Origin: Bacilli bacterium
GTDB lineage: Bacteria > Bacillota_I > Bacilli_A > RFN20 > CAG-826
NCBI GenBank assembly: GCA_041654095.1
Contig: JBAZED010000003.1
Location: forward strand, 4,089 to 68,088
Direction: 5' to 3'
DNA: 64,000 bases
Part shown: positions 1-64,000 of the stretch, in pieces
Numbering within the stretch: the stretch's first letter is position 1
How the letters are laid out: each line of letters starts with the position of its first letter
The notes under the pieces: generated by a model
What the model was told of the DNA's origin: nothing
The model's database searches: none
Seen by the model: only the letters and a program-made list of their open reading frames with translations
Position numbers and translations under genes: made by a program

Positions 1-616
1 CAGCGGCTCGACCGCGGCGACTATTGCCTTTTTTGACTAAGTCAAGAGTTGTTTGATCGTTCGTATAAGCGTGGACGGTCGTCATATATCCGCCCTTGAT
101 CCCAAATTTATCGACGAGAACTTTGCAAACGGGCGCCAAGCAGTTGGTCGTGCAAGAAGCGCCGGAGATGACAGTCATATCCTTGGTCAATTTGCCTTCG
201 TTAACCCCATAGACAAAAGTCGGAGTTTCTTTATCAGCCGGAGCGGAGATGACGACGCCTTTGGCTCCACCTTCAGTGATGTGAACCGAGGCATCGGCTT
301 TACCTTTGAAACGACCGGTGCACTCGAGGACGAGTTCCGCGCCGTAATCCGACCACTTAATCAGTTTGGGATCAGGCTGCCCGAGGACGGGAATAGCTTT
401 GCCCTTGTAAACAATGGCGTTTTTCTCGACGTCGACGGTGATGTCATCGACACCGAAACGCTTGTGAGCAGTATCGTATTTAAGAAGATAGGCTAATGAA
501 GCAGCATCCGCCAAATCATTGATGGCGACGACTTCGAAATCACCAGTCTCATAAGCCCTTCTAAAGGTGAGACGGCCGATTCTTCCGAATCCATTTATAG
601 CGACTTTAATTGACAT
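1..616 (-). CDS. gap: glyceraldehyde-3-phosphate dehydrogenase, N-terminal ~205 aa (the 3' end of the gene lies beyond the window start)
   Basis: Absent from the ORF track because it runs off the edge. Hand translation from the ATG at 614-616 gives MSIKVAINGFGRIGRLTFRRA...VISGASCTTNCLAPV...HAYTNDQ. This shows the NAD-binding GFGRIG motif and the catalytic SCTTNC motif. AGGAGG RBS at 625-630. Confidence 0.9.
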   Translation of the reverse strand, partial: MSIKVAINGFGRIGRLTFRRAYETGDFEVVAINDLADAASLAYLLKYDTAHKRFGVDDITVDVEKNAIVYKGKAIPVLGQPDPKLIKWSDYGAELVLECTGRFKGKADASVHITEGGAKGVVISAPADKETPTFVYGVNEGKLTKDMTVISGASCTTNCLAPVCKVLVDKFGIKGGYMTTVHAYTNDQTTLDLVKKGNSRRGRAA

Positions 617-686
617 ATATATGTCCTCCTTTTTCTACCGCGTTTATTATATAGGAAATCCGCCCTTTATTTAAGCAAAAAGAATT

Positions 687-700
687 TGTAAGCGTTTACG
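687..700. promoter_or_regulatory. cre-like (CcpA-type) palindrome upstream of gap
   Basis: TGTAAGCGTTTACG matches the Firmicute cre consensus TGWAANCGNTNWCA at 13 of 14 positions in either orientation. It lies in the 125-nt spacer between the XRE gene and gap. Confidence 0.3.
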
Positions 701-741
701 AATTTGAAATGCGACGGCAAAAATGTAAATAAAACTGAGTT

Positions 742-969
742 TTATATGAAGGGGAACGATGTGATTCCCTTGAAAAGATTTTCAAGGCTGACCTCAAAGG
801 CGAAGGCAACTTTTTCGAGCACCTTCAAAGAGGGATTGCGCCGGCCATTTTCCAAATCCGATAAATAGTTACGGTTGAGATTGGCGCGAAAGGCTAACTC
901 CTCTTGATTCCAGCCGCGGAGTTTGCGGAGGGTGGCGATTTTCTTGCCCAACTGCAGGTTAGTCTTCAT
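742..969 (-). CDS. small XRE/Cro-C1-type helix-turn-helix transcriptional regulator (75 aa)
   Basis: LGKKIATLRKLRGWNQEELAFRANLNRNYLSDLENGRRNPSLKVLEKVAFAF is a typical HTH_3 pattern. The ATG at 967-969 overlaps the whiA stop by 11 nt. Confidence 0.8.
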   Translation of the reverse strand: MKTNLQLGKKIATLRKLRGWNQEELAFRANLNRNYLSDLENGRRNPSLKVLEKVAFAFEVSLENLFKGITSFPFI

Positions 970-1924
970 TTTTTTCGCCTCGATAGCGGCGCGCTAAGAC
1001 ATTCAAGGCCCGAAAGAGATGATTGACGTTCGACTTGGTGACAACTTCTCCCATTTTATCGCCCATCAAGGCCGCCAACTCATCCATCGTCGCGTCTTCG
1101 TTTTGGAGGCGCAAACGGGCGAGTATCTTCTGCTTTTCGTTGGCGAGGTGCTCAATTCCCAATATTTCATCAATCGCTTTAATGTCGGCAAGTTGCCGAT
1201 GCGAAGAATTCATCGTCTTGGTGTAATTGGCCGTATCGAGATTTTGCAGGCGGTTGCCGATGTTGGCGAATTCGCGGTCGATGCGCGTGTTTTCAAATTC
1301 GAGCGAAGCATCGGTCGCACCCATCAAAATCAAGAAATCGGCAATTTGATCAGACTTCTTCAAATAGACGACGAACGAATCGCGCCGCTTGATGACCTTG
1401 GGATGAAAACTCCCCCCTTTATATTTCTCGATCAGTTTCAAAAACCATTTGGCGTAGTTTTCGTCGTTGAGCGAGATCTCGAAATGGTAATTGGAGCTGC
1501 GCGGGCTATTGACCGATCCCGAAGCTAGAAAAGCCCCGCCGAGATAACCGCCGATCATGTCGTCATTATAGACGATGTTCTTGGCGATTTTTCCTTCGAG
1601 GAACGATATTTCCAAATCGCCCATGATGTACTCGGCTTCTTGATCGATGATGACGTTATAAGTCGTGCGCTTTTTAAACTTCATCGATTTTTCATAGGAA
1701 AAGCGAATGTTGATCCCATAGATTCTCTGGATGATCAAATAGATGAATTTGGCGATTTTGGCGTTCTCGGTTTGCAAAAGAATCGCGACGTGGCGATTCT
1801 TGATTTCCATCCGACCGTTAACTTTGATGAAGGCCGCGACGAGTGAGCGCAGCCGTTCTTCGCTAAATGGTTTGGTGACTATTTCTTCTTTTACACGGCG
1901 CGTAAAAGAAATCGTCGGTCTCAC
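959..1924 (-). CDS. whiA: sporulation/cell-division regulator WhiA
   Basis: 321 aa. The N-terminus SFTRRVKEEI resembles WhiA, followed by a LAGLIDADG-like middle region and a C-terminal HTH. The GTG start overlaps the rapZ stop (GTGA). The rapZ-whiA synteny is conserved. Confidence 0.85.
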   Translation of the reverse strand: MRPTISFTRRVKEEIVTKPFSEERLRSLVAAFIKVNGRMEIKNRHVAILLQTENAKIAKFIYLIIQRIYGINIRFSYEKSMKFKKRTTYNVIIDQEAEYIMGDLEISFLEGKIAKNIVYNDDMIGGYLGGAFLASGSVNSPRSSNYHFEISLNDENYAKWFLKLIEKYKGGSFHPKVIKRRDSFVVYLKKSDQIADFLILMGATDASLEFENTRIDREFANIGNRLQNLDTANYTKTMNSSHRQLADIKAIDEILGIEHLANEKQKILARLRLQNEDATMDELAALMGDKMGEVVTKSNVNHLFRALNVLARRYRGEKNED

Positions 1925-2787
1925 TTTTTAAATTTCCCAATATCGCGGTGCAAGCACAAAGTCCGGTATTTATTCGCGTATTTTTTAGCTAGGTAATCGG
2001 CGATGACGACCGAGCGATGTTGACCGCCGCTGCAGCCGATGCCGACGAGAAAGAAGTTCCGATCTTCTTCTTTGACTTTGGCGAGGTAGTAATCGAGGTA
2101 TTTCTCAATATTTTTAATTAGCTCTTGGGCTTCTTTATCTTCGAGAACGAATTTCTTGACGGGTTCGTCTTCTCCGGTCATATCCTTCAGTTCGGAAACC
2201 CAATAAGGATTGGGGATGATGCGCGTATCGAACATGATTTCGATATCGAGCGGAATACCGTGCTTAAATCCGAAGGAAACAAAACTGACAGTCAAATTGC
2301 CGCTTTCCATCCCTTGGATGTTCGTAAAGATGAACTTGCGAAGTTCCGTGGCTGTCTTACTGGTCGTGTCGATATACATATCGACATCCTTTTTTAAACC
2401 ATCCATGATGCGGCGATCGCGAGTGATCGACTCCGCTAGGGATAGACCATGAGCTTGGGCGGGGTGAATGTGCCTCGTTAAACGAAAGCGCGTCAATAGT
2501 TCTGACTCGGAAGTATCCAAGCCTAAAAAGACGACGCGGAAGTGAGCGTTCTCGCGAGCCTTTTGAGCGGCTTTGAGCGCCTCATCAATAGCCACGACGA
2601 CGACGGTTCGACGGTAGCGAACCATATCGTCTTCAAAGGCTTTAAAAAGCTTCGAAATAACTGAGAGAGGGACGTTCTCAACGATGTAGTAGTCCATCTC
2701 TTCGAAGGCGCGAACGGCGGTTGATTTGCCGGCTCCAGAGACGCCGGTCAGGATAATTAGGTCAATCATAAAAATACTTTCTAACAT
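1921..2787 (-). CDS. rapZ: RNase adapter / nucleotide-binding protein RapZ (YvcJ)
   Basis: Walker A GVSGAGKST lies near the N-terminus and the C-terminal IGCSGGQHRSV motif is present. The start may instead be the ATG at 2767-2769 (MIDLIILTG). Confidence 0.85.
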   Translation of the reverse strand: MLESIFMIDLIILTGVSGAGKSTAVRAFEEMDYYIVENVPLSVISKLFKAFEDDMVRYRRTVVVVAIDEALKAAQKARENAHFRVVFLGLDTSESELLTRFRLTRHIHPAQAHGLSLAESITRDRRIMDGLKKDVDMYIDTTSKTATELRKFIFTNIQGMESGNLTVSFVSFGFKHGIPLDIEIMFDTRIIPNPYWVSELKDMTGEDEPVKKFVLEDKEAQELIKNIEKYLDYYLAKVKEEDRNFFLVGIGCSGGQHRSVVIADYLAKKYANKYRTLCLHRDIGKFKK

Positions 2788-2844
2788 CTATATTAGCACA
2801 CGAATCTTATAAGAAGATGCAAATAGCACCGAAAATTGCCGGTA

Positions 2845-2873
2845 TTAAAAAAGCGATGCCGTGGCGACATCGC
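2845..2873 (-). terminator. rho-independent terminator after trxB
   Basis: Minus strand reads GCGATG-tcgccacgg-CATCGC followed by TTTTTTAATA. It lies 20 nt after the trxB stop. Confidence 0.7.
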
Positions 2874-2893
2874 CTCGATAATATCCGATTTTT

Positions 2894-3814
2894 TCAGCGC
2901 TTGGCTTTGATGTAGCGAATGGCGCTAGCCGCCGCGATGCAGCCGTCGCCGGCCGCGGTCACGAGCTGCCGCAATTTTTTATCGGTCGTGTCGCCGGCCG
3001 CCAGCAAACCAGGAACATTTGTTTCCATGTCTTTATTGACGACGAGATAACCATTTTTCGTCTCGACTTTTAAATTGGCGAGAAACTCAGTCAAGGTCTT
3101 CTGCCCAATATAGGGAAAGACGGCATTGACTTTAATTTCTTTCTCGTCGTTCGACGCCGCGCTTTTGACGATGATCGCTTCGACGTGTTCAGACCCGATG
3201 ATCTTGGTGACATCGCTTTCAGCAATGAGTGCAATATTCGAACGGGAAAAAACATTCGCCAGTTTGTCGGATTCAATTCTCACCTGTGGGACACGGCTGA
3301 TTAAATAGACGGTTTTGGCGATGCCCGAAAGATAGATTGCTTCATCGAGGGCCGTATCGAGATAGCCGACGACCGCCACCTCTTTATTGCGATATAAAGG
3401 CCCATCGCATGTCGCGCAGTACGAGACGCCGCGATTCAGCAACTCTTTCTCGCCGGGGATACCGAGTTGCTTCTCGATTGTGCCTGTGGCGATAATGACG
3501 ACTTTGGCACGAATCATCTGCTCCTCGGTCTGGACTAAAAAGAGATCGTCTTGCTTGGTGACATTGACGACGTTGCCATATTCGAGTTCGATGCCATTGC
3601 TATTGGCTTGTTCCATCAGCTTATATGCTAATTCAGGGCCGCTGATCGACTCGAAGCCCGGATAATTGTAGATATCGCCGAGCTTGGCGAGTTTGCCGCC
3701 GAAGACGTTGCGGTCGATGGCCATGACGCTCAGATTGCTGCGCTTGAGATAAAGCCCGGCCGTTAATCCGGCGATTCCACCGCCGACGATGGCGACGTCA
3801 ATTTGTCTTTCCAT
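2894..3814 (-). CDS. trxB: thioredoxin-disulfide reductase
   Basis: FAD motif VAIVGGGIAGLTAG, redox-active CATCDG, and NADPH motif VAVVGY. I moved the start to the ATG at 3812-3814 (MERQIDVAIVGGG). It overlaps the ppaX stop by 17 nt. Confidence 0.9.
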   Translation of the reverse strand: MERQIDVAIVGGGIAGLTAGLYLKRSNLSVMAIDRNVFGGKLAKLGDIYNYPGFESISGPELAYKLMEQANSNGIELEYGNVVNVTKQDDLFLVQTEEQMIRAKVVIIATGTIEKQLGIPGEKELLNRGVSYCATCDGPLYRNKEVAVVGYLDTALDEAIYLSGIAKTVYLISRVPQVRIESDKLANVFSRSNIALIAESDVTKIIGSEHVEAIIVKSAASNDEKEIKVNAVFPYIGQKTLTEFLANLKVETKNGYLVVNKDMETNVPGLLAAGDTTDKKLRQLVTAAGDGCIAAASAIRYIKAKR

Positions 3815-4448
3815 TGTTGATCTCCTCAAAAAAATCCATATATGAGTCAAGATAGAAATCTGGTTTCATATTAGCGGGTATTTCGCGCGGTGTCCAGGTT
3901 ACCAAAGCGATGTCGACTCCGGCATTCCGCGCCGTGAGATAATCTGTGGCCGTATCGCCGACGTACAGCACTTCGCCCTTGTCGGCGATGCCAAAATATT
4001 CCATCGCCTTAAAGATGCCTTCGGGATTTGGCTTTGGCGTTTGGACATCATTGTTAGTGACCATTAAATCGAAAACGCCTTCGAGATTCGTGAGTTTTAA
4101 GGTGTACTCCGATGGATAGCGATGCTTCGAAGTTACGATCCCCGTCTTGATGCCGCTTTCGCGCAAGGCGATGACCAAATCGCGGACATAAGGAAAAGCT
4201 TTGACGTGCTGATCATAGTTGGGAATTGATAGGCGGCGAAATTCGCTAAATGCGAAGTCTGGTGTCAGATCGGGAAACTCCCGCGCCAAAGTATCGAAAA
4301 TCGGCGGACCCGAGAAAGTCAACATGTAATCGATCGTCGGCATATAGTCAGGGCGATACTTGCGATAGAGTTCGATGAAAGTGGCAATGATCATTCCATC
4401 GGTGTCGGCAATCGTGCCATCCATATCGAAGAGGACGAGTTTATACAT
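3798..4448 (-). CDS. ppaX: HAD-superfamily pyrophosphatase PpaX-like
   Basis: HAD motif I LFDMDGT, motif II VTSK, motif III/IV GDTATD. The C-terminal KPDFYLDSYMDFF resembles B. subtilis PpaX. The lgt-ppaX synteny matches Bacillus. Confidence 0.7.
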   Translation of the reverse strand: MYKLVLFDMDGTIADTDGMIIATFIELYRKYRPDYMPTIDYMLTFSGPPIFDTLAREFPDLTPDFAFSEFRRLSIPNYDQHVKAFPYVRDLVIALRESGIKTGIVTSKHRYPSEYTLKLTNLEGVFDLMVTNNDVQTPKPNPEGIFKAMEYFGIADKGEVLYVGDTATDYLTARNAGVDIALVTWTPREIPANMKPDFYLDSYMDFFEEINNGKTN

Positions 4449-4453
4449 ATCAA

Positions 4454-5743
4454 TTACACCGTCTCATAAGTTCGGGGCTCGAGACCTTTTTTCTTGCGGA
4501 GGTAATCGTAGAGGTGGAAGGCGACGATTCCCAGCACGCCGATACCGATCAGGACGAACGACGAAAACCAAGACTGGCCATATTCAAAATTGGTGTCGCG
4601 CAAAGGTTCCATAATTGCTCTCGTCGCGCCATACCAAATTAAATACCCCATCGCTAAATCACCGAGCGACAGCCATTTTCGCAAACCTTTGCCCACGGCA
4701 TAAGCGATGATGAAATAACCGGCCAAATTGGTGGCGGACTCGATTAAGAAGAGGGGGAGATATATATTGCCGGGATCGGCTGGTCCGCTCGTCGAGCTAA
4801 ACGCTAAATTGTTGGTCAGAATTGAGGGGAGAAAGTTCCAAGCGGCAGCGCTGACTTGATCGCCGTGGACTTCGATATTAAAGAAATTTCCCCAGCGACC
4901 AATGGCTTGTGCAATCAAAATTGCCGGGACGATAATATCCATCGCCCATCGGATATTGACGTATTTGCGTCGCACGAGCATGAAGGTGACGCCGGCGACG
5001 ATGCCCAGAATCGCTCCGCCCATGATTGCCAATCCGCCATCCCATACTTTCAAAACAGACAAAAAGCTATCGGCGTAGCGATCGAATTCCAAAACATAGC
5101 AATACCAGAGGCGGGCCCCGACGAGACCGGCCGGAAAGGCGACGTAAAATGTTGAGTCGATGATGCCGTGCCGCTTAAATTTCTTATAGAAGAAGTGGTC
5201 GCTCAGGAAGTAGACAATAACCGCGCCGCTGACGATTAAAATACCATAAAAAGCCACGGCAAATTGGGCTGTATCTCCCGGAAAAACAAGTCCTTCCGTG
5301 AACGAGATGCGGTTGGCGAGGGGATAGACGAGATGGCTGGCGATACCTTCGCTCGCCAAACCTAAGAAGAAGATGACGAGGGGAATTGAAGCATACATGA
5401 CGATGCGAACAATTTTGAGCAGCGAAACATCGAGATTTGGTTTGTAAAAATTTAGACCAAAGGCAGCATAGAGCGAGGCAAAACTCAGACCAAAGATAAA
5501 ACTGCCGACCAAGGACATGACATATTCACCACCGCTTAACGGCCAGCCGCGGCTCAGAATCAGACCCAACATCGCCAATAGCGAGAACAGGGCTGCACCG
5601 CCAATCGAAGTACCGAGTTTGATATAATCTTGACGAAGGATGACGTTTGCTTCATTTTTGACGACGATCTTGCGGAGCGCGGTGTGCAGATAAACAAAAG
5701 ACGCCGCGACGAGAATCAAGCTTATATACAATAATGTTTCCAT
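4454..5743 (-). CDS. lgt: prolipoprotein diacylglyceryl transferase with ~150-aa N-terminal multi-TM extension
   Basis: Lgt signature AQAIGRWGNFFNIEVHG, plus the conserved GARLWY and DGGLAIMGGAILG segments. At 429 aa it is longer than the usual ~280 aa. Confidence 0.85.
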   Translation of the reverse strand: METLLYISLILVAASFVYLHTALRKIVVKNEANVILRQDYIKLGTSIGGAALFSLLAMLGLILSRGWPLSGGEYVMSLVGSFIFGLSFASLYAAFGLNFYKPNLDVSLLKIVRIVMYASIPLVIFFLGLASEGIASHLVYPLANRISFTEGLVFPGDTAQFAVAFYGILIVSGAVIVYFLSDHFFYKKFKRHGIIDSTFYVAFPAGLVGARLWYCYVLEFDRYADSFLSVLKVWDGGLAIMGGAILGIVAGVTFMLVRRKYVNIRWAMDIIVPAILIAQAIGRWGNFFNIEVHGDQVSAAAWNFLPSILTNNLAFSSTSGPADPGNIYLPLFLIESATNLAGYFIIAYAVGKGLRKWLSLGDLAMGYLIWYGATRAIMEPLRDTNFEYGQSWFSSFVLIGIGVLGIVAFHLYDYLRKKKGLEPRTYETV

Positions 5744-5749
5744 GATAAT

Positions 5750-8629
5750 TTACCTGTTTGTAAGAATAGCATTGTCGGTACTATCCAACAACTTTCTTTT
5801 TTCCCCTTCAAATAATTTTTGAAGATATAAGCCGGTGTATGATTCTTGACAGGCGGCCACATGCTCCGGCGTGCCGGTGACTAAAATCCGCCCTCCGGCG
5901 TCTCCCCCATCTTTTCCGATGTCGATGATATGATCGGCGACCTTGATGACGTCGAGATTGTGCTCGATGACCAAAACCGTATCTCCATTCTCGACTATTT
6001 TCTGCAAGACTTCGATTAAGCGTTTGACATCATCGGTATGCAAGCCGGTTGTCGGTTCGTCGAGGATATACAAGGTCTTTCCCGTCGGACGGCGTTGCAG
6101 TTCAAAGGCGAGTTTAATGCGCTGGGCTTCACCGCCGCTCAACGTCGTAGCTTGTTGTCCTAACTTAATATAGCCTAACCCGACATCAAATAAAGTCTGT
6201 AACTTGTGGCGGATCTTCGGGCGATTTTCAAAGAATGACAAAGAGTCTTCCACCGTCATTTCCAGGACTTCATAAATATTCTTACCTTTATAGGTAACTT
6301 GGAGGGTCTCTTCATTATAGCGCTTGCCATTGCACTGATCGCAGCGGACATAGACATCCGGCAAGAAGTTCATCGGAATGCGAGTCACGCCGGCTCCCTG
6401 ACAGTTTTCGCAGCGGCCGCCGATGACGTTAAACGAGAAACGACCTTTATCAAAGCCGCGGGCGCGTGCCTCAATTGTCTCTGCGAACAAAGAGCGAATA
6501 TCATCAAAGACTTTCGTGTAGGTCGCCGGATTGCTGCGCGGCGTCCGACCGATCGGCTCCTGCGAGACGTTGACGACTTTATCGATGTTCTCGAGACCTA
6601 ATATATCATCGTGCTCACCCGGAAAATTGTCGGCTCCCGTCAAGCGATGCTCAATCGCCCGATAGAGGGTTTGGGTGACGAGCGAAGACTTGCCGCTTCC
6701 GGAAACGCCGGTGACGGCGATGAATTTTCCTAAAGGAAACTCGACATTGATGTTCTTTAAATTATTGCAGCGCGCCCCTTTGACGGTCACGAATCGCCCA
6801 TTGCCGCTTCTCCGCTTCGCCGGAATGTCAATTCTCTTGCGACCGGCGAGATAATCGCCGGTAATCGATTCTTTTGTCTTCATGATATCGGTCAAAGTGC
6901 CTTGGGCGACGATGTAGCCGCCGTGAATTCCGGCGCCCGGGCCGATATCGACGATGTGGTCGGCCGAGCGGATCGTCTCTTCATCGTGCTCAACGACGAT
7001 CAGCGAATTGCCTAAATCGCGCATCGATTTAAGCGTCGTCAGCAACTTGGCATTATCTTTTTGATGGAGGCCGATACTCGGCTCATCAAGGACGTATAAT
7101 ACTCCGGACAGGCGACTTCCGATCTGCGTCGCCAAGCGAATGCGCTGCGCTTCACCGCCGCTCAAGGTCATCGACATGCGCGACAAGGTCAGATAGTCGA
7201 GGCCGACATCGCTTAAAAACTGGGCCCGATTGCGAATCTCTTTGAGAATCAGCTGGGCGATTTCTTTTTCCGTCGAATTCAAGACGACATCAAGTTCACC
7301 GAGATAATTGAGCAGTTTTTTTATCGGAAGTTGCGTCACCTCATAAATATTGAGTTTGTTGATGCGAACGGCCAAGACTTGGCTATTCAAACGCGCTCCA
7401 TGGCACTCCGTGCACTCGCTGTCGCGCATGTAAATCTCGTAATAATCGCGCATCATCGAACTATTGGTGTCGAGGTAGAGGCGGTCGATTTTCGTTTTAA
7501 TACCCTCAATAAATCCGGAGCGATGGTTTTTATTGCCGCTAATCGAAGTAATTACATATGTAAAAGGCTTATCGCTTCCGAAGAAGATGATCTGCTTTTG
7601 ATAATCGCTCAAGGATTTAAAAGGAACATTGAGGTCGATGTTATATTGTTCGCACAAAAACTTGAATTCCTGCCAATCGATATTCTTGCTGTAGACGACG
7701 TTTTTATAGTAGCGGATGGCGCCTTGCATGATGGACAGGTTATCGTTCGGGACTAAGAGATCAAAAGCTGCTTCGCGATTAATACCTAATCCTTTGCATT
7801 TCGGGCAGTATCCGAGCGGAGCGTTAAAGGAGAAGAGGCGCGGCTCTAATTTGGGAATCGAAAAGCCGCAGTATTTACAGCTGTGATGTTGGCTGAGGAG
7901 TCTCTCCTCGGCATCCGTCAGCAAAATGACATAACCATGCGACCAGTCCAAAGCGAGTTCGATGGCGTCAAAGACGCGCGTCCGAATATCGCTATTGACC
8001 ACTAAGCGATCGATGACGATATCGATATTGTGGCGCTTATTCTTTTCGAGCTCGGGCACCTCATCGATACGCAGCATCTGACTATCGACGCGCAAGCGTT
8101 CAAAACCTTGTTGCCGAATCTTGCTAAGGGTCTCCGCCTGCGTTCCTTTTTCGTTGCGGACAAGGGGCGATAGAATTTGCAGTCTCGTCCCTTCTCCCAA
8201 AGCCATGGCGATATCAACCATTTTCGATGGCGAAAAAGAGACGATTGGCTCGTTGTGGGTCGGACAATAAGGCACGCCGATGCGAGCGAAGAGCAGGCGT
8301 AGATAATCATATATTTCGGTGACGGTACCAACCGTTGAGCGCGGATTGTGAGAAGTTGTTTTTTGATCGATCGAGATGGCCGGCGATAATCCTTCGATCG
8401 AGTCGACGTCTGGTTTGTCGACGTTGCCGAGAAATTGGCGAGCGTAACTCGAAAGGCTTTCGACGTAGCGCCTCTGACCTTCGCTATATATCGTATCAAA
8501 GGCGAGGGTCGTCTTACCGCTTCCGGAAAGACCCGTAAAGACGACGAGCGCATTTTTCGGGATTTCTAAATCGATGTTCTTCAGGTTGTTTTCGCGAGCA
8601 CCTTTGATATAGATCGTGTTTCGTTCCAT
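5750..8629 (-). CDS. uvrA: excinuclease ABC subunit A
   Basis: Two ABC modules ([23 protein letters not shown], twice LSGGEAQRI) plus zinc-finger CxxC pairs. The start is set at the ATG at 8627-8629 ([14 protein letters not shown]). The track's TTG at 8641 is an alternative. Confidence 0.95.
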
Positions 8630-8778
8630 GGGCGACCTCAAAATAATATTGTAACATCAACAGCTCATTCATTCTATGAAGACACTACATATCTCCATAA
8701 ATATTTCCTAGAAAAACAAGGAACTATTATGATGGAAAAAGAAGATGGATGGATTATAATAATATTTGCTTTACATGG

Positions 8779-8855
<77 letters not shown>

Positions 8856-8878
8856 TTTTTTTATTTTGAAAAGATAAG

Positions 8879-8913
8879 AAAACCCGACGAATTGCATGAT
8901 TCATCGGGTTTTT
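8879..8913. terminator. bidirectional terminator between convergent tRNA-Pro and PFOR
   Basis: CCCGACGAA-ttgcatga-TTCATCGGG (9-bp stem, one mismatch). It is flanked by an A-run on the left and a T-run on the right, so it can work in both orientations. Confidence 0.65.
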
Positions 8914-8934
8914 GCGTCGTTTTAAGCGGAATTT

Positions 8935-11900
8935 TTACAATCCGAACTTCTTGACTTTTTCCCAGCGTTTTTTGGCGTCTTCGGCTGATTTGTTAAGCAG
9001 GGCTTCGGCGTTTTCGGGATTGATGTTGGGCAGTTGCGAGAAGCGGGTTTCGTTCATCACAAAGTCTCTGAACTTGCTGAAATCCGGTTCTTTGCAATCG
9101 AGTTGTAGAGCCGGCAGGCCTTGGGCTTCGCGGCGCGGATCGTATCTAAAGGTCGTGAAATAACCGCATTCCACCGCGGCCTTTTCGGTGCGGATCGAGT
9201 TGGTCATTCCACCCTTGATGCCGTGGTTCACGCAAGGTGAGTAAGCGATGATGAGGGAAGGTCCTTCATAGCTTTCGGCTTCTTTGAGGGCCTGGATGGC
9301 TTTCATCGCGTTGGCGCCGAGAGCAATCTGGGCGACATAGACGTGGCCATAGGTCATGGCGAGGAGCGCTAAGTTCTTCTTGGCGACCGCTTTGCCGCTG
9401 GCCGTGAATTTGGCGATGGAGCCAACTTGCGAGGATTTAGAGGATTGACCGCCGGTATTTGAATACACTTCGGTATCGAGGACGAGGACGTTGACATCGT
9501 TGTTGTTGGCCAAGACGTGGTCGAGGCCGCCGTAACCGATATCGTAAGCCCAGCCGTCGCCACCGACGATCCAGATCGATTTATCGACGAGATCGCGCTC
9601 ATGGGCGAGCAGGCGTTTAATGTCATCATCTTTGCTAGCTTTGACCAAGCGGAGAAGTTCGTGAACGATCTTGCGGGCTTCAGCTTTATTCTTGATGTTG
9701 GCCAGATAATTGCGGCCCACTTCCTTGAGCTCTTCTTCGACTTTGTCGCTAACGAGAGCATCACTGACGATTTTGGCGATTAAGCCAAGTTTATAATCGG
9801 TGGCTAAGCGCATGCCAAAGCCGTATTCGGCGTTGTCTTCAAAGAGGGAGTTGGCCCACGCTATGCCTTCGCCATTATCATCTTTGACGAATGGAGTAAG
9901 AGGCGTCGAACCGCAGTAGATGGAGGTGCAGCCGGTCGCATTGGCGACGAGCATGTCGCGGCCAAAGAGTTGGGAGGCTAAGCGGTAATACGGCGTTTCG
10001 CCGCATCCGGCACAAGCTCCAGACACTTCCATGTAAGGCATTAGGAAACCGACGCCTTTGACGGTCGTGAGCGGGAATTTATCGCTCTTGTATGAAGTGT
10101 GTTTGTATAGATAGTCAGCGCCCTCTTCTTGGGCAAACTGGCCTTTAGCTTCCACCATCTCAAGGGCGATACGGCCCGTTTTGTTGGCGAGACACTCGGC
10201 TACGCAGACGCCACAGCCGACGCAGTTCTTCGTCGAGACTTGAATGCGAAACTTCAATCCGGCCACCGCTGGTCCGCCGACGGCATCGCGCACATCGTTT
10301 TTGACGATATCCGGAGCTTTGCTTAATTCTTCCTCATTAATGAGGAACGGGCGAATCGTCGCATGGGGACAGACGAAGGAACAAGTATTGCATTGGATAC
10401 AGTTTTCCTTAATCCAGTGGGGAACCATATCGGCGATGCTGCGCTTCTCTTTGAAAGTGATGTTGTTATCCATCGTTCCGTCGAGGAGTTCGTGCTCGGT
10501 GAACTTGCTGACCGGGATCGTATCGCCATCGAGAGAGCCGACGATATCCACGTAGTTATCAAAGTAGTCATCGCCGGTTTTGAGGCTGACGCGATGGTAA
10601 GGGAGTTCAATCCACTTCGGATTGACTCTGACTTCGCGGAGACCTTGCGTGCCGGCATCGATGGCTTGGTAGTTTTTGTTGACGACATCTTCGCCTTTTT
10701 TGCCATAAGCTTTCAAGACGAGTTTTTTCATCCATTTCACGGCCTCTTCATAAGGCATGATGGTTTGATTGAGATAGAAGAAACTGGCTTGCAGAATGGT
10801 GTTGTTATGCCTACCCATCCCAATTTCGCGGGCGATTTTATTGGCATCGATGACGAAGAAGTGAGCGTTGCGCTTAGCGAGTTGGTGCTTGACGCGGTTG
10901 GGCATCATCTTGACCAGATTCTCGTCATCCATATCGGTATTGAGCAAGAACGTCCCGCCTTTTTTCAAATTCTTGATCATATCGTATCTGACGATATAGG
11001 TATCGAGTGAACAGCTGATGAAGTCGGCGTTGCCGATGAAATAAGTCGAGTGGATCGGCGACTTGCCGAAGCGGAGGTGGGAGCGGGTGACGCCGCCGGC
11101 TTTGCGCGAGTCATATTGGAAATAAGCTTGAGCGTACTGACCGGTCGCATCGCCGATGATCTTGATCGATGATTTATTGGCGGAGACGGTACCATCGCTA
11201 CCTAATCCGTAGAACAGGCATGATGTATAATCATTCGCGACATGGAAATCTTCGTCGACGGGAAGAGAGCGATTGGTGACATCATCGACGATGCCGATGG
11301 TGAAATCGTGGAATGGATGGCCCTTAAGCATGTCGTAGACAGCTTTAATGTCGCGAGGTGGGACATCCTTGCTGGAGAGGCCGTAACGACCGCCAAAGAC
11401 GGCGATATCGCGTCCTTCTTGGCGAAGGGCGGATACGACATCGAGATACAAGGGCTCACCGGGAGCTCCCATTTCCTTCGTGCGATCCAAGACGGCAATC
11501 CGCTTGACGCTGTGAGGAAGGACGCTGGCGAGATGTTTAGCTGCGAAGGGGCGATAGAGGTGGACTTTTACCAAACCGACTTTGGCACCACTCTTGCGGA
11601 GTTCATCGATGACTTCAATTGTCGTTTCGGTCACCGAACCCATCGCGACGACGACATCTTCGGCGTTCTCATCGCCATAGTAGGTAAATGGCGCATAGTG
11701 GCGGCCTGTCAACCGGCTGGCTTCGGCAAAATACTTTTCGGCGTAATCGAGAACCTTGGCGTAGTGAGCGTTTTGAGCTTCGCGGCCTTGGAAGTAGATG
11801 TCTTCGTTTTCAGCGCCGCCGCGTGTGACGGGGTGGGTGTGAGGATTTAAGGCGCGCGCCTTAAATTTTTCGACTTTATCGAGGGGTAAAAGCTTTTTCC

Positions 11901-12477
11901 ATTCGGCATCATCGATTAATTCGATGTTTTGAATTTCGTGCGAAGTTCTGAAACCATCAAAAAAGTGCAAAACCGGGGCTTCGGCATCGATGGCGATCAA
12001 ATGGGCGAGAGGCGCGAGATCGGCGACTTCCTGAACGCTGTGAGAAGCCATGATGGTGATGCCGGTTTGACGAACGGCATAAATGTCTTGGTGATCGCCG
12101 AAGATCGATAGGGATCTGGTCGCGATGCTGCGCGCCGAAACGTGCAGGACGGCGGGGAGCAATTCGCCGCACCACTTATAAATATTAGGAATCATCAATA
12201 GCAAGCCTTGGCTAGCCGTATATGAGGAAGCGAAAGCTCCCCCTTGCAACGCGCCGTGAACGGCCGCGGCCGCTCCGCCTTCGGATTGCATTTCGACGAC
12301 TTTGCAGACATTGCCGAAAAAATTGATCTTGCCTTGCGAGGCATAGACGTCGACTAACTCGGCCATGGTCGAGCTGGGAGTAATCGGATAAATACCCGCG
12401 ACTTCGGTGAAATTATAACTGGCGAGCGCGGCGGCTGTATTGCCATCGACCGATAGGAAATGTTTTTTTATTGCCAT
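8935..12477 (-). CDS. nifJ: pyruvate:ferredoxin (flavodoxin) oxidoreductase, single-polypeptide type
   Basis: 1180 aa. Two ferredoxin-type clusters (CIQCNTCSFVCP, CVGCGVCVAEC), the TPP-binding GGDGWAYDIG motif, and an overall PFOR domain order. Confidence 0.95.
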   Translation of the reverse strand: MAIKKHFLSVDGNTAAALASYNFTEVAGIYPITPSSTMAELVDVYASQGKINFFGNVCKVVEMQSEGGAAAAVHGALQGGAFASSYTASQGLLLMIPNIYKWCGELLPAVLHVSARSIATRSLSIFGDHQDIYAVRQTGITIMASHSVQEVADLAPLAHLIAIDAEAPVLHFFDGFRTSHEIQNIELIDDAEWKKLLPLDKVEKFKARALNPHTHPVTRGGAENEDIYFQGREAQNAHYAKVLDYAEKYFAEASRLTGRHYAPFTYYGDENAEDVVVAMGSVTETTIEVIDELRKSGAKVGLVKVHLYRPFAAKHLASVLPHSVKRIAVLDRTKEMGAPGEPLYLDVVSALRQEGRDIAVFGGRYGLSSKDVPPRDIKAVYDMLKGHPFHDFTIGIVDDVTNRSLPVDEDFHVANDYTSCLFYGLGSDGTVSANKSSIKIIGDATGQYAQAYFQYDSRKAGGVTRSHLRFGKSPIHSTYFIGNADFISCSLDTYIVRYDMIKNLKKGGTFLLNTDMDDENLVKMMPNRVKHQLAKRNAHFFVIDANKIAREIGMGRHNNTILQASFFYLNQTIMPYEEAVKWMKKLVLKAYGKKGEDVVNKNYQAIDAGTQGLREVRVNPKWIELPYHRVSLKTGDDYFDNYVDIVGSLDGDTIPVSKFTEHELLDGTMDNNITFKEKRSIADMVPHWIKENCIQCNTCSFVCPHATIRPFLINEEELSKAPDIVKNDVRDAVGGPAVAGLKFRIQVSTKNCVGCGVCVAECLANKTGRIALEMVEAKGQFAQEEGADYLYKHTSYKSDKFPLTTVKGVGFLMPYMEVSGACAGCGETPYYRLASQLFGRDMLVANATGCTSIYCGSTPLTPFVKDDNGEGIAWANSLFEDNAEYGFGMRLATDYKLGLIAKIVSDALVSDKVEEELKEVGRNYLANIKNKAEARKIVHELLRLVKASKDDDIKRLLAHERDLVDKSIWIVGGDGWAYDIGYGGLDHVLANNNDVNVLVLDTEVYSNTGGQSSKSSQVGSIAKFTASGKAVAKKNLALLAMTYGHVYVAQIALGANAMKAIQALKEAESYEGPSLIIAYSPCVNHGIKGGMTNSIRTEKAAVECGYFTTFRYDPRREAQGLPALQLDCKEPDFSKFRDFVMNETRFSQLPNINPENAEALLNKSAEDAKKRWEKVKKFGL

Positions 12478-12506
12478 GTAAATTCTCCTTCAAAAATACC
12501 TGCTAT

Positions 12507-12535
12507 ATTATATGTGGAAATCCGCTTTTATTCAA
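12507..12535 (-). promoter_or_regulatory. sigma70-type promoter of PFOR
   Basis: Minus strand: TTGAAT (12530-12535), 17-nt spacer, TATAAT (12507-12512). It lies about 30 nt upstream of the GGAG RBS and ATG. Confidence 0.6.
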
Positions 12536-12550
12536 GGTTATATAGTATAT

Positions 12551-12581
12551 AAAAAAGGAAGCCGCTGATGATAGGGCTTCC
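12551..12581 (-). terminator. rho-independent terminator after the 146-aa gene
   Basis: Minus strand GGAAGCC-ctatcatcagc-GGCTTCC followed by TTTTTTATAT. It starts 7 nt after the stop. Confidence 0.8.
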
Positions 12582-12587
12582 AATACT

Positions 12588-13028
12588 TCATTTCTTATTC
12601 TTTTTGCTTTTGCGCTCGTTTTGCTCGCGGGTCACGAGCCGTTTCAGAACGCGGAGGTCGGCATCGCCCAGTTGCGTGCTGCGATCGAAGAGACCGCTGC
12701 TTTCAAACACGAATTTCTTAAAGATGAAATCGAGGATTGAATCGTATTCGGACAGATCCTTTTTGGAGACGACAGCGCGCGGCTTGACCGTCTTTTTCTT
12801 CGCGCTGGCGAGTTCGTCGATATAGGCTTCCATAGCCGGAATGAGAGCCCGGACATCATATGTAAAATCCATGTTGACGAGCGGATCGAAATGCGACAGA
12901 GTCCGATTGATGACATCCGGAAAAATTCCCAACTCTTTCGACAGGTTTTCGGAGGTCAAGTATTTGCGGGGGCTCTTTTTAATCGCCGCGACGTATTTGC
13001 GCACATTGCTCAGGCTAGGACCGTTCAT
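12588..13028 (-). CDS. hypothetical DNA-binding protein; the N-terminal half resembles the Rex N-terminal winged helix, with no Rossmann domain
   Basis: 146 aa with its own promoter, RBS (AAAGAGGG) and terminator. TSENLSKELGIFPDVINRTLSHFDPLVNMDFTYDVRAL parallels Rex [38 protein letters not shown]. The tail is basic and K-rich. Coding status is confident; the function is tentative. Confidence 0.5.
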   Translation of the reverse strand: MNGPSLSNVRKYVAAIKKSPRKYLTSENLSKELGIFPDVINRTLSHFDPLVNMDFTYDVRALIPAMEAYIDELASAKKKTVKPRAVVSKKDLSEYDSILDFIFKKFVFESSGLFDRSTQLGDADLRVLKRLVTREQNERKSKKNKK

Positions 13029-13047
13029 GATTTACCCTCTTTAATTA

Positions 13048-13076
13048 ATTATATACTTGAAATATACTATCAACAA
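13048..13076 (-). promoter_or_regulatory. sigma70-type promoter of the 146-aa gene
   Basis: Minus strand TTGTTG (13071-13076), 17-nt spacer, TATAAT (13048-13053). Confidence 0.5.
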
Positions 13077-13080
13077 TAAA

Positions 13081-13110
13081 GAATAAACCGCACATAGTGC
13101 GGCTTTTATT
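13081..13110 (-). terminator. terminator after tRNA-Lys (hairpin usable in both orientations)
   Basis: CCGCAC-ata-GTGCGG, flanked by TTTATTC on the minus strand and CTTTTATT on the plus strand. Confidence 0.55.
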
Positions 13111-13113
13111 CAA

Positions 13114-13189
<76 letters not shown>

Positions 13190-13216
13190 ATATCGCGCAA
13201 TCAGCGGAGGTAGAAT

Positions 13217-13648
13217 CTACTTCTTATCCAAATACTTTTCGCGAACTTCGGCGATCTTGATTCCCAGCCTCTTCAATTTGCCGAGATGGATAATCAAGAC
13301 GATGAGGCCATAGATGAGAATCGCCGACCCGGTGATTAGCAAGAAGAGGGACACCCAAAATTCAAAGGCCGTCGTCGACAAGGTCCGGAATTCATCTGCT
13401 ACATCAATTAGTTTAAAAGCTAAGATAAAAAATAGACCGCCTAAGATCAACGAAATCAGACCGAGGATGATAAAAACCATCGCCGTATCGTTTTTTTCGC
13501 GGGAGAAATTTTCATTCTTATGAAGCATTTGCACGAGTTTACGAGCATCGTCGTTCGTCAGTTCTTCACGCCCAAAAGCTTGTCCGCATTTCGGACAATT
13601 CGCCAAATCCTCTTTTGTCTCGTGACCGCAAAATCTACAATAATACAT
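13217..13648 (-). CDS. zinc-ribbon membrane protein (hypothetical)
   Basis: N-terminal CRFCGH...CPKCG zinc ribbon, followed by two long hydrophobic helices. Confidence 0.7.
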   Translation of the reverse strand: MYYCRFCGHETKEDLANCPKCGQAFGREELTNDDARKLVQMLHKNENFSREKNDTAMVFIILGLISLILGGLFFILAFKLIDVADEFRTLSTTAFEFWVSLFLLITGSAILIYGLIVLIIHLGKLKRLGIKIAEVREKYLDKK

Positions 13649-13668
13649 AAATTTTTCCTACCTTTGTA

Positions 13669-13697
13669 ATTATATGAAATATCTGCTATGTAGTCAA
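13669..13697 (-). promoter_or_regulatory. sigma70-type promoter of the zinc-ribbon gene / tRNA-Lys unit
   Basis: Minus strand TTGACT (13692-13697), 17-nt spacer, TATAAT (13669-13674). Confidence 0.6.
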
Positions 13698-13727
13698 TTA
13701 TTAATATAATTGCCGAAGCATAACAAA

Positions 13728-13763
13728 CGAAAAAGAAAGGGCTTGAGAATAACTCTCAAACCC
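13728..13763 (-). terminator. strong rho-independent terminator closing the ABC/nuclease operon
   Basis: Minus strand GGGTTTGAGA-gttat-TCTCAAGCCC (10 bp including one G-U) followed by TTTCTTTTTCG. It lies about 20 nt after the Big_2 lipoprotein stop. Confidence 0.8.
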
Positions 13764-13784
13764 AATTTCTAAATTAGAATTCTC

Positions 13785-15062
13785 TTAGTCTACCACGAGA
13801 GTCGGACCAACGACTTGATATGTTTCGTTATATTTGCCGACAAATCCGGTTAGCGAAACGACATCGCTGACATTCAAGCCTTGGAATGTAGTGTAATCGG
13901 CAGCCGAAACATCGGCCTGCTTAACATAGACTTGATATTCTTTCGTACCAGTCGAAACTACGATGGTTATTCCGGAGTGGCCTTCTCCTTTATCATTGGA
14001 GGTAACCGTCCCAGAAAGGCTGACGAGACGATTTTGATCAGGGAAGGATATCGTCGCTGAATCATTAAGAACCTTGGCAACCGGCACTTCGATATCAGGA
14101 CTCGATGCAATTACTTCGATGGATTCGGGTTTGACTTCCATCAATCCATAAAAGACCGAGATGCTTCCGATGATTCGCAAGATGGTGCTCGTCGTAAACG
14201 TAGCGAGCAAATCAGCGTTGGAATAACCATATAACAAGACCGCGCTTTCACCATCGCCGACGAAGACGCCGTTATATGAATTGCCGCTATAAGCTCCTAA
14301 AAAGTAAGCATCAAAGGCCACACCGGCCTTATCAGACAAGCCTTTTCCGCCGTTAGACGAGTAAATCTCGGAGACGCGAATAATAGTTAATGTATTGACG
14401 CGAACGTTATAGTTCTTGGTTACGCCGGTGGCCGCGCTATTGTACAAGACGCTCGCGTTTAGTCGACACATCGCATAATCGTCATCGAATTCATTGCTGA
14501 AAGGTGGGGTGATAACGCATTCGTCACCATCGACACCGACTTCGATGTAGGTATTGAGATAACCCTTGGTGAGGGGATCATTGACTGCGGTATATACAAT
14601 TTGAAAAGTGTATCCAAGATAAACGACTTCGGTAATAAGATCAAAATTCGTCGTAACACCGGTGGTCGAAATGTTTGGATATAAGACGAGATTGATTGCT
14701 TCGGCCGCTGCTTCCAAGGCGGTGTATTCGGTGATTGAAACTTCGCATTTGGCCGTTTTTCCGCTGTCGTTTGAAGTGACGACAACATTGGTCGTGCCTT
14801 CCGCGACGGCGGTGACGATACCGGTCGCATCGACAGTCGCGATGGCGGCATTTTCGGTCGACCAAGTAACCTCTTTGTTGGGAGCGTCAGCGGGCGCAAA
14901 ACTGACATCGAGTTGTTCGGTTTCCGCCTCGGCGCCGATACTGAGTTCAACGGAATCCGGCATGATTTGCAAGCCGGTCACGTGAACCGTGTCATCGCCG
15001 CAGCCAGCCAATAGCGAAATGGACATGACCGCTAGAGATAAGATAGCACTAATTCTTTTCAT
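13785..15062 (-). CDS. surface lipoprotein with an N-terminal Big_2 Ig-like domain and OB-fold-like C-terminal modules
   Basis: Lipobox LLAGC. The Big_2 pattern reads VTGLQIMPDSVELSIGAEAETEQLDVSFAPADAPNKEVTWSTENAAIATVDATGIVTAVAEGTTNVVVTS. The C-terminal segments (GVFVGDGESAVLLYGY...IIGSISVFYGLMEV; VSLSGTV...VSLTGFVGKYNETYQV) look like nuclease-associated OB folds. Confidence 0.7.
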   Translation of the reverse strand: MKRISAILSLAVMSISLLAGCGDDTVHVTGLQIMPDSVELSIGAEAETEQLDVSFAPADAPNKEVTWSTENAAIATVDATGIVTAVAEGTTNVVVTSNDSGKTAKCEVSITEYTALEAAAEAINLVLYPNISTTGVTTNFDLITEVVYLGYTFQIVYTAVNDPLTKGYLNTYIEVGVDGDECVITPPFSNEFDDDYAMCRLNASVLYNSAATGVTKNYNVRVNTLTIIRVSEIYSSNGGKGLSDKAGVAFDAYFLGAYSGNSYNGVFVGDGESAVLLYGYSNADLLATFTTSTILRIIGSISVFYGLMEVKPESIEVIASSPDIEVPVAKVLNDSATISFPDQNRLVSLSGTVTSNDKGEGHSGITIVVSTGTKEYQVYVKQADVSAADYTTFQGLNVSDVVSLTGFVGKYNETYQVVGPTLVVD

Positions 15063-15075
15063 ACTTTTCTCCTTT

Positions 15076-16374
15076 TTATGAATTGAAAACTAAATCAGCG
15101 TTCTTGCACAAGCTCACTTGGTAAGAAACATTGCCCGATAGAGATTCGTATCTCAACAGTGCGCCGGTGACATTAAAAGTCTCACCTTCAACTTGAAAAT
15201 AGAGCGGATCGAGAATTCGGTCGAAACCCGAACCGGCGCGATCATAGACGTGGACATTGTCAGAAATGCGAAGATTAATCGCGCCCGACAAATTATCCAT
15301 ACAATTAATAGTCATAGCATTAGAATCGTCTTCTTTATAGCCGCCGGTTCCGTGAAGATTATTGACGGTGACGACGACATTAATATATTTGGGATCATTG
15401 CCTTGTGCGGCCGTAATCACCAATGGTTCGATGGCGTTTCCGGCCGTGATCAGCTTGATGTCATCCGGGCCGGGATAATACGGTGAATACTTCACGTCGA
15501 CCATTTGTAAATTGCCGTTAAAACTCGCGATGATACCGGTTAAACCGACTAAGTTGCCAATTGTTAAAAGCGGCGCGTAAGATTTGTACTGCGAGAAAAC
15601 ATAAAGACCGTAGCGCTGCGTGACGCCCGTCTCCTCGTCTTCGATATCGAGATTGATGTAGGCATCGGTGCCAATCGTCTTGGCGACAATACCTTCGAGA
15701 TACACTTTGGCGTCGATCCACGTCTCGGGATCTTCGACTACTTCTTTAATGCTGGTCACCGTGGCCGCTCCGTAATAGAAATCGGGATCGGGATCTTCGG
15801 ACCAGATGCGAATGGCTAAAGCTTGCGATTGCATATCAGCGTCATAAAAGACTTGGCTGAAGCGCGAATCGGAAATGCCCTTCGCACCCGAATAGCTCTC
15901 TTGAACGAGCCAGAGATTGATCATCTTGAAATCGCTGAGCGAGGGATTTTCGACAAAAGCGACCCAGATAAAAGATAGATAACGCGACCCGGTCGAATCG
16001 GCGACAGCAGGGCCAATCGCTTCGCTTTCGCTCGATAAGACGATTACCTTCGCCGCATTAAGCTTTTCGGCCGTGAATTTAGAAGCGGCTTTGCCCCACG
16101 GCTGAATTTGGCCGGTCGACTCTGGCGTATCGACACCGATAAAGCGGGCTTTGATACGATCTTCGGAGATGAGCGAAGTAAAGTGCGCCGTATCGCCGTC
16201 GACGGTGTTGAAAAGCGTCACTTCACCGATTCCGTCGGCAAGAAAATCGCGGCCTTCATATTCAGCTGTCAATTTCGTCTGTTCGACATAGTCGACAAAG
16301 GGCGCACCGTCGCAGCCACTGACGACGCCGGCGATGAGCGGTAATAAGAGAAAAAGTAAATTGCGTTTAATCAT
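15076..16374 (-). CDS. staphylococcal-nuclease (thermonuclease) family lipoprotein with OB-like C-terminal extension
   Basis: Lipobox VVSGC. The SNase core shows VDGDTAHF, ARFIGVDTPEST, WGKAASKFTAEKL, GSRYLSFIWV and NLWLVQESYSGA. It starts 3 nt after the SBP stop. Confidence 0.85.
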   Translation of the reverse strand: MIKRNLLFLLLPLIAGVVSGCDGAPFVDYVEQTKLTAEYEGRDFLADGIGEVTLFNTVDGDTAHFTSLISEDRIKARFIGVDTPESTGQIQPWGKAASKFTAEKLNAAKVIVLSSESEAIGPAVADSTGSRYLSFIWVAFVENPSLSDFKMINLWLVQESYSGAKGISDSRFSQVFYDADMQSQALAIRIWSEDPDPDFYYGAATVTSIKEVVEDPETWIDAKVYLEGIVAKTIGTDAYINLDIEDEETGVTQRYGLYVFSQYKSYAPLLTIGNLVGLTGIIASFNGNLQMVDVKYSPYYPGPDDIKLITAGNAIEPLVITAAQGNDPKYINVVVTVNNLHGTGGYKEDDSNAMTINCMDNLSGAINLRISDNVHVYDRAGSGFDRILDPLYFQVEGETFNVTGALLRYESLSGNVSYQVSLCKNADLVFNS

Positions 16375-16377
16375 GGT

Positions 16378-17706
16378 TTAAACCCCGCTGGCGAAGATGC
16401 ACTCAGTAATCGCGTCTTCGAATGCTTTATCGATGGTTTTAAGCTCCAATAAGACGCTGGCGATGATGCCGCCAACTACGTCACGAGCCTTCGAACTGCC
16501 GACAAAAACCGGCGAATAAAAGTAGGAATCGCGCATGTTAATCGTAACATTGGCGACTTTTGTGAAAAGGTTGGCATCGGCTCCTGTCGCATTTAAATGA
16601 GCTCGATATTCCGCAGTTTCATAAGAAGAGATACGAACCGGTTCATATCCGGTCAAAATCGAATAACGAGCCGAATTTTCGCTGTTGGATATAAATTTGT
16701 AAAATTCCCAAGCCGCCCTTTTTTCAGCCATTTTGGCTCTTTTGAAGAAAGTGATGGAAGGACCTTGCGAAATGACGGCCGGTTCTTCGGCGTCGATGGC
16801 GGGCGGAACGGCCACCCCGACTTCAAAGTTCGGTGAGAAATTATAACTAGTACCACCGGTAGAGCCGATGCTCATTAAAATGGTGCCATCAGTGAACTTG
16901 GTCGAAGTATAGCTGCTATTCGGCGAAACGCCTTTGGTGATGAAGAGACCTTCATCATAGAAAGCTTTTAGCTGTGTGACAAGGTCTTTGGCATCGGCGT
17001 TATCGAACAAGAAATGATTATTGCTATCTTGTGCGGTATATGGAATGCCCATCTGTTCACATAGGGTTATGAATAGATTGGAGTCGGAATCATAGCCCAG
17101 TGGAATCTTTGTTGGCGCAATCGCTTTAATGGTGCGGCAAAGAGCCAGCATTTCCGTCCAAGTGGTCGGGACTTCCAAACTATGAGCATTAAAGAAATCG
17201 ACATTATAAAACAGCGCTTCCGTCGACTTGCTGAAAGGCACGGAATACAAGCCATCGACTTGATATTCAAGACCTTCGCCCCAATATCCAGGAACAAAAT
17301 CATCGACGCCGGATTTGACAACTTCTCCTTCGAGATGCGAACCTTCGGCTTCGACAAAGCCAATTTCCTCATCGGTGAGATATGGAGTCATGTCTTCAAT
17401 CGCCCCGGATTTAATATAATTGGCGACGTGATCGGGATAGCAGAAGGCCATGGTCGGCGTCGTGCCGGCCGGGATGGCCGAAGAAATCTTATCGCGGATT
17501 TCCGGATAGCCGCCTTGAGAGGCGTGGGTGACGTTTATATCGGGGTGGAGGGCTGCGAACTCAGCAATCATATCGTCTAAAAGAGCTTTGTTGGATGCGC
17601 CCATCGTATGCCAAAAGACTACTTTGGTTCTCCCATCACCGTCACAGCCTGTCAAAAGGAGGACAAAAAGCGATGAAAAGGTTAAGATTTTTTTCGTGAT
17701 ATTCAT
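16378..17706 (-). CDS. ABC transporter substrate-binding lipoprotein, family 1 (CUT1-type), paralog B
   Basis: Lipobox LLLTGC. Shows VVFWHTMG...SQGGYPEIRDKISSAIPAGTTPTMAFCYPDHV. It is a paralog of the adjacent SBP. Confidence 0.85.
   Translation of the reverse strand: MNITKKILTFSSLFVLLLTGCDGDGRTKVVFWHTMGASNKALLDDMIAEFAALHPDINVTHASQGGYPEIRDKISSAIPAGTTPTMAFCYPDHVANYIKSGAIEDMTPYLTDEEIGFVEAEGSHLEGEVVKSGVDDFVPGYWGEGLEYQVDGLYSVPFSKSTEALFYNVDFFNAHSLEVPTTWTEMLALCRTIKAIAPTKIPLGYDSDSNLFITLCEQMGIPYTAQDSNNHFLFDNADAKDLVTQLKAFYDEGLFITKGVSPNSSYTSTKFTDGTILMSIGSTGGTSYNFSPNFEVGVAVPPAIDAEEPAVISQGPSITFFKRAKMAEKRAAWEFYKFISNSENSARYSILTGYEPVRISSYETAEYRAHLNATGADANLFTKVANVTINMRDSYFYSPVFVGSSKARDVVGGIIASVLLELKTIDKAFEDAITECIFASGV
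17480..17517. repeat. 38-nt run identical to 18827-18864 (SBP paralogs)
   Basis: gaagaaatcttatcgcggatttccggatagccgccttg is identical character for character in both SBP genes. The flanking bases differ. Confidence 0.9.
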
Positions 17707-17727
17707 TGAGTATTCAAACCCCCCATA

Positions 17728-19098
17728 TCAAGTGGCGAAGACGCAAGCGGTAATCGCATCGTCGAAAGCTTCATCAATCGTCTTCAGACCAAGCAAAACG
17801 TTGGCGAGAATGCCGTCGACTTCATCACGAGCGGTCGATGAGCCTTTAAAGGCGGGCGAAACATAGTACCAATCTTCGATGAAAGGAACAAAATCAGCAA
17901 CTGCTTTAATCAATTCTGAATCAGTACCCGGAGTCACAGAGCGTCCGGTCGTGTATTCGGAAGTGAGGAATGAAGAGCTGCGAACGGGGTTATAACCCGT
18001 CAAAACGGAATAAATGGCGGAGTTTCTGGTGTTGGTAATCCACTTATAAAATAACCAAGCCGCGATTTTTTGATTGGCAGTCGCTCTTTTGAAAATGGTG
18101 ATCGACGGTCCTTGTGAAATGACTTTTTGCGACGTTGCTTGAGTATCGGGATTTTTATACTGCGGAACGGGGGCGACACCAACTTCAAAGTTCGGAGAGA
18201 AATCATATCTCGTCCCGCCGGTGGAGCCGACCGTCATGTATAATTTACCTTCTGTAAATTGAGTAGAAGTATAAGCGTTATTAGGCGAAGATCCTTGGGT
18301 GGTAATCAGGCCTTCATCAAACCAATTCTTGAGATCTTGGACCACGGCCCGAGCTTCGGGGTTGTCGAAGAGGAAATGGTTATCCGGATCGATTGAGGTA
18401 TAAGGAATGTTCATCTGCTCGCAAAGGGTGATGAACCAGTTGGCATCTGAGTCATATCCAAAGGGAATTGAAGCAGGATCAATCACCTTGATTTGACGGG
18501 CCACGGTAATCATTTCTTCCCAAGTCGTCGGAACAGTAAGGCTGTTGGTCGTAAAAAAGTCTTTGTTATAGAATAAAACTTCGGTCGATTTGCTGAAAGG
18601 TACGGAATATACGCCTTCCTTGACGTATTCTTGCCCTTCTTGCCAATAGGCCGGAATGAAATCATCGACGCCTCCGGCCAAGGTCAAATCGCCTTCGACG
18701 CCTAAGCCGAGAACCTCATCTCCAATGTATGTGGTTAGGTCTTGCACGGCGCCGGCGTTCATATAGTCAGCGACGTGATCGGGATAGCAATAGGCCATCG
18801 TCGGCGTCGTACCGGCTGGAATGGCTGAAGAAATCTTATCGCGGATTTCCGGATAGCCGCCTTGCGAGGCGTGTTCGATGGTAATCTTCGGGAAGATAGT
18901 GTTGAACTCGGCGATCATCGAATCGAGAACTGCGCGGTTGGCAGCCCCCATCGTATGCCAGAAAGTAATGCTAGTTTTCAGCTGCGTCGGATCGCCATTG
19001 TACTCTTCTTCGGTTCCACCGTCGCAGCCGACGAGAGCCATCGTTGCAAATAGAGCAGCAACAACTAATGATGGGAATCTGCTTCGAATTTTTTTCAT
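17728..19098 (-). CDS. ABC transporter substrate-binding lipoprotein, family 1 (CUT1-type), paralog A
   Basis: Lipobox MALVGC. The start is set at the ATG at 19096-19098 (MKKIRSRF), preceded by AAAGGAG. Confidence 0.85.
   Translation of the reverse strand: MKKIRSRFPSLVVAALFATMALVGCDGGTEEEYNGDPTQLKTSITFWHTMGAANRAVLDSMIAEFNTIFPKITIEHASQGGYPEIRDKISSAIPAGTTPTMAYCYPDHVADYMNAGAVQDLTTYIGDEVLGLGVEGDLTLAGGVDDFIPAYWQEGQEYVKEGVYSVPFSKSTEVLFYNKDFFTTNSLTVPTTWEEMITVARQIKVIDPASIPFGYDSDANWFITLCEQMNIPYTSIDPDNHFLFDNPEARAVVQDLKNWFDEGLITTQGSSPNNAYTSTQFTEGKLYMTVGSTGGTRYDFSPNFEVGVAPVPQYKNPDTQATSQKVISQGPSITIFKRATANQKIAAWLFYKWITNTRNSAIYSVLTGYNPVRSSSFLTSEYTTGRSVTPGTDSELIKAVADFVPFIEDWYYVSPAFKGSSTARDEVDGILANVLLGLKTIDEAFDDAITACVFAT
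18827..18864. repeat. 38-nt run identical to 17480-17517
   Basis: Partner of the repeat above. It encodes the shared QGGYPEIRDKISS segment. Confidence 0.9.
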
Positions 19099-19146
19099 AG
19101 ATACTCCTTTATGTTTAAGCATTGATGCTTATTGTAACCAATTGAA

Positions 19147-20148
19147 TTAGCCTTTGATGCCGGCTCGCCCGACACCTTTCATAATATATTTTCGAAAGAA
19201 AATAAACAAGAGGAGGAGCGGGACGGTGACGAGCACGGTCGCGGCCATCTGCAAATCGTATTGAGGTTCACCGGTCGTCGTCGAGAACGATGAGCGAAGG
19301 CCGTTGGTGATCAAGCGATACTCCTGTTTGTCAGCGACGAGATTGGGCCAGACATATGAGTTCCAGGCCCCCATCAATTTTAAGATGAAGATGGAGATGA
19401 GCGTCGGCATGCTGAGCGGAACCATGACGTTCCACAAGTAATTCCAGTCGGTCTTGCCATCGACTTTGCTAGCCAAATACAGCTCATTTGGAATCTGCAG
19501 GAAGTTTTGCCGCAGCAAGTAGATGTAAAAGACGCTGACCCAGAACGGGACGATCATGGCCGTAAAAACGCCGGCTTGGTCGCTGAGCCATCCGAAGTTT
19601 GAGACGGTGATGTAATTGGTAATGACCATCATTTCACCAGGGATCATCATCGTCGCCAACAATAGAGCAAAGAAGAAATTCTTGCCTTTGAATTGCAACC
19701 TGGCAAAAGCAAAGGCGGCGAAGATCGTCGTGATGAGAGTACCTAATGTCGAGATGACTCCGACGATTAAGGTATTCGTCAAATAAGTCGCAAAATCAAA
19801 GCGGGCAAAAACATCGATGTAATTTGACCACATGACAACTTCGGGCCAAAAAGTTTGCGTTGAAGAGCGAATTTCGGTATTGGACTTAAGAGAGGTGATA
19901 ACCATCCAATAAAAGGGGATGATGACGATGACGGCCATGACGATTAAGAACGCATAAATCAAAACCATCGAGATGACTTTCATGACTTTCTGCAGCGTCT
20001 CTAGTTGGGTGGCGGAGAGACCGCCTTCCTTAATGACTAAAGTCATCGACCTAGTGTCGATATTTCGATATTCCGGTCTCTGACGACGCGCTTCTTCTCT
20101 TTCAGAGCGCGATTTCACATGGAGTAGTTTGCGAATGTCTAGTTTCAT
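19147..20148 (-). CDS. ABC transporter permease (MalG/UgpE-like) with ~55-aa cytoplasmic N-terminal extension
   Basis: Multi-TM protein with the EAA-like loop ASKVDGKTDWNYLWNVMVP. The start is set at the ATG at 20146-20148 with a GGAGGA RBS 8 nt upstream, just after the upstream permease stop. Confidence 0.85.
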   Translation of the reverse strand: MKLDIRKLLHVKSRSEREEARRQRPEYRNIDTRSMTLVIKEGGLSATQLETLQKVMKVISMVLIYAFLIVMAVIVIIPFYWMVITSLKSNTEIRSSTQTFWPEVVMWSNYIDVFARFDFATYLTNTLIVGVISTLGTLITTIFAAFAFARLQFKGKNFFFALLLATMMIPGEMMVITNYITVSNFGWLSDQAGVFTAMIVPFWVSVFYIYLLRQNFLQIPNELYLASKVDGKTDWNYLWNVMVPLSMPTLISIFILKLMGAWNSYVWPNLVADKQEYRLITNGLRSSFSTTTGEPQYDLQMAATVLVTVPLLLLFIFFRKYIMKGVGRAGIKG

Positions 20149-20162
20149 TTGCGAGATCCTCC

Positions 20163-21083
20163 TTAATAATGAACGCGCTTCTTTGAAATCCAAAACTGAA
20201 TTCCGGTGAAGGCGAGAATGACGATGAAGAGAAGAACAGCTGCGGCGGCGCCGAGGTGGACGTTGCCATCATCAATTTTGTCGTAAATATAGAAGACGAC
20301 GGTGTACATATTGTTGTTTCCGGTCGCGGTTCCGCTCTTGCCGAGAAGACCCATGACCGATGAGTATTCCTTAAAGGCTCCGATGAACGATGTGATCATG
20401 ATGTAGAGAATCTGCGGAGATAAGAGCGGGACGGTGATGTTAGTAAAAGTTTTGAAGCGACCCGCTGAGTCGACTTTCGCAGCATCATAATACTGCTTGT
20501 CAATATTCTGCAGTCCGGAGAGGAAAATCAAAATCTTATAAGGCAGCGAATGCCAAATGATATAGACGCAGAGGGCAAACATCGCTTTTGACGGATCGGC
20601 GCCCACATCGAGCCAATAGTTCGGCATCGCTAAGCCGAATAAATAGTTCCAAAGACCGAAACCATCAAAGATGACGGCGAACACCATGCCGACGGCGATG
20701 GCATTGGTCACATAGGGGAGGAAGAAAATCGTTTGGAAAATCTTCTTGACCCACTTAATCGAATTGAGGGCGACGGCGATCAGAAGTGAAATTGTAATCG
20801 ATAAGGGGACGGTGACAAAGACGATGATCAAGGTGTTGGGGACCGCTATTTGAATGACATCGTAGTAGAAACGTTCTTGACCTCCGTACACTTTCGGCAC
20901 GAGGCCTAATACATAACCGAAGTTATCGAACGTGAAGCCATCGCTGGTGCCAGTCAAATAATTATAGTTTTTAAGGAAAGCGATGCCGATGGTGTTAATT
21001 AACGGGTAGAAGATAAAGATGCCCGTCAATATGACGACCGGGGCGAGGTAGAGCCAGGCTTTCCAGTTGTTCTTCTTTTCCAA
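20163..21083 (-). CDS. ABC transporter permease (MalF/UgpA-like)
   Basis: Six predicted TM segments and the EAA loop AAKVDSAGRFKTFTNITVPLL. It starts 2 nt after the ATPase stop. Confidence 0.85.
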   Translation of the reverse strand: MEKKNNWKAWLYLAPVVILTGIFIFYPLINTIGIAFLKNYNYLTGTSDGFTFDNFGYVLGLVPKVYGGQERFYYDVIQIAVPNTLIIVFVTVPLSITISLLIAVALNSIKWVKKIFQTIFFLPYVTNAIAVGMVFAVIFDGFGLWNYLFGLAMPNYWLDVGADPSKAMFALCVYIIWHSLPYKILIFLSGLQNIDKQYYDAAKVDSAGRFKTFTNITVPLLSPQILYIMITSFIGAFKEYSSVMGLLGKSGTATGNNNMYTVVFYIYDKIDDGNVHLGAAAAVLLFIVILAFTGIQFWISKKRVHY

Positions 21084-21085
21084 GG

Positions 21086-22654
21086 TTAGATAATCCTTTC
21101 CTCAGTTTTCTTATCGAAGACCAAGCACTTGACCGGCTTGACGGAGAAACGGACCTCACCGACGTTGACTTTGACGAGAGCATCGATGATGATTTTGGTA
21201 TCATTTAAGGCATTGACGTCATCGATGTTGAGAATGACATCGCGGCCCATCGTATTAATCGATTTGACATCGAGCGACAGCGCGCCTTTGTCATCGACGA
21301 TGAAGCCTTCGGGACGAATGCCGACGATAACTTCTTGATCGCCAATTTTTTTCTCGTCTATGTCGCGGACAAAATCACCGCCGATATAGACCTTCCCGCC
21401 TTTGATCTCGCCTTTGAAGAGGTTGATCGGCGGCGTGCCGAGGAAGTTGGCCACGAATTTATTGACGGGATTGTTATAGACTTCTTGCGGGGCGGCTCTC
21501 TGCTGCTCGACGCCGAGTTTCATGACGATGATCTCATCGGAGATGGACATGGCTTCTTCTTGGTCGTGCGTGACGAAAATCGTCGTGATGCCAGTATCTT
21601 TTTGCAAGCGGCGAATCTCTTCACGCGTCTGTAAGCGAAGGCGAGCATCGAGGTTGGAAAGTGGTTCATCGAGAAGCAAAACTTTTGGTTTCTTGACAAG
21701 AGCACGGGCGATAGCGACGCGCTGTTGTTGACCGCCGCTCAATTGATTGGGCTTGCGCTCAAGGAGATTTTCAATCTGGACGAGCGCCGCGGTTTCGTGA
21801 ACCAATTTATCAATTTCGTCCTTGGTCAGACGGCGCTTATAAGAGAAAGGTTTGCCGTCTTCGCCGAGAATGGCTTCACCAGCCCGGTGTTTGACGTCGA
21901 AGAGATATCTTTCCGGAACATTGACTTTAATTTGAGCTGGGCGAAAGATCTTTGTCTTTTGAACGCCATCGGCTCCGAGCACCGGTTCGTTTTTGGCGTG
22001 GAGAACGGTTTTGCCGTCCGCGTCAAACTCATCTTGCGTATAGACGAGCGGGAATTCAAACGCCAAACTGGCAAGCGCTCCATCCGATCCGGACACCGCT
22101 TTGGCGACGGGATATTGCTCTTTGACGATCACCACCGCTTTGGCGCCGGAGATGGGCACAAATTCTTTGGCGGTTTCATCGAAGTCTTGAACTTCGCTTA
22201 ACGGGATGCGGTGCAGCACGGCATTGCCGGCATCATCCTTAACTAATTCACCGCGTAGGTGAGTTGGTTGTTCGCTAGGTCGGCACGGCACGTGCTTCGT
22301 GTAGCGCTTGTGATCGGCGATGCGAATATTCGTGAGCGGGAAAGCCACGTTTTTATAGACCGACATGTGCGGGTAGAGGGCGTAATTTTGAAAAACGAGA
22401 CCGATGCCGCGCTTATCAGGAGCGAGGCGGGTCACGTCTTCATCGCCAAACCATATTTCGCCGGCTGTCGGCTCTTGGAGACCGGAAATCATATATAGAG
22501 TCGTCGATTTTCCGCATCCCGATGGTCCGAGCAATCCGATGAGCTTACCGTCAGGAATGACCACGTTAAAATCATTAACGGCCACCGTGTCGTCGATATT
22601 CTTCTTCGGATTCCCAGGAAAAACTTTCGTTAAATTCTTAAGGCGTATTTCCAT
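21086..22654 (-). CDS. CUT1-family ABC ATPase (MalK/UgpC/MsmK-like) with a ~165-aa insertion in the helical subdomain
   Basis: Walker [11 protein letters not shown]-loop [11 protein letters not shown], signature [15 protein letters not shown], Walker B LLLDEP, and a C-terminal TOBE-like domain. About 165 extra residues (roughly 110-275) sit between the Q-loop region and the signature. Confidence 0.9.
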
Positions 22655-22685
22655 ACTGATAATCTCTCCTATGGGTTATTTCCAT

Positions 22686-22700
22686 TGTGATTATATCACA
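22686..22700 (-). promoter_or_regulatory. extended -10 promoter embedded in a perfect palindrome (candidate operator) upstream of the ABC operon
   Basis: Minus strand TGTGATATAATCACA. It contains TGaTATAAT (-10 hexamer at 22690-22695) and 6-bp arms TGTGAT/ATCACA. It lies about 30 nt upstream of the GGAGAG RBS and ATG at 22654. Confidence 0.55.
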
Positions 22701-22782
22701 GAGACACGCTAAAATAAACAATATATTCTAACCCTTACATTCTGTAACGGGGCCTATTTTTCGTTCGTTAATAATGATTGGT

Positions 22783-23751
22783 CTACAAATTGAAAGAGGC
22801 GTTGGTGTGGCGGTCTTCGTAGTCTTCAAGACTCGTATAAACCATATTTGTCTCGATATCGACGGAGTAAATGCCGAGCATATAATCAGCGAAAGTCTGG
22901 TTGTTTTTTGAAAAGAAAAACATCGATACGGTGAAGAGGACGGGAATGCCCAAGGTAAAGAGGGAAGCGATCACTTCGACGAAAAGAAAAATCGCGAATT
23001 TAGCGAGGTAGCGGCCGGCCCGCGGCGAAAGCGCGTGGTTGGTGACGAGGCCGATATGGAAAATCCTCCGACCGAGCGTCTGCTTACCTCGAGAAAAAAT
23101 CAGGGGGATGACCAGTTCAAAGACAATTAAACTCAAGATGACGGAAACAGGTAAAATGAAGAAATTTGAAAATAGTAGGATAATGCGCGAAGCTTCATAA
23201 TAGTCGGGATTGGCGTTCAGATAACTATAAGCTACATCTTCGATGGCGATGATGTAGAATTTATTCATTTTTTCAGCGTCGTACTCGGGATTAGGAACGA
23301 TCGTTTGCATCTCCGATCCGCTGTAGACAAAGTAATCGCCAGGAATGGCCGTCTCGCCAATTTTTTGGCTATTGTAAAGAGCGAGGCCGCTCGCTGGATC
23401 GCCCTGATCGAAAAAGAGGGGATTCGCATAGAAAGCGACGAGGGCCGCTTCGCATTCGCCATTGACCTCGAGGTAGTCGGTATTTTCCGCATAGTAGTCG
23501 GTGATTAAATCGAATTCATTGTCGCTGTTTTTGACGTAGAGCCGGGATGCTCCCTGAAGCTCTTCTCGCGTTTCGAGAGATTCGACATATATCGGTTGGC
23601 GCTCAGCGATACCCCGTGTTCCAAGCAAAAGTAAAGAAGAGAGGACGCCGATGCAAAGCAAATCGAAAAGAAAAGCCAAAATTCGCTTCGAATATTTAAC
23701 CTTGGGATAGTTCACTTCGATGACATTGGTGTCGGCCGGAGTTTCGGGCAT
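22783..23751 (-). CDS. RDD-family membrane protein with a large extracytoplasmic loop
   Basis: The N-terminal KRILAFLFDLLCIGVL helix is followed by a ~150-aa hydrophilic loop and a C-terminal TM bundle (GRRIFHIGLV...ADYMLGIYSV). The start abuts the stop of the upstream paralog. Confidence 0.65.
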   Translation of the reverse strand: MPETPADTNVIEVNYPKVKYSKRILAFLFDLLCIGVLSSLLLLGTRGIAERQPIYVESLETREELQGASRLYVKNSDNEFDLITDYYAENTDYLEVNGECEAALVAFYANPLFFDQGDPASGLALYNSQKIGETAIPGDYFVYSGSEMQTIVPNPEYDAEKMNKFYIIAIEDVAYSYLNANPDYYEASRIILLFSNFFILPVSVILSLIVFELVIPLIFSRGKQTLGRRIFHIGLVTNHALSPRAGRYLAKFAIFLFVEVIASLFTLGIPVLFTVSMFFFSKNNQTFADYMLGIYSVDIETNMVYTSLEDYEDRHTNASFNL

Positions 23752-24882
23752 CTATTTACTCTCCAACTTGCTTCGCGCCGATTTATAGACGGCGGCATCG
23801 ACGACGACAGTGCGGACGGCGAGGTCGTGGATGGCTTGGGATTTTCGCGAGACGAACAAGGCGATGAGGGAGGCCACGCTGAGGATGATCGAGCCGAAAG
23901 CGACGGAATAAAAAGGAATGGAAAAAGCTCCGACGACGATGAGCGGCAACAAGAATGATTCTGTTCCCCAAGTCAAGAAGGGAACAAAGTTTAGGGCGAT
24001 GGAAAACGTCACCATCTCGAGGAGGCCGCGAACGATAATCTGACCATAGGTCAACTTGGATTTTGACACTGGTTGCAGGGACATTCCCAAGACTCGTTTT
24101 GATACCGTTCGCCCATCTTTTTTTATCAGAGGGACGACGATATAAAAGAGGATGGCGACGACGAGATAAGTGAGCCCTGAACCGAGGGAGGACCGACCCA
24201 TCAAATCTTTCATCATGACGACGAAGATGTCATATTCGGCAACCGTGGCCGGCAAATTGGCATATACCTCGCGAGCATCAGCTAAAGCCTCGAGATAAAA
24301 AGTTTGAAAGGATTCATAGGCTGCGACCGCCGCTTCGCCGCGATCGCTGTTTTGATATGCGACCAGCAAGGTTTTAAATTGAGGCTGGAGCAACGCCGGT
24401 TTATCGACATCATCGTCGTAGCACCAGATCGGGCTCGTGTTTTCGTCGTCAATCGCCGCTGGTAGGCCGAGCACTTCCACATTGAAAACGGAGGCGGAAC
24501 GCTCAAGATACTGAACGTAGAAAAACATCAAGTGGTCATCGCCAGCATAAATCTCAGCATCGGCGGATAATTTCGCGGCAAAATAGGCCTCGAACATCTT
24601 TTCTTGGCTGAGCTCCGCTTCGCTTTCGTCGAGGGCGTAGAGATGCGTTTCGAGCGCCTTCGCATTCATCACTCCAATCTGGGCGCGGGCCACCGCCGAA
24701 GAATCGCCGAAACCGACGATCGGCATCGCCGCGACGGCCGATAGAGCCATGCCGACGAGAGCGACGATTGCCATATCGAGCAAAGCTCCGAGCATGCGCT
24801 TCCCTTTCGAGACGAGCATGTAAGGAGGGGCTTCATCGGTGATCTGATGATTATTTACGCCAATCGTTTCGTTTTCTGCCAT
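23752..24882 (-). CDS. RDD-family membrane protein with a large extracytoplasmic loop (paralogous architecture)
   Basis: KRMLGALLDMAIVALVG helix, a ~170-aa loop, then a TM bundle (SKRVLGMSLQP...). The ATG at 24880-24882 (MAENE) is preferred. The track's TTG at 24906 would overlap the putative tuf terminator. Confidence 0.65.
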   Translation of the reverse strand: MAENETIGVNNHQITDEAPPYMLVSKGKRMLGALLDMAIVALVGMALSAVAAMPIVGFGDSSAVARAQIGVMNAKALETHLYALDESEAELSQEKMFEAYFAAKLSADAEIYAGDDHLMFFYVQYLERSASVFNVEVLGLPAAIDDENTSPIWCYDDDVDKPALLQPQFKTLLVAYQNSDRGEAAVAAYESFQTFYLEALADAREVYANLPATVAEYDIFVVMMKDLMGRSSLGSGLTYLVVAILFYIVVPLIKKDGRTVSKRVLGMSLQPVSKSKLTYGQIIVRGLLEMVTFSIALNFVPFLTWGTESFLLPLIVVGAFSIPFYSVAFGSIILSVASLIALFVSRKSQAIHDLAVRTVVVDAAVYKSARSKLESK

Positions 24883-24902
24883 TGTTAATTCCCATGCGAC
24901 TT

Positions 24903-24927
24903 TCAATAAAAAACAGTATGCGCTGTT
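24903..24927 (-). terminator. weak terminator candidate after tuf
   Basis: Minus strand AACAG-cgcata-CTGTT followed by TTTTATTG. The stem is only 5 bp. Confidence 0.3.
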
Positions 24928-25050
24928 CGCCCTTTATTATTTCACATTTCGAGGCGTTTAGCATAGACATGCTTGCATGTTCTATCGCGAGCCGAGAAAG
25001 GTGAATAACGGAGAGGTATAAACGTATACTGTTAATATTTTAGAAAAACC

Positions 25051-26232
25051 TTATTTGATGATTTCGGTAACGGAGCCGGAACCGACGGTTCTGCCGCCTT
25101 CGCGGATGGAGAACTTTGTTCCCTTTTCGATCGCGACGGGGTGAATGAGTTCGACGGTCAGTTCGACGTTATCGCCAGGCATGACCATTTCGACGCCGGC
25201 CGGAAGGGTGATGACACCGGTGATGTCAGTCGTGCGGAAGTAGAATTGAGGGCGGTAATTGCTCAAGAAAGCAGTGTGGCGGCCTCCTTCTTCCTTCTTT
25301 AAAACGTAGGTGCTGGCGGTGAACTTGGTATGCGGGGTGACGCTGCCGGGTTTGGCCAAGACTTGACCGCGGACGACTTGATCGCGGTTGATGCCGCGGA
25401 GCAGGACGCCGATGTTATCGCCTGGTTCGGCAAAATCGAGGAGTTTGCGGAACATTTCGATGCCGGTGACGACGGATTTGAGGGTCGGTTTAATGCCGAT
25501 GATTTCAACTTCATCGTTGAGTTTGAGCAAACCGCGATCGACTCTACCCGTGACGACGGTGCCGCGACCGGTAATGGTCAGGACGTCTTCAATGGGGAGC
25601 AAGAACGGTTTATCCCTATCGCGAACGGGATCGGGAATGTAATTGTCGACGGCTTCCATGAGTTCGATGATGCAAGCATCGTCATTGTCGCCTTCAAGGG
25701 CGTTGCGAGCCGAGCCGCGGATGACAGGGAGAGTATCGCCTGGGAATCCATATGACGTGAGGAGATCGCGGACGTCCATCTCGACGAGATCGATCAGTTC
25801 AGGATCATCGACGAGGTCCGTCTTGTTTAAGAAGACAACGATGTATGGAACGCCGACTTGACGGGCGAGCAAGATGTGCTCGCGGGTTTGGGACATGACG
25901 CCATCGGTGGCGGCGACGACGAGAATCGCACCATCCATCTGCGCCGCGCCGGTGATCATGTTTTTAACATAGTCAGCGTGCCCTGGGCAGTCGACGTGGG
26001 CGTAGTGCCGCTTGTCGGTCGAGTATTCGATATGGGCTGTGTTAATCGTAATACCGCGGGCCTTCTCTTCTGGTGCGGAGTCGATTTGATCATAGGCCGT
26101 GGCCTTGGCTCCACCCTTTTTAGCTAAGACTTTTGTAATCGCGGCCGTCAAGGTCGTTTTGCCGTGGTCGACGTGCCCGATTGTACCGACGTTAACGTGC
26201 GTCTTTACTCTATTAAATTTTTCTTTTGCCAT
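25051..26232 (-). CDS. tuf: elongation factor Tu
   Basis: [33 protein letters not shown]..., [12 protein letters not shown]. Full length, 393 aa. Confidence 0.98.
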
Positions 26233-26278
26233 GTTTGAATTTCCTCCTTAATTATTTGATAAATTCAACCGAATTAAT

Positions 26279-26287
26279 ATTATAGCA
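26279..26287 (-). promoter_or_regulatory. extended -10 promoter in the fusA-tuf spacer
   Basis: Minus strand TGCTATAAT. It lies about 45 nt upstream of the AGGAGG RBS of tuf. The -35 is weak (TTGATT at 15-nt spacing). Confidence 0.45.
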
Positions 26288-26322
26288 AACTTTTAGTAAA
26301 ATCAATACAACGTATTTATTTA

Positions 26323-28401
26323 TTAGCGTTGGCTCATCCCGGATTTTTTGATGATTTCTTCCTGGATAAAACGCGGGCATTCTCCATAGTGCGAGAATTG
26401 CATTGTGTAGTTGCCGCGACCTTGCGTAAACGACCGCAAGTCGGTAACGTAACCGAACATCTCTGAAAGCGGGACTTTCGCCTCGATCGTCTTGGCGTTT
26501 CCGCGCTGCGATTCACCGGTCATTTGCCCGCGCCGGCGGGTAATGTCGCCGATTACGTCGCCGTAATAATCTTCAGGGACCGTGACTTCGATTTCCATGA
26601 TCGGTTCGAGGATGGTCGGACTGCATGTTTTAGCAGCTTCTTTTAGAGCCATGCTGGCGGCGATTTTGTACGCCGCTTCACTGCTATCGACTTCGTGATA
26701 GCTGCCGTCATATAATGTCGCTTTGATGTCGATGATGGGATAGCCGGCGACCAAGCCTCTCTCGAGGGAATCGCGAAGACCTTCTTGCGTCGGGCGGATG
26801 TATTCTTTGGGGACGACACCGCCGACGATCTTGTCGACGAACTCAAAGCCCTTGCCGGGATTCGGTTCGAAGTGGATGCGGACGTGGCCGTATTGACCGC
26901 GGCCACCCGATTGCTTGATGTATTTGCCTTCGCAGTCGCCGCTGGCCTTAATCGTTTCGCGGTAGCCGACTTGCGGAGCGCCGACGTTGACTTGAACGCC
27001 GAATTCACGCTTCATGCGGTCGACGATGATATCGAGGTGGAGTTCGCCGACGCCGGCGATGATCGTCTGCCCGGATTCGCTGTTCGTGTGAACGCGGAAA
27101 GTCGGGTCTTCTTCCGATAGTTTCTGAAGAGCGACGCCCATCTTTTCCTGATCGGCTTTGGACTTGGGTTCCACCGCTTGTTCGATGACGGGTTCAGGGA
27201 ACTCCATCTTCTCGAGCATCACGTCGAGTTTCTCTTCGCACAGCGTATCTCCGGTCGTCGTGTTTTTGAGGCCGACGACAGCGCCGATATCACCGGCGTG
27301 GAGTTCTTCGACTTCCTGGCGGTGGTTTGAGTGCATCAAGACGACGCGTCCGATTCTCTCTTTAATGCCCTTAGTGGTATTAATTACGTACGAACCGCTT
27401 TTTAAGGTTCCCGAGTAGATGCGGACATAGGCGAGGCGGCCGATAAAAGGGTCGGTGGCGATTTTGAAAGCCAAGGCCGCTAAGGGCAGCTTTTCGTCAG
27501 GTTCGCAGATGTATTCGCGACCATCGCTATAATGACCTTTTTGATGAGGAATATCAATGGGGCTTGGCAAGTAATCGATAACGCCATCGAGCAGTAGCTG
27601 AATACCCTTGTTTTTGTAGGCTGAGCCGCAGAAAACAGGGAAGAATTCGCCACCGACTACCGCTTTGCGAATCGTGGTTTTGATCAGATCGATGGGCGGC
27701 TCTTGTCCTTCGAGGACCATGAGCATAAGCTCATCATCAAAAGCAGCGAGTGCTTCGAGCAATTTCCAGCGCATGGTTTCGGTCTTCTCGAGATATTCTC
27801 CGGGGATGGCGATTTCCGTCGGCCCTTCGGATTTGTCGACCGAATAGGTGTAAGCCTTGCGGTTGATCAGATCGATGATGCCGTTAAAGCGGCTCTCGAC
27901 GCCGATGGGATATTGGACGGCTTCCGCATTCGCGGCCAAGCGGGTGTGAAGCGTTTCGATACACATGTCGAAATCGGCTCCGATCGCGTCAAGTTTGTTG
28001 ACAAAGACGATGCGTGGAACATTGTACTTGGTGCCTTGCCGCCACACGGTTTCCGTCTGGGGCTCGACGCCGTTTTTACCATCGAGGACCGTGACGGCGC
28101 CATCGAGAACGCGTAGCGAACGCTCAACTTCAACGGTGAAGTCGACGTGCCCGGGAGTGTCGATGATATTGACGCGGTGCCCTTTCCAGAAAGCGGTCGT
28201 CGCGGCCGAGGTGATCGTTATGCCGCGCTCCTGTTCCTGCACCATCCAATCCATCGTCGCCGAGCCCTCGTGGGTTTCGCCGATTTTATGGATTCTCCCT
28301 GTGTAGTAAAGGATCCTTTCCGTCGTTGTCGTTTTACCCGCGTCGATGTGTGCCATGATGCCGATGTTGCGGGTATGTTCTAAGTCGTATTCACGTGCCA
28401 T
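26323..28401 (-). CDS. fusA: elongation factor G
   Basis: [32 protein letters not shown]. 692 aa, in the conserved str-operon position. Confidence 0.98.
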
Positions 28402-28416
28402 AATAAGACTTCCTCG

Positions 28417-28887
28417 TTACCAGCGGTAATGAGCGTACGCCTTATTCGCTTCGGCCATCTTATGCGTATCTTCCCTCTTTTTAACTGATGCGCCAGTTCC
28501 ATTGGCGGCATCGATGATTTCATTGGCTAATTTATCTTCCATCGTCTTGTCGTTGCGAAGGCGGGAATAGGTAACTAACCAGCGCAGCCCTAAAGTGACT
28601 TTGCGGTCAGCGGTGACTTCGGTCGGAACTTGGTAGTTCGCGGCGCCGATGCGACGGACCTTGAGTTGGACTTCAGGCATGATGTTGTTGATTGCCGTGG
28701 CGAAAACGTCCATGGCGGGTTTCCCAGTTTTTGTTTCAATCTTCTTAAAGGCATTATAAAGAATCGCTTGCGCGGTTCCTCTTTTACCGTCAAGCATGAT
28801 TTTATTGATCAAACGCGTGACCAATTTAGAACTGTAAATTGGATCTGGCAAGACATCGCGTTTACTCACACTTCCTTTGCGTGGCAT
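28417..28887 (-). CDS. rpsG: 30S ribosomal protein S7
   Basis: [39 protein letters not shown].... 156 aa. Confidence 0.97.
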
Positions 28888-28917
28888 ATTTGTATCTCCT
28901 TACATTTCCTAAATATA

Positions 28918-29328
28918 TTATTTAGGTCTCTTGGTGCCGTATTGGCTGCGGCCTTGGCGGCGCGTCTCAATTCCGGCGGTGTCGAGCGTGCCGCGGATAA
29001 CGTGGTAGCGAACACCAGGTAAATCTTTGACACGTCCCCCGCGAATCAACACGGTGGAGTGCTCTTGAAGGTTGTGGCCTTCACCGCCGATATAAGCGGT
29101 TACTTCATATCCGTTGGATAAGCGAACACGAGCGTATTTGCGAAGCGCTGAGTTCGGTTTTTTGGGCGTCATCGTTCCGACACGAGTGCAGACTCCGCGT
29201 TTTTGCGCGGAATTTTGCGATGTCGCTCTCTTTTTCAACGAATTCCATCTCTTGCCCAAGGCGGGGGCTTTGGATTTGAATGTAGAACGAACGCGTCCTT
29301 GCCTTACTAACTGATTAATGGTTGGCAT
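28918..29328 (-). CDS. rpsL: 30S ribosomal protein S12
   Basis: [12 protein letters not shown]...[19 protein letters not shown]...[13 protein letters not shown]. Confidence 0.97.
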
Positions 29329-29396
29329 TGGACATCCTCCTTTCGCTCGAAGTTATGTACACAATTCCCGGTGTATCATACCTCTCACAAATAAAT

Positions 29397-29411
29397 GGGC
29401 CTTCGCGGCCC
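29397..29411 (-). other. GC-only hairpin in the rpsL leader
   Basis: GGGCC-gcgaa-GGCCC (minus strand) followed by ATTTATTTG. It lies between the candidate promoter and the rpsL RBS. It could be a leaky terminator for the upstream lipoprotein genes or a leader structure. Confidence 0.35.
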
Positions 29412-29429
29412 TAATATGTGTCCTGAAAG

Positions 29430-29459
29430 ATAATAGCAACTAATCGCGATATCCGTCAA
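29430..29459 (-). promoter_or_regulatory. sigma70-type promoter of the str operon (rpsL-rpsG-fusA-tuf)
   Basis: Minus strand TTGACG (29454-29459), 18-nt spacer, TATTAT (29430-29435). It follows immediately after the M6 paralog 1 stop. Confidence 0.55.
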
Positions 29460-29467
29460 GAAAAAAA

Positions 29468-30973
29468 TTATATTTTATGTATCGTGACCATCGCATGAGT
29501 GTTGGCGAGATTGCTGATCGTGAAAGTATAGCCTAATTCTTCGCCATTGTTGAAGGTAAAGTTCTGAAAAGTATCGACGCCAAAAGTGTCACCCTTTTGA
29601 AAAAGCGTCGCGTCGTCGGCAACGCCGCCGGTGATGAAGGTATTGGCACCGCTGCTCTCGAGGAGATGATAGAGGCGGAAATTATTATAAGTCGTCGAAC
29701 CGGTATTGGTGTGGACGATAGCGACGCGATTCGTCGCTTGGCTATAGATGCCATCATCGACATAGCCTTTCGGCCGCGAAAAACCTTCGTTTGACAAGAA
29801 GCCGAGGCGGGCATCGACGTGATAGACTTTGACGCCGGCCTGCGACATAAGTCGGGGGTTGCTGCTCGTCATTCGCGAGTCGTGGGCATTTAAGCCGTTG
29901 GGGCTGTAGAATTCCAAGAGCAGGTATTCGTCCATCGCCGTGCCGTTCCAATTATCGTTCAGCAAAATCAAATCGCCGCTATTGTAAAAAGGGCGAATCG
30001 TAATTTCCGCCGAATCGGTGACAGCGTATGGGCGCGTCCAATCCAAGAGCATTTTCGAATATCCGGTGTGGTCGCCGATGCTGTAGTCCATCATGTCAGC
30101 TCGGCCCGTCGGTCCGTACAAGGCCCCTTCATCGCGGTTGTAATAGTCTTCTAATCCGAGCAGATGACCGACTTCATGGATGTAGGTATGGGTATCTGGG
30201 CGCCCATCAGTTATGTATGTCAGCGAATAGCTCGACCAGCACGTCAAATTGGCGTTCTGGTTGATGGTATAAGCCCAAAACGTCTTGTTCCGAGCGCTAT
30301 CTCCAGTCTCGGAAGGGTGCGAATAAATTAGATAGACCGGGACGAGGTTATCTTCGTTGCCGTCGACGTAATAACTCGCCAAATCGCCGTATTTATCCTC
30401 ATACCACTCCAAAGCGTTTTTATAAATGTTTCGAACGATCGATATTTTAGAAGAAGAATCGCGGATATCAGCGGCTTGATAAGTCGTTCGATACCAATCC
30501 GCGACTTTGCCGTCGAGGATCAACTTTCCATAGCTCGCCTCGTTGTAGAAGCCGGTGACCGACCGCCAATTGTTGTTTTCGTTCACTCCGAAAAAGGCAT
30601 TGCGCAGCACTTCCAACGACCCCTCGGTGCCCTCTTTTAAAAGAGTGGAAGGATAATCGTCGAAATCGACGGGGATGACCAGCATTTTTTGCCGGCCGGT
30701 CGCGCGAACGCTTTTGTAAACACCTTGGTGGCGGTAGACGGCGGTGAAATCCTCAAATGATTCTTCGACGCCCAGACCATTCAAATAGCGAGATGGCAAA
30801 TAATCGCCCGGCTTATAGTAACCTTGTCCATCTATCTTCTCGTGGGTGTCGGTATCGACGAGGTAATCGCGAAAAGGCGCGAAGGGGATGATGGCGTTTG
30901 TACATGATGAAAGAAGCCAGGCCACCACCGCCGTGATCGGAATGATTGATAAAGTACTTTTGCGGGTGGACAT
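29468..30973 (-). CDS. M6 (immune inhibitor A-like) zinc metalloprotease lipoprotein, paralog 1 (divergent)
   Basis: Lipobox LLSSC. Shows MLVIPVDFDDYP, NWRSVTGFYNEASYGKL and the zinc site HTYIHEVGHLLGLEDYYN (HExxHxxGxxD). Confidence 0.8.
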   Translation of the reverse strand: MSTRKSTLSIIPITAVVAWLLSSCTNAIIPFAPFRDYLVDTDTHEKIDGQGYYKPGDYLPSRYLNGLGVEESFEDFTAVYRHQGVYKSVRATGRQKMLVIPVDFDDYPSTLLKEGTEGSLEVLRNAFFGVNENNNWRSVTGFYNEASYGKLILDGKVADWYRTTYQAADIRDSSSKISIVRNIYKNALEWYEDKYGDLASYYVDGNEDNLVPVYLIYSHPSETGDSARNKTFWAYTINQNANLTCWSSYSLTYITDGRPDTHTYIHEVGHLLGLEDYYNRDEGALYGPTGRADMMDYSIGDHTGYSKMLLDWTRPYAVTDSAEITIRPFYNSGDLILLNDNWNGTAMDEYLLLEFYSPNGLNAHDSRMTSSNPRLMSQAGVKVYHVDARLGFLSNEGFSRPKGYVDDGIYSQATNRVAIVHTNTGSTTYNNFRLYHLLESSGANTFITGGVADDATLFQKGDTFGVDTFQNFTFNNGEELGYTFTISNLANTHAMVTIHKI

Positions 30974-30981
30974 CGATGTTA

Positions 30982-32442
30982 TTATACCACTGAAACGCGA
31001 ATGGTCGCCGATGAAGAATCAACATTGACAAAATCAATTTTGTATCCTAATAAATTGCCGTTATTAAGGCGAGTTCCGTTTTTAAAAAATTGCCAGCCAA
31101 AGGTCGCCATCGAAAAGGTTTGTCCAGTCGTGAAAAGATCGAGATTCGTCGCCGGATTACCAAATTTAAAGGTGTTGACACCGCCGGCTTGAATCATGTG
31201 CAAGAGGCGATAATCTTCGTTGGCGCTATTTGACGGTGTATTCGAATTGGCGACGCGATAATACCGTTGAATCGAAGGGTCAAAAAGGTCCGAGGAAGCT
31301 GGGTGTTCGTAGGCGATAAAATTGTTTGAATAATCATATACTCCGAGGCGCGAATCAACGTGGTAGAGGCGGACGCCGGGAAGCGTAAAGCCAAGCGGAT
31401 AAGCACCGGCGTACGAAGTTTGAGAATCGAGTTGATTGAGACCGGTCGGGGTGTAGAGTTCGAGGAGCAGGAATTCATCGAATGAGGTTCCGTTCCAATC
31501 ATCGGCGATCAAAACGGCGTCACCGCTGCTCTCGACGGGGTCGATCGTGATCTCGGCATTGCCGGTCACGACGAACGGTTTGAGCCAGCCTAAAGCCATC
31601 TTCGACCAGGCGTTGTGATCGGTGACGTTGTAATCCATCATGTCGATGGCGCCGGTCGGTTTATAAGTGCTATCCTCATCGTAATTGTAATAATCGTCAA
31701 GTCCCAGAAGGTGGCCGGTCTCATGGATGTAGGTGTGACCATCAACTCTAGTCGTTCCACCGCCTTCGTACATGAAATCGTAGCTGGCCCACGCATAGAC
31801 GTTGGCGGTCGGGCCATAGGTCGATGGCGTTTGATTATAGTCCCAATAGACATAAGCCCAGTAATCTTCAGAGATGCTTTGAATGGTCGGCGAATTGCTG
31901 TAATTCGGGGCGCTGTAAATCATCCACACGGCATCGATAAAACCATCGTCGTCATCATCGAATTGCTGCGTCGAGGAATTTCCGCCATTGTGGGCCTTAT
32001 AATCGGTCACGGCTTTTCTGACCAAATTGGTCGAGAAGTACTGCGTTTCGCTCGTGTCGAGAGCCGCCGCTTGCGCCGCTGTATATCCGGTATCGTATTT
32101 ATCGGCAATCGCAAATGACAACGTTAAGTTACCATAGCTCGATTTATCGTAGAATGAGGAAACGGATTCCCAATAATTCGTTTGAGCGGGCGTTCCGTTG
32201 AACAGAATATCGATGTCCGATAGGACTTTGGCAGTAAACGGATAATCGGTGAGTTCCATCGGAATGACCAGGATCTCGACATCGTCACTCGGCGTGGGAA
32301 TCGAGTTGAGGCCGGTGACTTGCAGCAGATCTTGATAGTTGAAAAGGGAATCGACGTCCGCTACTTTTTGGTAATTGACCCACGAACAACTCGCGATGAA
32401 AATAGGCAGGAGAATCAGGGCGCGGATATTCTTATATCTCAT
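30982..32442 (-). CDS. M6 (InhA-like) zinc metalloprotease lipoprotein, paralog 2
   Basis: The start is set at the ATG at 32440-32442 (MRYKNIRALILLPIFIASC, lipobox) with AAGGAG 6 nt upstream. Zinc site HTYIHETGHLLGLDDYYN. Also DDDDDGFIDAVWMIYS. Confidence 0.8.
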   Translation of the reverse strand: MRYKNIRALILLPIFIASCSWVNYQKVADVDSLFNYQDLLQVTGLNSIPTPSDDVEILVIPMELTDYPFTAKVLSDIDILFNGTPAQTNYWESVSSFYDKSSYGNLTLSFAIADKYDTGYTAAQAAALDTSETQYFSTNLVRKAVTDYKAHNGGNSSTQQFDDDDDGFIDAVWMIYSAPNYSNSPTIQSISEDYWAYVYWDYNQTPSTYGPTANVYAWASYDFMYEGGGTTRVDGHTYIHETGHLLGLDDYYNYDEDSTYKPTGAIDMMDYNVTDHNAWSKMALGWLKPFVVTGNAEITIDPVESSGDAVLIADDWNGTSFDEFLLLELYTPTGLNQLDSQTSYAGAYPLGFTLPGVRLYHVDSRLGVYDYSNNFIAYEHPASSDLFDPSIQRYYRVANSNTPSNSANEDYRLLHMIQAGGVNTFKFGNPATNLDLFTTGQTFSMATFGWQFFKNGTRLNNGNLLGYKIDFVNVDSSSATIRVSVV

Positions 32443-32620
32443 GGTTGGCTCCTTGATAGGACTATCACTATATAAATTATACCGCACCGCTACTTATTTA
32501 CGCGACTAACGGCTCGAAGACAAGCGGAGTCGATATAAATGCGCCTACTCAAAAAGAAAGGCGATTTTCATTATAAAATAATGCTGTCGCCCATTCAATT
32601 TTATTGCTGTGAGATGCTTT

Positions 32621-34195
32621 TTATAAATCGATGATGCGAATCGTCGCCGAGGTTGACGTAACGTTGACGAATTGAATCGAAAAGCCGAGGGTATTACCGT
32701 TGTTGAGGCTGGTGCCGTTTTTGAAGAATTCGGCGCCGTAATCGGCCATCGAGAAGGATTTGCCGGTCGTGAACAAGTCGCCGTTCTTACCGGTGCTGCC
32801 CGTTTTAAACGTGTTCCTTTTGCCGGCTTGAATCATGTGGATGAAGCGGAATTCGGGATCAGCGCTACGCGAAGGAGAGTTGGAATGAGCGGTTGCGACA
32901 TAATCATAATCGTAAATTGGAAGAGTCTCTGGTTCAACATAACGATCAAAGAGCCAATCATCCGCCACTTCTGAATATTTAATATTCGCCAACCTCGCAT
33001 CAACGTGGTAGAGGCGGACGCCGGCTTTCGTATATCCTTGCGGATAGGCGCCGTTATTATACGCTGAATCGGAGTCGAGTTTATTTAGTCCGGTCGGCGT
33101 GTAGAGCTCGAGCATCATCAGTTCATCAAAGGCCGTCCCGTTCCAGCTATCGGCGATTAGAATCGCGTCACCGCTGCTTTCAGCGGGGTTGATCGTGATC
33201 TCGGCATTGCTGGTGACGACATAGGGATTGACCCAGCCGAGGGCCATCTTTGACCAGACGTTGTGATCGGTGATGTTGTAATCCATCATGTCGATGCCAC
33301 CCGTCGGTTTATAGGTGCTGGCGTCATAGTTGTAATAATCGTCGAGCCCGAGCAGATGGCCGGTCTCGTGAATATAAGTGTGAGCATCGATCTGCGAGGA
33401 AAGACCGCCTTCAGCCATGAAGTCATAACTGGCCCAAGAGTAGGCGTTTTGATTGGGGCTATCGACGTTGCCATCTTGCTGCCAATCCCAGAAAACATAA
33501 GCCCAAAAATCTTCGGATATTCCTTTGATGACAGGATCGTTGTTGTAATTGTGGCAGCTGTAAATCATCCACACGGCATCGATGAAACCATCGCCGTCGG
33601 AATCGAATTGCTTGGTCGAATCAGCCCCGTTGTCAGCCTTGTAGTCAGCGACGGCTTCCCTCAGGATATTCGTCGAAAAGTACTGAGTGCCGTCGGTTTC
33701 GGTATCGAGAGCCGCCGCTTCAGCCGCGGTGTAGCCGGTCTCGTATTTAGGCGTGACGGTGAAGTTCATGACGAGTTTACCAAAGCTCGTTTTTTCGTAG
33801 AAAGAGGAAACCGATTCCCAGTATTTGGTATCGGCGGGTTCCCCATTAAACATGATATTGATGTTAGTGAGGATTTTATCGGTAAACGGATAATTCGTAA
33901 ATTCGATCGGAATGACTAAAATGTTAACATTTTCACCGACTGACGGAATCGAATTCGTCCCCATTTGCTTCTGAAGATTCTGATAGGTTATCTCCGGATT
34001 ATAAGAACTCGGGAGATAGTAGTTGTCCCAGCCGTTCGGCGAAACGATTTCGCTCGACGAACTCGGGATGGACTCGCTCGACGATGAACTCGACGAATCG
34101 CTCGACGACGAGCCGGATGAGGTGTTGACAATCGGCGTGCACGAAGCCACGACCAAGGCCATCAAAATCGGCAAGAAGATTTTTTTGTTATTCAT
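32621..34195 (-). CDS. M6 (InhA-like) zinc metalloprotease lipoprotein, paralog 3, with Ser-rich linker
   Basis: The start is set at the ATG at 34193-34195 (MNNKKIFLPILMALVVASC, lipobox) with a GGGAG RBS. SSGSSSSDSSSSSSSESIPSSSSE linker. Zinc site HTYIHETGHLLGLDDYYN. By eye it is highly similar to paralog 2. Confidence 0.8.
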   Translation of the reverse strand: MNNKKIFLPILMALVVASCTPIVNTSSGSSSSDSSSSSSSESIPSSSSEIVSPNGWDNYYLPSSYNPEITYQNLQKQMGTNSIPSVGENVNILVIPIEFTNYPFTDKILTNINIMFNGEPADTKYWESVSSFYEKTSFGKLVMNFTVTPKYETGYTAAEAAALDTETDGTQYFSTNILREAVADYKADNGADSTKQFDSDGDGFIDAVWMIYSCHNYNNDPVIKGISEDFWAYVFWDWQQDGNVDSPNQNAYSWASYDFMAEGGLSSQIDAHTYIHETGHLLGLDDYYNYDASTYKPTGGIDMMDYNITDHNVWSKMALGWVNPYVVTSNAEITINPAESSGDAILIADSWNGTAFDELMMLELYTPTGLNKLDSDSAYNNGAYPQGYTKAGVRLYHVDARLANIKYSEVADDWLFDRYVEPETLPIYDYDYVATAHSNSPSRSADPEFRFIHMIQAGKRNTFKTGSTGKNGDLFTTGKSFSMADYGAEFFKNGTSLNNGNTLGFSIQFVNVTSTSATIRIIDL

Positions 34196-34273
34196 AAGTT
34201 GCTCCCATCGGTGAATTATTACACTATATTTGATTATATTCAAATAACACAAATAGATGAAATAAGTGCTGTA

Positions 34274-34301
34274 ATTATAACAAAGGTAGAGTGTTTGTCA
34301 A
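34274..34301 (-). promoter_or_regulatory. near-consensus sigma70 promoter of the M6 lipoprotein genes
   Basis: Minus strand TTGACA (34296-34301), 16-nt spacer ending in TGt, TATAAT (34274-34279). A second ATTGACAA copy lies 19 bp upstream (34314-34321). Confidence 0.7.
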
Positions 34302-34330
34302 TTAATTTGGCGATTGTCAATCGTTTTAAG

Positions 34331-34358
34331 TAAAAAGAAAAGGCGGAACTATCCGCCT
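34331..34358 (-). terminator. rho-independent terminator after rpoC
   Basis: Minus strand AGGCGGA-tag-TTCCGCCT followed by TTTCTTTTTA. It lies about 18 nt after the rpoC stop. Confidence 0.75.
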
Positions 34359-34375
34359 GATCTCTTTCGTTTTCG

Positions 34376-37300
34376 CTATTCTAGATCATCGGGGCGATCG
34401 TGAATTTCGATATATTGCTGTTTGACTTCTCTCATCTTTTCGCGGACCGAGAAGTTTTCGACTAAGCGATCCTCTTCTTCTTCGCTCTTCAGACCGCGTC
34501 CGGCCGGAATCAATTTACCGGTGATGACGTTTTCTTTAAGGCCGTGGAGGGTGTCCGTCTTCGCCTTGATGGCGGCATCGGTCAGGACGCGAGTCGTCTC
34601 TTGGAAAGACGCCGCTGAGAGGAAGGATTTCGTCTGCAGCGAGGCTTTGGTGATTCCCAAAATCACGGGACGAGCCACGGCCGGATGACGGCCGGTCAAG
34701 AGAGCATCTTCGTTCTTCTCGGTGAATTCATCGAGTTCGACGAGCGTTCCCGGCAGCATATTCGTATCTCCGCCTTCGATGATCGCGACTTTGCGAAGCA
34801 TCTGGCGGATGATGACTTCAATGTGCTTATCGGAGATGCCGATACCTTGGAGACGATAGACTTTTTGAATCTCCTTGAGGATGTAGCGCTCAACGGCTGC
34901 GACGTCGCTGACTTCAAGCAGCTTTTTGGGCGAGACTGCGCCTTCGGTGATTTTGCCACCGTTGCGAATTTTATCGCCTTTCTTGACGCGAAGACGAGCA
35001 CCGTAATTTGAGAGATATTCGCGATCTTCAAGATTGCTTTTAACGATGACGCGATAGCGGCCCACAGTCTCTTCAATCTCGCTGACGACGCCGGTGATTT
35101 CTGAAATCATCGCTTCGCCTTTGGGAACGCGGGCTTCGACCAGTTCTTGAACGCGGGGTAGGCCTTGCGTAATATCGCTTCCGGCAACACCCCCGGTATG
35201 GAAGGTTCTCATCGTCAGCTGAGTGCCGGGTTCGCCGATTGATTGAGCGGCCATGATACCGACGGCTTCGCCGATCGTAACTTCCTTGCCGGTCGCTAAG
35301 TTGCGACCGTAGCAGTGACGGCATACTCCGTCGCGCGTTTGGCAGCCAAAGAGCGAGCGAATTTCGACTTCTTTAATGCCGGCGTTGATGATATTCCGAG
35401 CATTTTCTTCGTTGATCATCGTGTTTTCGGCGACGAGAATCTCGCCTGTTTCCGGATGCACGACGTTGTGGATGGTATAGCGACCGACGAGGCGGTCATA
35501 CAGGGGGACGATGACGGCCGCGCGGCTGGAATCGATAATCTCGGAGACGATATGGCCGTGATCGGTGTGGCAGTCCTCTTCGCGGACGATGACATCTTGG
35601 CTGACGTCGACTAAGCGCCGCGTTAAATAGCCGGAGTCGGCGGTCTTAAGCGCCGTATCGGCTCCGCCCTTGCGGGCACCGTGCGTGGCGATGAAGAATT
35701 CCGATACCGTCAAGCCTTCGCGGAAGCATGATTTAATCGGCAGTTCGATGGTGTCGCCTTTTGGGTTGGACATCAAGCCGCGCATGCCGGCGAGCTGAGT
35801 GAAGTTGGAAATATTGCCGCGAGCACCGCTATCCGACATCATGAAAATCGGGTTGCGCGAATCTTTTTCGAATTGTTTGGACAAGTCTCTTTGAACGGAG
35901 TCGCGGACTTCGGTCCAGACATCGACGACGTGTTTGTGACGTTCGCTATCGGTCAAGAGACCGAGCTCAAACATCTCATTGATTTCTTCGACGCGGGTTT
36001 CGCCATCTTTGAGCAATTGCTCTTTATCGCTGACGACGTTGATATCGCTGATCGAGATGGTGACGCCGGCAATCGTCGCGTACTTGAAGCCGATGTCTTT
36101 CATCTTGTCGAGAACGGCAGAAGTTTTTGATGTGCCGTAACGGCTGAAGATCTCGTTGATAATATTGCCGAGGTGCTTCTTGGTAAACGGCGAAATCAAC
36201 GGCTGTTTATGGATGTATTCGATGATATTTGTGCCTTTGGGAACGAAGAACTTGGCAAGATCGCCATTTAAGTTTTCGGTGCTGGCATCGTTGAGATACG
36301 GGAAGTCGGCAGGGAAGATGAGGTTGAAGATGATCTTGCCGATGGTCGTGACGAGATATGATTCATTCATCTCCTTGGTGAAACCGCTCTTCGCTAAAGC
36401 GCTGGCGCGAATTGCCACGCGGTTATGCAAGTGAACTTGATGGGTTTCATAGGCCAAAATCGCTTCATCGATACTGCGGAAAACTTTTCCTTCAGCTTTG
36501 GAATAAGCGTCAAAGCGTTCATATTCTTCTTCATCGCCTTTATCCTTGCGACGTTTAGCGCGGGCGGCGAGTTGCTCTTTGGTCTCTTCGAGCGTCAGAT
36601 AGTAGTTGCCGAGGACCATGTCCTGGGAAGGAGTGACGATCGGTCGGCCATCTTTCGGGCCGAGGATGTTATTGCTGGCGAGCATGAGTTCGAGAGCTTC
36701 GTGCTGAGCCGATTTGCTGAGCGGGACGTGAACGGCCATCTGGTCGCCATCGAAGTCGGCGTTAAAGCCGGTGCAGACGAGGGGGTGGAGGCGAATGGCG
36801 CGACCATCGACGAGTTTCGGTTGGAAAGCTTGGATGCCCAAACGGTGCAAAGTCGGAGCGCGGTTTAATAAAACCGGGTGATCGCTGATAATCCGCTCGA
36901 GGATATCGAAGACGACGGCGTCGTAACGGTCGATGATCTTATCGGCTTGACGATGGGCGTTGACATAATTTTCCTTGATGAGAATCGAGGCGATAAACGG
37001 CCTTAGTAATTGGACGGCCATCTCGCGTGGTAAGCCGCATTGATACATTTTTAAATCTGGACCGACGGCGATGACCGAACGGCCGGAATAGTCGACGCGC
37101 TTGCCGAGTAAATTCTGGCGGAAACGACCTTGTTTGCCTTTTAAGGAGCTCGATAGCGACTTCAGCGGACGACCGCCGGAACCGACGACCGGTTTGTTGC
37201 GTCTGCCGTTATCGATCAAAGCATCCACCGCTTCCTGCAACATGCGCTTCTCGTTCATGAGAATGACATAGGGAGCATTCATGTCGATGAGCTTTTTAAG

Positions 37301-38233
37301 GCGGGTATTACGCGTGATGACGCGGCGATATAAGTCATTTAAATCGGAAGCTGCGAACCGGCCGCCGTCGAGTTGGAGCATCGGGCGGAGATCCGGGGGG
37401 ATGACCGGCAGGACATCGAGGACCATCCATTCGGGCCGATTGTCGGAATTGCGGAAGGCTTCGATAACTTCGAGGCGCTTCGACAATTTGATGCGGTTTT
37501 GGGCGCTGCAATCTTTGAGCTTGGCGTTGATGCTCTTGAACTCCTCGTCGAGTTTGACCTCGCGGAGCAAGCGCTTAATCGCGGCTGCGCCTTCGCCAAA
37601 TTCAGCGTTGGTGTATTTCGAAATAAAGTCGGCAACCGTGAAGAAATCGAAAGTTTCCTGCGGGTTTTGCATTCTTTCAATCAGATCTTCGCTCTTTAGA
37701 TAGTCGGCGCTCTCTTTGTCGAGGGTCGGCTGAAATTCGCGAATGGCAGCCACAAATTCCTGGCGCGCGTTCCGCTCGTCGAGGAACTCGCGATAGTACA
37801 AGACATTGCTCGTTCCGGGGTTGAGGCAGACGTGGGCGACGAAATAGTTAATCTCCTCCAGTTGTTTGGGAGGGATATCGAGGATCAGTCCGATGCGGCT
37901 CGGAATGCCTTTGAGATACCAGATGTGAGTACATGGCGAGGCCAGCTCGATATGACCCATTCTCTCGCGGCGGACTTCTTTGGAGATGACTTCGACACCG
38001 CACTTCTCGCAGGTGATGCCTTGAAAGCGGATTTTCTTATATTTACCGCAATGGCATTCGTAGTCTTTGCTCGGGCCGAAAATCTTCTCGCAGAAAAGAC
38101 CTTGAGCTTCGGGTTTTTGGCTCCGGTAGTTGATGGTTTCGGGTTTTAAGACTTCGCCATGGGACCATGAGCGAATCGTCTCTGGGGAGGCAAGGCCGAC
38201 TTGGAGAGCGGCTAATTTATTAACATCAAACAT
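34376..38233 (-). CDS. rpoC: DNA-directed RNA polymerase subunit beta'
   Basis: 1285 aa. Shows the zinc-binding [23 protein letters not shown] and the catalytic [12 protein letters not shown]. Confidence 0.98.
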
Positions 38234-38248
38234 TTGTTCATGACCTCC

Positions 38249-41200
38249 TTAGTTGAGCAACTCAGCCAGTTGTTCGTTGTCGCTTGCGATAGCATCGCCG
38301 ACGCCTTCTCTTGTGAGAGAACGAATGGTAGAGTTGATCTTTCTTTCTTCGATCTGCGTCTCTTTGGCGAGCGCATCCATATCGATTTTGGTGCCTTCGG
38401 TATTCAGGAGTTTGACATCCATACCCAGAGCTTGTAGCTCTTTGGTGAGGACTTTGAAGGCTTCAGGGATGCCAGGACGCGGAATCGGATAGCCTTTAAT
38501 AACCGCTTCGTAAGTCTTGCGACGGCCGACGCGATCATCGGATTTAATCGTCAGTAATTCTTGAAGAGTGTGGGCGGCGCCATAGGCTTCGAGGGCCCAA
38601 ACTTCCATCTCGCCGAATCTCTGGCCGCCGTTTTGGGCTTTGCCGCCGAGAGGCTGCTGCGTGACGAGGGAATACGGTCCGGTGGCCCGGGCGTGCAACT
38701 TATCGTCAACCATGTGGACGAGTTTGATCATATACATGACGCCGACGGAAATTCTTTCGTCAAAGCGCTCGCCGGTCCGGCCATCGTAGAGAATCGTCTT
38801 GCCGTCAGGGGCGATATTCGACTGTTTCATCAAATCGAAGATTTCTTCGTTGGTGATGCCGTCAAAGACTGGCGTCGCTAATTTGAGACCGAGTCTTTGG
38901 CAAGCCAAACCGAGGTGGATTTCCAAGATTTGACCGATGTTCATACGAGACGGAACACCAAGTGGGTTTAGCATGATGTCAACCGGCGTGCCATCGGGTA
39001 AGAAGGGCATATCTTCAACCGGTAAAATGCGAGAGATGACACCTTTGTTACCATGGCGCCCGGACATCTTGTCGCCTTCGGAGATCTTCCGTTTTTGGAC
39101 GATGTAGACGCGGACGACTTCATTGACACCAGGTGGCAGTTCATCATCGTTCTTGCGGGAGAAAATTTTGACGTCGAGAACGATGCCGGCTCCGCCATGT
39201 GAGACGCGGAGGGAGGAGTCTTTACCATCTTTGGTCTTCTCCGAGAAAATCGCCATCAGCAATTTTTCTTCGGGAGTCGGCTCCGTCAAGCCTTTCGGCG
39301 TAATTTTGCCGACGAGGATGTCGCCTTCTTTGACTTCGGCGCCCGGGACGACGATGCCGCGCTCATCGAGGAAAGCCTTGGCTTCTTCGCTGACGTTGGG
39401 GACATCGCGGGTAATTTCTTCAGCGCCGAGTTTCGTTTCGCGGCACTCCAGTTCATATTTTTCAATGTGGATAGAAGTATAGGAGTCATCTTTGACCAAG
39501 CGTTCGGACATGATGACGGCGTCTTCGTAGTTATAACCATTCCAGGTCATGAAGGCGATCGTCACGTTTTGACCGAGGGCGAGGTCGCCGTTTTGCATGG
39601 CTGGTCCATCGGCGAGAATATCGCCTTTTTTGATTTCCTGACCGGCTTTGACGACGGCTACTTGGTTAATGCACGTCCCTTGGTTGGAACGGGCGAATTT
39701 CTGCAGTTGATAAGTCTTGGTCTTCTTCTTGCTGTCTTTGACGACGATCTTGCGGCTGTCGACATAGGAGACGACGCCATCGCCGGTCGAGATGACGGCT
39801 AATCCGGAGTCGCGGGCGACGATGTGCTCCATGCCGGTGCCGACCAGAGGAGCGCTCGGCTTTAATAGAGGAAGCGCTTGGCGCTGCATGTTCGCACCCA
39901 TGAGAGCGCGAGTCGTATCATCGTTTTCGAGGAACGGGATGCATGATGAAGCGATGGAGACGATCTGCTTGGGGCTGACGTCGATATAATCGACATCTTG
40001 GCGGTGAGCCATGATGTTACGGCCATCGTGACGAGCGACGACGAACTCATCGAGAATCGTGCCGTTTTCATCGAGGCGGACGTTGGCTTGGGCGATGATG
40101 TGAGTTCTCTCCATATCGGCCGACAAATATTCGGCTTCATCAAGGACGCGTTGAGTCGCTTTATCGACGCGGCGATAAGGAGTTTCGATAAAGCCATATT
40201 TATTGATTTTGGCGTAGGTGGCCAGGTTGTTGATCAAGCCGATGTTCTGACCTTCAGGGGTCTCGATCGGACATATTCTTCCGTAATGCGTATGGTGAAC
40301 ATCGCGGACATCCATGCTGGCCCGATCGCGCGTTAAGCCGCCGGGTCCGAGGGCTGAGAGACGACGCTTGTTGGCGAGCTCCGCCAACGGGTTCGTCTGA
40401 TCCATGAATTGCGAGAGTTGCGAACTGGCGAAAAACTCGCGAATGCTGGAAGTCAAGGGGCGGATGTTGATCAGAGATTGGACGCTGACGCTCTCCATAT
40501 CGGAAATCGACATCTTTTGCTGAACGGTCTTGGCCATCTTGGTCAAGCCGATGCGAAACTGCGTTTGAATCAGCTCGCCGACGCAGCGGATGCGGCGATT
40601 GCCGAGGTGGTCGATGTCATCCGTATCGCCGAAGCCATCGATGATGTTCATGAAATACGAGAAAGTGGCGACGATATCGGAAATCGTGACGCGGGACAAG
40701 GCGAGATTTAAATCGGTGCCGATAATGTTCGCGGTCAAATCCTTTTTATCGCTGGTATACACCTTGACGATGTTAACAATGCCGTTGCTATCTAAATCTT
40801 TGTTGATTTTTAAGTTTTTCTGATGAGCGCCTTTTTCAAATAACTCGATATCGCGGAGATGATCGACTTCTTCTTTGGTCAAGCGATGGTCCTTGGTAAA
40901 TAGGACTTCGCCTTCGTGAGAGACGAGATCTTGGGCTAAGATGCGGCCCGTCAGGCGGTTATAGATGCCGAGCTTATTGCGGTATTTAAAGCGGCCGGCC
41001 CGACCGAGGTCATAGCGTTTTTGATCGAAAAATTTCTGAATGATGAATAATCTGACGCCTTCGTTGGTAATCGGCTCGCCGGGTTTGAGTTTGCGGAAAA
41101 TTTCGACCAAGGCATCACGCGATGTTTTGATATCCTTGTCCTTCTCAATCGTGTTGACGAGCATCGGACGATTTCCGAATAATTTCAAAATATCGGCGGT

Positions 41201-41812
41201 GTCTTCAAAACCGAGGGCTTTGAGGAGGACGGTGACATTCATCTTGCGCTGGCGATCGATGCGAACCCACATCAGATCCTTTTGGTCGGCTTCGAATTCG
41301 AGCCAGGTGCCACGCGTCGGAATCAAATCGGCATTGTAAGTATATTTGCCGGTTTTTTCGAGGTTTTTGCTCAGGTATGCGCCTGGTGAGCGGACGAGTT
41401 GCGAAACGATGACGCGCTCCGCACCGTTGACGACGAAAGTGCCGCTGTCGGTCATCAGGGGCAAATCGCCCATGAAAACTTCGGCTTCTTTCAGCTCACC
41501 GGTTTTGACTAGTTCGAGTTGCAGTTTGACCCGCAGCGCCGCGCTGTAGGTCAAATCGCGCTCTTTGCAGTCTAAATATGTGTAATCAGGTTTCTCAAGA
41601 CGACACTCTTTGTAGTGAATGCGAGCATCGTTTGTATAGTTTTCAATCGGGAAGACTTCCTTTAAAACTTCGTTGAGCCCCTCCTCTTTAAACCACGTGA
41701 AAGATTCAGTTTGAATCTCAGCGAGGTAAGGAAGCGGCAATGATCCGGAAATTTTTGAATAATCATATCGATTATTCGGAAGCATTTTGTGCTTGTTTTC
41801 AATATTACTCAT
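38249..41812 (-). CDS. rpoB: DNA-directed RNA polymerase subunit beta
   Basis: 1187 aa. Conserved [14 protein letters not shown], the rif-region [17 protein letters not shown], and the C-terminal [18 protein letters not shown]. Confidence 0.98.
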
Positions 41813-42042
41813 GTAATGGCTCCTTTTCTACTTTTGTTTGCCGTGCATCCAGACGATATTCCGCTCTTTGAGAAGAATATTGGGTGAGTGCCCCACGGTG
41901 GCAAACCGCCATCAATTTGCTATTTCGCATTGAGATGTCCGCGACGGACTTGGCAAGGAAATCACAATTGAATCATTTAATCCTTCGTTTGTTCTGTCAC
42001 TTCGAAGGCTGTGACTCGGATCGAATTTTTGCGCTTTTTTTC

Positions 42043-42076
42043 GGGGAGCGACAGCGGATGACCACCGCCGCTCCCC
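42043..42076 (-). other. long GC-rich hairpin in the rplL-rpoB spacer
   Basis: GGGGAGCG...CGCTCCCC (8 bp) plus an inner GCGG/CCGC stem. On the transcribed (minus) strand it is followed by an A-run, so it is not a canonical terminator. Confidence 0.5.
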
Positions 42077-42103
42077 AGAAAGGTGTTTTTGACAAATAGG
42101 CGC

Positions 42104-42137
42104 TAAAAAGCTGAAAATCCGCCTAATGTAAGCGGAT
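42104..42137 (-). terminator. terminator/attenuator immediately after rplL
   Basis: Minus strand ATCCGC-ttacattag-GCGGAT followed by TTTTCAGCTTTTT. Its position is analogous to the partial terminator between rplL and rpoB in other bacteria. Confidence 0.6.
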
Positions 42138-42153
42138 GTGGTTAACTGTCAAA

Positions 42154-42531
42154 CTATTTGACTTCAACTTCAGCACCGGCAGCGACAAGAGCCTTTTTGT
42201 GCTCCTCAGCTTCGACTGGTGAGATGTGTTCTTTGATATTGACGGGAGCGCCATCGACTAACTTCTTGGCATCCATGAGACCCAAGCCGGTAATCGCTTG
42301 AACGGCTTTGATGACGGCGACTTTGGACATGCCGACGGCTTTAAGGATGAGATTGACATCGACCGGTCCTTTGGCTTCGGCAGCTTCTTCGACTGGTGCG
42401 ACGGCGGCGGCGACGGGCGCGGCGGCGGTAACACCAAATTCGGCTTCGACGGCTTTGACGAGTTCATTGAGCTCAAGAACGGTCATTTCTTTTAATGAGG
42501 CAATGATTTCCTCTTTGGTTAATTTAGCCAT
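42154..42531 (-). CDS. rplL: 50S ribosomal protein L7/L12
   Basis: [34 protein letters not shown]..., an Ala-rich hinge, and the C-terminal [13 protein letters not shown]. Confidence 0.97.
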
Positions 42532-42555
42532 TTGTTTGTTCCTCCTACAGTGGCA

Positions 42556-43056
42556 TTAATTGGCTTTGTCCGCGATGCCTTGAACGGCATGCGCGAATTG
42601 GCGGACTGGTGCTTGGAGCACCGATAAGAACATAGAGATTAGACCATCACGTCCCGGCAAGGCAGCGAGGGCGACCATCTGTTTGGCGTCCACGACTTTT
42701 CCTTCGACAAGACCGCCCTTAATCACCAGCTTTTCATTGCGCTTAGCAAACTTCGCCAAGATTTTTGGGCCGGCGACGACGTCGCTTGAGAAAGCGAACG
42801 CATTCGGACCGCTAAGGTGTGGCAGCAAATCTTTGTGACCAAGACTTTCAGCGGCTCTTTCGATCATCGTGTTTTTGTAAACGCCAATTTCCGTTTTTTC
42901 GGCACGCAGGGCGCGACGAAGAACGGTGATTTCCTGGACGTTCATGCCACGATATTCAAAGATAACTAGTGTCGGCGAATTATTGAGTTTCGCTTTAATT
43001 TCGTTAACGACTGCTTCTTTGGCTTTTAAGATTTCGTTATTCATCTTGTTCTTCAC
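42556..43056 (-). CDS. rplJ: 50S ribosomal protein L10
   Basis: 166 aa. Shows FEYRGMNVQEITVLRRALR and sits in the conserved position upstream of rplL. Confidence 0.95.
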   Translation of the reverse strand: MKNKMNNEILKAKEAVVNEIKAKLNNSPTLVIFEYRGMNVQEITVLRRALRAEKTEIGVYKNTMIERAAESLGHKDLLPHLSGPNAFAFSSDVVAGPKILAKFAKRNEKLVIKGGLVEGKVVDAKQMVALAALPGRDGLISMFLSVLQAPVRQFAHAVQGIADKAN

Positions 43057-43198
43057 CTCCTTTATCAGTTTTGCGACTATGAGGCTCCAATATACGTTGA
43101 GTGATGAACCCTTTTGGGCGTATTTTATCTACCTCGGCAACATGATTAAGCCCCTTGGCCGTTGCTGTCTATGGTATATTGTGCTTCTTCAGAATTGA
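43057..43198 (-). promoter_or_regulatory. candidate ribosomal protein L10 leader (autoregulatory mRNA structure)
   Basis: A 142-nt non-coding spacer between rplA and rplJ, where Firmicutes carry the L10 leader. The structure was not verified by covariance model. Confidence 0.4.
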
Positions 43199-43882
43199 TC
43201 AGCGACCAGCGAACGTAATTTTGATCGATGGTCCCATCGTCGTATGGACGACGGCGTTTTTGATATAGATACCTTTAACACTTGATGGACGGACCTTGAC
43301 AATCAGCTCGGTCAGTGCCCGGAGATTATCAATGATCTTATCGGTATCGAAGCTCACGCGGGCAACAGAAACGTGAACGTTGCCATCTTTATCGACGCGA
43401 TATTCAACTTTGCCGCGCTTGATTTCGCGAACGGCTTTGGCGATGTCGACGGCGACGGTGCCAGTCTTTGGGTTCGGCATCAAACCTTTCGGTCCGAGAA
43501 CGCGACCCATCTTGCCAAGTTCGCCCATCATATCAGGTGTGGCGACGATGACATCGAAATCAAACCAGTTTTCTTTTTGGATTTTTTCGAGCATTTCTTT
43601 GCCCCCGGCGAAATCCGCACCGGCCGCTTTCGCGTCTTCGACTTTGTTGGTCACCGCAAGAATGCGTTTGGTCTTACCGTTTCCATGAGGCAGATTAATC
43701 GTGCCTCTGATTTGTTGATCCGCTTGCTTGGGATCGACATTGAGACGGAAAGAAGCATCAATCGTAGCGTCAAACTTCACGGTGGAAGTCTTTTTAACAA
43801 GTTCGGCGGCTTCTTCGATGGTGTAGAGTTTGTTGACATCGATGAGTTCGGCGACGGCCTTGTACTTTTTACCTACTTTCAT
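43199..43882 (-). CDS. rplA: 50S ribosomal protein L1
   Basis: 227 aa. Shows [34 protein letters not shown] and [33 protein letters not shown]. Confidence 0.97.
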
Positions 43883-43923
43883 TTTTTTCTCCTAGGTGGT
43901 CCAGACGGGTATGACCCCTCCCA

Positions 43924-44340
43924 CTAATCCTCGTCGATCGTAATGCCCATGTTTCGAGCGGAGCCCTCGACGACTTTGAGAGCGGCTTCGATATCATTGC
44001 AATTCAGATCAGGCATCTTATATTCGGCGATTTCCCGCAATTTGGCTTTACTGATGTGAGCGACTTTAGTGGTTTTCGGGTTTGCGGAACCCTTGGCGAT
44101 GCCAGCCGCTTTCTTCAACAGCTCAGCGACAGGCGATGTTTTGATGACAAAATCGTGTGATTTGTCTTCATAAGCCGTGATGATGACCGGAACGGTTTCA
44201 CCGCGACGGTCGGCGGTCTTAGCGTTGAAGTCCGTGCAGAACTTTGGCATGATGACACCGGCTGAGGCGAGTTTGGGTCCAGGTTTGGCTTCGCCGCCTG
44301 GCAATTCCATCTTCACGACTTTGGCGATTCTTTTACTCAC
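43924..44340 (-). CDS. rplK: 50S ribosomal protein L11
   Basis: I placed the start at the GTG at 44338-44340 (VSKRIAKVVKMELPGGEAKPGPKLASAGV) with GGAGGA 7 nt upstream. The 25 extra N-terminal residues in the ORF track have no L11 counterpart. Confidence 0.93.
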   Translation of the reverse strand: MSKRIAKVVKMELPGGEAKPGPKLASAGVIMPKFCTDFNAKTADRRGETVPVIITAYEDKSHDFVIKTSPVAELLKKAAGIAKGSANPKTTKVAHISKAKLREIAEYKMPDLNCNDIEAALKVVEGSARNMGITIDED

Positions 44341-44377
44341 GTGACATTCCTCCTTTGTAGCGAAATTGTTGTCCGTG

Positions 44378-44413
44378 GTGTGGTCGGGGGATGAATCGTG
44401 CATCCTTCCACAC
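44378..44413 (-). other. nested stem-loop in the rplK leader
   Basis: The outer stem GTGTGG/CCACAC and inner stem GGATG/CATCC enclose a 7-nt loop. It lies about 40 nt upstream of the rplK RBS and may be an L1-responsive leader element. Confidence 0.35.
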
Positions 44414-44504
44414 AAGACTGCGAGCGCTCATGTTCTCTACACTCAAGAGCACACGCTGAAGTATTTTAGCAAATACCATGCACACATACAAGAGAAATTT
44501 GTCA

Positions 44505-44545
44505 GAAGAAATGAAAAGGGCGAACGAGAGCTGACTCAATTCGCC
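44505..44545 (-). terminator. terminator after the P1B ATPase
   Basis: Minus strand GGCGAA-(15-nt loop with internal GAG/CTC)-TTCGCC followed by CTTTTCATTTC. It lies about 40 nt after the ATPase stop. Confidence 0.5.
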
Positions 44546-44583
44546 ACAGCTTATTGTGAATATTAGGTATTTTGAACAGGTGA

Positions 44584-46713
44584 TTACGGCTTGCGATACA
44601 AGAGCAGAAGCGAATTCAAAATCATCAAAACCGTCAATCCGGTGTCGGCCAGCATGGCAATCGTCATCTGCAGTTCGCCGAGGACACCGAGGACGATCAT
44701 GACGGCGATCACAAATTTGACGAGGAGCGAAAAGGCGATGTTAAAGATGGCGACGCGGCGCGTTTTTTTCGAGATGCGAATCGCCTCGACGACTTTCATC
44801 GGATTATCATTGACGATGATGACTTCGGCATTCGACACGGCGATATCGCTGCCGATTCCCGACATCGCAAAACCAATATCGCTGCGGATGATGGCGGGCG
44901 CATCGTTGACGCCATCGCCCATAAACCCGACGCGCTTGCCTTGGCGGCCGAGGTATGACTCGAGGATTTCCAACTTGCCTTCCGGAGTCAATGAGCCGTG
45001 ATAATCGCGGATGCCAACTTCTTCGGCAATAGCTCGGGCGTTGGCTTCGTTATCACCGGATAACAAGACGGTTTCAATCTGCATTTTTTGAAGGGTCGCA
45101 ACCATGTTTTTGGCATCCTTTTTAGCACTGTCATTCAAGACGACATAACCGCAGTATTTTCCGTCGGCGGCCAAGTGAATTATCGTTCCGTTCTCATCGA
45201 TGTTTAAAACAGCAATACCCGCCTCGATAAGAAAGCGCGATCTGCCCGCTAGAATGACTTTTCCTTGATAAGCAGTCGACACGCCAAAACCGGGTATTTC
45301 TCGATAATTTTCTTGCAAAATTGCCGTATTTTTAATTTTTTTGCTATGGAGAATGGCTTTGGCGATGGGGTGGTTGGATTGGCTTTCCGCCGCGATTAAA
45401 TAGTCCCAGAAAACGGCTTCATCAATCTGGTTATAAACGATCTTGGTAACCTCGAAAAAACCATGCGTTAGGGTGCCGGTTTTATCGGTCAAAACATAGC
45501 CGATTTTGCTCAGTTCATCAAGGTAGTTTGTCCCCTTGATAATCACGCCTCTTTTGCTCGCCAAGCCGATGCCGGAAAAGAAGGCTAATGGGACGGAAAT
45601 AACAATCGCGCAAGGGCAGGAAACAACGAGGACAGAGAGGCCGTTATAGATCCAAACTGGAAATTGTTCACTAGGAAAAACGAGCGGAACCAAAGATACG
45701 AGGATGGCGAGAACAAAGACGATCGGCGTGTAGAATCGCGCGAACTTCGTGATGAACTTCTCGGCCTTGGATTTGCGCTCGCCGCTACTCGTGACGAGCT
45801 CGAGTATTTTGGAGATGGCGCTATCTTCATAAAGCCGCTCGACACGCAGAGTCAAGGAACCGCTTTTCAAGATGCTCCCGCTCAAAATATGATCTTGATC
45901 TTCGACGAGGACGGGGACGAATTCACCGGTCAAGCTCGACGTATCAATTGTTCCGCTGCCGTTTATCACGAGGCCGTCGACTGGAATGATCTCCCCGACT
46001 TTGATGACGATGCTATCGCCTATTTTTAACTCGCTCGGATGAACGGTCTTGATGATTTCACCGACGAGCAGGTTCGCGGTATCACCACGCAAATCCACCG
46101 CTTTGGTAATCGCTTGTCGCGATTTTATAATCGCGATTTCTTCAAAAATCTGGCCGATTTGATAAAAGCCGATAATCATGATCCCTTCGATGTATTGACC
46201 GTTGGCGCCGAGGATGGGCAGTCCCATCAAAAAAGCCCCGACGGCCGAAATGGTGAGAAGGAGATTCTCATCGAGCGGATTTTGGAGGCGAATGATCTTG
46301 GCAATCGATTTCCAGGTGATGTCGTAGATGATGGCGAGGAGGCTCAGTGAATAAATCAAAACTTGAAGCCAATAATAGTCGTGAGGAATGGCGAATGCGG
46401 CAATTAAAAGTAAGGTTGTCGAGATGATGAGCCGCGCGATGATCGAGATGACGGATGGCGTAAAAACGCTTTTCCGATCAGCGGTGTTTTTCTTGAAATG
46501 AGTTATGGTCAAATCATCATCGTTAACCTGGTTGATTTTTTCGATGACTTGATTGAGATCATAAGGCTCTTGTTTGTATGTTACGTAGAGGCGACCGGCC
46601 GCAAAATCAAGGCTCGCATTAGCGATTTTATCGTCCTTGTTCAAATGGCGTTCGATCTTTGCCGCGCAGTTCCCGCAGCTTAGTCCTTCGATTTGATATA
46701 TGGCTTTTTTCAT
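44584..46713 (-). CDS. heavy-metal P1B-type ATPase, Zn2+/Cd2+/Pb2+ (ZntA/CadA-like) subtype
   Basis: N-terminal HMA domain GLSCGNCAAKIE. TM6 SCPCAIVISVP, DKTGTLT, TGE, GDGVNDAP, TM7 Lys (LLVKF) and TM8 LADTGLTVL are typical of the Zn/Cd class. The start is set at the ATG at 46711-46713 (MKKAIYQIEG). Confidence 0.88.
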   Translation of the reverse strand: MKKAIYQIEGLSCGNCAAKIERHLNKDDKIANASLDFAAGRLYVTYKQEPYDLNQVIEKINQVNDDDLTITHFKKNTADRKSVFTPSVISIIARLIISTTLLLIAAFAIPHDYYWLQVLIYSLSLLAIIYDITWKSIAKIIRLQNPLDENLLLTISAVGAFLMGLPILGANGQYIEGIMIIGFYQIGQIFEEIAIIKSRQAITKAVDLRGDTANLLVGEIIKTVHPSELKIGDSIVIKVGEIIPVDGLVINGSGTIDTSSLTGEFVPVLVEDQDHILSGSILKSGSLTLRVERLYEDSAISKILELVTSSGERKSKAEKFITKFARFYTPIVFVLAILVSLVPLVFPSEQFPVWIYNGLSVLVVSCPCAIVISVPLAFFSGIGLASKRGVIIKGTNYLDELSKIGYVLTDKTGTLTHGFFEVTKIVYNQIDEAVFWDYLIAAESQSNHPIAKAILHSKKIKNTAILQENYREIPGFGVSTAYQGKVILAGRSRFLIEAGIAVLNIDENGTIIHLAADGKYCGYVVLNDSAKKDAKNMVATLQKMQIETVLLSGDNEANARAIAEEVGIRDYHGSLTPEGKLEILESYLGRQGKRVGFMGDGVNDAPAIIRSDIGFAMSGIGSDIAVSNAEVIIVNDNPMKVVEAIRISKKTRRVAIFNIAFSLLVKFVIAVMIVLGVLGELQMTIAMLADTGLTVLMILNSLLLLYRKP

Positions 46714-46731
46714 AGAGATACCCAATATTCT

Positions 46732-46745
46732 TGTGCAACAGCACA
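46732..46745. promoter_or_regulatory. inverted repeat just upstream of the ATPase start (candidate metalloregulator operator)
   Basis: TGTGC-aaca-GCACA, 19 nt upstream of the ATG. No regulator gene is adjacent. Confidence 0.3.
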
Positions 46746-46791
46746 TATATAAAATATAACGAGTGGGTCGCATCAACAAGCGATATGATTT

Positions 46792-46811
46792 AAAAATCCC
46801 CTTTCGGGGAC
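46792..46811 (-). terminator. rho-independent terminator after nusG
   Basis: Minus strand TCCCC-gaaa-GGGGA followed by TTTTTAAATC. It lies 7 nt after the nusG stop. Confidence 0.7.
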
Positions 46812-46817
46812 TTTTGT

Positions 46818-47372
46818 TTAGATTCTTTCGATTTCGCTAAATTCGACATCGACAGGAGTCGGCCGCCCGAAGAAGACGGTCTCGACGCGGCAGGCGCCGG
46901 TTTCCTTATCGATCGACAAGATGTGACCTTCGGTGCCTTCGAGCGGACCGTGGATAACCTTGACGAGATCGCCGATGTTGTAGCGATCGTACATCGTGAT
47001 ATCGATGATGCCCATCCTCTTTAGAACGGGTTCGATTTCCTCGCGGGTGACGGGAGTTGGTTTTTGACCGCCGCCAGATGATCCGGCAATACCGGTAACA
47101 CCAGGTGTGTTACGAACCATAAACCACGAATCATCGGTCATGATCATCTCGACGAAAATATAACCGGGATAAAGATTTTTCATCTTCGTTTTTCCGGTGG
47201 GAAGGCCTTCTTTCAAAACGGGGACTTCCTGCTCGGCGACTAGGACTTTAAAAATGTGGTCACTCAAATTCATGCGGACGATGCGCGTCTTGAGGTTTTC
47301 AGCGACTTTGTTTTCGTGTCCCGAATAAGCCGTGACGATATACCATTGTTTTTTCCCTAATTCTGGTCCCAT
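46818..47372 (-). CDS. nusG: transcription termination/antitermination factor NusG
   Basis: KQWYIVTAYSGHENKV (NGN domain) and the C-terminal KOW GDLVKVIHGPLEGTEGHI. Confidence 0.96.
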   Translation of the reverse strand: MGPELGKKQWYIVTAYSGHENKVAENLKTRIVRMNLSDHIFKVLVAEQEVPVLKEGLPTGKTKMKNLYPGYIFVEMIMTDDSWFMVRNTPGVTGIAGSSGGGQKPTPVTREEIEPVLKRMGIIDITMYDRYNIGDLVKVIHGPLEGTEGHILSIDKETGACRVETVFFGRPTPVDVEFSEIERI

Positions 47373-47374
47373 TG

Positions 47375-47575
47375 TTATTTACTCCATTCCGCAAAGGCTT
47401 CTTTCAGCGTTTGTAGCAGCGATCCGGCCGCCCAGTCTTCTAGGCTGAGAAAGATGGCCGCAAAAGCCGCGATGGCGACGACGACGAGAATTGTCGGCAA
47501 CAGTTCCTCGCGCTTTGGCCAGCGGACGCGCTTGCCTTCCTTGATGACTTCAGCGGTGTATTTTTTGACATCCAT
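47375..47575 (-). CDS. secE: preprotein translocase subunit SecE
   Basis: 66 aa with a single TM. Shows EVIKEGKRVRWPKREEL and sits in the conserved rpmG-secE-nusG position. Confidence 0.9.
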   Translation of the reverse strand: MDVKKYTAEVIKEGKRVRWPKREELLPTILVVVAIAAFAAIFLSLEDWAAGSLLQTLKEAFAEWSK

Positions 47576-47586
47576 TTGCTTGCCTC

Positions 47587-47736
47587 CTATTTGCTTTCTT
47601 TATGCAAGGTATATTGATTGCAGTGCGGGCAGAATTTATTCATTTCAATCCGCGTTTGCGATGCGTCTTTTTTCTTGGTTGTCGCATAGTTGCGATTCAA
47701 GCAAATCGGGCAAATTAAAATGATTTTTTGACGCAT
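47587..47736 (-). CDS. rpmG: 50S ribosomal protein L33
   Basis: Absent from the ORF track (49 aa). Hand translation gives [49 protein letters not shown], with two CxxC zinc-knuckle pairs. Confidence 0.9.
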
Positions 47737-47771
47737 ATTTTTAGTTATCCTACCTTATATCTTGCCTACAA

Positions 47772-47800
47772 AATATACCACTCAAAAAAACGCATGTCAA
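47772..47800 (-). promoter_or_regulatory. sigma70-type promoter of rpmG-secE-nusG
   Basis: Minus strand TTGACA (47795-47800), 17-nt spacer, TATATT (47772-47777). Confidence 0.6.
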
Positions 47801-47819
47801 CAAATGAATTCGGACGCGC

Positions 47820-48443
47820 TCACATGAGGCATTTTTTTATTTTCATTCCGAGCTCATCGTGGTAAAAATCATTGAGGCGCCGTCGCACGACTGTGACTTT
47901 AATATTTGTGATTTTCGCAATTTCATCCGCGGAATAACCGGCCGCTTTCAGCATGACAATTCTCTTTACCGACTCCTCGTAATTTGTGCGCGAGTCGCTT
48001 TCGATCAGACAAAACGCACCATTGACGTTGGCGTAGTTGCGGGCATCGATTTTTTGTCGATCATCAGCCAGCACATCATGAAAGGTCAAAGTTGACTCAG
48101 GGGTAACGGTTGAATCTAAGCTGAAGGAATTATTACGGGGGCTATTCGGATTTGAAAGCGTTCGATAGAAACCTGCCAAATCGCGATTTAAGACTTTGAG
48201 AAAATAGGTTTGGAAGAGATTGCCGTCAAACATATAGCGTTTGATGGCTTTGTGAAAAGACTCGAGAAAGATGGAGTAATAATCGTTCATATCCGCCCCG
48301 ATAAGACGCGATTGGTTGACATACTTTTTTAGAAGCGGAAGCGAGCACTGGTGCTTCCGATTGAGCAAGAGGCGATACGCCTCAAGACTATTTTGGCGAT
48401 AACATAAAATAAGCTGCTCATCACAAACTGTATCATTTGACAT
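47820..48443 (-). CDS. divergent sigma-70 family factor in the sigH position (SigH/ComX-like)
   Basis: 207 aa. Region-2-like YYSIFLESFHKAIKRYMFDGNLFQTYFLKVLNRDLAGFYR and region-4 HTH YSADEIAKITNIKVTVVRRRL. It sits between rlmB and rpmG, exactly where Bacillus sigH sits. Confidence 0.65.
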   Translation of the reverse strand: MSNDTVCDEQLILCYRQNSLEAYRLLLNRKHQCSLPLLKKYVNQSRLIGADMNDYYSIFLESFHKAIKRYMFDGNLFQTYFLKVLNRDLAGFYRTLSNPNSPRNNSFSLDSTVTPESTLTFHDVLADDRQKIDARNYANVNGAFCLIESDSRTNYEESVKRIVMLKAAGYSADEIAKITNIKVTVVRRRLNDFYHDELGMKIKKCLM

Positions 48444-48464
48444 ATTTCCTCCAATAGGAGAAAT

Positions 48465-49178
48465 CTATCGCAACGCGATAATGTTCGAGATTAAGATACC
48501 CGCGGCGACTGAGACATTGAGCGAATTTACATGTCCGCACATCGGTATTTTGATGATGTAATCACTTCGTTCAAGGAGGAGGCGGCTGACGCCTTCGCCT
48601 TCACTTCCCAGGATGAGGACGAGCGGCCTTCGATAGTCGACTTCCCGATAAGTCAGCTGAGCTGTGCCATCGCTGGCCACAACCCAAAAGCCGGCTTGTT
48701 TCAGTTTTTGAACGGCAGCGCTGAGATTGCTCACTTCGCTGACTTTTACATGATCAATTGCTCCGGTCGACACTTTTGCCACCGTCGCATTTAACGAGAC
48801 TTGATCATGCTTTTTGATGATTACGCCATCAACGCCAAAGGCATCGCATGTCCGCAAGATGGCACCGAGATTGTGAGGATCCTTTAGGGAATCTAAAATC
48901 ACGATGAGCGGATATTGCTTGTCTCGACACGAGGCGAGAATCTCTTCCAAGAGGTAGTAGCGGAAATCAAGGACTGAGGCAACGATACCCTGATGAACGC
49001 CTTTTTTTGAAAGCTCGTCAAGTTTTACTTGGCCGACCCTTTCAATTGAGATTTTCTTTGCATTAAGCTTTGAAAGCAGCTTTGCGTCGCTGAAACAATT
49101 GTCAAGGTAAACCTTCTCAACGCGATTCTCGCCGAGGGAACTTAATACTGGATTTCTCCCGTATATTAATTTTGACAT
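48465..49178 (-). CDS. rlmB: 23S rRNA (guanosine-2'-O-)-methyltransferase RlmB / TrmH-SpoU family
   Basis: N-terminal IYGRNPVLSSL, SpoU motifs DPHNLGAILRTCDAFG, LILGSEGEGVS, IPMCGHVNSLNVSVAAGI. Confidence 0.88.
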   Translation of the reverse strand: MSKLIYGRNPVLSSLGENRVEKVYLDNCFSDAKLLSKLNAKKISIERVGQVKLDELSKKGVHQGIVASVLDFRYYLLEEILASCRDKQYPLIVILDSLKDPHNLGAILRTCDAFGVDGVIIKKHDQVSLNATVAKVSTGAIDHVKVSEVSNLSAAVQKLKQAGFWVVASDGTAQLTYREVDYRRPLVLILGSEGEGVSRLLLERSDYIIKIPMCGHVNSLNVSVAAGILISNIIALR

Positions 49179-49213
49179 GTTTTAGCGATGGTTTTTCTCA
49201 AATTAAGTTAATA

Positions 49214-49963
49214 TTAACTTTCGGTCGAAAGTTTGATATCCAGCGGATTAATTTTTTCGCGGAGATCGTCGATAAAGGCTGTGACTTGGGACTTGGCGAC
49301 AAACGAGCAGCGCATCGTCAAGCGGAGAACCGATTGATTCTGATATTCGACGATTTGCGATTCAAGATCGCGAATAGCGATACCGTAATGATTGGCAACT
49401 AAGTGTATTTCTTTGAGAATCGGTCGGTCGCTCGGGACGACGATGCGGATGATCGGGTTGCGGCGGCTTGCCAATTTTTCAATCTTTCGGAGCGACACGA
49501 GTGAGACAAAGGCGAGAATGGTCGCGATGATAGCGATAATGAAGTTGCCGCTGCCCGTGGCGATGCCGATGGCCATGGCCAACCACAAGGTCGTCGCCGT
49601 CGTGAGACCTTTGACATCTGTTCCGGTTTGAATAATCGTGCCGGCACCTAAAAAGCCGATGCCGCTAACGACTTGGGCGGCGAGGCGAGCTGGATCGCGA
49701 TTGCTATTTTGAAAAATGACCGGGAATCCATATAGGGATATCATCATGATTAATGCCGAGCCAATGGCGACGAGAAGGTGGGTTCTCAAGCCGGCGGCAT
49801 GACCGTGATATTCGCGTTCAAAGCCGATGATTCCGGCGCATATAATCGTCACGAGCAGAGAGACAAAAACGAGAATGATCGTCCCCCAGCCGTTGCCTCC
49901 AAACAAGGAGTGAAACCAGCTGACAATTTGTTGATCAATAGTAAGAATGCTGTCATTTCCCAT
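49214..49963 (-). CDS. mgtC: MgtC/SapB family membrane protein
   Basis: The GIIGFEREYHGHAAGLRTHLLVAIGSAL signature, 4-5 TM segments, and a soluble C-terminal domain. Confidence 0.85.
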   Translation of the reverse strand: MGNDSILTIDQQIVSWFHSLFGGNGWGTIILVFVSLLVTIICAGIIGFEREYHGHAAGLRTHLLVAIGSALIMMISLYGFPVIFQNSNRDPARLAAQVVSGIGFLGAGTIIQTGTDVKGLTTATTLWLAMAIGIATGSGNFIIAIIATILAFVSLVSLRKIEKLASRRNPIIRIVVPSDRPILKEIHLVANHYGIAIRDLESQIVEYQNQSVLRLTMRCSFVAKSQVTAFIDDLREKINPLDIKLSTES

Positions 49964-49977
49964 ATCGTGCTTGCCTC

Positions 49978-51315
49978 CTAAATGATGTGTTTAGTCATGA
50001 GAATTTGGCGTAAACGGTCGCTTTCTGCAAAGTTTTTGTCGGATTTTAATCGCATATAACTGGCATATAATTCTTTGTCTTCAACGTTTAACAAAGGGTA
50101 GCTAACCTTGAGACCAAGGAGTTCAAGCATGGCGAGTGCCTCAATAAGAAGCTTTTTAATGAGGCGGTAATCAAGCGGCTTTTGGCGCAAAACACCATTG
50201 GCTTTCTTTATTATAGCAAATAACTCAGTTATTGCATTGGGGGTGTTTAAATCATTGGCCAGGTGAGAAAGAAACGGTTCAATATCCGGTTTTTCAAAAG
50301 GAATCAGCGAGATATCGGCCAGTTGCAAAACGACTGCTAATTGAGAGATCGCATTCTGGATTCTTCCATACTCGATCGCGGCCGCATCCATAACATCGGG
50401 GCTAAAGCTGAGAGGTGACCGATAATATGTTCCGAGCAAGACGAGACGAACGATGTTGCCATCATACTTTTTGATGGCGTCTTTAGCGAGGATGACATTG
50501 CCGATCGACTTGGACATTTTGTCTTCACCAAAAGTGATATAACCGTTGTGCATCCAGTATCGCGCAATCTTGTTGCCGTTATGGGCTTTGCTTTGGGCAA
50601 TCTCATTTTCATGATGCGGGAATTTAAGATCGAACCCACCACCGTGAATGTCGATTTGGCCATCTGGAAAAAGGGAATTGATCATCGCACAGCATTCCGT
50701 GTGCCAGCCCGGACGGCCTCGCGACCAGCGCGAATCCCAGCTAATGCCGATATCGGTTTTCTTCCACAAGACAAAATCGAGGGAAGATTCCTTTTTCGCA
50801 TTTTCTTCGACGCGCGCTCCGCTGATCAAATCGTCGATGTTGATTTTGCTCAATTCGCCGTAGTCGGATATCGACGAGACGCGAAAGAAGACATCTCCAT
50901 CGACGACATAAGCCGCTCCATTGGCGACGAGATCTTCGATGTAGCGGATGATTTCCGGAATATACTTAGTGACTCGAGGAGAAAAAGTCGGAGGGAGCGA
51001 ATTGACGGCAGCCGAAACCTTGTTGAATTCTCTGATGTAGCGAACCGCTAAAGCTGACTCGTCGGTATTTTCAGCCACCGCCCGGTTGATGATTTTATCA
51101 TCGACATCGGTGAAGTTGCTCACAAAGGTCACTTGATAAGATTCGTGGATGAAGAGGCGGCGCAAGACATCGAAGACGACGACAGGCCGCAGATTTCCGA
51201 TGTGTGGATCGTTATAAACCGTCGGTCCGCAGACGTAGATTGAAACCTTTCCAGGCCGCAACGGCACAAAGGTTTCCAATTGGTTAGTAAGGGAATTAAA
51301 AAGTTTGATTTCCAT
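49978..51315 (-). CDS. cysS: cysteine--tRNA ligase
   Basis: Class I HIGH (PHIGNLRP), KMSKS (KMSKSIGN), and zinc-ligand context WHTECCAM. Confidence 0.95.
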   Translation of the reverse strand: MEIKLFNSLTNQLETFVPLRPGKVSIYVCGPTVYNDPHIGNLRPVVVFDVLRRLFIHESYQVTFVSNFTDVDDKIINRAVAENTDESALAVRYIREFNKVSAAVNSLPPTFSPRVTKYIPEIIRYIEDLVANGAAYVVDGDVFFRVSSISDYGELSKINIDDLISGARVEENAKKESSLDFVLWKKTDIGISWDSRWSRGRPGWHTECCAMINSLFPDGQIDIHGGGFDLKFPHHENEIAQSKAHNGNKIARYWMHNGYITFGEDKMSKSIGNVILAKDAIKKYDGNIVRLVLLGTYYRSPLSFSPDVMDAAAIEYGRIQNAISQLAVVLQLADISLIPFEKPDIEPFLSHLANDLNTPNAITELFAIIKKANGVLRQKPLDYRLIKKLLIEALAMLELLGLKVSYPLLNVEDKELYASYMRLKSDKNFAESDRLRQILMTKHII

Positions 51316-51393
51316 GGTTTTACTCTAATAATAAATTATAGCACAAACAAAAATATCTTTTGTTTATGGTTGGCGATTATACTAACACTTGCT

Positions 51394-52050
51394 TTAAGCA
51401 AAAACAATCCTTTTCAAATCGGAAATGCTATTGACAACAAAAGTTGCTTTCTTTAGAAGTTCATTTTGATAATCGCCATATCCCCAAGTCACCAAGCAGA
51501 CATCGAGTCCGGAATTCAATCCGGTGAGAACATCAACTTCGCTGTCGCCGACAAAAAGAGCATCAGAACTAGAAATATTGCAGCCGCTCAACAAGCGATT
51601 GACGAGATAGGGATCAGGTTTTTCGGGACGGCCTTCTTCGTGACCGTAGACGGCATCAAAGATATCCCCATCAAAAAAACGCGCGACGATCTCTTTAGCC
51701 AGATGATTCGGCTTGTTGCTTGCGACAAATAGTCTGAGACCTTGCTTTTTAAAATCGGTCAAGAGCGAAATGATTCCGTCGTAAGGGTGGGTTTTTTGGC
51801 CTTGAAAGATTTCATAGTTCTTCGAAAAAGCTTCGAGGAGATGATCGAATTCTTCCTCGGTGTGAGGATGGTTTTTCAAGGCGCGAGCGATGATGTTCCG
51901 GGCCCCCATCCCGATTAATTTCTTAGTGCCTCCCTCGTCATAAGAAAAATCATAACCACATGTCTTTAATGACAAATTGAGGGCTGTGGTGATGTCGCTG
52001 ATGGTGTGGAGGATGGTGCCATCAAGATCAAAGAGAATTGCTTTGTACAT
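51394..52050 (-). CDS. HAD-superfamily phosphatase (phosphoglycolate phosphatase/Gph-like)
   Basis: The start is set at the ATG at 52048-52050 (MYKAILFDLDGTI). Also ASNK and GDSEVD. The upstream 69 codons in the track overlap the hydA 3' end and are low-complexity. Confidence 0.8.
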   Translation of the reverse strand: MYKAILFDLDGTILHTISDITTALNLSLKTCGYDFSYDEGGTKKLIGMGARNIIARALKNHPHTEEEFDHLLEAFSKNYEIFQGQKTHPYDGIISLLTDFKKQGLRLFVASNKPNHLAKEIVARFFDGDIFDAVYGHEEGRPEKPDPYLVNRLLSGCNISSSDALFVGDSEVDVLTGLNSGLDVCLVTWGYGDYQNELLKKATFVVNSISDLKRIVFA

Positions 52051-52108
52051 ATTGTTTATTAATAAAAGGAGCCAATATTTTGATTTTTGGCCCCGATTTG
52101 CATTATTT

Positions 52109-53887
52109 TTACTTTGTTGGGAAACGAACACGATCGGCGACGTAACTCGTGTGGAGGAGTTCGTGGGCTTTGTGACCGCAAGGTTCGCCGAGGAAATTTT
52201 TATAGAGGCGAAGGATGTCTTTATTGTTATGCGATTGGCGAACGACTTGCTTTTCATCTTCGCTATAGAGAACGCTCGCCCGTTTCTTCATATAAGTCTC
52301 GAGGATGTCATCGTCTTCATTCGGTAAGAAAACCGGTTTGACGAATGGTTGTCCGCCGCCGTTGATACAGCCGCCTGGACAACCCATGATCTCGATGAAA
52401 TGATACGGGGAAGTCCCATTGCGAATTTGATCGAGGAGTGGCTTGGCATTTTTCATACCATGACTGACGGCCACGCGCACTTTCAAACCATTGATATCTA
52501 CTTCGGCCTCTTTGATATTCTCAAGTCCGCGGACGTCTTTGAACGCGACGATATCAGCTTCTTTGCCGGTCAACTCGTGATAGGCGGTTCTAAGAGCCGC
52601 TTCCATGACACCACCGGTCACGCCAAAGATCACGCCGGCACCGCTGTATTCGCCGATTAAATCATCATCGAACCCTTCATCCGGGAGTTTGTCCCAAACA
52701 ATCCCGGCTCTCTTAATCAACTTCGCAAGTTCGCGAGTCGTGAGAACGGCGTCAACATCCGGAAGGTTATCGACGGCCGCATTCTGAGGACGCGTCTTTT
52801 CATACTTTTTAGCGGTGCACGGCATAATTGAGACGACAAATATGTCTTTGGGATCTAAGTTATGGGTCTGAGCAAAGTATGATTTGATGATGGCACCGCC
52901 CATTTCATGAGGTGATTTGCATGTCGAAATATGCGGGATAATGTCGGGATAGAAGTATTCCATGTAATTGATCCAACCCGGTGAACAGGAGGTGATTTGC
53001 GGCAAGATTCCGCCGTTTTTAATCCTCAAGAGAAGCTCATTGGCTTCTTCGATAATCGTCAAGTCGGCCGAGAAGTTGACGTCAAAGACGCGGTAGAAAC
53101 CGAGGCGGTGCAAAGCCGCAACCATTTTGCCGGTGCCGGGAGTGCCGATCTTTTCGCCGAATTCTTCAGCGATAGCCGCACGCACGGCCGGAGCGGTTTG
53201 AACGATGACATATTTATGGTTCATAAAAGCTTTATCGACAGCGTTGATTTCGCTATTTTCGGATAGAGCACCCGTCGGACAGACGTTGATGCACTGGCCG
53301 CACTGCATGCAAGGCGAATGCATAAAACTGCGATTGTCAGCGGGAGCGACGATCGTTTTAAAGCCGCGGAATTCTTGACCGAGAATGCCGATGCCCTGGG
53401 CTTCTTTGCAGCGGACGACACAGCGACCGCATAGGATGCACTTCGAGGTGTCGCGGACGATACCAGGAGCGAGGCGATCGAGCGTCGTTCTCGTCAACTC
53501 GCCTTTGTATGCGTCATCACGCGCTCCGGTTAACGTAGCGACATGAAGCAATTCGCATTGACCGTTTTTAGAGCACTGCTGACAGTTTTTGCTGTGATTG
53601 CTGAGCAGTAATTCGACCGATGAGCGGCGTGCTTTTGTCGCACGTGGGGAAGAGATGCTAATTTCCATCCCTTCACTGACCGGATATGCGCAGGAAGCGA
53701 CGAGACCTCGCGCACCTTTAACCTCGACAAGACAAACACGGCAGCTCGCTAGTGAGCATTTGCCATCGTTGAAAGCGCAGAGGGACGGGATATTAAAACC
53801 GCATTTTTTGGCAGCTTTTAAAATCATCAAGCCGTCTTCAACTTGAAAGGGTTTGCCCTCAATTTTAATATTTACTAATTTTGCCAT
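52109..53887 (-). CDS. hydA: [FeFe] hydrogenase catalytic subunit HydA (multi-cluster, NuoG-like N-terminus)
   Basis: The start is set at the ATG at 53885-53887 (MAKLVNIKIEGKPF) with an AGGAGA RBS. N-terminal 2Fe-2S and 4Fe-4S Cys motifs. H-cluster L2 MPCTAKKYE and L3 EIMGCPGGCINGGGQP are canonical. L1 reads TSCSPGW rather than TSCCPxW. Confidence 0.9.
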   Translation of the reverse strand: MAKLVNIKIEGKPFQVEDGLMILKAAKKCGFNIPSLCAFNDGKCSLASCRVCLVEVKGARGLVASCAYPVSEGMEISISSPRATKARRSSVELLLSNHSKNCQQCSKNGQCELLHVATLTGARDDAYKGELTRTTLDRLAPGIVRDTSKCILCGRCVVRCKEAQGIGILGQEFRGFKTIVAPADNRSFMHSPCMQCGQCINVCPTGALSENSEINAVDKAFMNHKYVIVQTAPAVRAAIAEEFGEKIGTPGTGKMVAALHRLGFYRVFDVNFSADLTIIEEANELLLRIKNGGILPQITSCSPGWINYMEYFYPDIIPHISTCKSPHEMGGAIIKSYFAQTHNLDPKDIFVVSIMPCTAKKYEKTRPQNAAVDNLPDVDAVLTTRELAKLIKRAGIVWDKLPDEGFDDDLIGEYSGAGVIFGVTGGVMEAALRTAYHELTGKEADIVAFKDVRGLENIKEAEVDINGLKVRVAVSHGMKNAKPLLDQIRNGTSPYHFIEIMGCPGGCINGGGQPFVKPVFLPNEDDDILETYMKKRASVLYSEDEKQVVRQSHNNKDILRLYKNFLGEPCGHKAHELLHTSYVADRVRFPTK

Positions 53888-53901
53888 GAATAATTCTCCT
53901 T

Positions 53902-55773
53902 CTAGCGTTTGATGATGGAACCAAATGGACATACGGAATAACACATGCCGCATTTAATGCATTTTAGAGGATCGATTAGATAAGGAGTCTTGCCAAGTTC
54001 ACCGCTGATGCAGCCGACTGGGCAGACGCGAGCGCACTTGCCACATTTCTTGCACTTTTCGGGGACGATATAGTATTCCATCAATTTCTTGCAGACATGA
54101 GCTGGACATTTTTTGTCGACGACGTGCGCGATATATTCATCGCGGAAGTTTGCCATCGTCGATAAGACGGGGTTAGCCGCCGTCTGGCCCAGACCGCAGA
54201 GGGAATTTTCTTTGACGGCATTCGCCAATTCCGTCAGATCGTCAAGGTCTTCTAATGAGGCGCGGCCTTCGGTAATCTTTTGGAGGTATTCAAGCATACG
54301 CTTGGTTCCAATCCGACACGGTGTGCATTTGCCGCATGATTCATCGCATATGAATTCCATGTAGAACTTCGCGACGTCGACCATGCAGTTATCTTCGTCC
54401 ATGACGATAGCGCCGCCCGAGCCCATCATCGAACCGCGAGCGATCAATGTGTCATAATCGATTGGAGTGTCCAAATCTTTTTCGGTCAAGCATCCGCCGG
54501 AAGGACCGCCGGTCTGAATGGCTTTGAATTTCTTGCCGTGCGGAATGCCGCCGCCGATTTCGTAAATCAGCTCGCGGAGCGTCGTTCCCATCGGAACTTC
54601 GACTAATCCGACATTATTGACTTTTCCGCCGAGGGCAAAGACCTTTGTGCCTTTTGATTTTTCGGTTCCGAGTTTCAAGAAATCATCGGCACCATTGCGA
54701 ATAATATAAGGGACGTTGGCCAAGGTCTCGACGTTGTTGACGATCGTCGGCTTCTGCCATAAACCTTTGACGGCTGGAAACGGCGGCCGGGGACGAGGCT
54801 GTCCGCGCTGCCCTTCGATGGAGTTCAGTAAAGCTGTCTCTTCACCGCAGACAAAAGCACCAGCGCCTAAGCGCACATCGACGCGGAAATTAAACCCGCT
54901 GCCGAGAATATTATCGCCAAGGAGTCCAACTTCTTCGAGTAAGGCGATAGCCTTTCTCAGCCTCGAAACAGCGAGGGGGTATTCCGCGCGGACATAGAAA
55001 TATCCGGACGAGGCCTGAATCGCATAACCGGCGATCATCATCCCTTCGATGACGGCAAAAGAATTGCCTTCGAGAATCGAGCGGTCCATAAAAGCGCCGG
55101 GATCGCCCTCATCGCCATTGCAAACCACGTACTTAATATCGGATTTCTGATCGAGGGCAAACTGCCATTTACGGCCGGTCGGAAAACCGCCGCCACCCCG
55201 ACCTCGGAGTCCGGATTTGAGAATTTCGTTGATGACATCTTGACTCTTCATCGTCGCAAGGACTTTGGAAAGAGCTCTAAATGAACCATAGCCTAATGCT
55301 TCGTCGATGTTTTCGGGATTGATAATGCCACTTCCATAGAGAGCGATTTTCGTTTGTTTTCTAAAGAAATCGATATCCTTTTCGGTGCGAGCCGGTTGGT
55401 TGGTCTTAGAATCGACGTAAATCAAATCCTCGACGAGCCGACCACCGATGACGTCGTCTTCGATGATGCGTTCGACATCTTCGGGCTTGACCATCCGATA
55501 GAGCGTTTCGCCAGGGTAGACGCGAACAAACGGACCTTGTGAACAAAAGCCAAAACAGCCGACCGAGTCGACTGAGACTTTGTCTTCGAGACCTCTTTCT
55601 TTAATTTTTGATTTGAGGAGTTCGATGATGTCGACGGCGCCGGTGGAAATGCAACCTAAACCCCCGCACACAAGCAAAGCTTTGGTGCCGGTTTCACCGC
55701 TAAATTTTTGAGCTAAGCACTTTTCGCAAGAGCGAATTTTATTGGCTAGTTCTTGAGGAGTGTTAATTTTCAT
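53902..55773 (-). CDS. hydB: NADH-binding flavoprotein subunit HydB (NuoF-like)
   Basis: 623 aa. N-terminal thioredoxin-like 2Fe-2S, GLRGRGGGGFPTGRKW (FMN/NADH site), ESCGKCTPCR, and two C-terminal ferredoxin motifs CxxCxxCxxxCP. Confidence 0.9.
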   Translation of the reverse strand: MKINTPQELANKIRSCEKCLAQKFSGETGTKALLVCGGLGCISTGAVDIIELLKSKIKERGLEDKVSVDSVGCFGFCSQGPFVRVYPGETLYRMVKPEDVERIIEDDVIGGRLVEDLIYVDSKTNQPARTEKDIDFFRKQTKIALYGSGIINPENIDEALGYGSFRALSKVLATMKSQDVINEILKSGLRGRGGGGFPTGRKWQFALDQKSDIKYVVCNGDEGDPGAFMDRSILEGNSFAVIEGMMIAGYAIQASSGYFYVRAEYPLAVSRLRKAIALLEEVGLLGDNILGSGFNFRVDVRLGAGAFVCGEETALLNSIEGQRGQPRPRPPFPAVKGLWQKPTIVNNVETLANVPYIIRNGADDFLKLGTEKSKGTKVFALGGKVNNVGLVEVPMGTTLRELIYEIGGGIPHGKKFKAIQTGGPSGGCLTEKDLDTPIDYDTLIARGSMMGSGGAIVMDEDNCMVDVAKFYMEFICDESCGKCTPCRIGTKRMLEYLQKITEGRASLEDLDDLTELANAVKENSLCGLGQTAANPVLSTMANFRDEYIAHVVDKKCPAHVCKKLMEYYIVPEKCKKCGKCARVCPVGCISGELGKTPYLIDPLKCIKCGMCYSVCPFGSIIKR

Positions 55774-56255
55774 TAGTTGGCTTCTCCTTCGTATTCTTTG
55801 ATTATCTTTTCGACGCGGTCCACAGTTAATTTAGCGTAGACTTTGCCATTAATCGTGACCGCTGGAGCGATAGCGCATGCGCCGATGCAGCGCAAGGCGT
55901 CGACGGTAAAACGCCCATCCGGAGTCGTCTCGCCTGGCTTGATTTTCAAAAGCTCGCAAAACTTATCGATGATGTTCTGGCTGCCTTTGACGTAGCATGC
56001 GGTTCCAAGGCAGACGCCGATGATGTATTTGCCTTTGGGTTTAAGCGAGAAAAACGAATAAAAAGTAACGACTCCATAAATCTCGGCGACCGGGATGTTC
56101 ATCTCTTCCGAAATTATCTCCTGGATTTCGAGAGGAATGTATCCAAATTCTTGTTGAATTTGTGACAAGACAACGAGTAAGGGGGTCGGCTCATGTTGAT
56201 GAGAGGCGACAATCTCCTTAATCCTTTTCTTGGCATGTTCTTGAATGGCTGCCAT
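55773..56255 (-). CDS. hydC: 2Fe-2S subunit HydC (NuoE-like)
   Basis: 160 aa. NuoE pattern GVCLGTACYVKG...LRCIGACAIAP. The stop overlaps the hydB start (TAATG). Confidence 0.88.
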   Translation of the reverse strand: MAAIQEHAKKRIKEIVASHQHEPTPLLVVLSQIQQEFGYIPLEIQEIISEEMNIPVAEIYGVVTFYSFFSLKPKGKYIIGVCLGTACYVKGSQNIIDKFCELLKIKPGETTPDGRFTVDALRCIGACAIAPAVTINGKVYAKLTVDRVEKIIKEYEGEAN

Positions 56256-56303
56256 TTTCTATCCTCCGAATGTCATAAAATGACGCATAAATGCACCTTT
56301 ACT

Positions 56304-56332
56304 ATAATAGGAAAGTATCTTATATTTTTCAA
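56304..56332 (-). promoter_or_regulatory. sigma70-type promoter of hydCBA
   Basis: Minus strand TTGAAA (56327-56332), 17-nt spacer, TATTAT (56304-56309). It lies about 40 nt upstream of the GGAGG RBS of hydC. Confidence 0.6.
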
Positions 56333-56375
56333 TATAAACTTTGGGTAAATGGACTTGTATGGGCTTACATAACGA

Positions 56376-56404
56376 GATCGAAAAAGGAGTGTCGCCACCC
56401 CTTT
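56376..56404 (-). terminator. rho-independent terminator after preA
   Basis: Minus strand AAAGGGGTG-gcga-CACTCCTTT followed by TTCGATC. The G-U pair forms only on the minus-strand RNA. It lies 8 nt after the preA stop. Confidence 0.65.
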
Positions 56405-56411
56405 GTCATTC

Positions 56412-57665
56412 TCAGCTGATGATATCTTCGATTTTGCGCTGACCTTGGCGGCCGGGCTTGAAGGCAATTTCGCCTTTTTTGATGGCGCCCACCGGACAGA
56501 CGTGGTAGCAGAGCAAGCAGCCCACGCATTTGTCTTTATTGACCGAAGGCAAGCGCTTTTTCTCGTCCCACTCAATCGCTTGGTGCGCGCCATCATAACA
56601 CGAGATGTAGCAGCGGCCGCACTTGATGCATTCCTCTTCGACGATTTGGGGATAGATCTTATAATCGCGGTCCAATTCTTCGGCCGGAATCAAGTTGCCA
56701 TTGGCAAGGCCGACCAATTCGCTGAGGCTGTCGACCCTTTGCTCATCCATATAATGCATGAGCCCGTTGCGAAGATCGTCGATGATGCGATAACCATATT
56801 GCATGATGGCCGTCGTGACTTGGAGAGTGGACGCGCCGACTAAAATAAACTCGACCGCGTCTTCCCACGTCTCGATGCCGCCAATTCCTGAAACGGCGAC
56901 GTTTTTAAGGCGCGAATCAGCACGCATCTGCTGGATGAAGCGCAAGGCTATCGGTTTGACGGCTTTTCCGGAATAGCCGGAGATCGAGGATTTGCCATTG
57001 ATAATCGGCAACCCGATTTTTTTGTCTAAGTCAATATTGCATATTGATTTAAGGGTATTGATCGCGGCGATGCCGTCAGCTCCGCCTTCGAGGCAAGCGG
57101 CAGCCACCGGAATCATATCCGTGATGTTCGGGGTCATTTTGGCGAGGACGGGCAATTTGCTGCCGCGCTTGACGGCTTGGCAGTATCGACGGCAGAGGTC
57201 GGGATTTGTCCCGACGTCGCTTCCCATCGCGTGCGAAGTCATCTGCGGGCATGACAAATTCATTTCCAGCATATCGGCGCCGGCCTCTTCGGCGAGGCGC
57301 GCCAACTCTTCCCATTCCTTATCGTTTGAGCCCATAATGGAGGCGATCAAAACTTGATAGGGGAATTCTTTTTTCAAACGGCGGATATCGGCGAGGTTTT
57401 GATCGAGGGGATGCTCGGCAATTTGCTCCATGTTTTTAAAACCGATAAACGGCGTGTTTTCCTTGTTTAGCTTATCGAATCGAGGCGATACTTCGTCTAC
57501 GACGAAATTATAGTAACCCATCGTCTTGAAAACGACGCCGCCCCAGCCGGCGCCATAAGCTTTTTTACACATATCATAGCAGTTGCCGACCGGTGAAGAA
57601 GATAAGCAAAAGGGATTCGGAAAACGGACACCTAAAAAATTGATCGACAAATCTTTCTTAATCAT
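56412..57665 (-). CDS. preA: dihydropyrimidine dehydrogenase subunit PreA (DHOD-like FMN domain plus 2x[4Fe-4S])
   Basis: The start is set at the ATG at 57663-57665 ([25 protein letters not shown], which matches the E. coli PreA N-terminus) with a GGAGG RBS. C-terminal [11 protein letters not shown] and [12 protein letters not shown]. Confidence 0.85.
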
Positions 57666-57666
57666 T

Positions 57667-58896
57667 TCATCTACCTCCGAGGCGAGAGTGGATAAGCGAA
57701 GCGACATCTTTTCCGGTTCTGACCGCCGCAACTACCGTTTTATCGAGGTGGGCGATATCGCCGGCCACATAGACTTTCGGATCATCGGTCACATAACCTT
57801 TGATATCCGATTCGCCATTGACGATGCGAAGACCTTCAAGCCCTTTGATATCCGGATATTGGCCGATGGCCATGATAATTTTGTCGGCCGTGATTTTCAA
57901 CTCGCCTGGGATGGTGCGGTGTTTGAAGGTGACGGTGGCACCGTCAACAGCCGTCGGAACATATCCATCTATGATGGAAATGCCCAATTTTTGAGCGTCG
58001 CGCAACTCTTTTTTGGAAGCGCGGAATTCGCAGAATTCTTCATAGACGACATCGGTGACATTTTTGACGCCGAGCATTTTCAGCGTCACGTCGACATCCA
58101 TGGCGACATCGCCTCCGCCGATGACTAAAATACTTTCGGGGAGTTCCACGTGCCCTTGATGATCTTTGACCCGCTTGAGGAAATCGATGGCGATTTCGAC
58201 ATGAGGATTATTTTTAAACGCCGGAATCATCTTTCCGTAGCTCGCGCCGACGGCGATGATGACCGCGTCGTTATCGTTCTTCAGCTGTTCCAAAGATTTA
58301 TCCTTTCCGACCATGCAATTGAGATGAATTGCGACTCCCAAATCCATTACGCGTTCAATTTCTTGATCGACGATGCGAGTCGGAAGGCGATATTCAGGAA
58401 TACCGTAGCGAAGGTATCCGCCAGCCTTGCTTTCCTTTTCATAAATGTTGACTACATAGCCTAAACGGGCCAGTGAGGCGGCGGCTTGCAGGGCGCCCGG
58501 ACCGCTGCCGACGATGGCGACTCTCTTGCCATTCGGCTTGCCTTTTTTAAGGATTTTCATGCCATTATTTACTTCGAAATCAGTGATGAAGCGCTGAATC
58601 CGACCGATATCGATCGGCACATCGATTCCCGAACGTGCACAGCCTTTTTGGCAATAGCGCTCGGTCGGACAAACGCGAGCGCAAGTCGAGCCTAGCGCAT
58701 TATTTTCCCGCACGACTTCCGCCGCACCTTTGAAGTTCCGAAAGCGAACGGCTCGAATAAAGCGGCCGGGATCAGTTCCGGCCGGGCAATCTTTCGAACA
58801 CGGAGCATCGAGGCAGAGAAGGCAGCGGCTCGCCTCTTCACAAACGGTCAAAGGGGTGAAAGCAGGTTCGAGTTCCGCCATGTATTTTTTACTCAT
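57667..58896 (-). CDS. preT: dihydropyrimidine dehydrogenase subunit PreT (GltD-like NAD(P)H/FAD subunit)
   Basis: N-terminal Fe-S Cys motifs ([25 protein letters not shown]), and two dinucleotide folds [14 protein letters not shown] and [12 protein letters not shown]. The stop lies 1 nt before the preA ATG. Confidence 0.85.
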
Positions 58897-58922
58897 AGAA
58901 TAACTCCTTATTATTTAGGTTA

Positions 58923-58931
58923 ATTGTAGCA
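58923..58931 (-). promoter_or_regulatory. extended -10 promoter candidate for preTA
   Basis: Minus strand TGCTACAAT. It lies about 25 nt upstream of the AAGGAG RBS of preT. The -35 is poor. Confidence 0.4.
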
Positions 58932-58963
58932 TTGACCGCGCATCAAAATAAAGGACGCCGTCA

Positions 58964-58995
58964 CAATAAAGAAAAACGGCCCTTGTGAGCCGTTT
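58964..58995 (-). terminator. rho-independent terminator after rplQ (end of the alpha operon)
   Basis: Minus strand AAACGGC-tcacaagg-GCCGTTT followed by TTCTTTATT. It lies 15 nt after the rplQ stop. The plus-strand reading also ends in a T-run. Confidence 0.75.
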
Positions 58996-59009
58996 GCTTT
59001 TTTAATGAA

Positions 59010-59414
59010 CTAGCGAACCCAGGTGACGAGGACGCACTTGGCGTTATCGCCGCGCCGATTATCGGCTTTGAGCGCTCTGGTGTAACCACCGTTGCGAGCC
59101 TTAAAAGCTGGGCCGAGATCATCAAACAATTTGTCGAGAGCGGTAACGCTATCCTTTTCGTTGATGATGACTTTGCGCAACACGCTGGCGGCTTGCCGTC
59201 TGGCGTGTAAATCCCCGCGTTTTGCAAGGGTAATCAAATGATCAGCGAGTTTTTTGAGTTCTTTTACAACTCCTGAAGTAACGACGATTTTCTCGTGAAT
59301 GACGAGTTCGGTGACGACGTTGCGGAGCATGTTGTTGCGCTTGCTAGCCGTATAGGCGGCTTTGAAGCGCACACCAGCTTTGCCATGTACGTTTTTACGA
59401 CCTTGTGCTGCCAT
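59010..59414 (-). CDS. rplQ: 50S ribosomal protein L17 (with ~15-aa N-terminal extension)
   Basis: LAKRGDLHARRQAASVL and NGGYTRALKADNRRGDNA match L17. Confidence 0.93.
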   Translation of the reverse strand: MAAQGRKNVHGKAGVRFKAAYTASKRNNMLRNVVTELVIHEKIVVTSGVVKELKKLADHLITLAKRGDLHARRQAASVLRKVIINEKDSVTALDKLFDDLGPAFKARNGGYTRALKADNRRGDNAKCVLVTWVR

Positions 59415-59422
59415 GTTGCCTC

Positions 59423-60397
59423 CTACTCCGCTACATAATCGCGGAAACTAAGACCCATCGCCTGCAGTTTATCTTTGATTTCTTTGAGCGATTTCTTTCC
59501 GAGATTGCGGACTTTCATCATTTCTTCTTCGCTTCTCTGCACTAGTTCGCGAATCGTCTGAATACCAGCTCTTTTCAAACAGTTGTAACTTCTGACCGAG
59601 AGGTCGAGTTCTTCGATGGCTTTATCGCCGAGATCATCGACGGGAGTCTCAATTTCTTCTTTGATGATGTTGATGTCGCGAGTCAGCTCTTGAAGTTTTA
59701 AAAATTCTTCAAAGTGGCCGATTAAAATGCGGCTCGATAAGGCGACGGCATCTTGCGGAGACATCGAACCGTTGGTCCATACTTCGAGGGTCAGCCGATC
59801 AAAGCTCGAATCGTGGCCGACGCGCGTCGGCTCGACGATATAGCTGGCTTTGGTAACCGGCGAATAATTGGAGTCGGTGGAGATGACGCCGACCGGTTGA
59901 TGGGAACGGCTGCTCTTGTTGCCTTCGCTGGTCACGTAACCGCGGCCGTTGCGGGCATACATCACCATCTTGAGATGGCCTTCTTCGGTGAGATGGGCGA
60001 GTTCGAGGTCCGGGTTGATGACCGAGACGAAAGCGGGAAGTTCGAGGTCGCCGGCTTTTAAAGTCTTAGGACCTTTCAAATCGACTTCGATGCGCTTTGG
60101 CTTTTCATCATCATCGTCAATCTTCAAGACTAAATCTTTAAGATTTAAGATAATGGCTGTCACGTCTTCTTCAAGGCCCGAAAGAGCCGAGAATTCATGG
60201 CGGGCGCCTTCGATTTCGACGGCGAAGACACTCGCTCCGGGAAGAGCACTTAAAAGGACTCTCCGCAAGGCGTTGCCGATAGTGAGACCGAATCCTCTCT
60301 CAAGAGGTTCGATGACGAACTTTCCATAGTTCGAGGTGCTATCGACGATAGCGGTTTTGAACGTCATTTTTTCGAATGGACGTGGTAACTTTGACAT
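59423..60397 (-). CDS. rpoA: DNA-directed RNA polymerase subunit alpha
   Basis: FVIEPLERGFGLTIGNALRRVLLS and the C-terminal domain IEELDLSVRSYNCLKRAGIQTIRELV. Confidence 0.97.
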   Translation of the reverse strand: MSKLPRPFEKMTFKTAIVDSTSNYGKFVIEPLERGFGLTIGNALRRVLLSALPGASVFAVEIEGARHEFSALSGLEEDVTAIILNLKDLVLKIDDDDEKPKRIEVDLKGPKTLKAGDLELPAFVSVINPDLELAHLTEEGHLKMVMYARNGRGYVTSEGNKSSRSHQPVGVISTDSNYSPVTKASYIVEPTRVGHDSSFDRLTLEVWTNGSMSPQDAVALSSRILIGHFEEFLKLQELTRDINIIKEEIETPVDDLGDKAIEELDLSVRSYNCLKRAGIQTIRELVQRSEEEMMKVRNLGKKSLKEIKDKLQAMGLSFRDYVAE

Positions 60398-60415
60398 AGT
60401 GACTATCTCCTTTCA

Positions 60416-60811
60416 CTAACCGCGCGGACGCTTCGGCGGCCGGCATCCATTGTGCGGAATCGGGGTCGTATCGGTAATCGTCTGAATGACTAAACCAGCG
60501 GCGGCGAGAGAGCGGATGGCTGACTCGCGACCCGGTCCTGGACCTTTGACGTTGACGTCGACGGTTCTCAAACCCTGATCAAAGGCGATTTTGGCGGCGG
60601 CTTCGCCCGCTAGTCCAGCGGCGAAGGGCGTCGATTTTTTAGCGCCTTTGAAACCGAGGGCTCCGGCGCTGCTCCAAGCGATCGCATTACCGGTTTCGTC
60701 GGTGATGGTGACGATCGTGTTGTTAAAAGTTGAGTGGACGTGGGCTACGCCCTTCGTAAACGCTCTTTTAATCTTTTTCTTGCGTGTGGTTGTTTTTTTA
60801 GCTTTTGCCAT
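60416..60811 (-). CDS. rpsK: 30S ribosomal protein S11
   Basis: [30 protein letters not shown]...[18 protein letters not shown]. Confidence 0.97.
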
Positions 60812-60824
60812 TTTTCATGCCCTC

Positions 60825-61202
60825 CTATTGCTTGGCGGCCACTTTCTTGTTGGCGATGGTCTTTCTCTTACCCTTGCGAGTGCGAGCGTTGGTCCGCGTT
60901 CTCTGACCGCGAACGGGCAAACCTTTGCGGTGACGGATGCCGCGATAGCAACCGATTTCCGTCAATCTCTTGATGTTCAATGCGACTTCGCGGCGCAGAT
61001 CGCCTTCGACGCGGTTCTTAGCGACTTCCGCGCGGATAGCGGTCAGCTGTTCTTCGCTTAAATTCTTAACGCGAATATCTTCGTTGACGTTGCTCGCCGC
61101 TAATATCTTTTTACTTTTCGACTGGCCGATACCAAAAATATAGGTAAGGGCGATGACGACTCTTTTTTCGTTTGGTATGTCTACTCCGACAATACGTGCC
61201 AT
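60825..61202 (-). CDS. rpsM: 30S ribosomal protein S13
   Basis: [26 protein letters not shown]...[23 protein letters not shown]. Confidence 0.97.
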
Positions 61203-61220
61203 AAAATTACTACTCCTTTT

Positions 61221-61334
61221 TTAACCTTGTCTCTGCTTGTGCTTAGGATTCTCGCAGATGACCATGACTTTGCCTTTGCGCTTGATCACTTTGCACTTAT
61301 CACAGATCGGTTTGACTGAAGGTGCTACTTTCAT
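61221..61334 (-). CDS. rpmJ: 50S ribosomal protein L36
   Basis: Absent from the ORF track (37 aa). Hand translation gives [37 protein letters not shown]. Confidence 0.92.
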
Positions 61335-61348
61335 AAATGTTCCTCCAT

Positions 61349-61597
61349 TTATTTCTTCGTATAAGACGAAGAGCTTGGGTTTTTGTATCTAAAGGTGATA
61401 CGGCCCCGCGTTAGATCGTAGGGCGAGATCTCGACCGTGACGACATCGCCCGGCAGGATGCGGATGTAATGCATGCGAATTTTGCCGGACACATGGGCGA
61501 GAAGCATGACGCCGTTTTCAAGTTTGACTTTGAATTGGGCGTTGGGCAAGGCTTCGACGACAGTTGCCTCGACTTCGATAACATCGGTTTTAGCCAA
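61349..61597 (-). CDS. infA: translation initiation factor IF-1 (short Ser-rich C-terminal tail)
   Basis: [72 protein letters not shown]. Confidence 0.96.
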
Positions 61598-62363
61598 TTT
61601 CGTTTCCTCCTTGTTTGAGCATGGTCAGTATTTCGCAACCGGTGCTCGTGACGACGACTGTGTTTTCATAATGGCTGCATAAGCGGCCATCTTTCATTTT
61701 GACGGTCCAACCATCGTTCAAGACGACGACCTCAGGACGACCCTGGGCGACCATCGGTTCGATGGCGAGGCACATTCCTTCTTTCAATACTGGCCCCGTA
61801 TTGGGCTCGCCAGTATTTGGAATATAGGGGTCTTCGTGCAGTTGTTGACCAATGCCGTGACCTGTATATTCCCGAGGAAGAGAATAACCGTTATCCTCGT
61901 TGTGCTTTTGAATCGCATGAGAGATGTCTCCAAGATGGATACCAGGTTTAATTAAGGCTATTGCCTTAAAGAAACTTTCCTCTGTCACGCGAAGCAAGCG
62001 GGCAGCTTCCGCATTGACTCTGCCGACCGGATAGGTCCGAGTGGCGTCGCCACAATAACCTCTTAAGGTCGCTCCCACATCACAAGAGACGATATCGCCT
62101 TCCTTAAGAATGTGATGCTTGTCGGGAATACCGTGCACCAGCGTGTCGTTGACGCTGACGCAGATGGCGCCCTTAAATCCGTTATATCCCAGGAAGGTGG
62201 GAGTGGCGTGATGACTGCGAATGACTTTTTCGGCTTCGTCGGCGAGCAGTTGCGTGCTGAGGCCAGGGCGGATGATCGCTTCCAGCCTTTCAAAGACTTT
62301 AGCGACGACTTGACCAGCTTCGCGCATGAGCACAATTTCGCGCGGCGACTTGACGATGATCAT
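61590..62363 (-). CDS. map: methionine aminopeptidase type I
   Basis: [20 protein letters not shown].... Metal ligands appear in the contexts [23 protein letters not shown] and LAIEPM. Confidence 0.95.
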
Positions 62364-63013
62364 CTAGTCTTCGCCTCGATGAGCGAGATGATTTCGTTGA
62401 GCAAGACGTTGAGATCTTTAGTTCCGTCGAAGGAATAGAGAAGTCCGCGGGCTCGATAGAAATCGAGAAGGGGTTTAGTCTGCACATAGTAGTGTCCGAG
62501 GCGAACCTTGAGGGCTTCCTCGTTATCGTCGAGCCTTTGAATCAGAGGACCGCCGCACACATCGCACACACCATCGACTTTCGGCTTCATCGTGTCGACG
62601 TGATAAGGGGTTCCACACACTTTGCACACGCGTCGTCCACATATGCGGCGAATGAGCTCCTTTTCATCAGCGTCGATATTGGCCACGATTTCAATTTCGC
62701 GACCGATTTCCTTGGTCAGCGCTTCCAGAGCCTCAGCTTGGGGAATCGTGCGCGGGAAACCATCGAGAAGATAGCCTTTTTGACAATCCGGTTTCGCGAG
62801 TCGCTCTCTGACGATTCCGATTGTCACGTCGTCCGGGACTAAGTGCCCGGCTTCTATATACTGCTTGGCGAGTAGGCCGAGCGGCGTGCCCTGCTTAATC
62901 GCTTCGCGAAACATATCTCCGGTGGAAATATGAGGTATATCGTATTTGGCAATCAAGCGTTTCGCTTGCGTGCCTTTGCCCGCTCCTGGCGGACCCATTA
63001 AGATAAGATTCAC
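62360..63013 (-). CDS. adk: adenylate kinase (zinc-lid type)
   Basis: P-loop GPPGAGKGTQA and lid CxxC...CDVCG (CKVCGTPYH...CDVCGGPL). Confidence 0.96.
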   Translation of the reverse strand: MNLILMGPPGAGKGTQAKRLIAKYDIPHISTGDMFREAIKQGTPLGLLAKQYIEAGHLVPDDVTIGIVRERLAKPDCQKGYLLDGFPRTIPQAEALEALTKEIGREIEIVANIDADEKELIRRICGRRVCKVCGTPYHVDTMKPKVDGVCDVCGGPLIQRLDDNEEALKVRLGHYYVQTKPLLDFYRARGLLYSFDGTKDLNVLLNEIISLIEAKTR

Positions 63014-64000
63014 CAGCGCCGTGCTCCTTGTGAGGCATCTTCAAAGCTCTTGCCAGCCAGAAGGCCATCGATCTGGTTATTGATTTCGATCGCCACGCCA
63101 GCCACGATGATCAACCCGGTGCCACCGATGGCGAGGCTTGAACTCTCACCAAAGATGCCACTCAGCGTCAAAACGACGGGTAAAGCGGCGATAAAAGATA
63201 GGGCAATCGCACCCATGACCGTGACGCGGTTGACAATTTTTTTGACATAGCGCTCGGTCTCAAGACCGGGGCGAATGCCGGGGATGTAACTTCCGTTTTT
63301 ACGGAAGTTGTCGGCCAGGGTTTCGGGGGCGATCTGCATGTTGGCGTAGAAGAAGCAGAAGACGACGATTAGGAAAAGGTAGAGGATAAGTCCCCACGGC
63401 ATGCCCCACGTCGTATCGTTAGCGCCTGGCATCTGGGTCATCTCGCTATATGAGAAAATCTTGAGCCATTCAGCATCGGTGCTCGAACTGACGAAGCTCG
63501 CGATGACGGATGGAGCCATCAAGATTGAACTGGCGAAAATGACGGGGATAACACCTGACGAATTGAGCTTGATCGGCAAGAACGAAGCTTTGGCCATCGC
63601 TTGGCTCTGACCGCCGCTCTTCCCTGAATGCTGGACGGGAATCTTGCGCTTGGAGAGCTCGATGAAGACGACGAAGGCGATGATCAGCACGAAGGCTAAG
63701 ATATAAATCCCAAATTGGAAAGAACCTTTGATCAATTCGTTCGTGCCATGGCCGAGATTCTGCTCGATCCACTTGCGATAAGCGGTCGCGATCTGAATCG
63801 GGAGGTTGCGGACGATACCGGCAAAGATGATGACGGAAATACCATTGCCTAAGCCTTTGGAGGTGATCTGGTCGCCGAGCCACATCGTCAGCATCGCTCC
63901 AGCGAGGATGATGGTGACAATATAGGCATAGGACCAAAAGTTCAATTCCATGTTGAGGGTGATATACGAGCTGTTCTCCATCGTCTTGATGATTCCGTAA
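63010..64000 (-). CDS. secY: preprotein translocase subunit SecY, C-terminal ~330 aa (the 5' end lies beyond the window end)
   Basis: MWLGDQITSKGLGNGISVIIFAGIV and IPGIRPGLETERY. The reading frame stays open to position 64000, upstream of the Met chosen in the track. Confidence 0.93.
   Translation of the reverse strand, partial: YGIIKTMENSSYITLNMELNFWSYAYIVTIILAGAMLTMWLGDQITSKGLGNGISVIIFAGIVRNLPIQIATAYRKWIEQNLGHGTNELIKGSFQFGIYILAFVLIIAFVVFIELSKRKIPVQHSGKSGGQSQAMAKASFLPIKLNSSGVIPVIFASSILMAPSVIASFVSSSTDAEWLKIFSYSEMTQMPGANDTTWGMPWGLILYLFLIVVFCFFYANMQIAPETLADNFRKNGSYIPGIRPGLETERYVKKIVNRVTVMGAIALSFIAALPVVLTLSGIFGESSSLAIGGTGLIIVAGVAIEINNQIDGLLAGKSFEDASQGARRW

Follow-up and report, generated by a model that had tools for sequence, protein, structure and literature searches.

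In mycoplasmas, genes encoding a surface lipoprotein (P80, P81, or MslA), an SNase-family nuclease, and an ABC transporter have been explicitly named a putative nucleotide transporter operon, and a bind-cut-import model has been published for them. The SNase lipoproteins of such operons include MAG_5040, mhp379, MPN133, MG186, and MBOVPG45_0310. In Mycoplasma agalactiae, MAG_5030 (P80) has been modelled as a solute-binding protein (SBP) and shares a transcript with the nuclease and ABC genes, while the mycoplasma surface lipoprotein MslA has been shown to bind single- and double-stranded DNA. Nuclease and ABC genes also come together in the "DNA-degradation loci" of Ca. Izemoplasmatales (Wasmund et al. 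2021; Xianfuyuplasma coldseepsis zrk13, Zheng et al. 2021), an isolate of which has been shown to grow on DNA.

Here, we analyze a 64,000-nucleotide stretch of DNA from a Bacilli bacterium (hereafter, the window), which carries a seven-gene operon of this general kind. This operon shares with those of mycoplasmas the placement of an SNase-family surface lipoprotein gene beside genes for a sugar-type ABC importer and an SBP-like surface lipoprotein, as well as an unusually large ATPase (2103 bp for the gene in M. bovis). The mycoplasma components, which are compared by description only, are nevertheless ordered lipoprotein-SNase-ATPase-permeases, whereas the order here is ATPase-permeases-SBP-SBP-SNase-OB lipoprotein. 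In place of the one mycoplasma lipoprotein of 70-80 kDa, there are two compact canonical family-1 SBPs of ~450 aa each, a nuclease with two predicted OB modules, and a separate Big_2+OB lipoprotein. The Izemoplasmatales loci likewise belong to wall-less or reduced Bacilli relatives, and in them genes for ABC transporters and a nucleic-acid-binding protein are grouped with those for extracellular nucleases, a thermonuclease among them. They are, however, more extensive and less tightly organized, and besides multiple nucleases they include phosphohydrolases, a phosphate transporter, and a 1,049-aa nuclease/lamin-tail protein, in contrast to the compact and fixed seven-gene operon described here (the ABC components again compared by description only).

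The first-pass annotation of this DNA had cited the nuclease/ABC adjacency of mycoplasmas, and the published operons bear this out. It had also stated that the mycoplasma transporter lacks an SBP, which is contradicted by MAG_5030, and that no such system had been described. This claim to novelty was overstated, given the published mycoplasma operon and Izemoplasmatales loci. The idea of nucleic-acid scavenging has already been proposed for mycoplasmas, and the present operon is a fuller, widespread form.

Results

The seven genes are probably expressed as a single transcript. All seven open reading frames (ORFs) lie on the minus strand, separated by gaps of 2-48 nt, in the 5' to 3' order ATPase, permease 1, permease 2, SBPa, SBPb, SNase lipoprotein, and Big_2+OB lipoprotein (Table 1). 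The earlier description of seven packed genes between one promoter and one strong terminator thus holds, with the ORFs recovered at the same coordinates and both the -10 element and the hairpin located. Consensus scans for promoters and terminators were, taken as a whole, at chance level, and the operon promoter was missed because its -35 element is weak. Alignment with a related locus (L001) shows that the -10 and T-rich blocks are kept while the remaining spacer has diverged, and sequence and conservation together point to a probable promoter. The hairpin at 13763..13739 is the strongest terminator candidate of the region, and the gene that follows it has its own promoter match (11/12 at 13697..13669). 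The terminator scan found none above chance between the seven genes. It also found none between the upstream RDD genes and the operon, so transcription may read through from the RDD genes. As read from the sequence, all four exported proteins carry an L/V-x-G-C lipobox. Also encoded in the window, and consistent with the scavenging role discussed below, are Lgt and a dihydropyrimidine dehydrogenase pair of PreA/PreT type.

Table 1. Features of the operon, by position in the window.
Feature	Position	Strand	Details and evidence
Probable promoter	22690..22720	-	Extended -10 TGaTATAAT at 22698..22690; T-rich block before -10; weak -35
RBS	22664..22670	-	AGGAGAG, 9 nt 5' of ATPase ATG
MalK/UgpC-type ABC ATPase	21086..22654	-	522 aa; Pfam ABC_tran 5e-34, split in two; C-terminal OB_MalK regulatory domain
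ATPase insertion	21836..22330	-	165 aa (residues 109-273); helical subdomain between MalK positions 101 and 103
Permease 1 (UgpA/MalF-like)	20163..21083	-	306 aa; BPD_transp_1; TTG start
Permease 2 (UgpE/MalG/GlcU-like)	19147..20148	-	333 aa; BPD_transp_1; likely start ATG 20148
SBPa, family-1 solute-binding lipoprotein	17728..19098	-	456 aa; lipobox LVGC; Pfam SBP_bac_8 4e-38
SBPb, paralogous family-1 solute-binding lipoprotein	16378..17706	-	442 aa; lipobox LTGC
SNase-OB-OB surface lipoprotein	15076..16374	-	432 aa; lipobox VSGC; Pfam SNase PF00565, E 2e-7
SNase catalytic domain	15772..16236	-	Residues 47-201; D59-G-D61-T62, R77, D82-T83, E85, R131
Two OB-topology beta-barrel modules (predicted)	15082..15708	-	Residues 223-292 and 334-431; DSSP of AlphaFold model
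Big_2+OB surface lipoprotein	13785..15062	-	425 aa; lipobox LAGC; Pfam
Big_2 domain	14739-14981	-	Residues 28-108; Pfam E 6.6e-18; PDB Big_2-type matches
OB domain	13803-14024	-	Residues 347-420; Pfam tRNA_anti-codon, 29.9 bits vs cut-off 27
Intrinsic terminator-like hairpin	13739..13763	-	11-pair stem, then T-run; TTTCTTTTTC

The transporter genes encode a CUT1-type importer with an enlarged ATPase. The best NCBIfam matches of all four component types are Ugp proteins (UgpC/A/E/B), each under its cut-off (337 bits for the ATPase against UgpC), and PDB matches of the ATPase are to MalK-like ATPases (7e-86, in two blocks). No Pfam match was found within its 165-aa insertion, which had been put forward as a marker of such systems. 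An insertion does occupy the same site in 63 of 69 aligned related ATPases; its length ranges from 17 to 277 aa, most commonly a short 26-aa form, and length is therefore no hallmark. For permease 2, the longest ORF begins at TTG 20193, and the 333-aa L001 orthologue matches the ATG 20148 start.

The SNase lipoprotein has an intact catalytic core, as originally noted. Its motifs DGDT, RFIGVDTPE, and GSRYLSFIWV align to SNase residues D21, R35, D40, T41, E43, and R87, and the catalytic residues are invariant across 16 homologues, save D82 and T83. Staphylococcus aureus nuclease (SNase/Nuc, EC 3.1.31.1) shares the fold (TM 0.85-0.90 against solved structures) and all Ca2+-binding and catalytic residues. 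The operon protein differs from it in sequence (identity ~24%), in carrying a lipid anchor, an N-terminal linker, and two added OB-topology modules, and in the placement of its gene inside a transporter operon. The intact active site predicts nuclease activity. The two putative OB modules show a beta1-3/alpha/beta4-5 topology in the AlphaFold model (pLDDT 87), and residues 224-292 have a sub-threshold Pfam tRNA_anti-codon match (E 0.003). The nuclease family comprises 464 clusters at E<=1e-30, with relatives encoded in 494 species genomes.

The last gene of the operon encodes a surface lipoprotein of a recurrent family. Several OB-like modules had been claimed for this protein; only one is demonstrated (Table 1). 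The protein shares one family with 70 of the 75 genes collected directly downstream of SNase in relatives, among which OB and Ig domains recur. Judged by their fold, the OB domains of both lipoproteins may bind nucleic acids.

SBPa and SBPb appear to be binders of nucleotides or dinucleotides, not of sugars or glycerol-3-phosphate (G3P). The two proteins are 58-62% identical, and an SBPb-like protein is the sole SBP in 21 of 26 single-SBP relatives. The longest ORF of SBPa starts at 19122, and the database lists the protein at 456 aa. Among solved proteins, both SBPs are nearest to the dinucleotide (U3'-5'pG)-binding SBP of Thermus thermophilus (Chandravanshi et al., FEBS J 2021, PMID 33599038; PDB 7C0F and mutants), with sequence matches to the 7C0x entries at 1e-28 and 1e-25, compared with 4e-13 to 1e-13 for UgpB. 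Structure prediction agrees: the top 25 fold matches of the SBPa model (pLDDT 87) are all the Thermus protein (TM 0.80-0.85), and UgpB is the second-best protein (E 3e-23). Identity to the Thermus SBP is 21-28% (structure-based alignments <=22%, MAFFT 26-28%). Seven of the eight residues mutated in its PDB entries are kept in both SBPs, at family-invariant positions (Thermus=operon SBP: Y56=Y82, F79=Y105, S127=S171, Y224=Y276, T240=S292, Y246=Y298, and Q274=Q329), whereas N81 is Asp. At the positions of Thermus Y224, Y246, and Q274, E. coli UgpB has E, N, and G; its E66 and its W169/W172 loop are absent from SBPa and SBPb. Sequence, fold, and residues therefore favor the dinucleotide-binding protein over UgpB, in line with the first reading of the SBPs as not of sugar type. 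Unlike the Thermus SBP, both carry a lipid anchor and an extra loop of ~20-30 residues (around residues 125-160). The Thermus gene neighbors two permeases and an aldehyde:ferredoxin oxidoreductase in a locus without a nuclease, and its physiological substrate is unsettled because the ligand was co-purified ("endogenously bound"). SBPa and SBPb also weakly match the NCBIfam "P68 family surface lipoprotein" (4e-8 and 1.6e-5).

The nuclease-transporter adjacency on which the original proposal was built is conserved in related genomes. Among 82 non-redundant loci, 69 had enough upstream DNA for gene order, and in all 69 the SNase gene follows ATPase, permease, permease, and one to three SBPs (one copy in 22 loci, two in 46, and three in 1); one further locus, with a frameshifted permease, shows this order too. 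This core order persists down to 31-35% nuclease identity, despite rearranged flanks. A lipoprotein gene lies directly 3' of SNase in ~70 of the 82 loci, and a second SNase lipoprotein has been added in 31. The operon thus behaves as a single, conserved functional unit centered on a surface nuclease.

Discussion

We consider it highly probable that the module serves to harvest nucleic acids, and likely that the operon constitutes a dedicated extracellular nucleic-acid scavenging system in a lipoprotein-rich, small-genome Bacilli bacterium. The nuclease's two OB modules, together with the Big_2+OB lipoprotein, would retain DNA or RNA at the cell surface. The Ca2+-type SNase domain would then cleave this nucleic acid, yielding the products established for micrococcal-type nucleases: mono-, di-, and short oligonucleotides with a 3'-phosphate. 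Because of their similarity to the Thermus dinucleotide-binding protein, the paralogous SBPs are proposed to capture phosphodiester or nucleotide products, most likely dinucleotides or short oligonucleotides, and SBPa and SBPb may differ in preference. Independent support for linking such SBPs to a nuclease comes from two distant Bipolaricaulota-type MAGs, in which a relative of the dinucleotide-binding protein is encoded in one locus with an SNase fusion protein. The MalK-like ATPase and its pair of CUT1-type permeases would import the captured products, leaving the final breakdown, whether for salvage or for catabolism, to cytoplasmic enzymes encoded elsewhere. Weighing against this scheme, the operon itself encodes no phosphatase, nanoRNase, or kinase. 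The substrate is deduced from these comparisons, and the chance that nucleotides or di-/oligonucleotides, not nucleosides, are imported is in our view about even.

The importer might instead carry nucleosides or bases, with extracellular nucleotidases, encoded at other loci, removing phosphate from the SNase products and the SBPs binding the nucleoside moiety. Wasmund et al. read the SBPs of nuclease-linked Izemoplasmatales ABC transporters in this way, as probable nucleoside or nucleobase transporters. One relative locus (L002) encodes, a few genes further downstream, a Y_phosphatase3 and a protein with a faint 5'-nucleotidase-C match, and the two Bipolaricaulota-type MAGs have an SNase+metallophosphatase fusion in a locus with thymidine kinase (thymidine kinase, permease, dinucleotide-binding-protein relative, permease, fusion). 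We nevertheless regard nucleoside import as unlikely: no phosphatase was found within the seven-gene operon, known nucleoside ABC SBPs are of the PnrA/BmpA type rather than family-1, and the closest solved SBP relative holds a phosphodiester-linked dinucleotide. Established mollicute nucleoside uptake uses that different, PnrA-type SBP, a point that also weighs against the scavenging reading.

It is quite improbable that the operon encodes a Ugp-like importer of glycerophosphodiesters or G3P, or another sugar-type CUT1 importer, with the nuclease and OB lipoproteins in a parallel role such as phosphate scavenging. The sub-cut-off NCBIfam matches and the second rank of UgpB in the fold search speak for such an importer, and relatives are annotated "multiple sugar" or UgpB in their source databases. 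The Thermus SBP reportedly binds glycerophosphocholine as well. E. coli UgpBAEC (the sn-glycerol-3-phosphate/glycerophosphodiester importer) does share the CUT1 architecture. However, its UgpB ligand residues are replaced in SBPa and SBPb, while the equivalents of the dinucleotide-specific Y224/Y246/Q274 are invariant. The operon further differs in its ATPase insertion and in its strict linkage to SNase and OB proteins, and a UgpQ-type phosphodiesterase or glycosidase is absent from it and from the 82 related loci.

Inherited synteny may account for some of the conserved adjacency, given that unconnected flanking genes (two RDD proteins, a 143-aa membrane protein, and PFOR) are also syntenic in many loci, and mycoplasma SNase homologues have also been studied as cytotoxins and NET-degrading factors; yet that the adjacency is mostly clade-inherited gene order, with a nuclease for defence, biofilm/eDNA remodelling, or competition independent of the transporter, is very hard to credit when the core stays intact where flanks are rearranged, inverted, or lost, when the SNase/ABC pairing recurs in other gene orders in mycoplasmas and the Bipolaricaulota-type MAGs, and when the genes are so tightly packed with no internal terminator above chance. 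Nucleic-acid scavenging remains our preferred reading, and the operon most likely harvests nucleic-acid fragments as food.

Operon anatomy and genomic setting

We show that the seven genes form one head-to-tail series on the minus strand, as the first-pass annotation had observed. Two starts were slightly corrected against orthologues (permease 2 and SBPa, the first of two paralogous family-1 solute-binding lipoproteins), and the gaps between genes measure 2-48 nt. All four exported proteins carry what is expected of bacterial lipoproteins, namely a signal peptide with a lipobox cysteine (LVGC, LTGC, VSGC, and LAGC), and an Lgt gene is present in the window.

Positions in the window of the operon, its signals, and other features discussed in the text
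Feature	Position	Strand	Domains or remarks
ABC ATPase	22654..21086	-	Pfam ABC_tran split in two; C-terminal OB_MalK
Insertion site in ATPase	21836-22330	-	165 aa; no Pfam match
Permease 1	21083..20163	-	Pfam BPD_transp_1
Permease 2	20148..19147	-	Pfam BPD_transp_1; corrected start
SBPa	19098..17728	-	Pfam SBP_bac_1/8; corrected start
SBPb	17706..16378	-	Pfam SBP_bac_1/8
SNase lipoprotein	16374..15076	-	Pfam PF00565
Big_2+OB lipoprotein	15062..13785	-	Big_2 and OB domain, Pfam, above threshold
Whole operon	22654 to 13785	-	Seven ORFs
Extended -10	22698..22690		TGaTATAAT
Terminator-like hairpin	13763..13739		11 pairs and T-run
Two RDD-family genes	22783-24906	-	322 and 384 aa
143-aa protein	13217-13648	-	Zinc-ribbon-like motif; two TM helices
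Promoter match of the 143-aa protein gene	13697..13669		Strong
Lgt	4454-5743
PFOR	8935-12477	-	Pyruvate:ferredoxin oxidoreductase
FeFe hydrogenase	52109-55773	-	With NuoF-like subunit
PreA/PreT-like pair	56412-57731 and 57667-58896	-	DHO_dh+4Fe-4S and Fer4_20+Pyr_redox_2
ORF 1	29468-30973	-	No Pfam match
ORF 2	30982-32487	-	No Pfam match; lipobox-like N-terminus
ORF 3	32621-34252	-	No Pfam match; lipobox-like N-terminus

An extended -10 element with a good ribosome-binding site precedes the ATPase gene, and this -10 block is kept in one relative despite an otherwise diverged spacer. The consensus promoter and terminator scan performed overall at chance level, and from it we use only the terminator-like hairpin 3' of the last gene, together with the conserved -10. 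The gene beyond the hairpin has its own near-consensus promoter. No terminator was found between the two upstream RDD genes and the operon, so that read-through into the operon is possible. Only two tRNAs were detected in the window, with no riboswitch or other known RNA element upstream of the operon or elsewhere. The two adjacent RDD-family membrane protein genes lie directly upstream on the same strand. They are found with the operon in the majority of related loci, including some in which the pair is inverted (L039, L051, and L061), and could be co-transcribed or functionally linked with it.

The window is core genome, with genes for rpoB/C, EF-G, EF-Tu, UvrA, CysRS, and RpoA. Thus, the operon does not lie on an island. 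Three ORFs of 501-543 aa are located between rpsG/fusA/tuf and rpoC, and the products of ORFs 2 and 3 share the motif YIHETGHLLGLDDYYNY (HExxH), which suggests that these two are paralogous lipoproteins acting as zinc metalloproteases at the cell surface. The FeFe hydrogenase and PFOR indicate an anaerobic H2-producing fermenter, and many relatives keep PFOR in synteny with the operon. The PreA/PreT-like pair is of the dihydropyrimidine dehydrogenase type, circumstantially suggesting reductive pyrimidine metabolism in the host of the candidate nucleic-acid scavenging operon.

Conservation across related genomes

Full-length relatives of the nuclease make up a family of at least 689 proteins at 90% clustering, from a search over up to 8000 candidates. 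At 50% identity, 464 clusters match its profile (E<=1e-30), and a relative is encoded in 494 of the species genomes scanned. We annotated the best 80 loci and four more obtained by exact look-up, giving 82 that are non-redundant. All 69 loci with enough upstream DNA, plus one with a frameshifted permease, show the order ATPase-permease-permease-SBP-SNase, down to 31-35% nuclease identity. The adjacency noted in the first-pass annotation is conserved among these relatives.

Two SBP genes are present in 46 of these loci, one in 22, and three in a single locus. An SBPa-like gene is followed by an SBPb-like gene in 37 two-SBP loci, which argues that the SBP duplication is old; single-SBP loci mostly carry the SBPb type.

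A lipoprotein gene directly follows the nuclease in approximately 70 of the 82 loci. Among 75 downstream ORFs collected, 70 form one homologous family of variable length (281-1140 aa) in which OB and Ig-like domains recur, the seventh gene of the window being a short member. A second lipoprotein of ~390 aa, with an SNase domain in its C-terminal half, occurs in 31 loci (L007, L009, L011-L014, and L039-L045 among others) and is absent from the window. A profile comparison with residues 47-201 of the window SNase gives E 3.6e-29 for this domain, and the gene is placed between those of the OB/Ig lipoprotein and the small membrane protein. In the window, the latter has 143 aa and bears a CxxC...CxxC motif at its N-terminus. 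In relatives, it always goes with either the OB lipoprotein or a second SNase lipoprotein, also where such a pair is found relocated to the upstream side of the ATPase (L008, L026, L030, and L032).

The hosts are metagenome-assembled genomes (MAGs) labeled Bacilli, "uncultured Mollicutes", Anaeroplasmataceae, Coprobacillus sp. CAG:826, Ca. Caccosoma, and Ca. Onthovivens, which we take to be reduced-genome Bacilli of the RF39/RFN20/Acholeplasmatales type. Among uncultured small-genome Bacilli that live in association with hosts, the operon appears near-universal across a large group.

Surface nuclease and OB-domain lipoprotein

The SNase lipoprotein retains an intact active site. Its PF00565 match scores 31.7 bits (cut-off 21), and the motifs quoted in the first-pass annotation are present and align with SNase D21, R35, D40/T41, E43, and R87. 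The Ca2+ ligands D21, D40, and T41 correspond to D61, D82, and T83, and the catalytic R35, E43, and R87 to R77, E85, and R131. Across 16 homologues D61, R77, E85, and R131 are invariant, while D82 is replaced by N in three and T83 by A in one. An AlphaFold model (pLDDT 87) matches solved SNase structures (Foldseek E 2e-9, TM 0.85-0.90). From these residues, the domain is predicted to be a Ca2+-dependent endo/exonuclease yielding 3'-phosphates.

The model also contains two further beta-barrels whose predicted beta1-3/helix/beta4-5 order is that of an OB fold. A sub-threshold OB profile match at residues 224-292 (17.9 bits) fits this modeled topology; a fold search with the whole model returned SNase matches only, none of them classifying the C-terminal modules. 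In the Big_2 protein, residues 347-420 form a PF01336 OB domain, which scores 29.9 bits and so exceeds the cut-off of 27. We detected no pairwise similarity between the C-terminal modules of the nuclease and the C-terminal part of the Big_2 protein, and shared ancestry of the two was rejected on this ground.

ATPase and permeases

The transporter has all components of a CUT1-type binding-protein-dependent importer: an ATPase, two permeases, and cluster-D/family-1 SBPs. The ATPase is of the MalK/UgpC type with a C-terminal regulatory OB_MalK domain, and a PDB MalK-like match (7e-86) spans both of its halves. The permeases are of the MalF/UgpA and MalG/UgpE types. The insertion that splits the ATPase (residues 109-273) falls exactly between MalK positions 101 and 103. 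We rejected it as a diagnostic signature: the site is a hotspot that holds 17-277 extra aa, most commonly in a short form. Inserts of ~270 aa occur there in several lineages (L002, L068, L069, L072, and L079-L081). In the closest named relative (L005, UBA1424) two ORFs, of 317 and 234 aa, take the place of a single ATPase gene, and in L069 permease 2 is split; both breaks are frameshifts or MAG assembly errors.

Solute-binding proteins are related to a dinucleotide-binding protein

SBPa and SBPb, which are 58-62% identical, both match SBP_bac_1 and SBP_bac_8. Their closest solved relatives are the Thermus thermophilus dinucleotide-binding SBP (PDB 7C0F) and its mutants, at E 1e-28 and 1e-25; the glycerol 3-phosphate (G3P)-binding UgpB of E. 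coli follows at 4e-13 to 1e-13. The SBPa model (pLDDT 87, pTM 0.85) folds into two lobes as SBPs do and matches 7C0F, UgpB, and MalE. Its top 25 fold matches are all 7C0x entries (TM 0.80-0.85), followed by UgpB and then by maltose-type SBPs. Both proteins are compact, canonical, and probably soluble.

Eight residues of the Thermus protein have been mutated, as taken from PDB entry titles, and the 7C0x chain numbering is offset by +2 consistently for all eight. Alignments that include E. coli UgpB place these residues as tabulated below. Seven of the eight are kept or conservatively replaced in the window SBPs, the exception being N81, which is D. At all eight positions, the residue of the window SBPs varies little or not at all among 28 family members.

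Residues aligned with mutated positions of the Thermus dinucleotide-binding protein
7C0F	Window SBPs	UgpB
Y56	Y82	Y
F79	Y105	Y
N81	D107	V
S127	S171	S
Y224	Y276	E
T240	S292	S
Y246	Y298	N
Q274	Q329	G

The discriminating positions are Y224, Y246, and Q274, which the dinucleotide-binding protein and the window SBPs have in common to the exclusion of UgpB; the Y246 match rests on the MAFFT alignment and is shifted by one residue in the HMMER pairwise alignment. By similarity to 7C0F, SBPa and SBPb are candidate dinucleotide-binding proteins.

Gene neighborhoods in the clade of the Thermus protein offer mixed support for a nucleic-acid role. At the Thermus locus, the neighbors of the SBP gene encode two permeases and an aldehyde:ferredoxin oxidoreductase and include no nuclease, and we rejected this locus as confirmation of such a role. 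One relative (51% identity) is an orphan with a NUDIX gene as its neighbor. In another lineage, an SBP-ATPase-permease-permease set is closed by a protein with weak to faint matches to metallo-beta-lactamase-fold families (Lactamase_B_2/B_3). Two Bipolaricaulota-type MAGs, whose SBPs are 34-36% identical, encode thymidine kinase, permease, SBP, permease, and an SNase+metallophosphatase fusion of 633-636 aa. Association of this SBP subfamily with SNase is thus seen again in a distant phylum and is not universal.

In these two MAG loci the fusion genes (L088 6220-8130 and L089 10234-12135) join SNase to a PhoD_N/purple-acid-phosphatase/metallophosphatase module. Flanking them are genes for CUT1 permeases, for thymidine kinase, and for the SBP akin to the dinucleotide-binding protein, an arrangement resembling a compact nucleic-acid salvage cluster in its own right.

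Proposed function and alternatives

We tentatively propose, with somewhat less than even confidence, that SBPa and SBPb, the Thermus 7C0F protein, and the SNase-linked Bipolaricaulota-type SBPs constitute an unrecognized family-1 subfamily for dinucleotides or short 3'-phospho-oligonucleotides. For the operon itself, we consider nucleic-acid scavenging the most likely function. Surface OB domains, in the Big_2+OB lipoprotein and in the two modules tethered to the nuclease, would hold nucleic acid, and the SNase domain would cut it into 3'-phospho mono-, di-, and oligonucleotides, the established products of EC 3.1.31.1. SBPa and SBPb would then capture these products, which the CUT1 transporter would import.

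Alternatively, the transporter could import nucleosides after external dephosphorylation, as Wasmund et al. interpreted similar loci. We consider this unlikely here; in mycoplasmas, nucleoside uptake is assigned to a different, PnrA-type system. A Ugp-like importer of glycerophosphodiesters, to which the UgpB similarity of both SBPs could point, seems more doubtful again. The G3P-contacting residues of UgpB include E66 and the W169/W172 loop (4AQ4; 6X84 is the W169S/W172S variant). In the window SBPs, E66 is replaced by an invariant Pro, and the UgpB loop GWQGW reads DANWF (DASTF in the Thermus protein). That the genes share only inherited synteny, with the nuclease acting independently, is very improbable, as the core order is kept where flanks are rearranged, inverted, or lost.

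Comparison with known systems

Coupling of a nuclease to an ABC importer has been described before. The M. agalactiae genes MAG_5030 (P80), MAG_5040 (SNase), and MAG_5050-5070 (ABC components) are transcribed together; P80 was modeled as an SBP, and the nuclease was proposed to feed the transporter (PMC3585158). The first-pass statement that the mycoplasma operon lacks an SBP is therefore wrong. The M. bovis genes MBOVPG45_0307-0311 were named a putative nucleotide transporter operon, and their ATPase gene of 2103 bp is thus also oversized (PMC4045577). According to the same report, M. gallisepticum MslA, a P81 homologue, binds ss and dsDNA, with a proposed hand-over of substrate to the nuclease (PMC4045577). 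A bind-cut-import type of model is repeated in reviews. Furthermore, the published "DNA-degradation loci" of Izemoplasmatales comprise genes for nucleases and ABC transporters as well as one for a nucleic-acid-binding nuclease protein, and a cultured member grows on DNA.

The mycoplasma operon and the window have in common an SNase-family lipoprotein gene contiguous with genes for a sugar-type ABC ATPase and two permeases. The mycoplasma order is lipoprotein-SNase-ATPase-permease-permease, whereas the window and all 69 informative relatives have the order type ATPase-P1-P2-SBP-SBP-SNase-OB lipoprotein. Upstream of the nuclease, mycoplasmas have a large P80/P81/MslA-type lipoprotein; the window has two canonical SBPs in this place. 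Against the NCBIfam model NF045826 ('P68 family surface lipoprotein'), the window SBPs give weak partial matches (4e-8 and 1.6e-5) that fall far under the cut-off of 200.

The functional reading in the first-pass annotation is supported by conservation and by the likeness of the SBPs to 7C0F; its claim to a system not described as an entity fails, the central idea being already published. What is new is a fixed arrangement of genes (ATPase-permeases-SBP(s)-SNase-OB lipoprotein), the canonical SBPs related to a dinucleotide-binding protein, the SNase-OB-OB architecture, the OB/Ig lipoprotein family, and the breadth of this system outside Mycoplasma.

Significance

These findings bear on the question of how phosphorylated nucleic-acid fragments enter bacteria that are unable to make nucleotides. 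For nearly twenty years, the nuclease-linked ABC transporter of mycoplasmas has carried the label of nucleotide importer with no substrate demonstrated, a point on which the first-pass annotation was right. The operon described here offers an easier route to a substrate: a solved relative holds a dinucleotide, and most of its mutation-probed residues are kept. The practical value lies in a compact, widespread nuclease-coupled importer whose SBP ligand is now predictable and testable.

If the proposed SBP subfamily is real, this would be the first ABC oligonucleotide importer with a clear physiological setting, in which nucleic acid passes from an OB protein that captures it at the surface to an OB-tethered SNase and on to a CUT1 transporter. 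About 500 species of reduced-genome Bacilli would possess it. The subfamily would further provide the missing substrate assignment for the long-enigmatic mycoplasma transporters of the MG187-189 / MPN134-136 type. Should the operon work as proposed, it would matter for the nutrition of the Bacilli that carry it and for how nucleic acid of dietary, host, and microbial origin is turned over in the gut.
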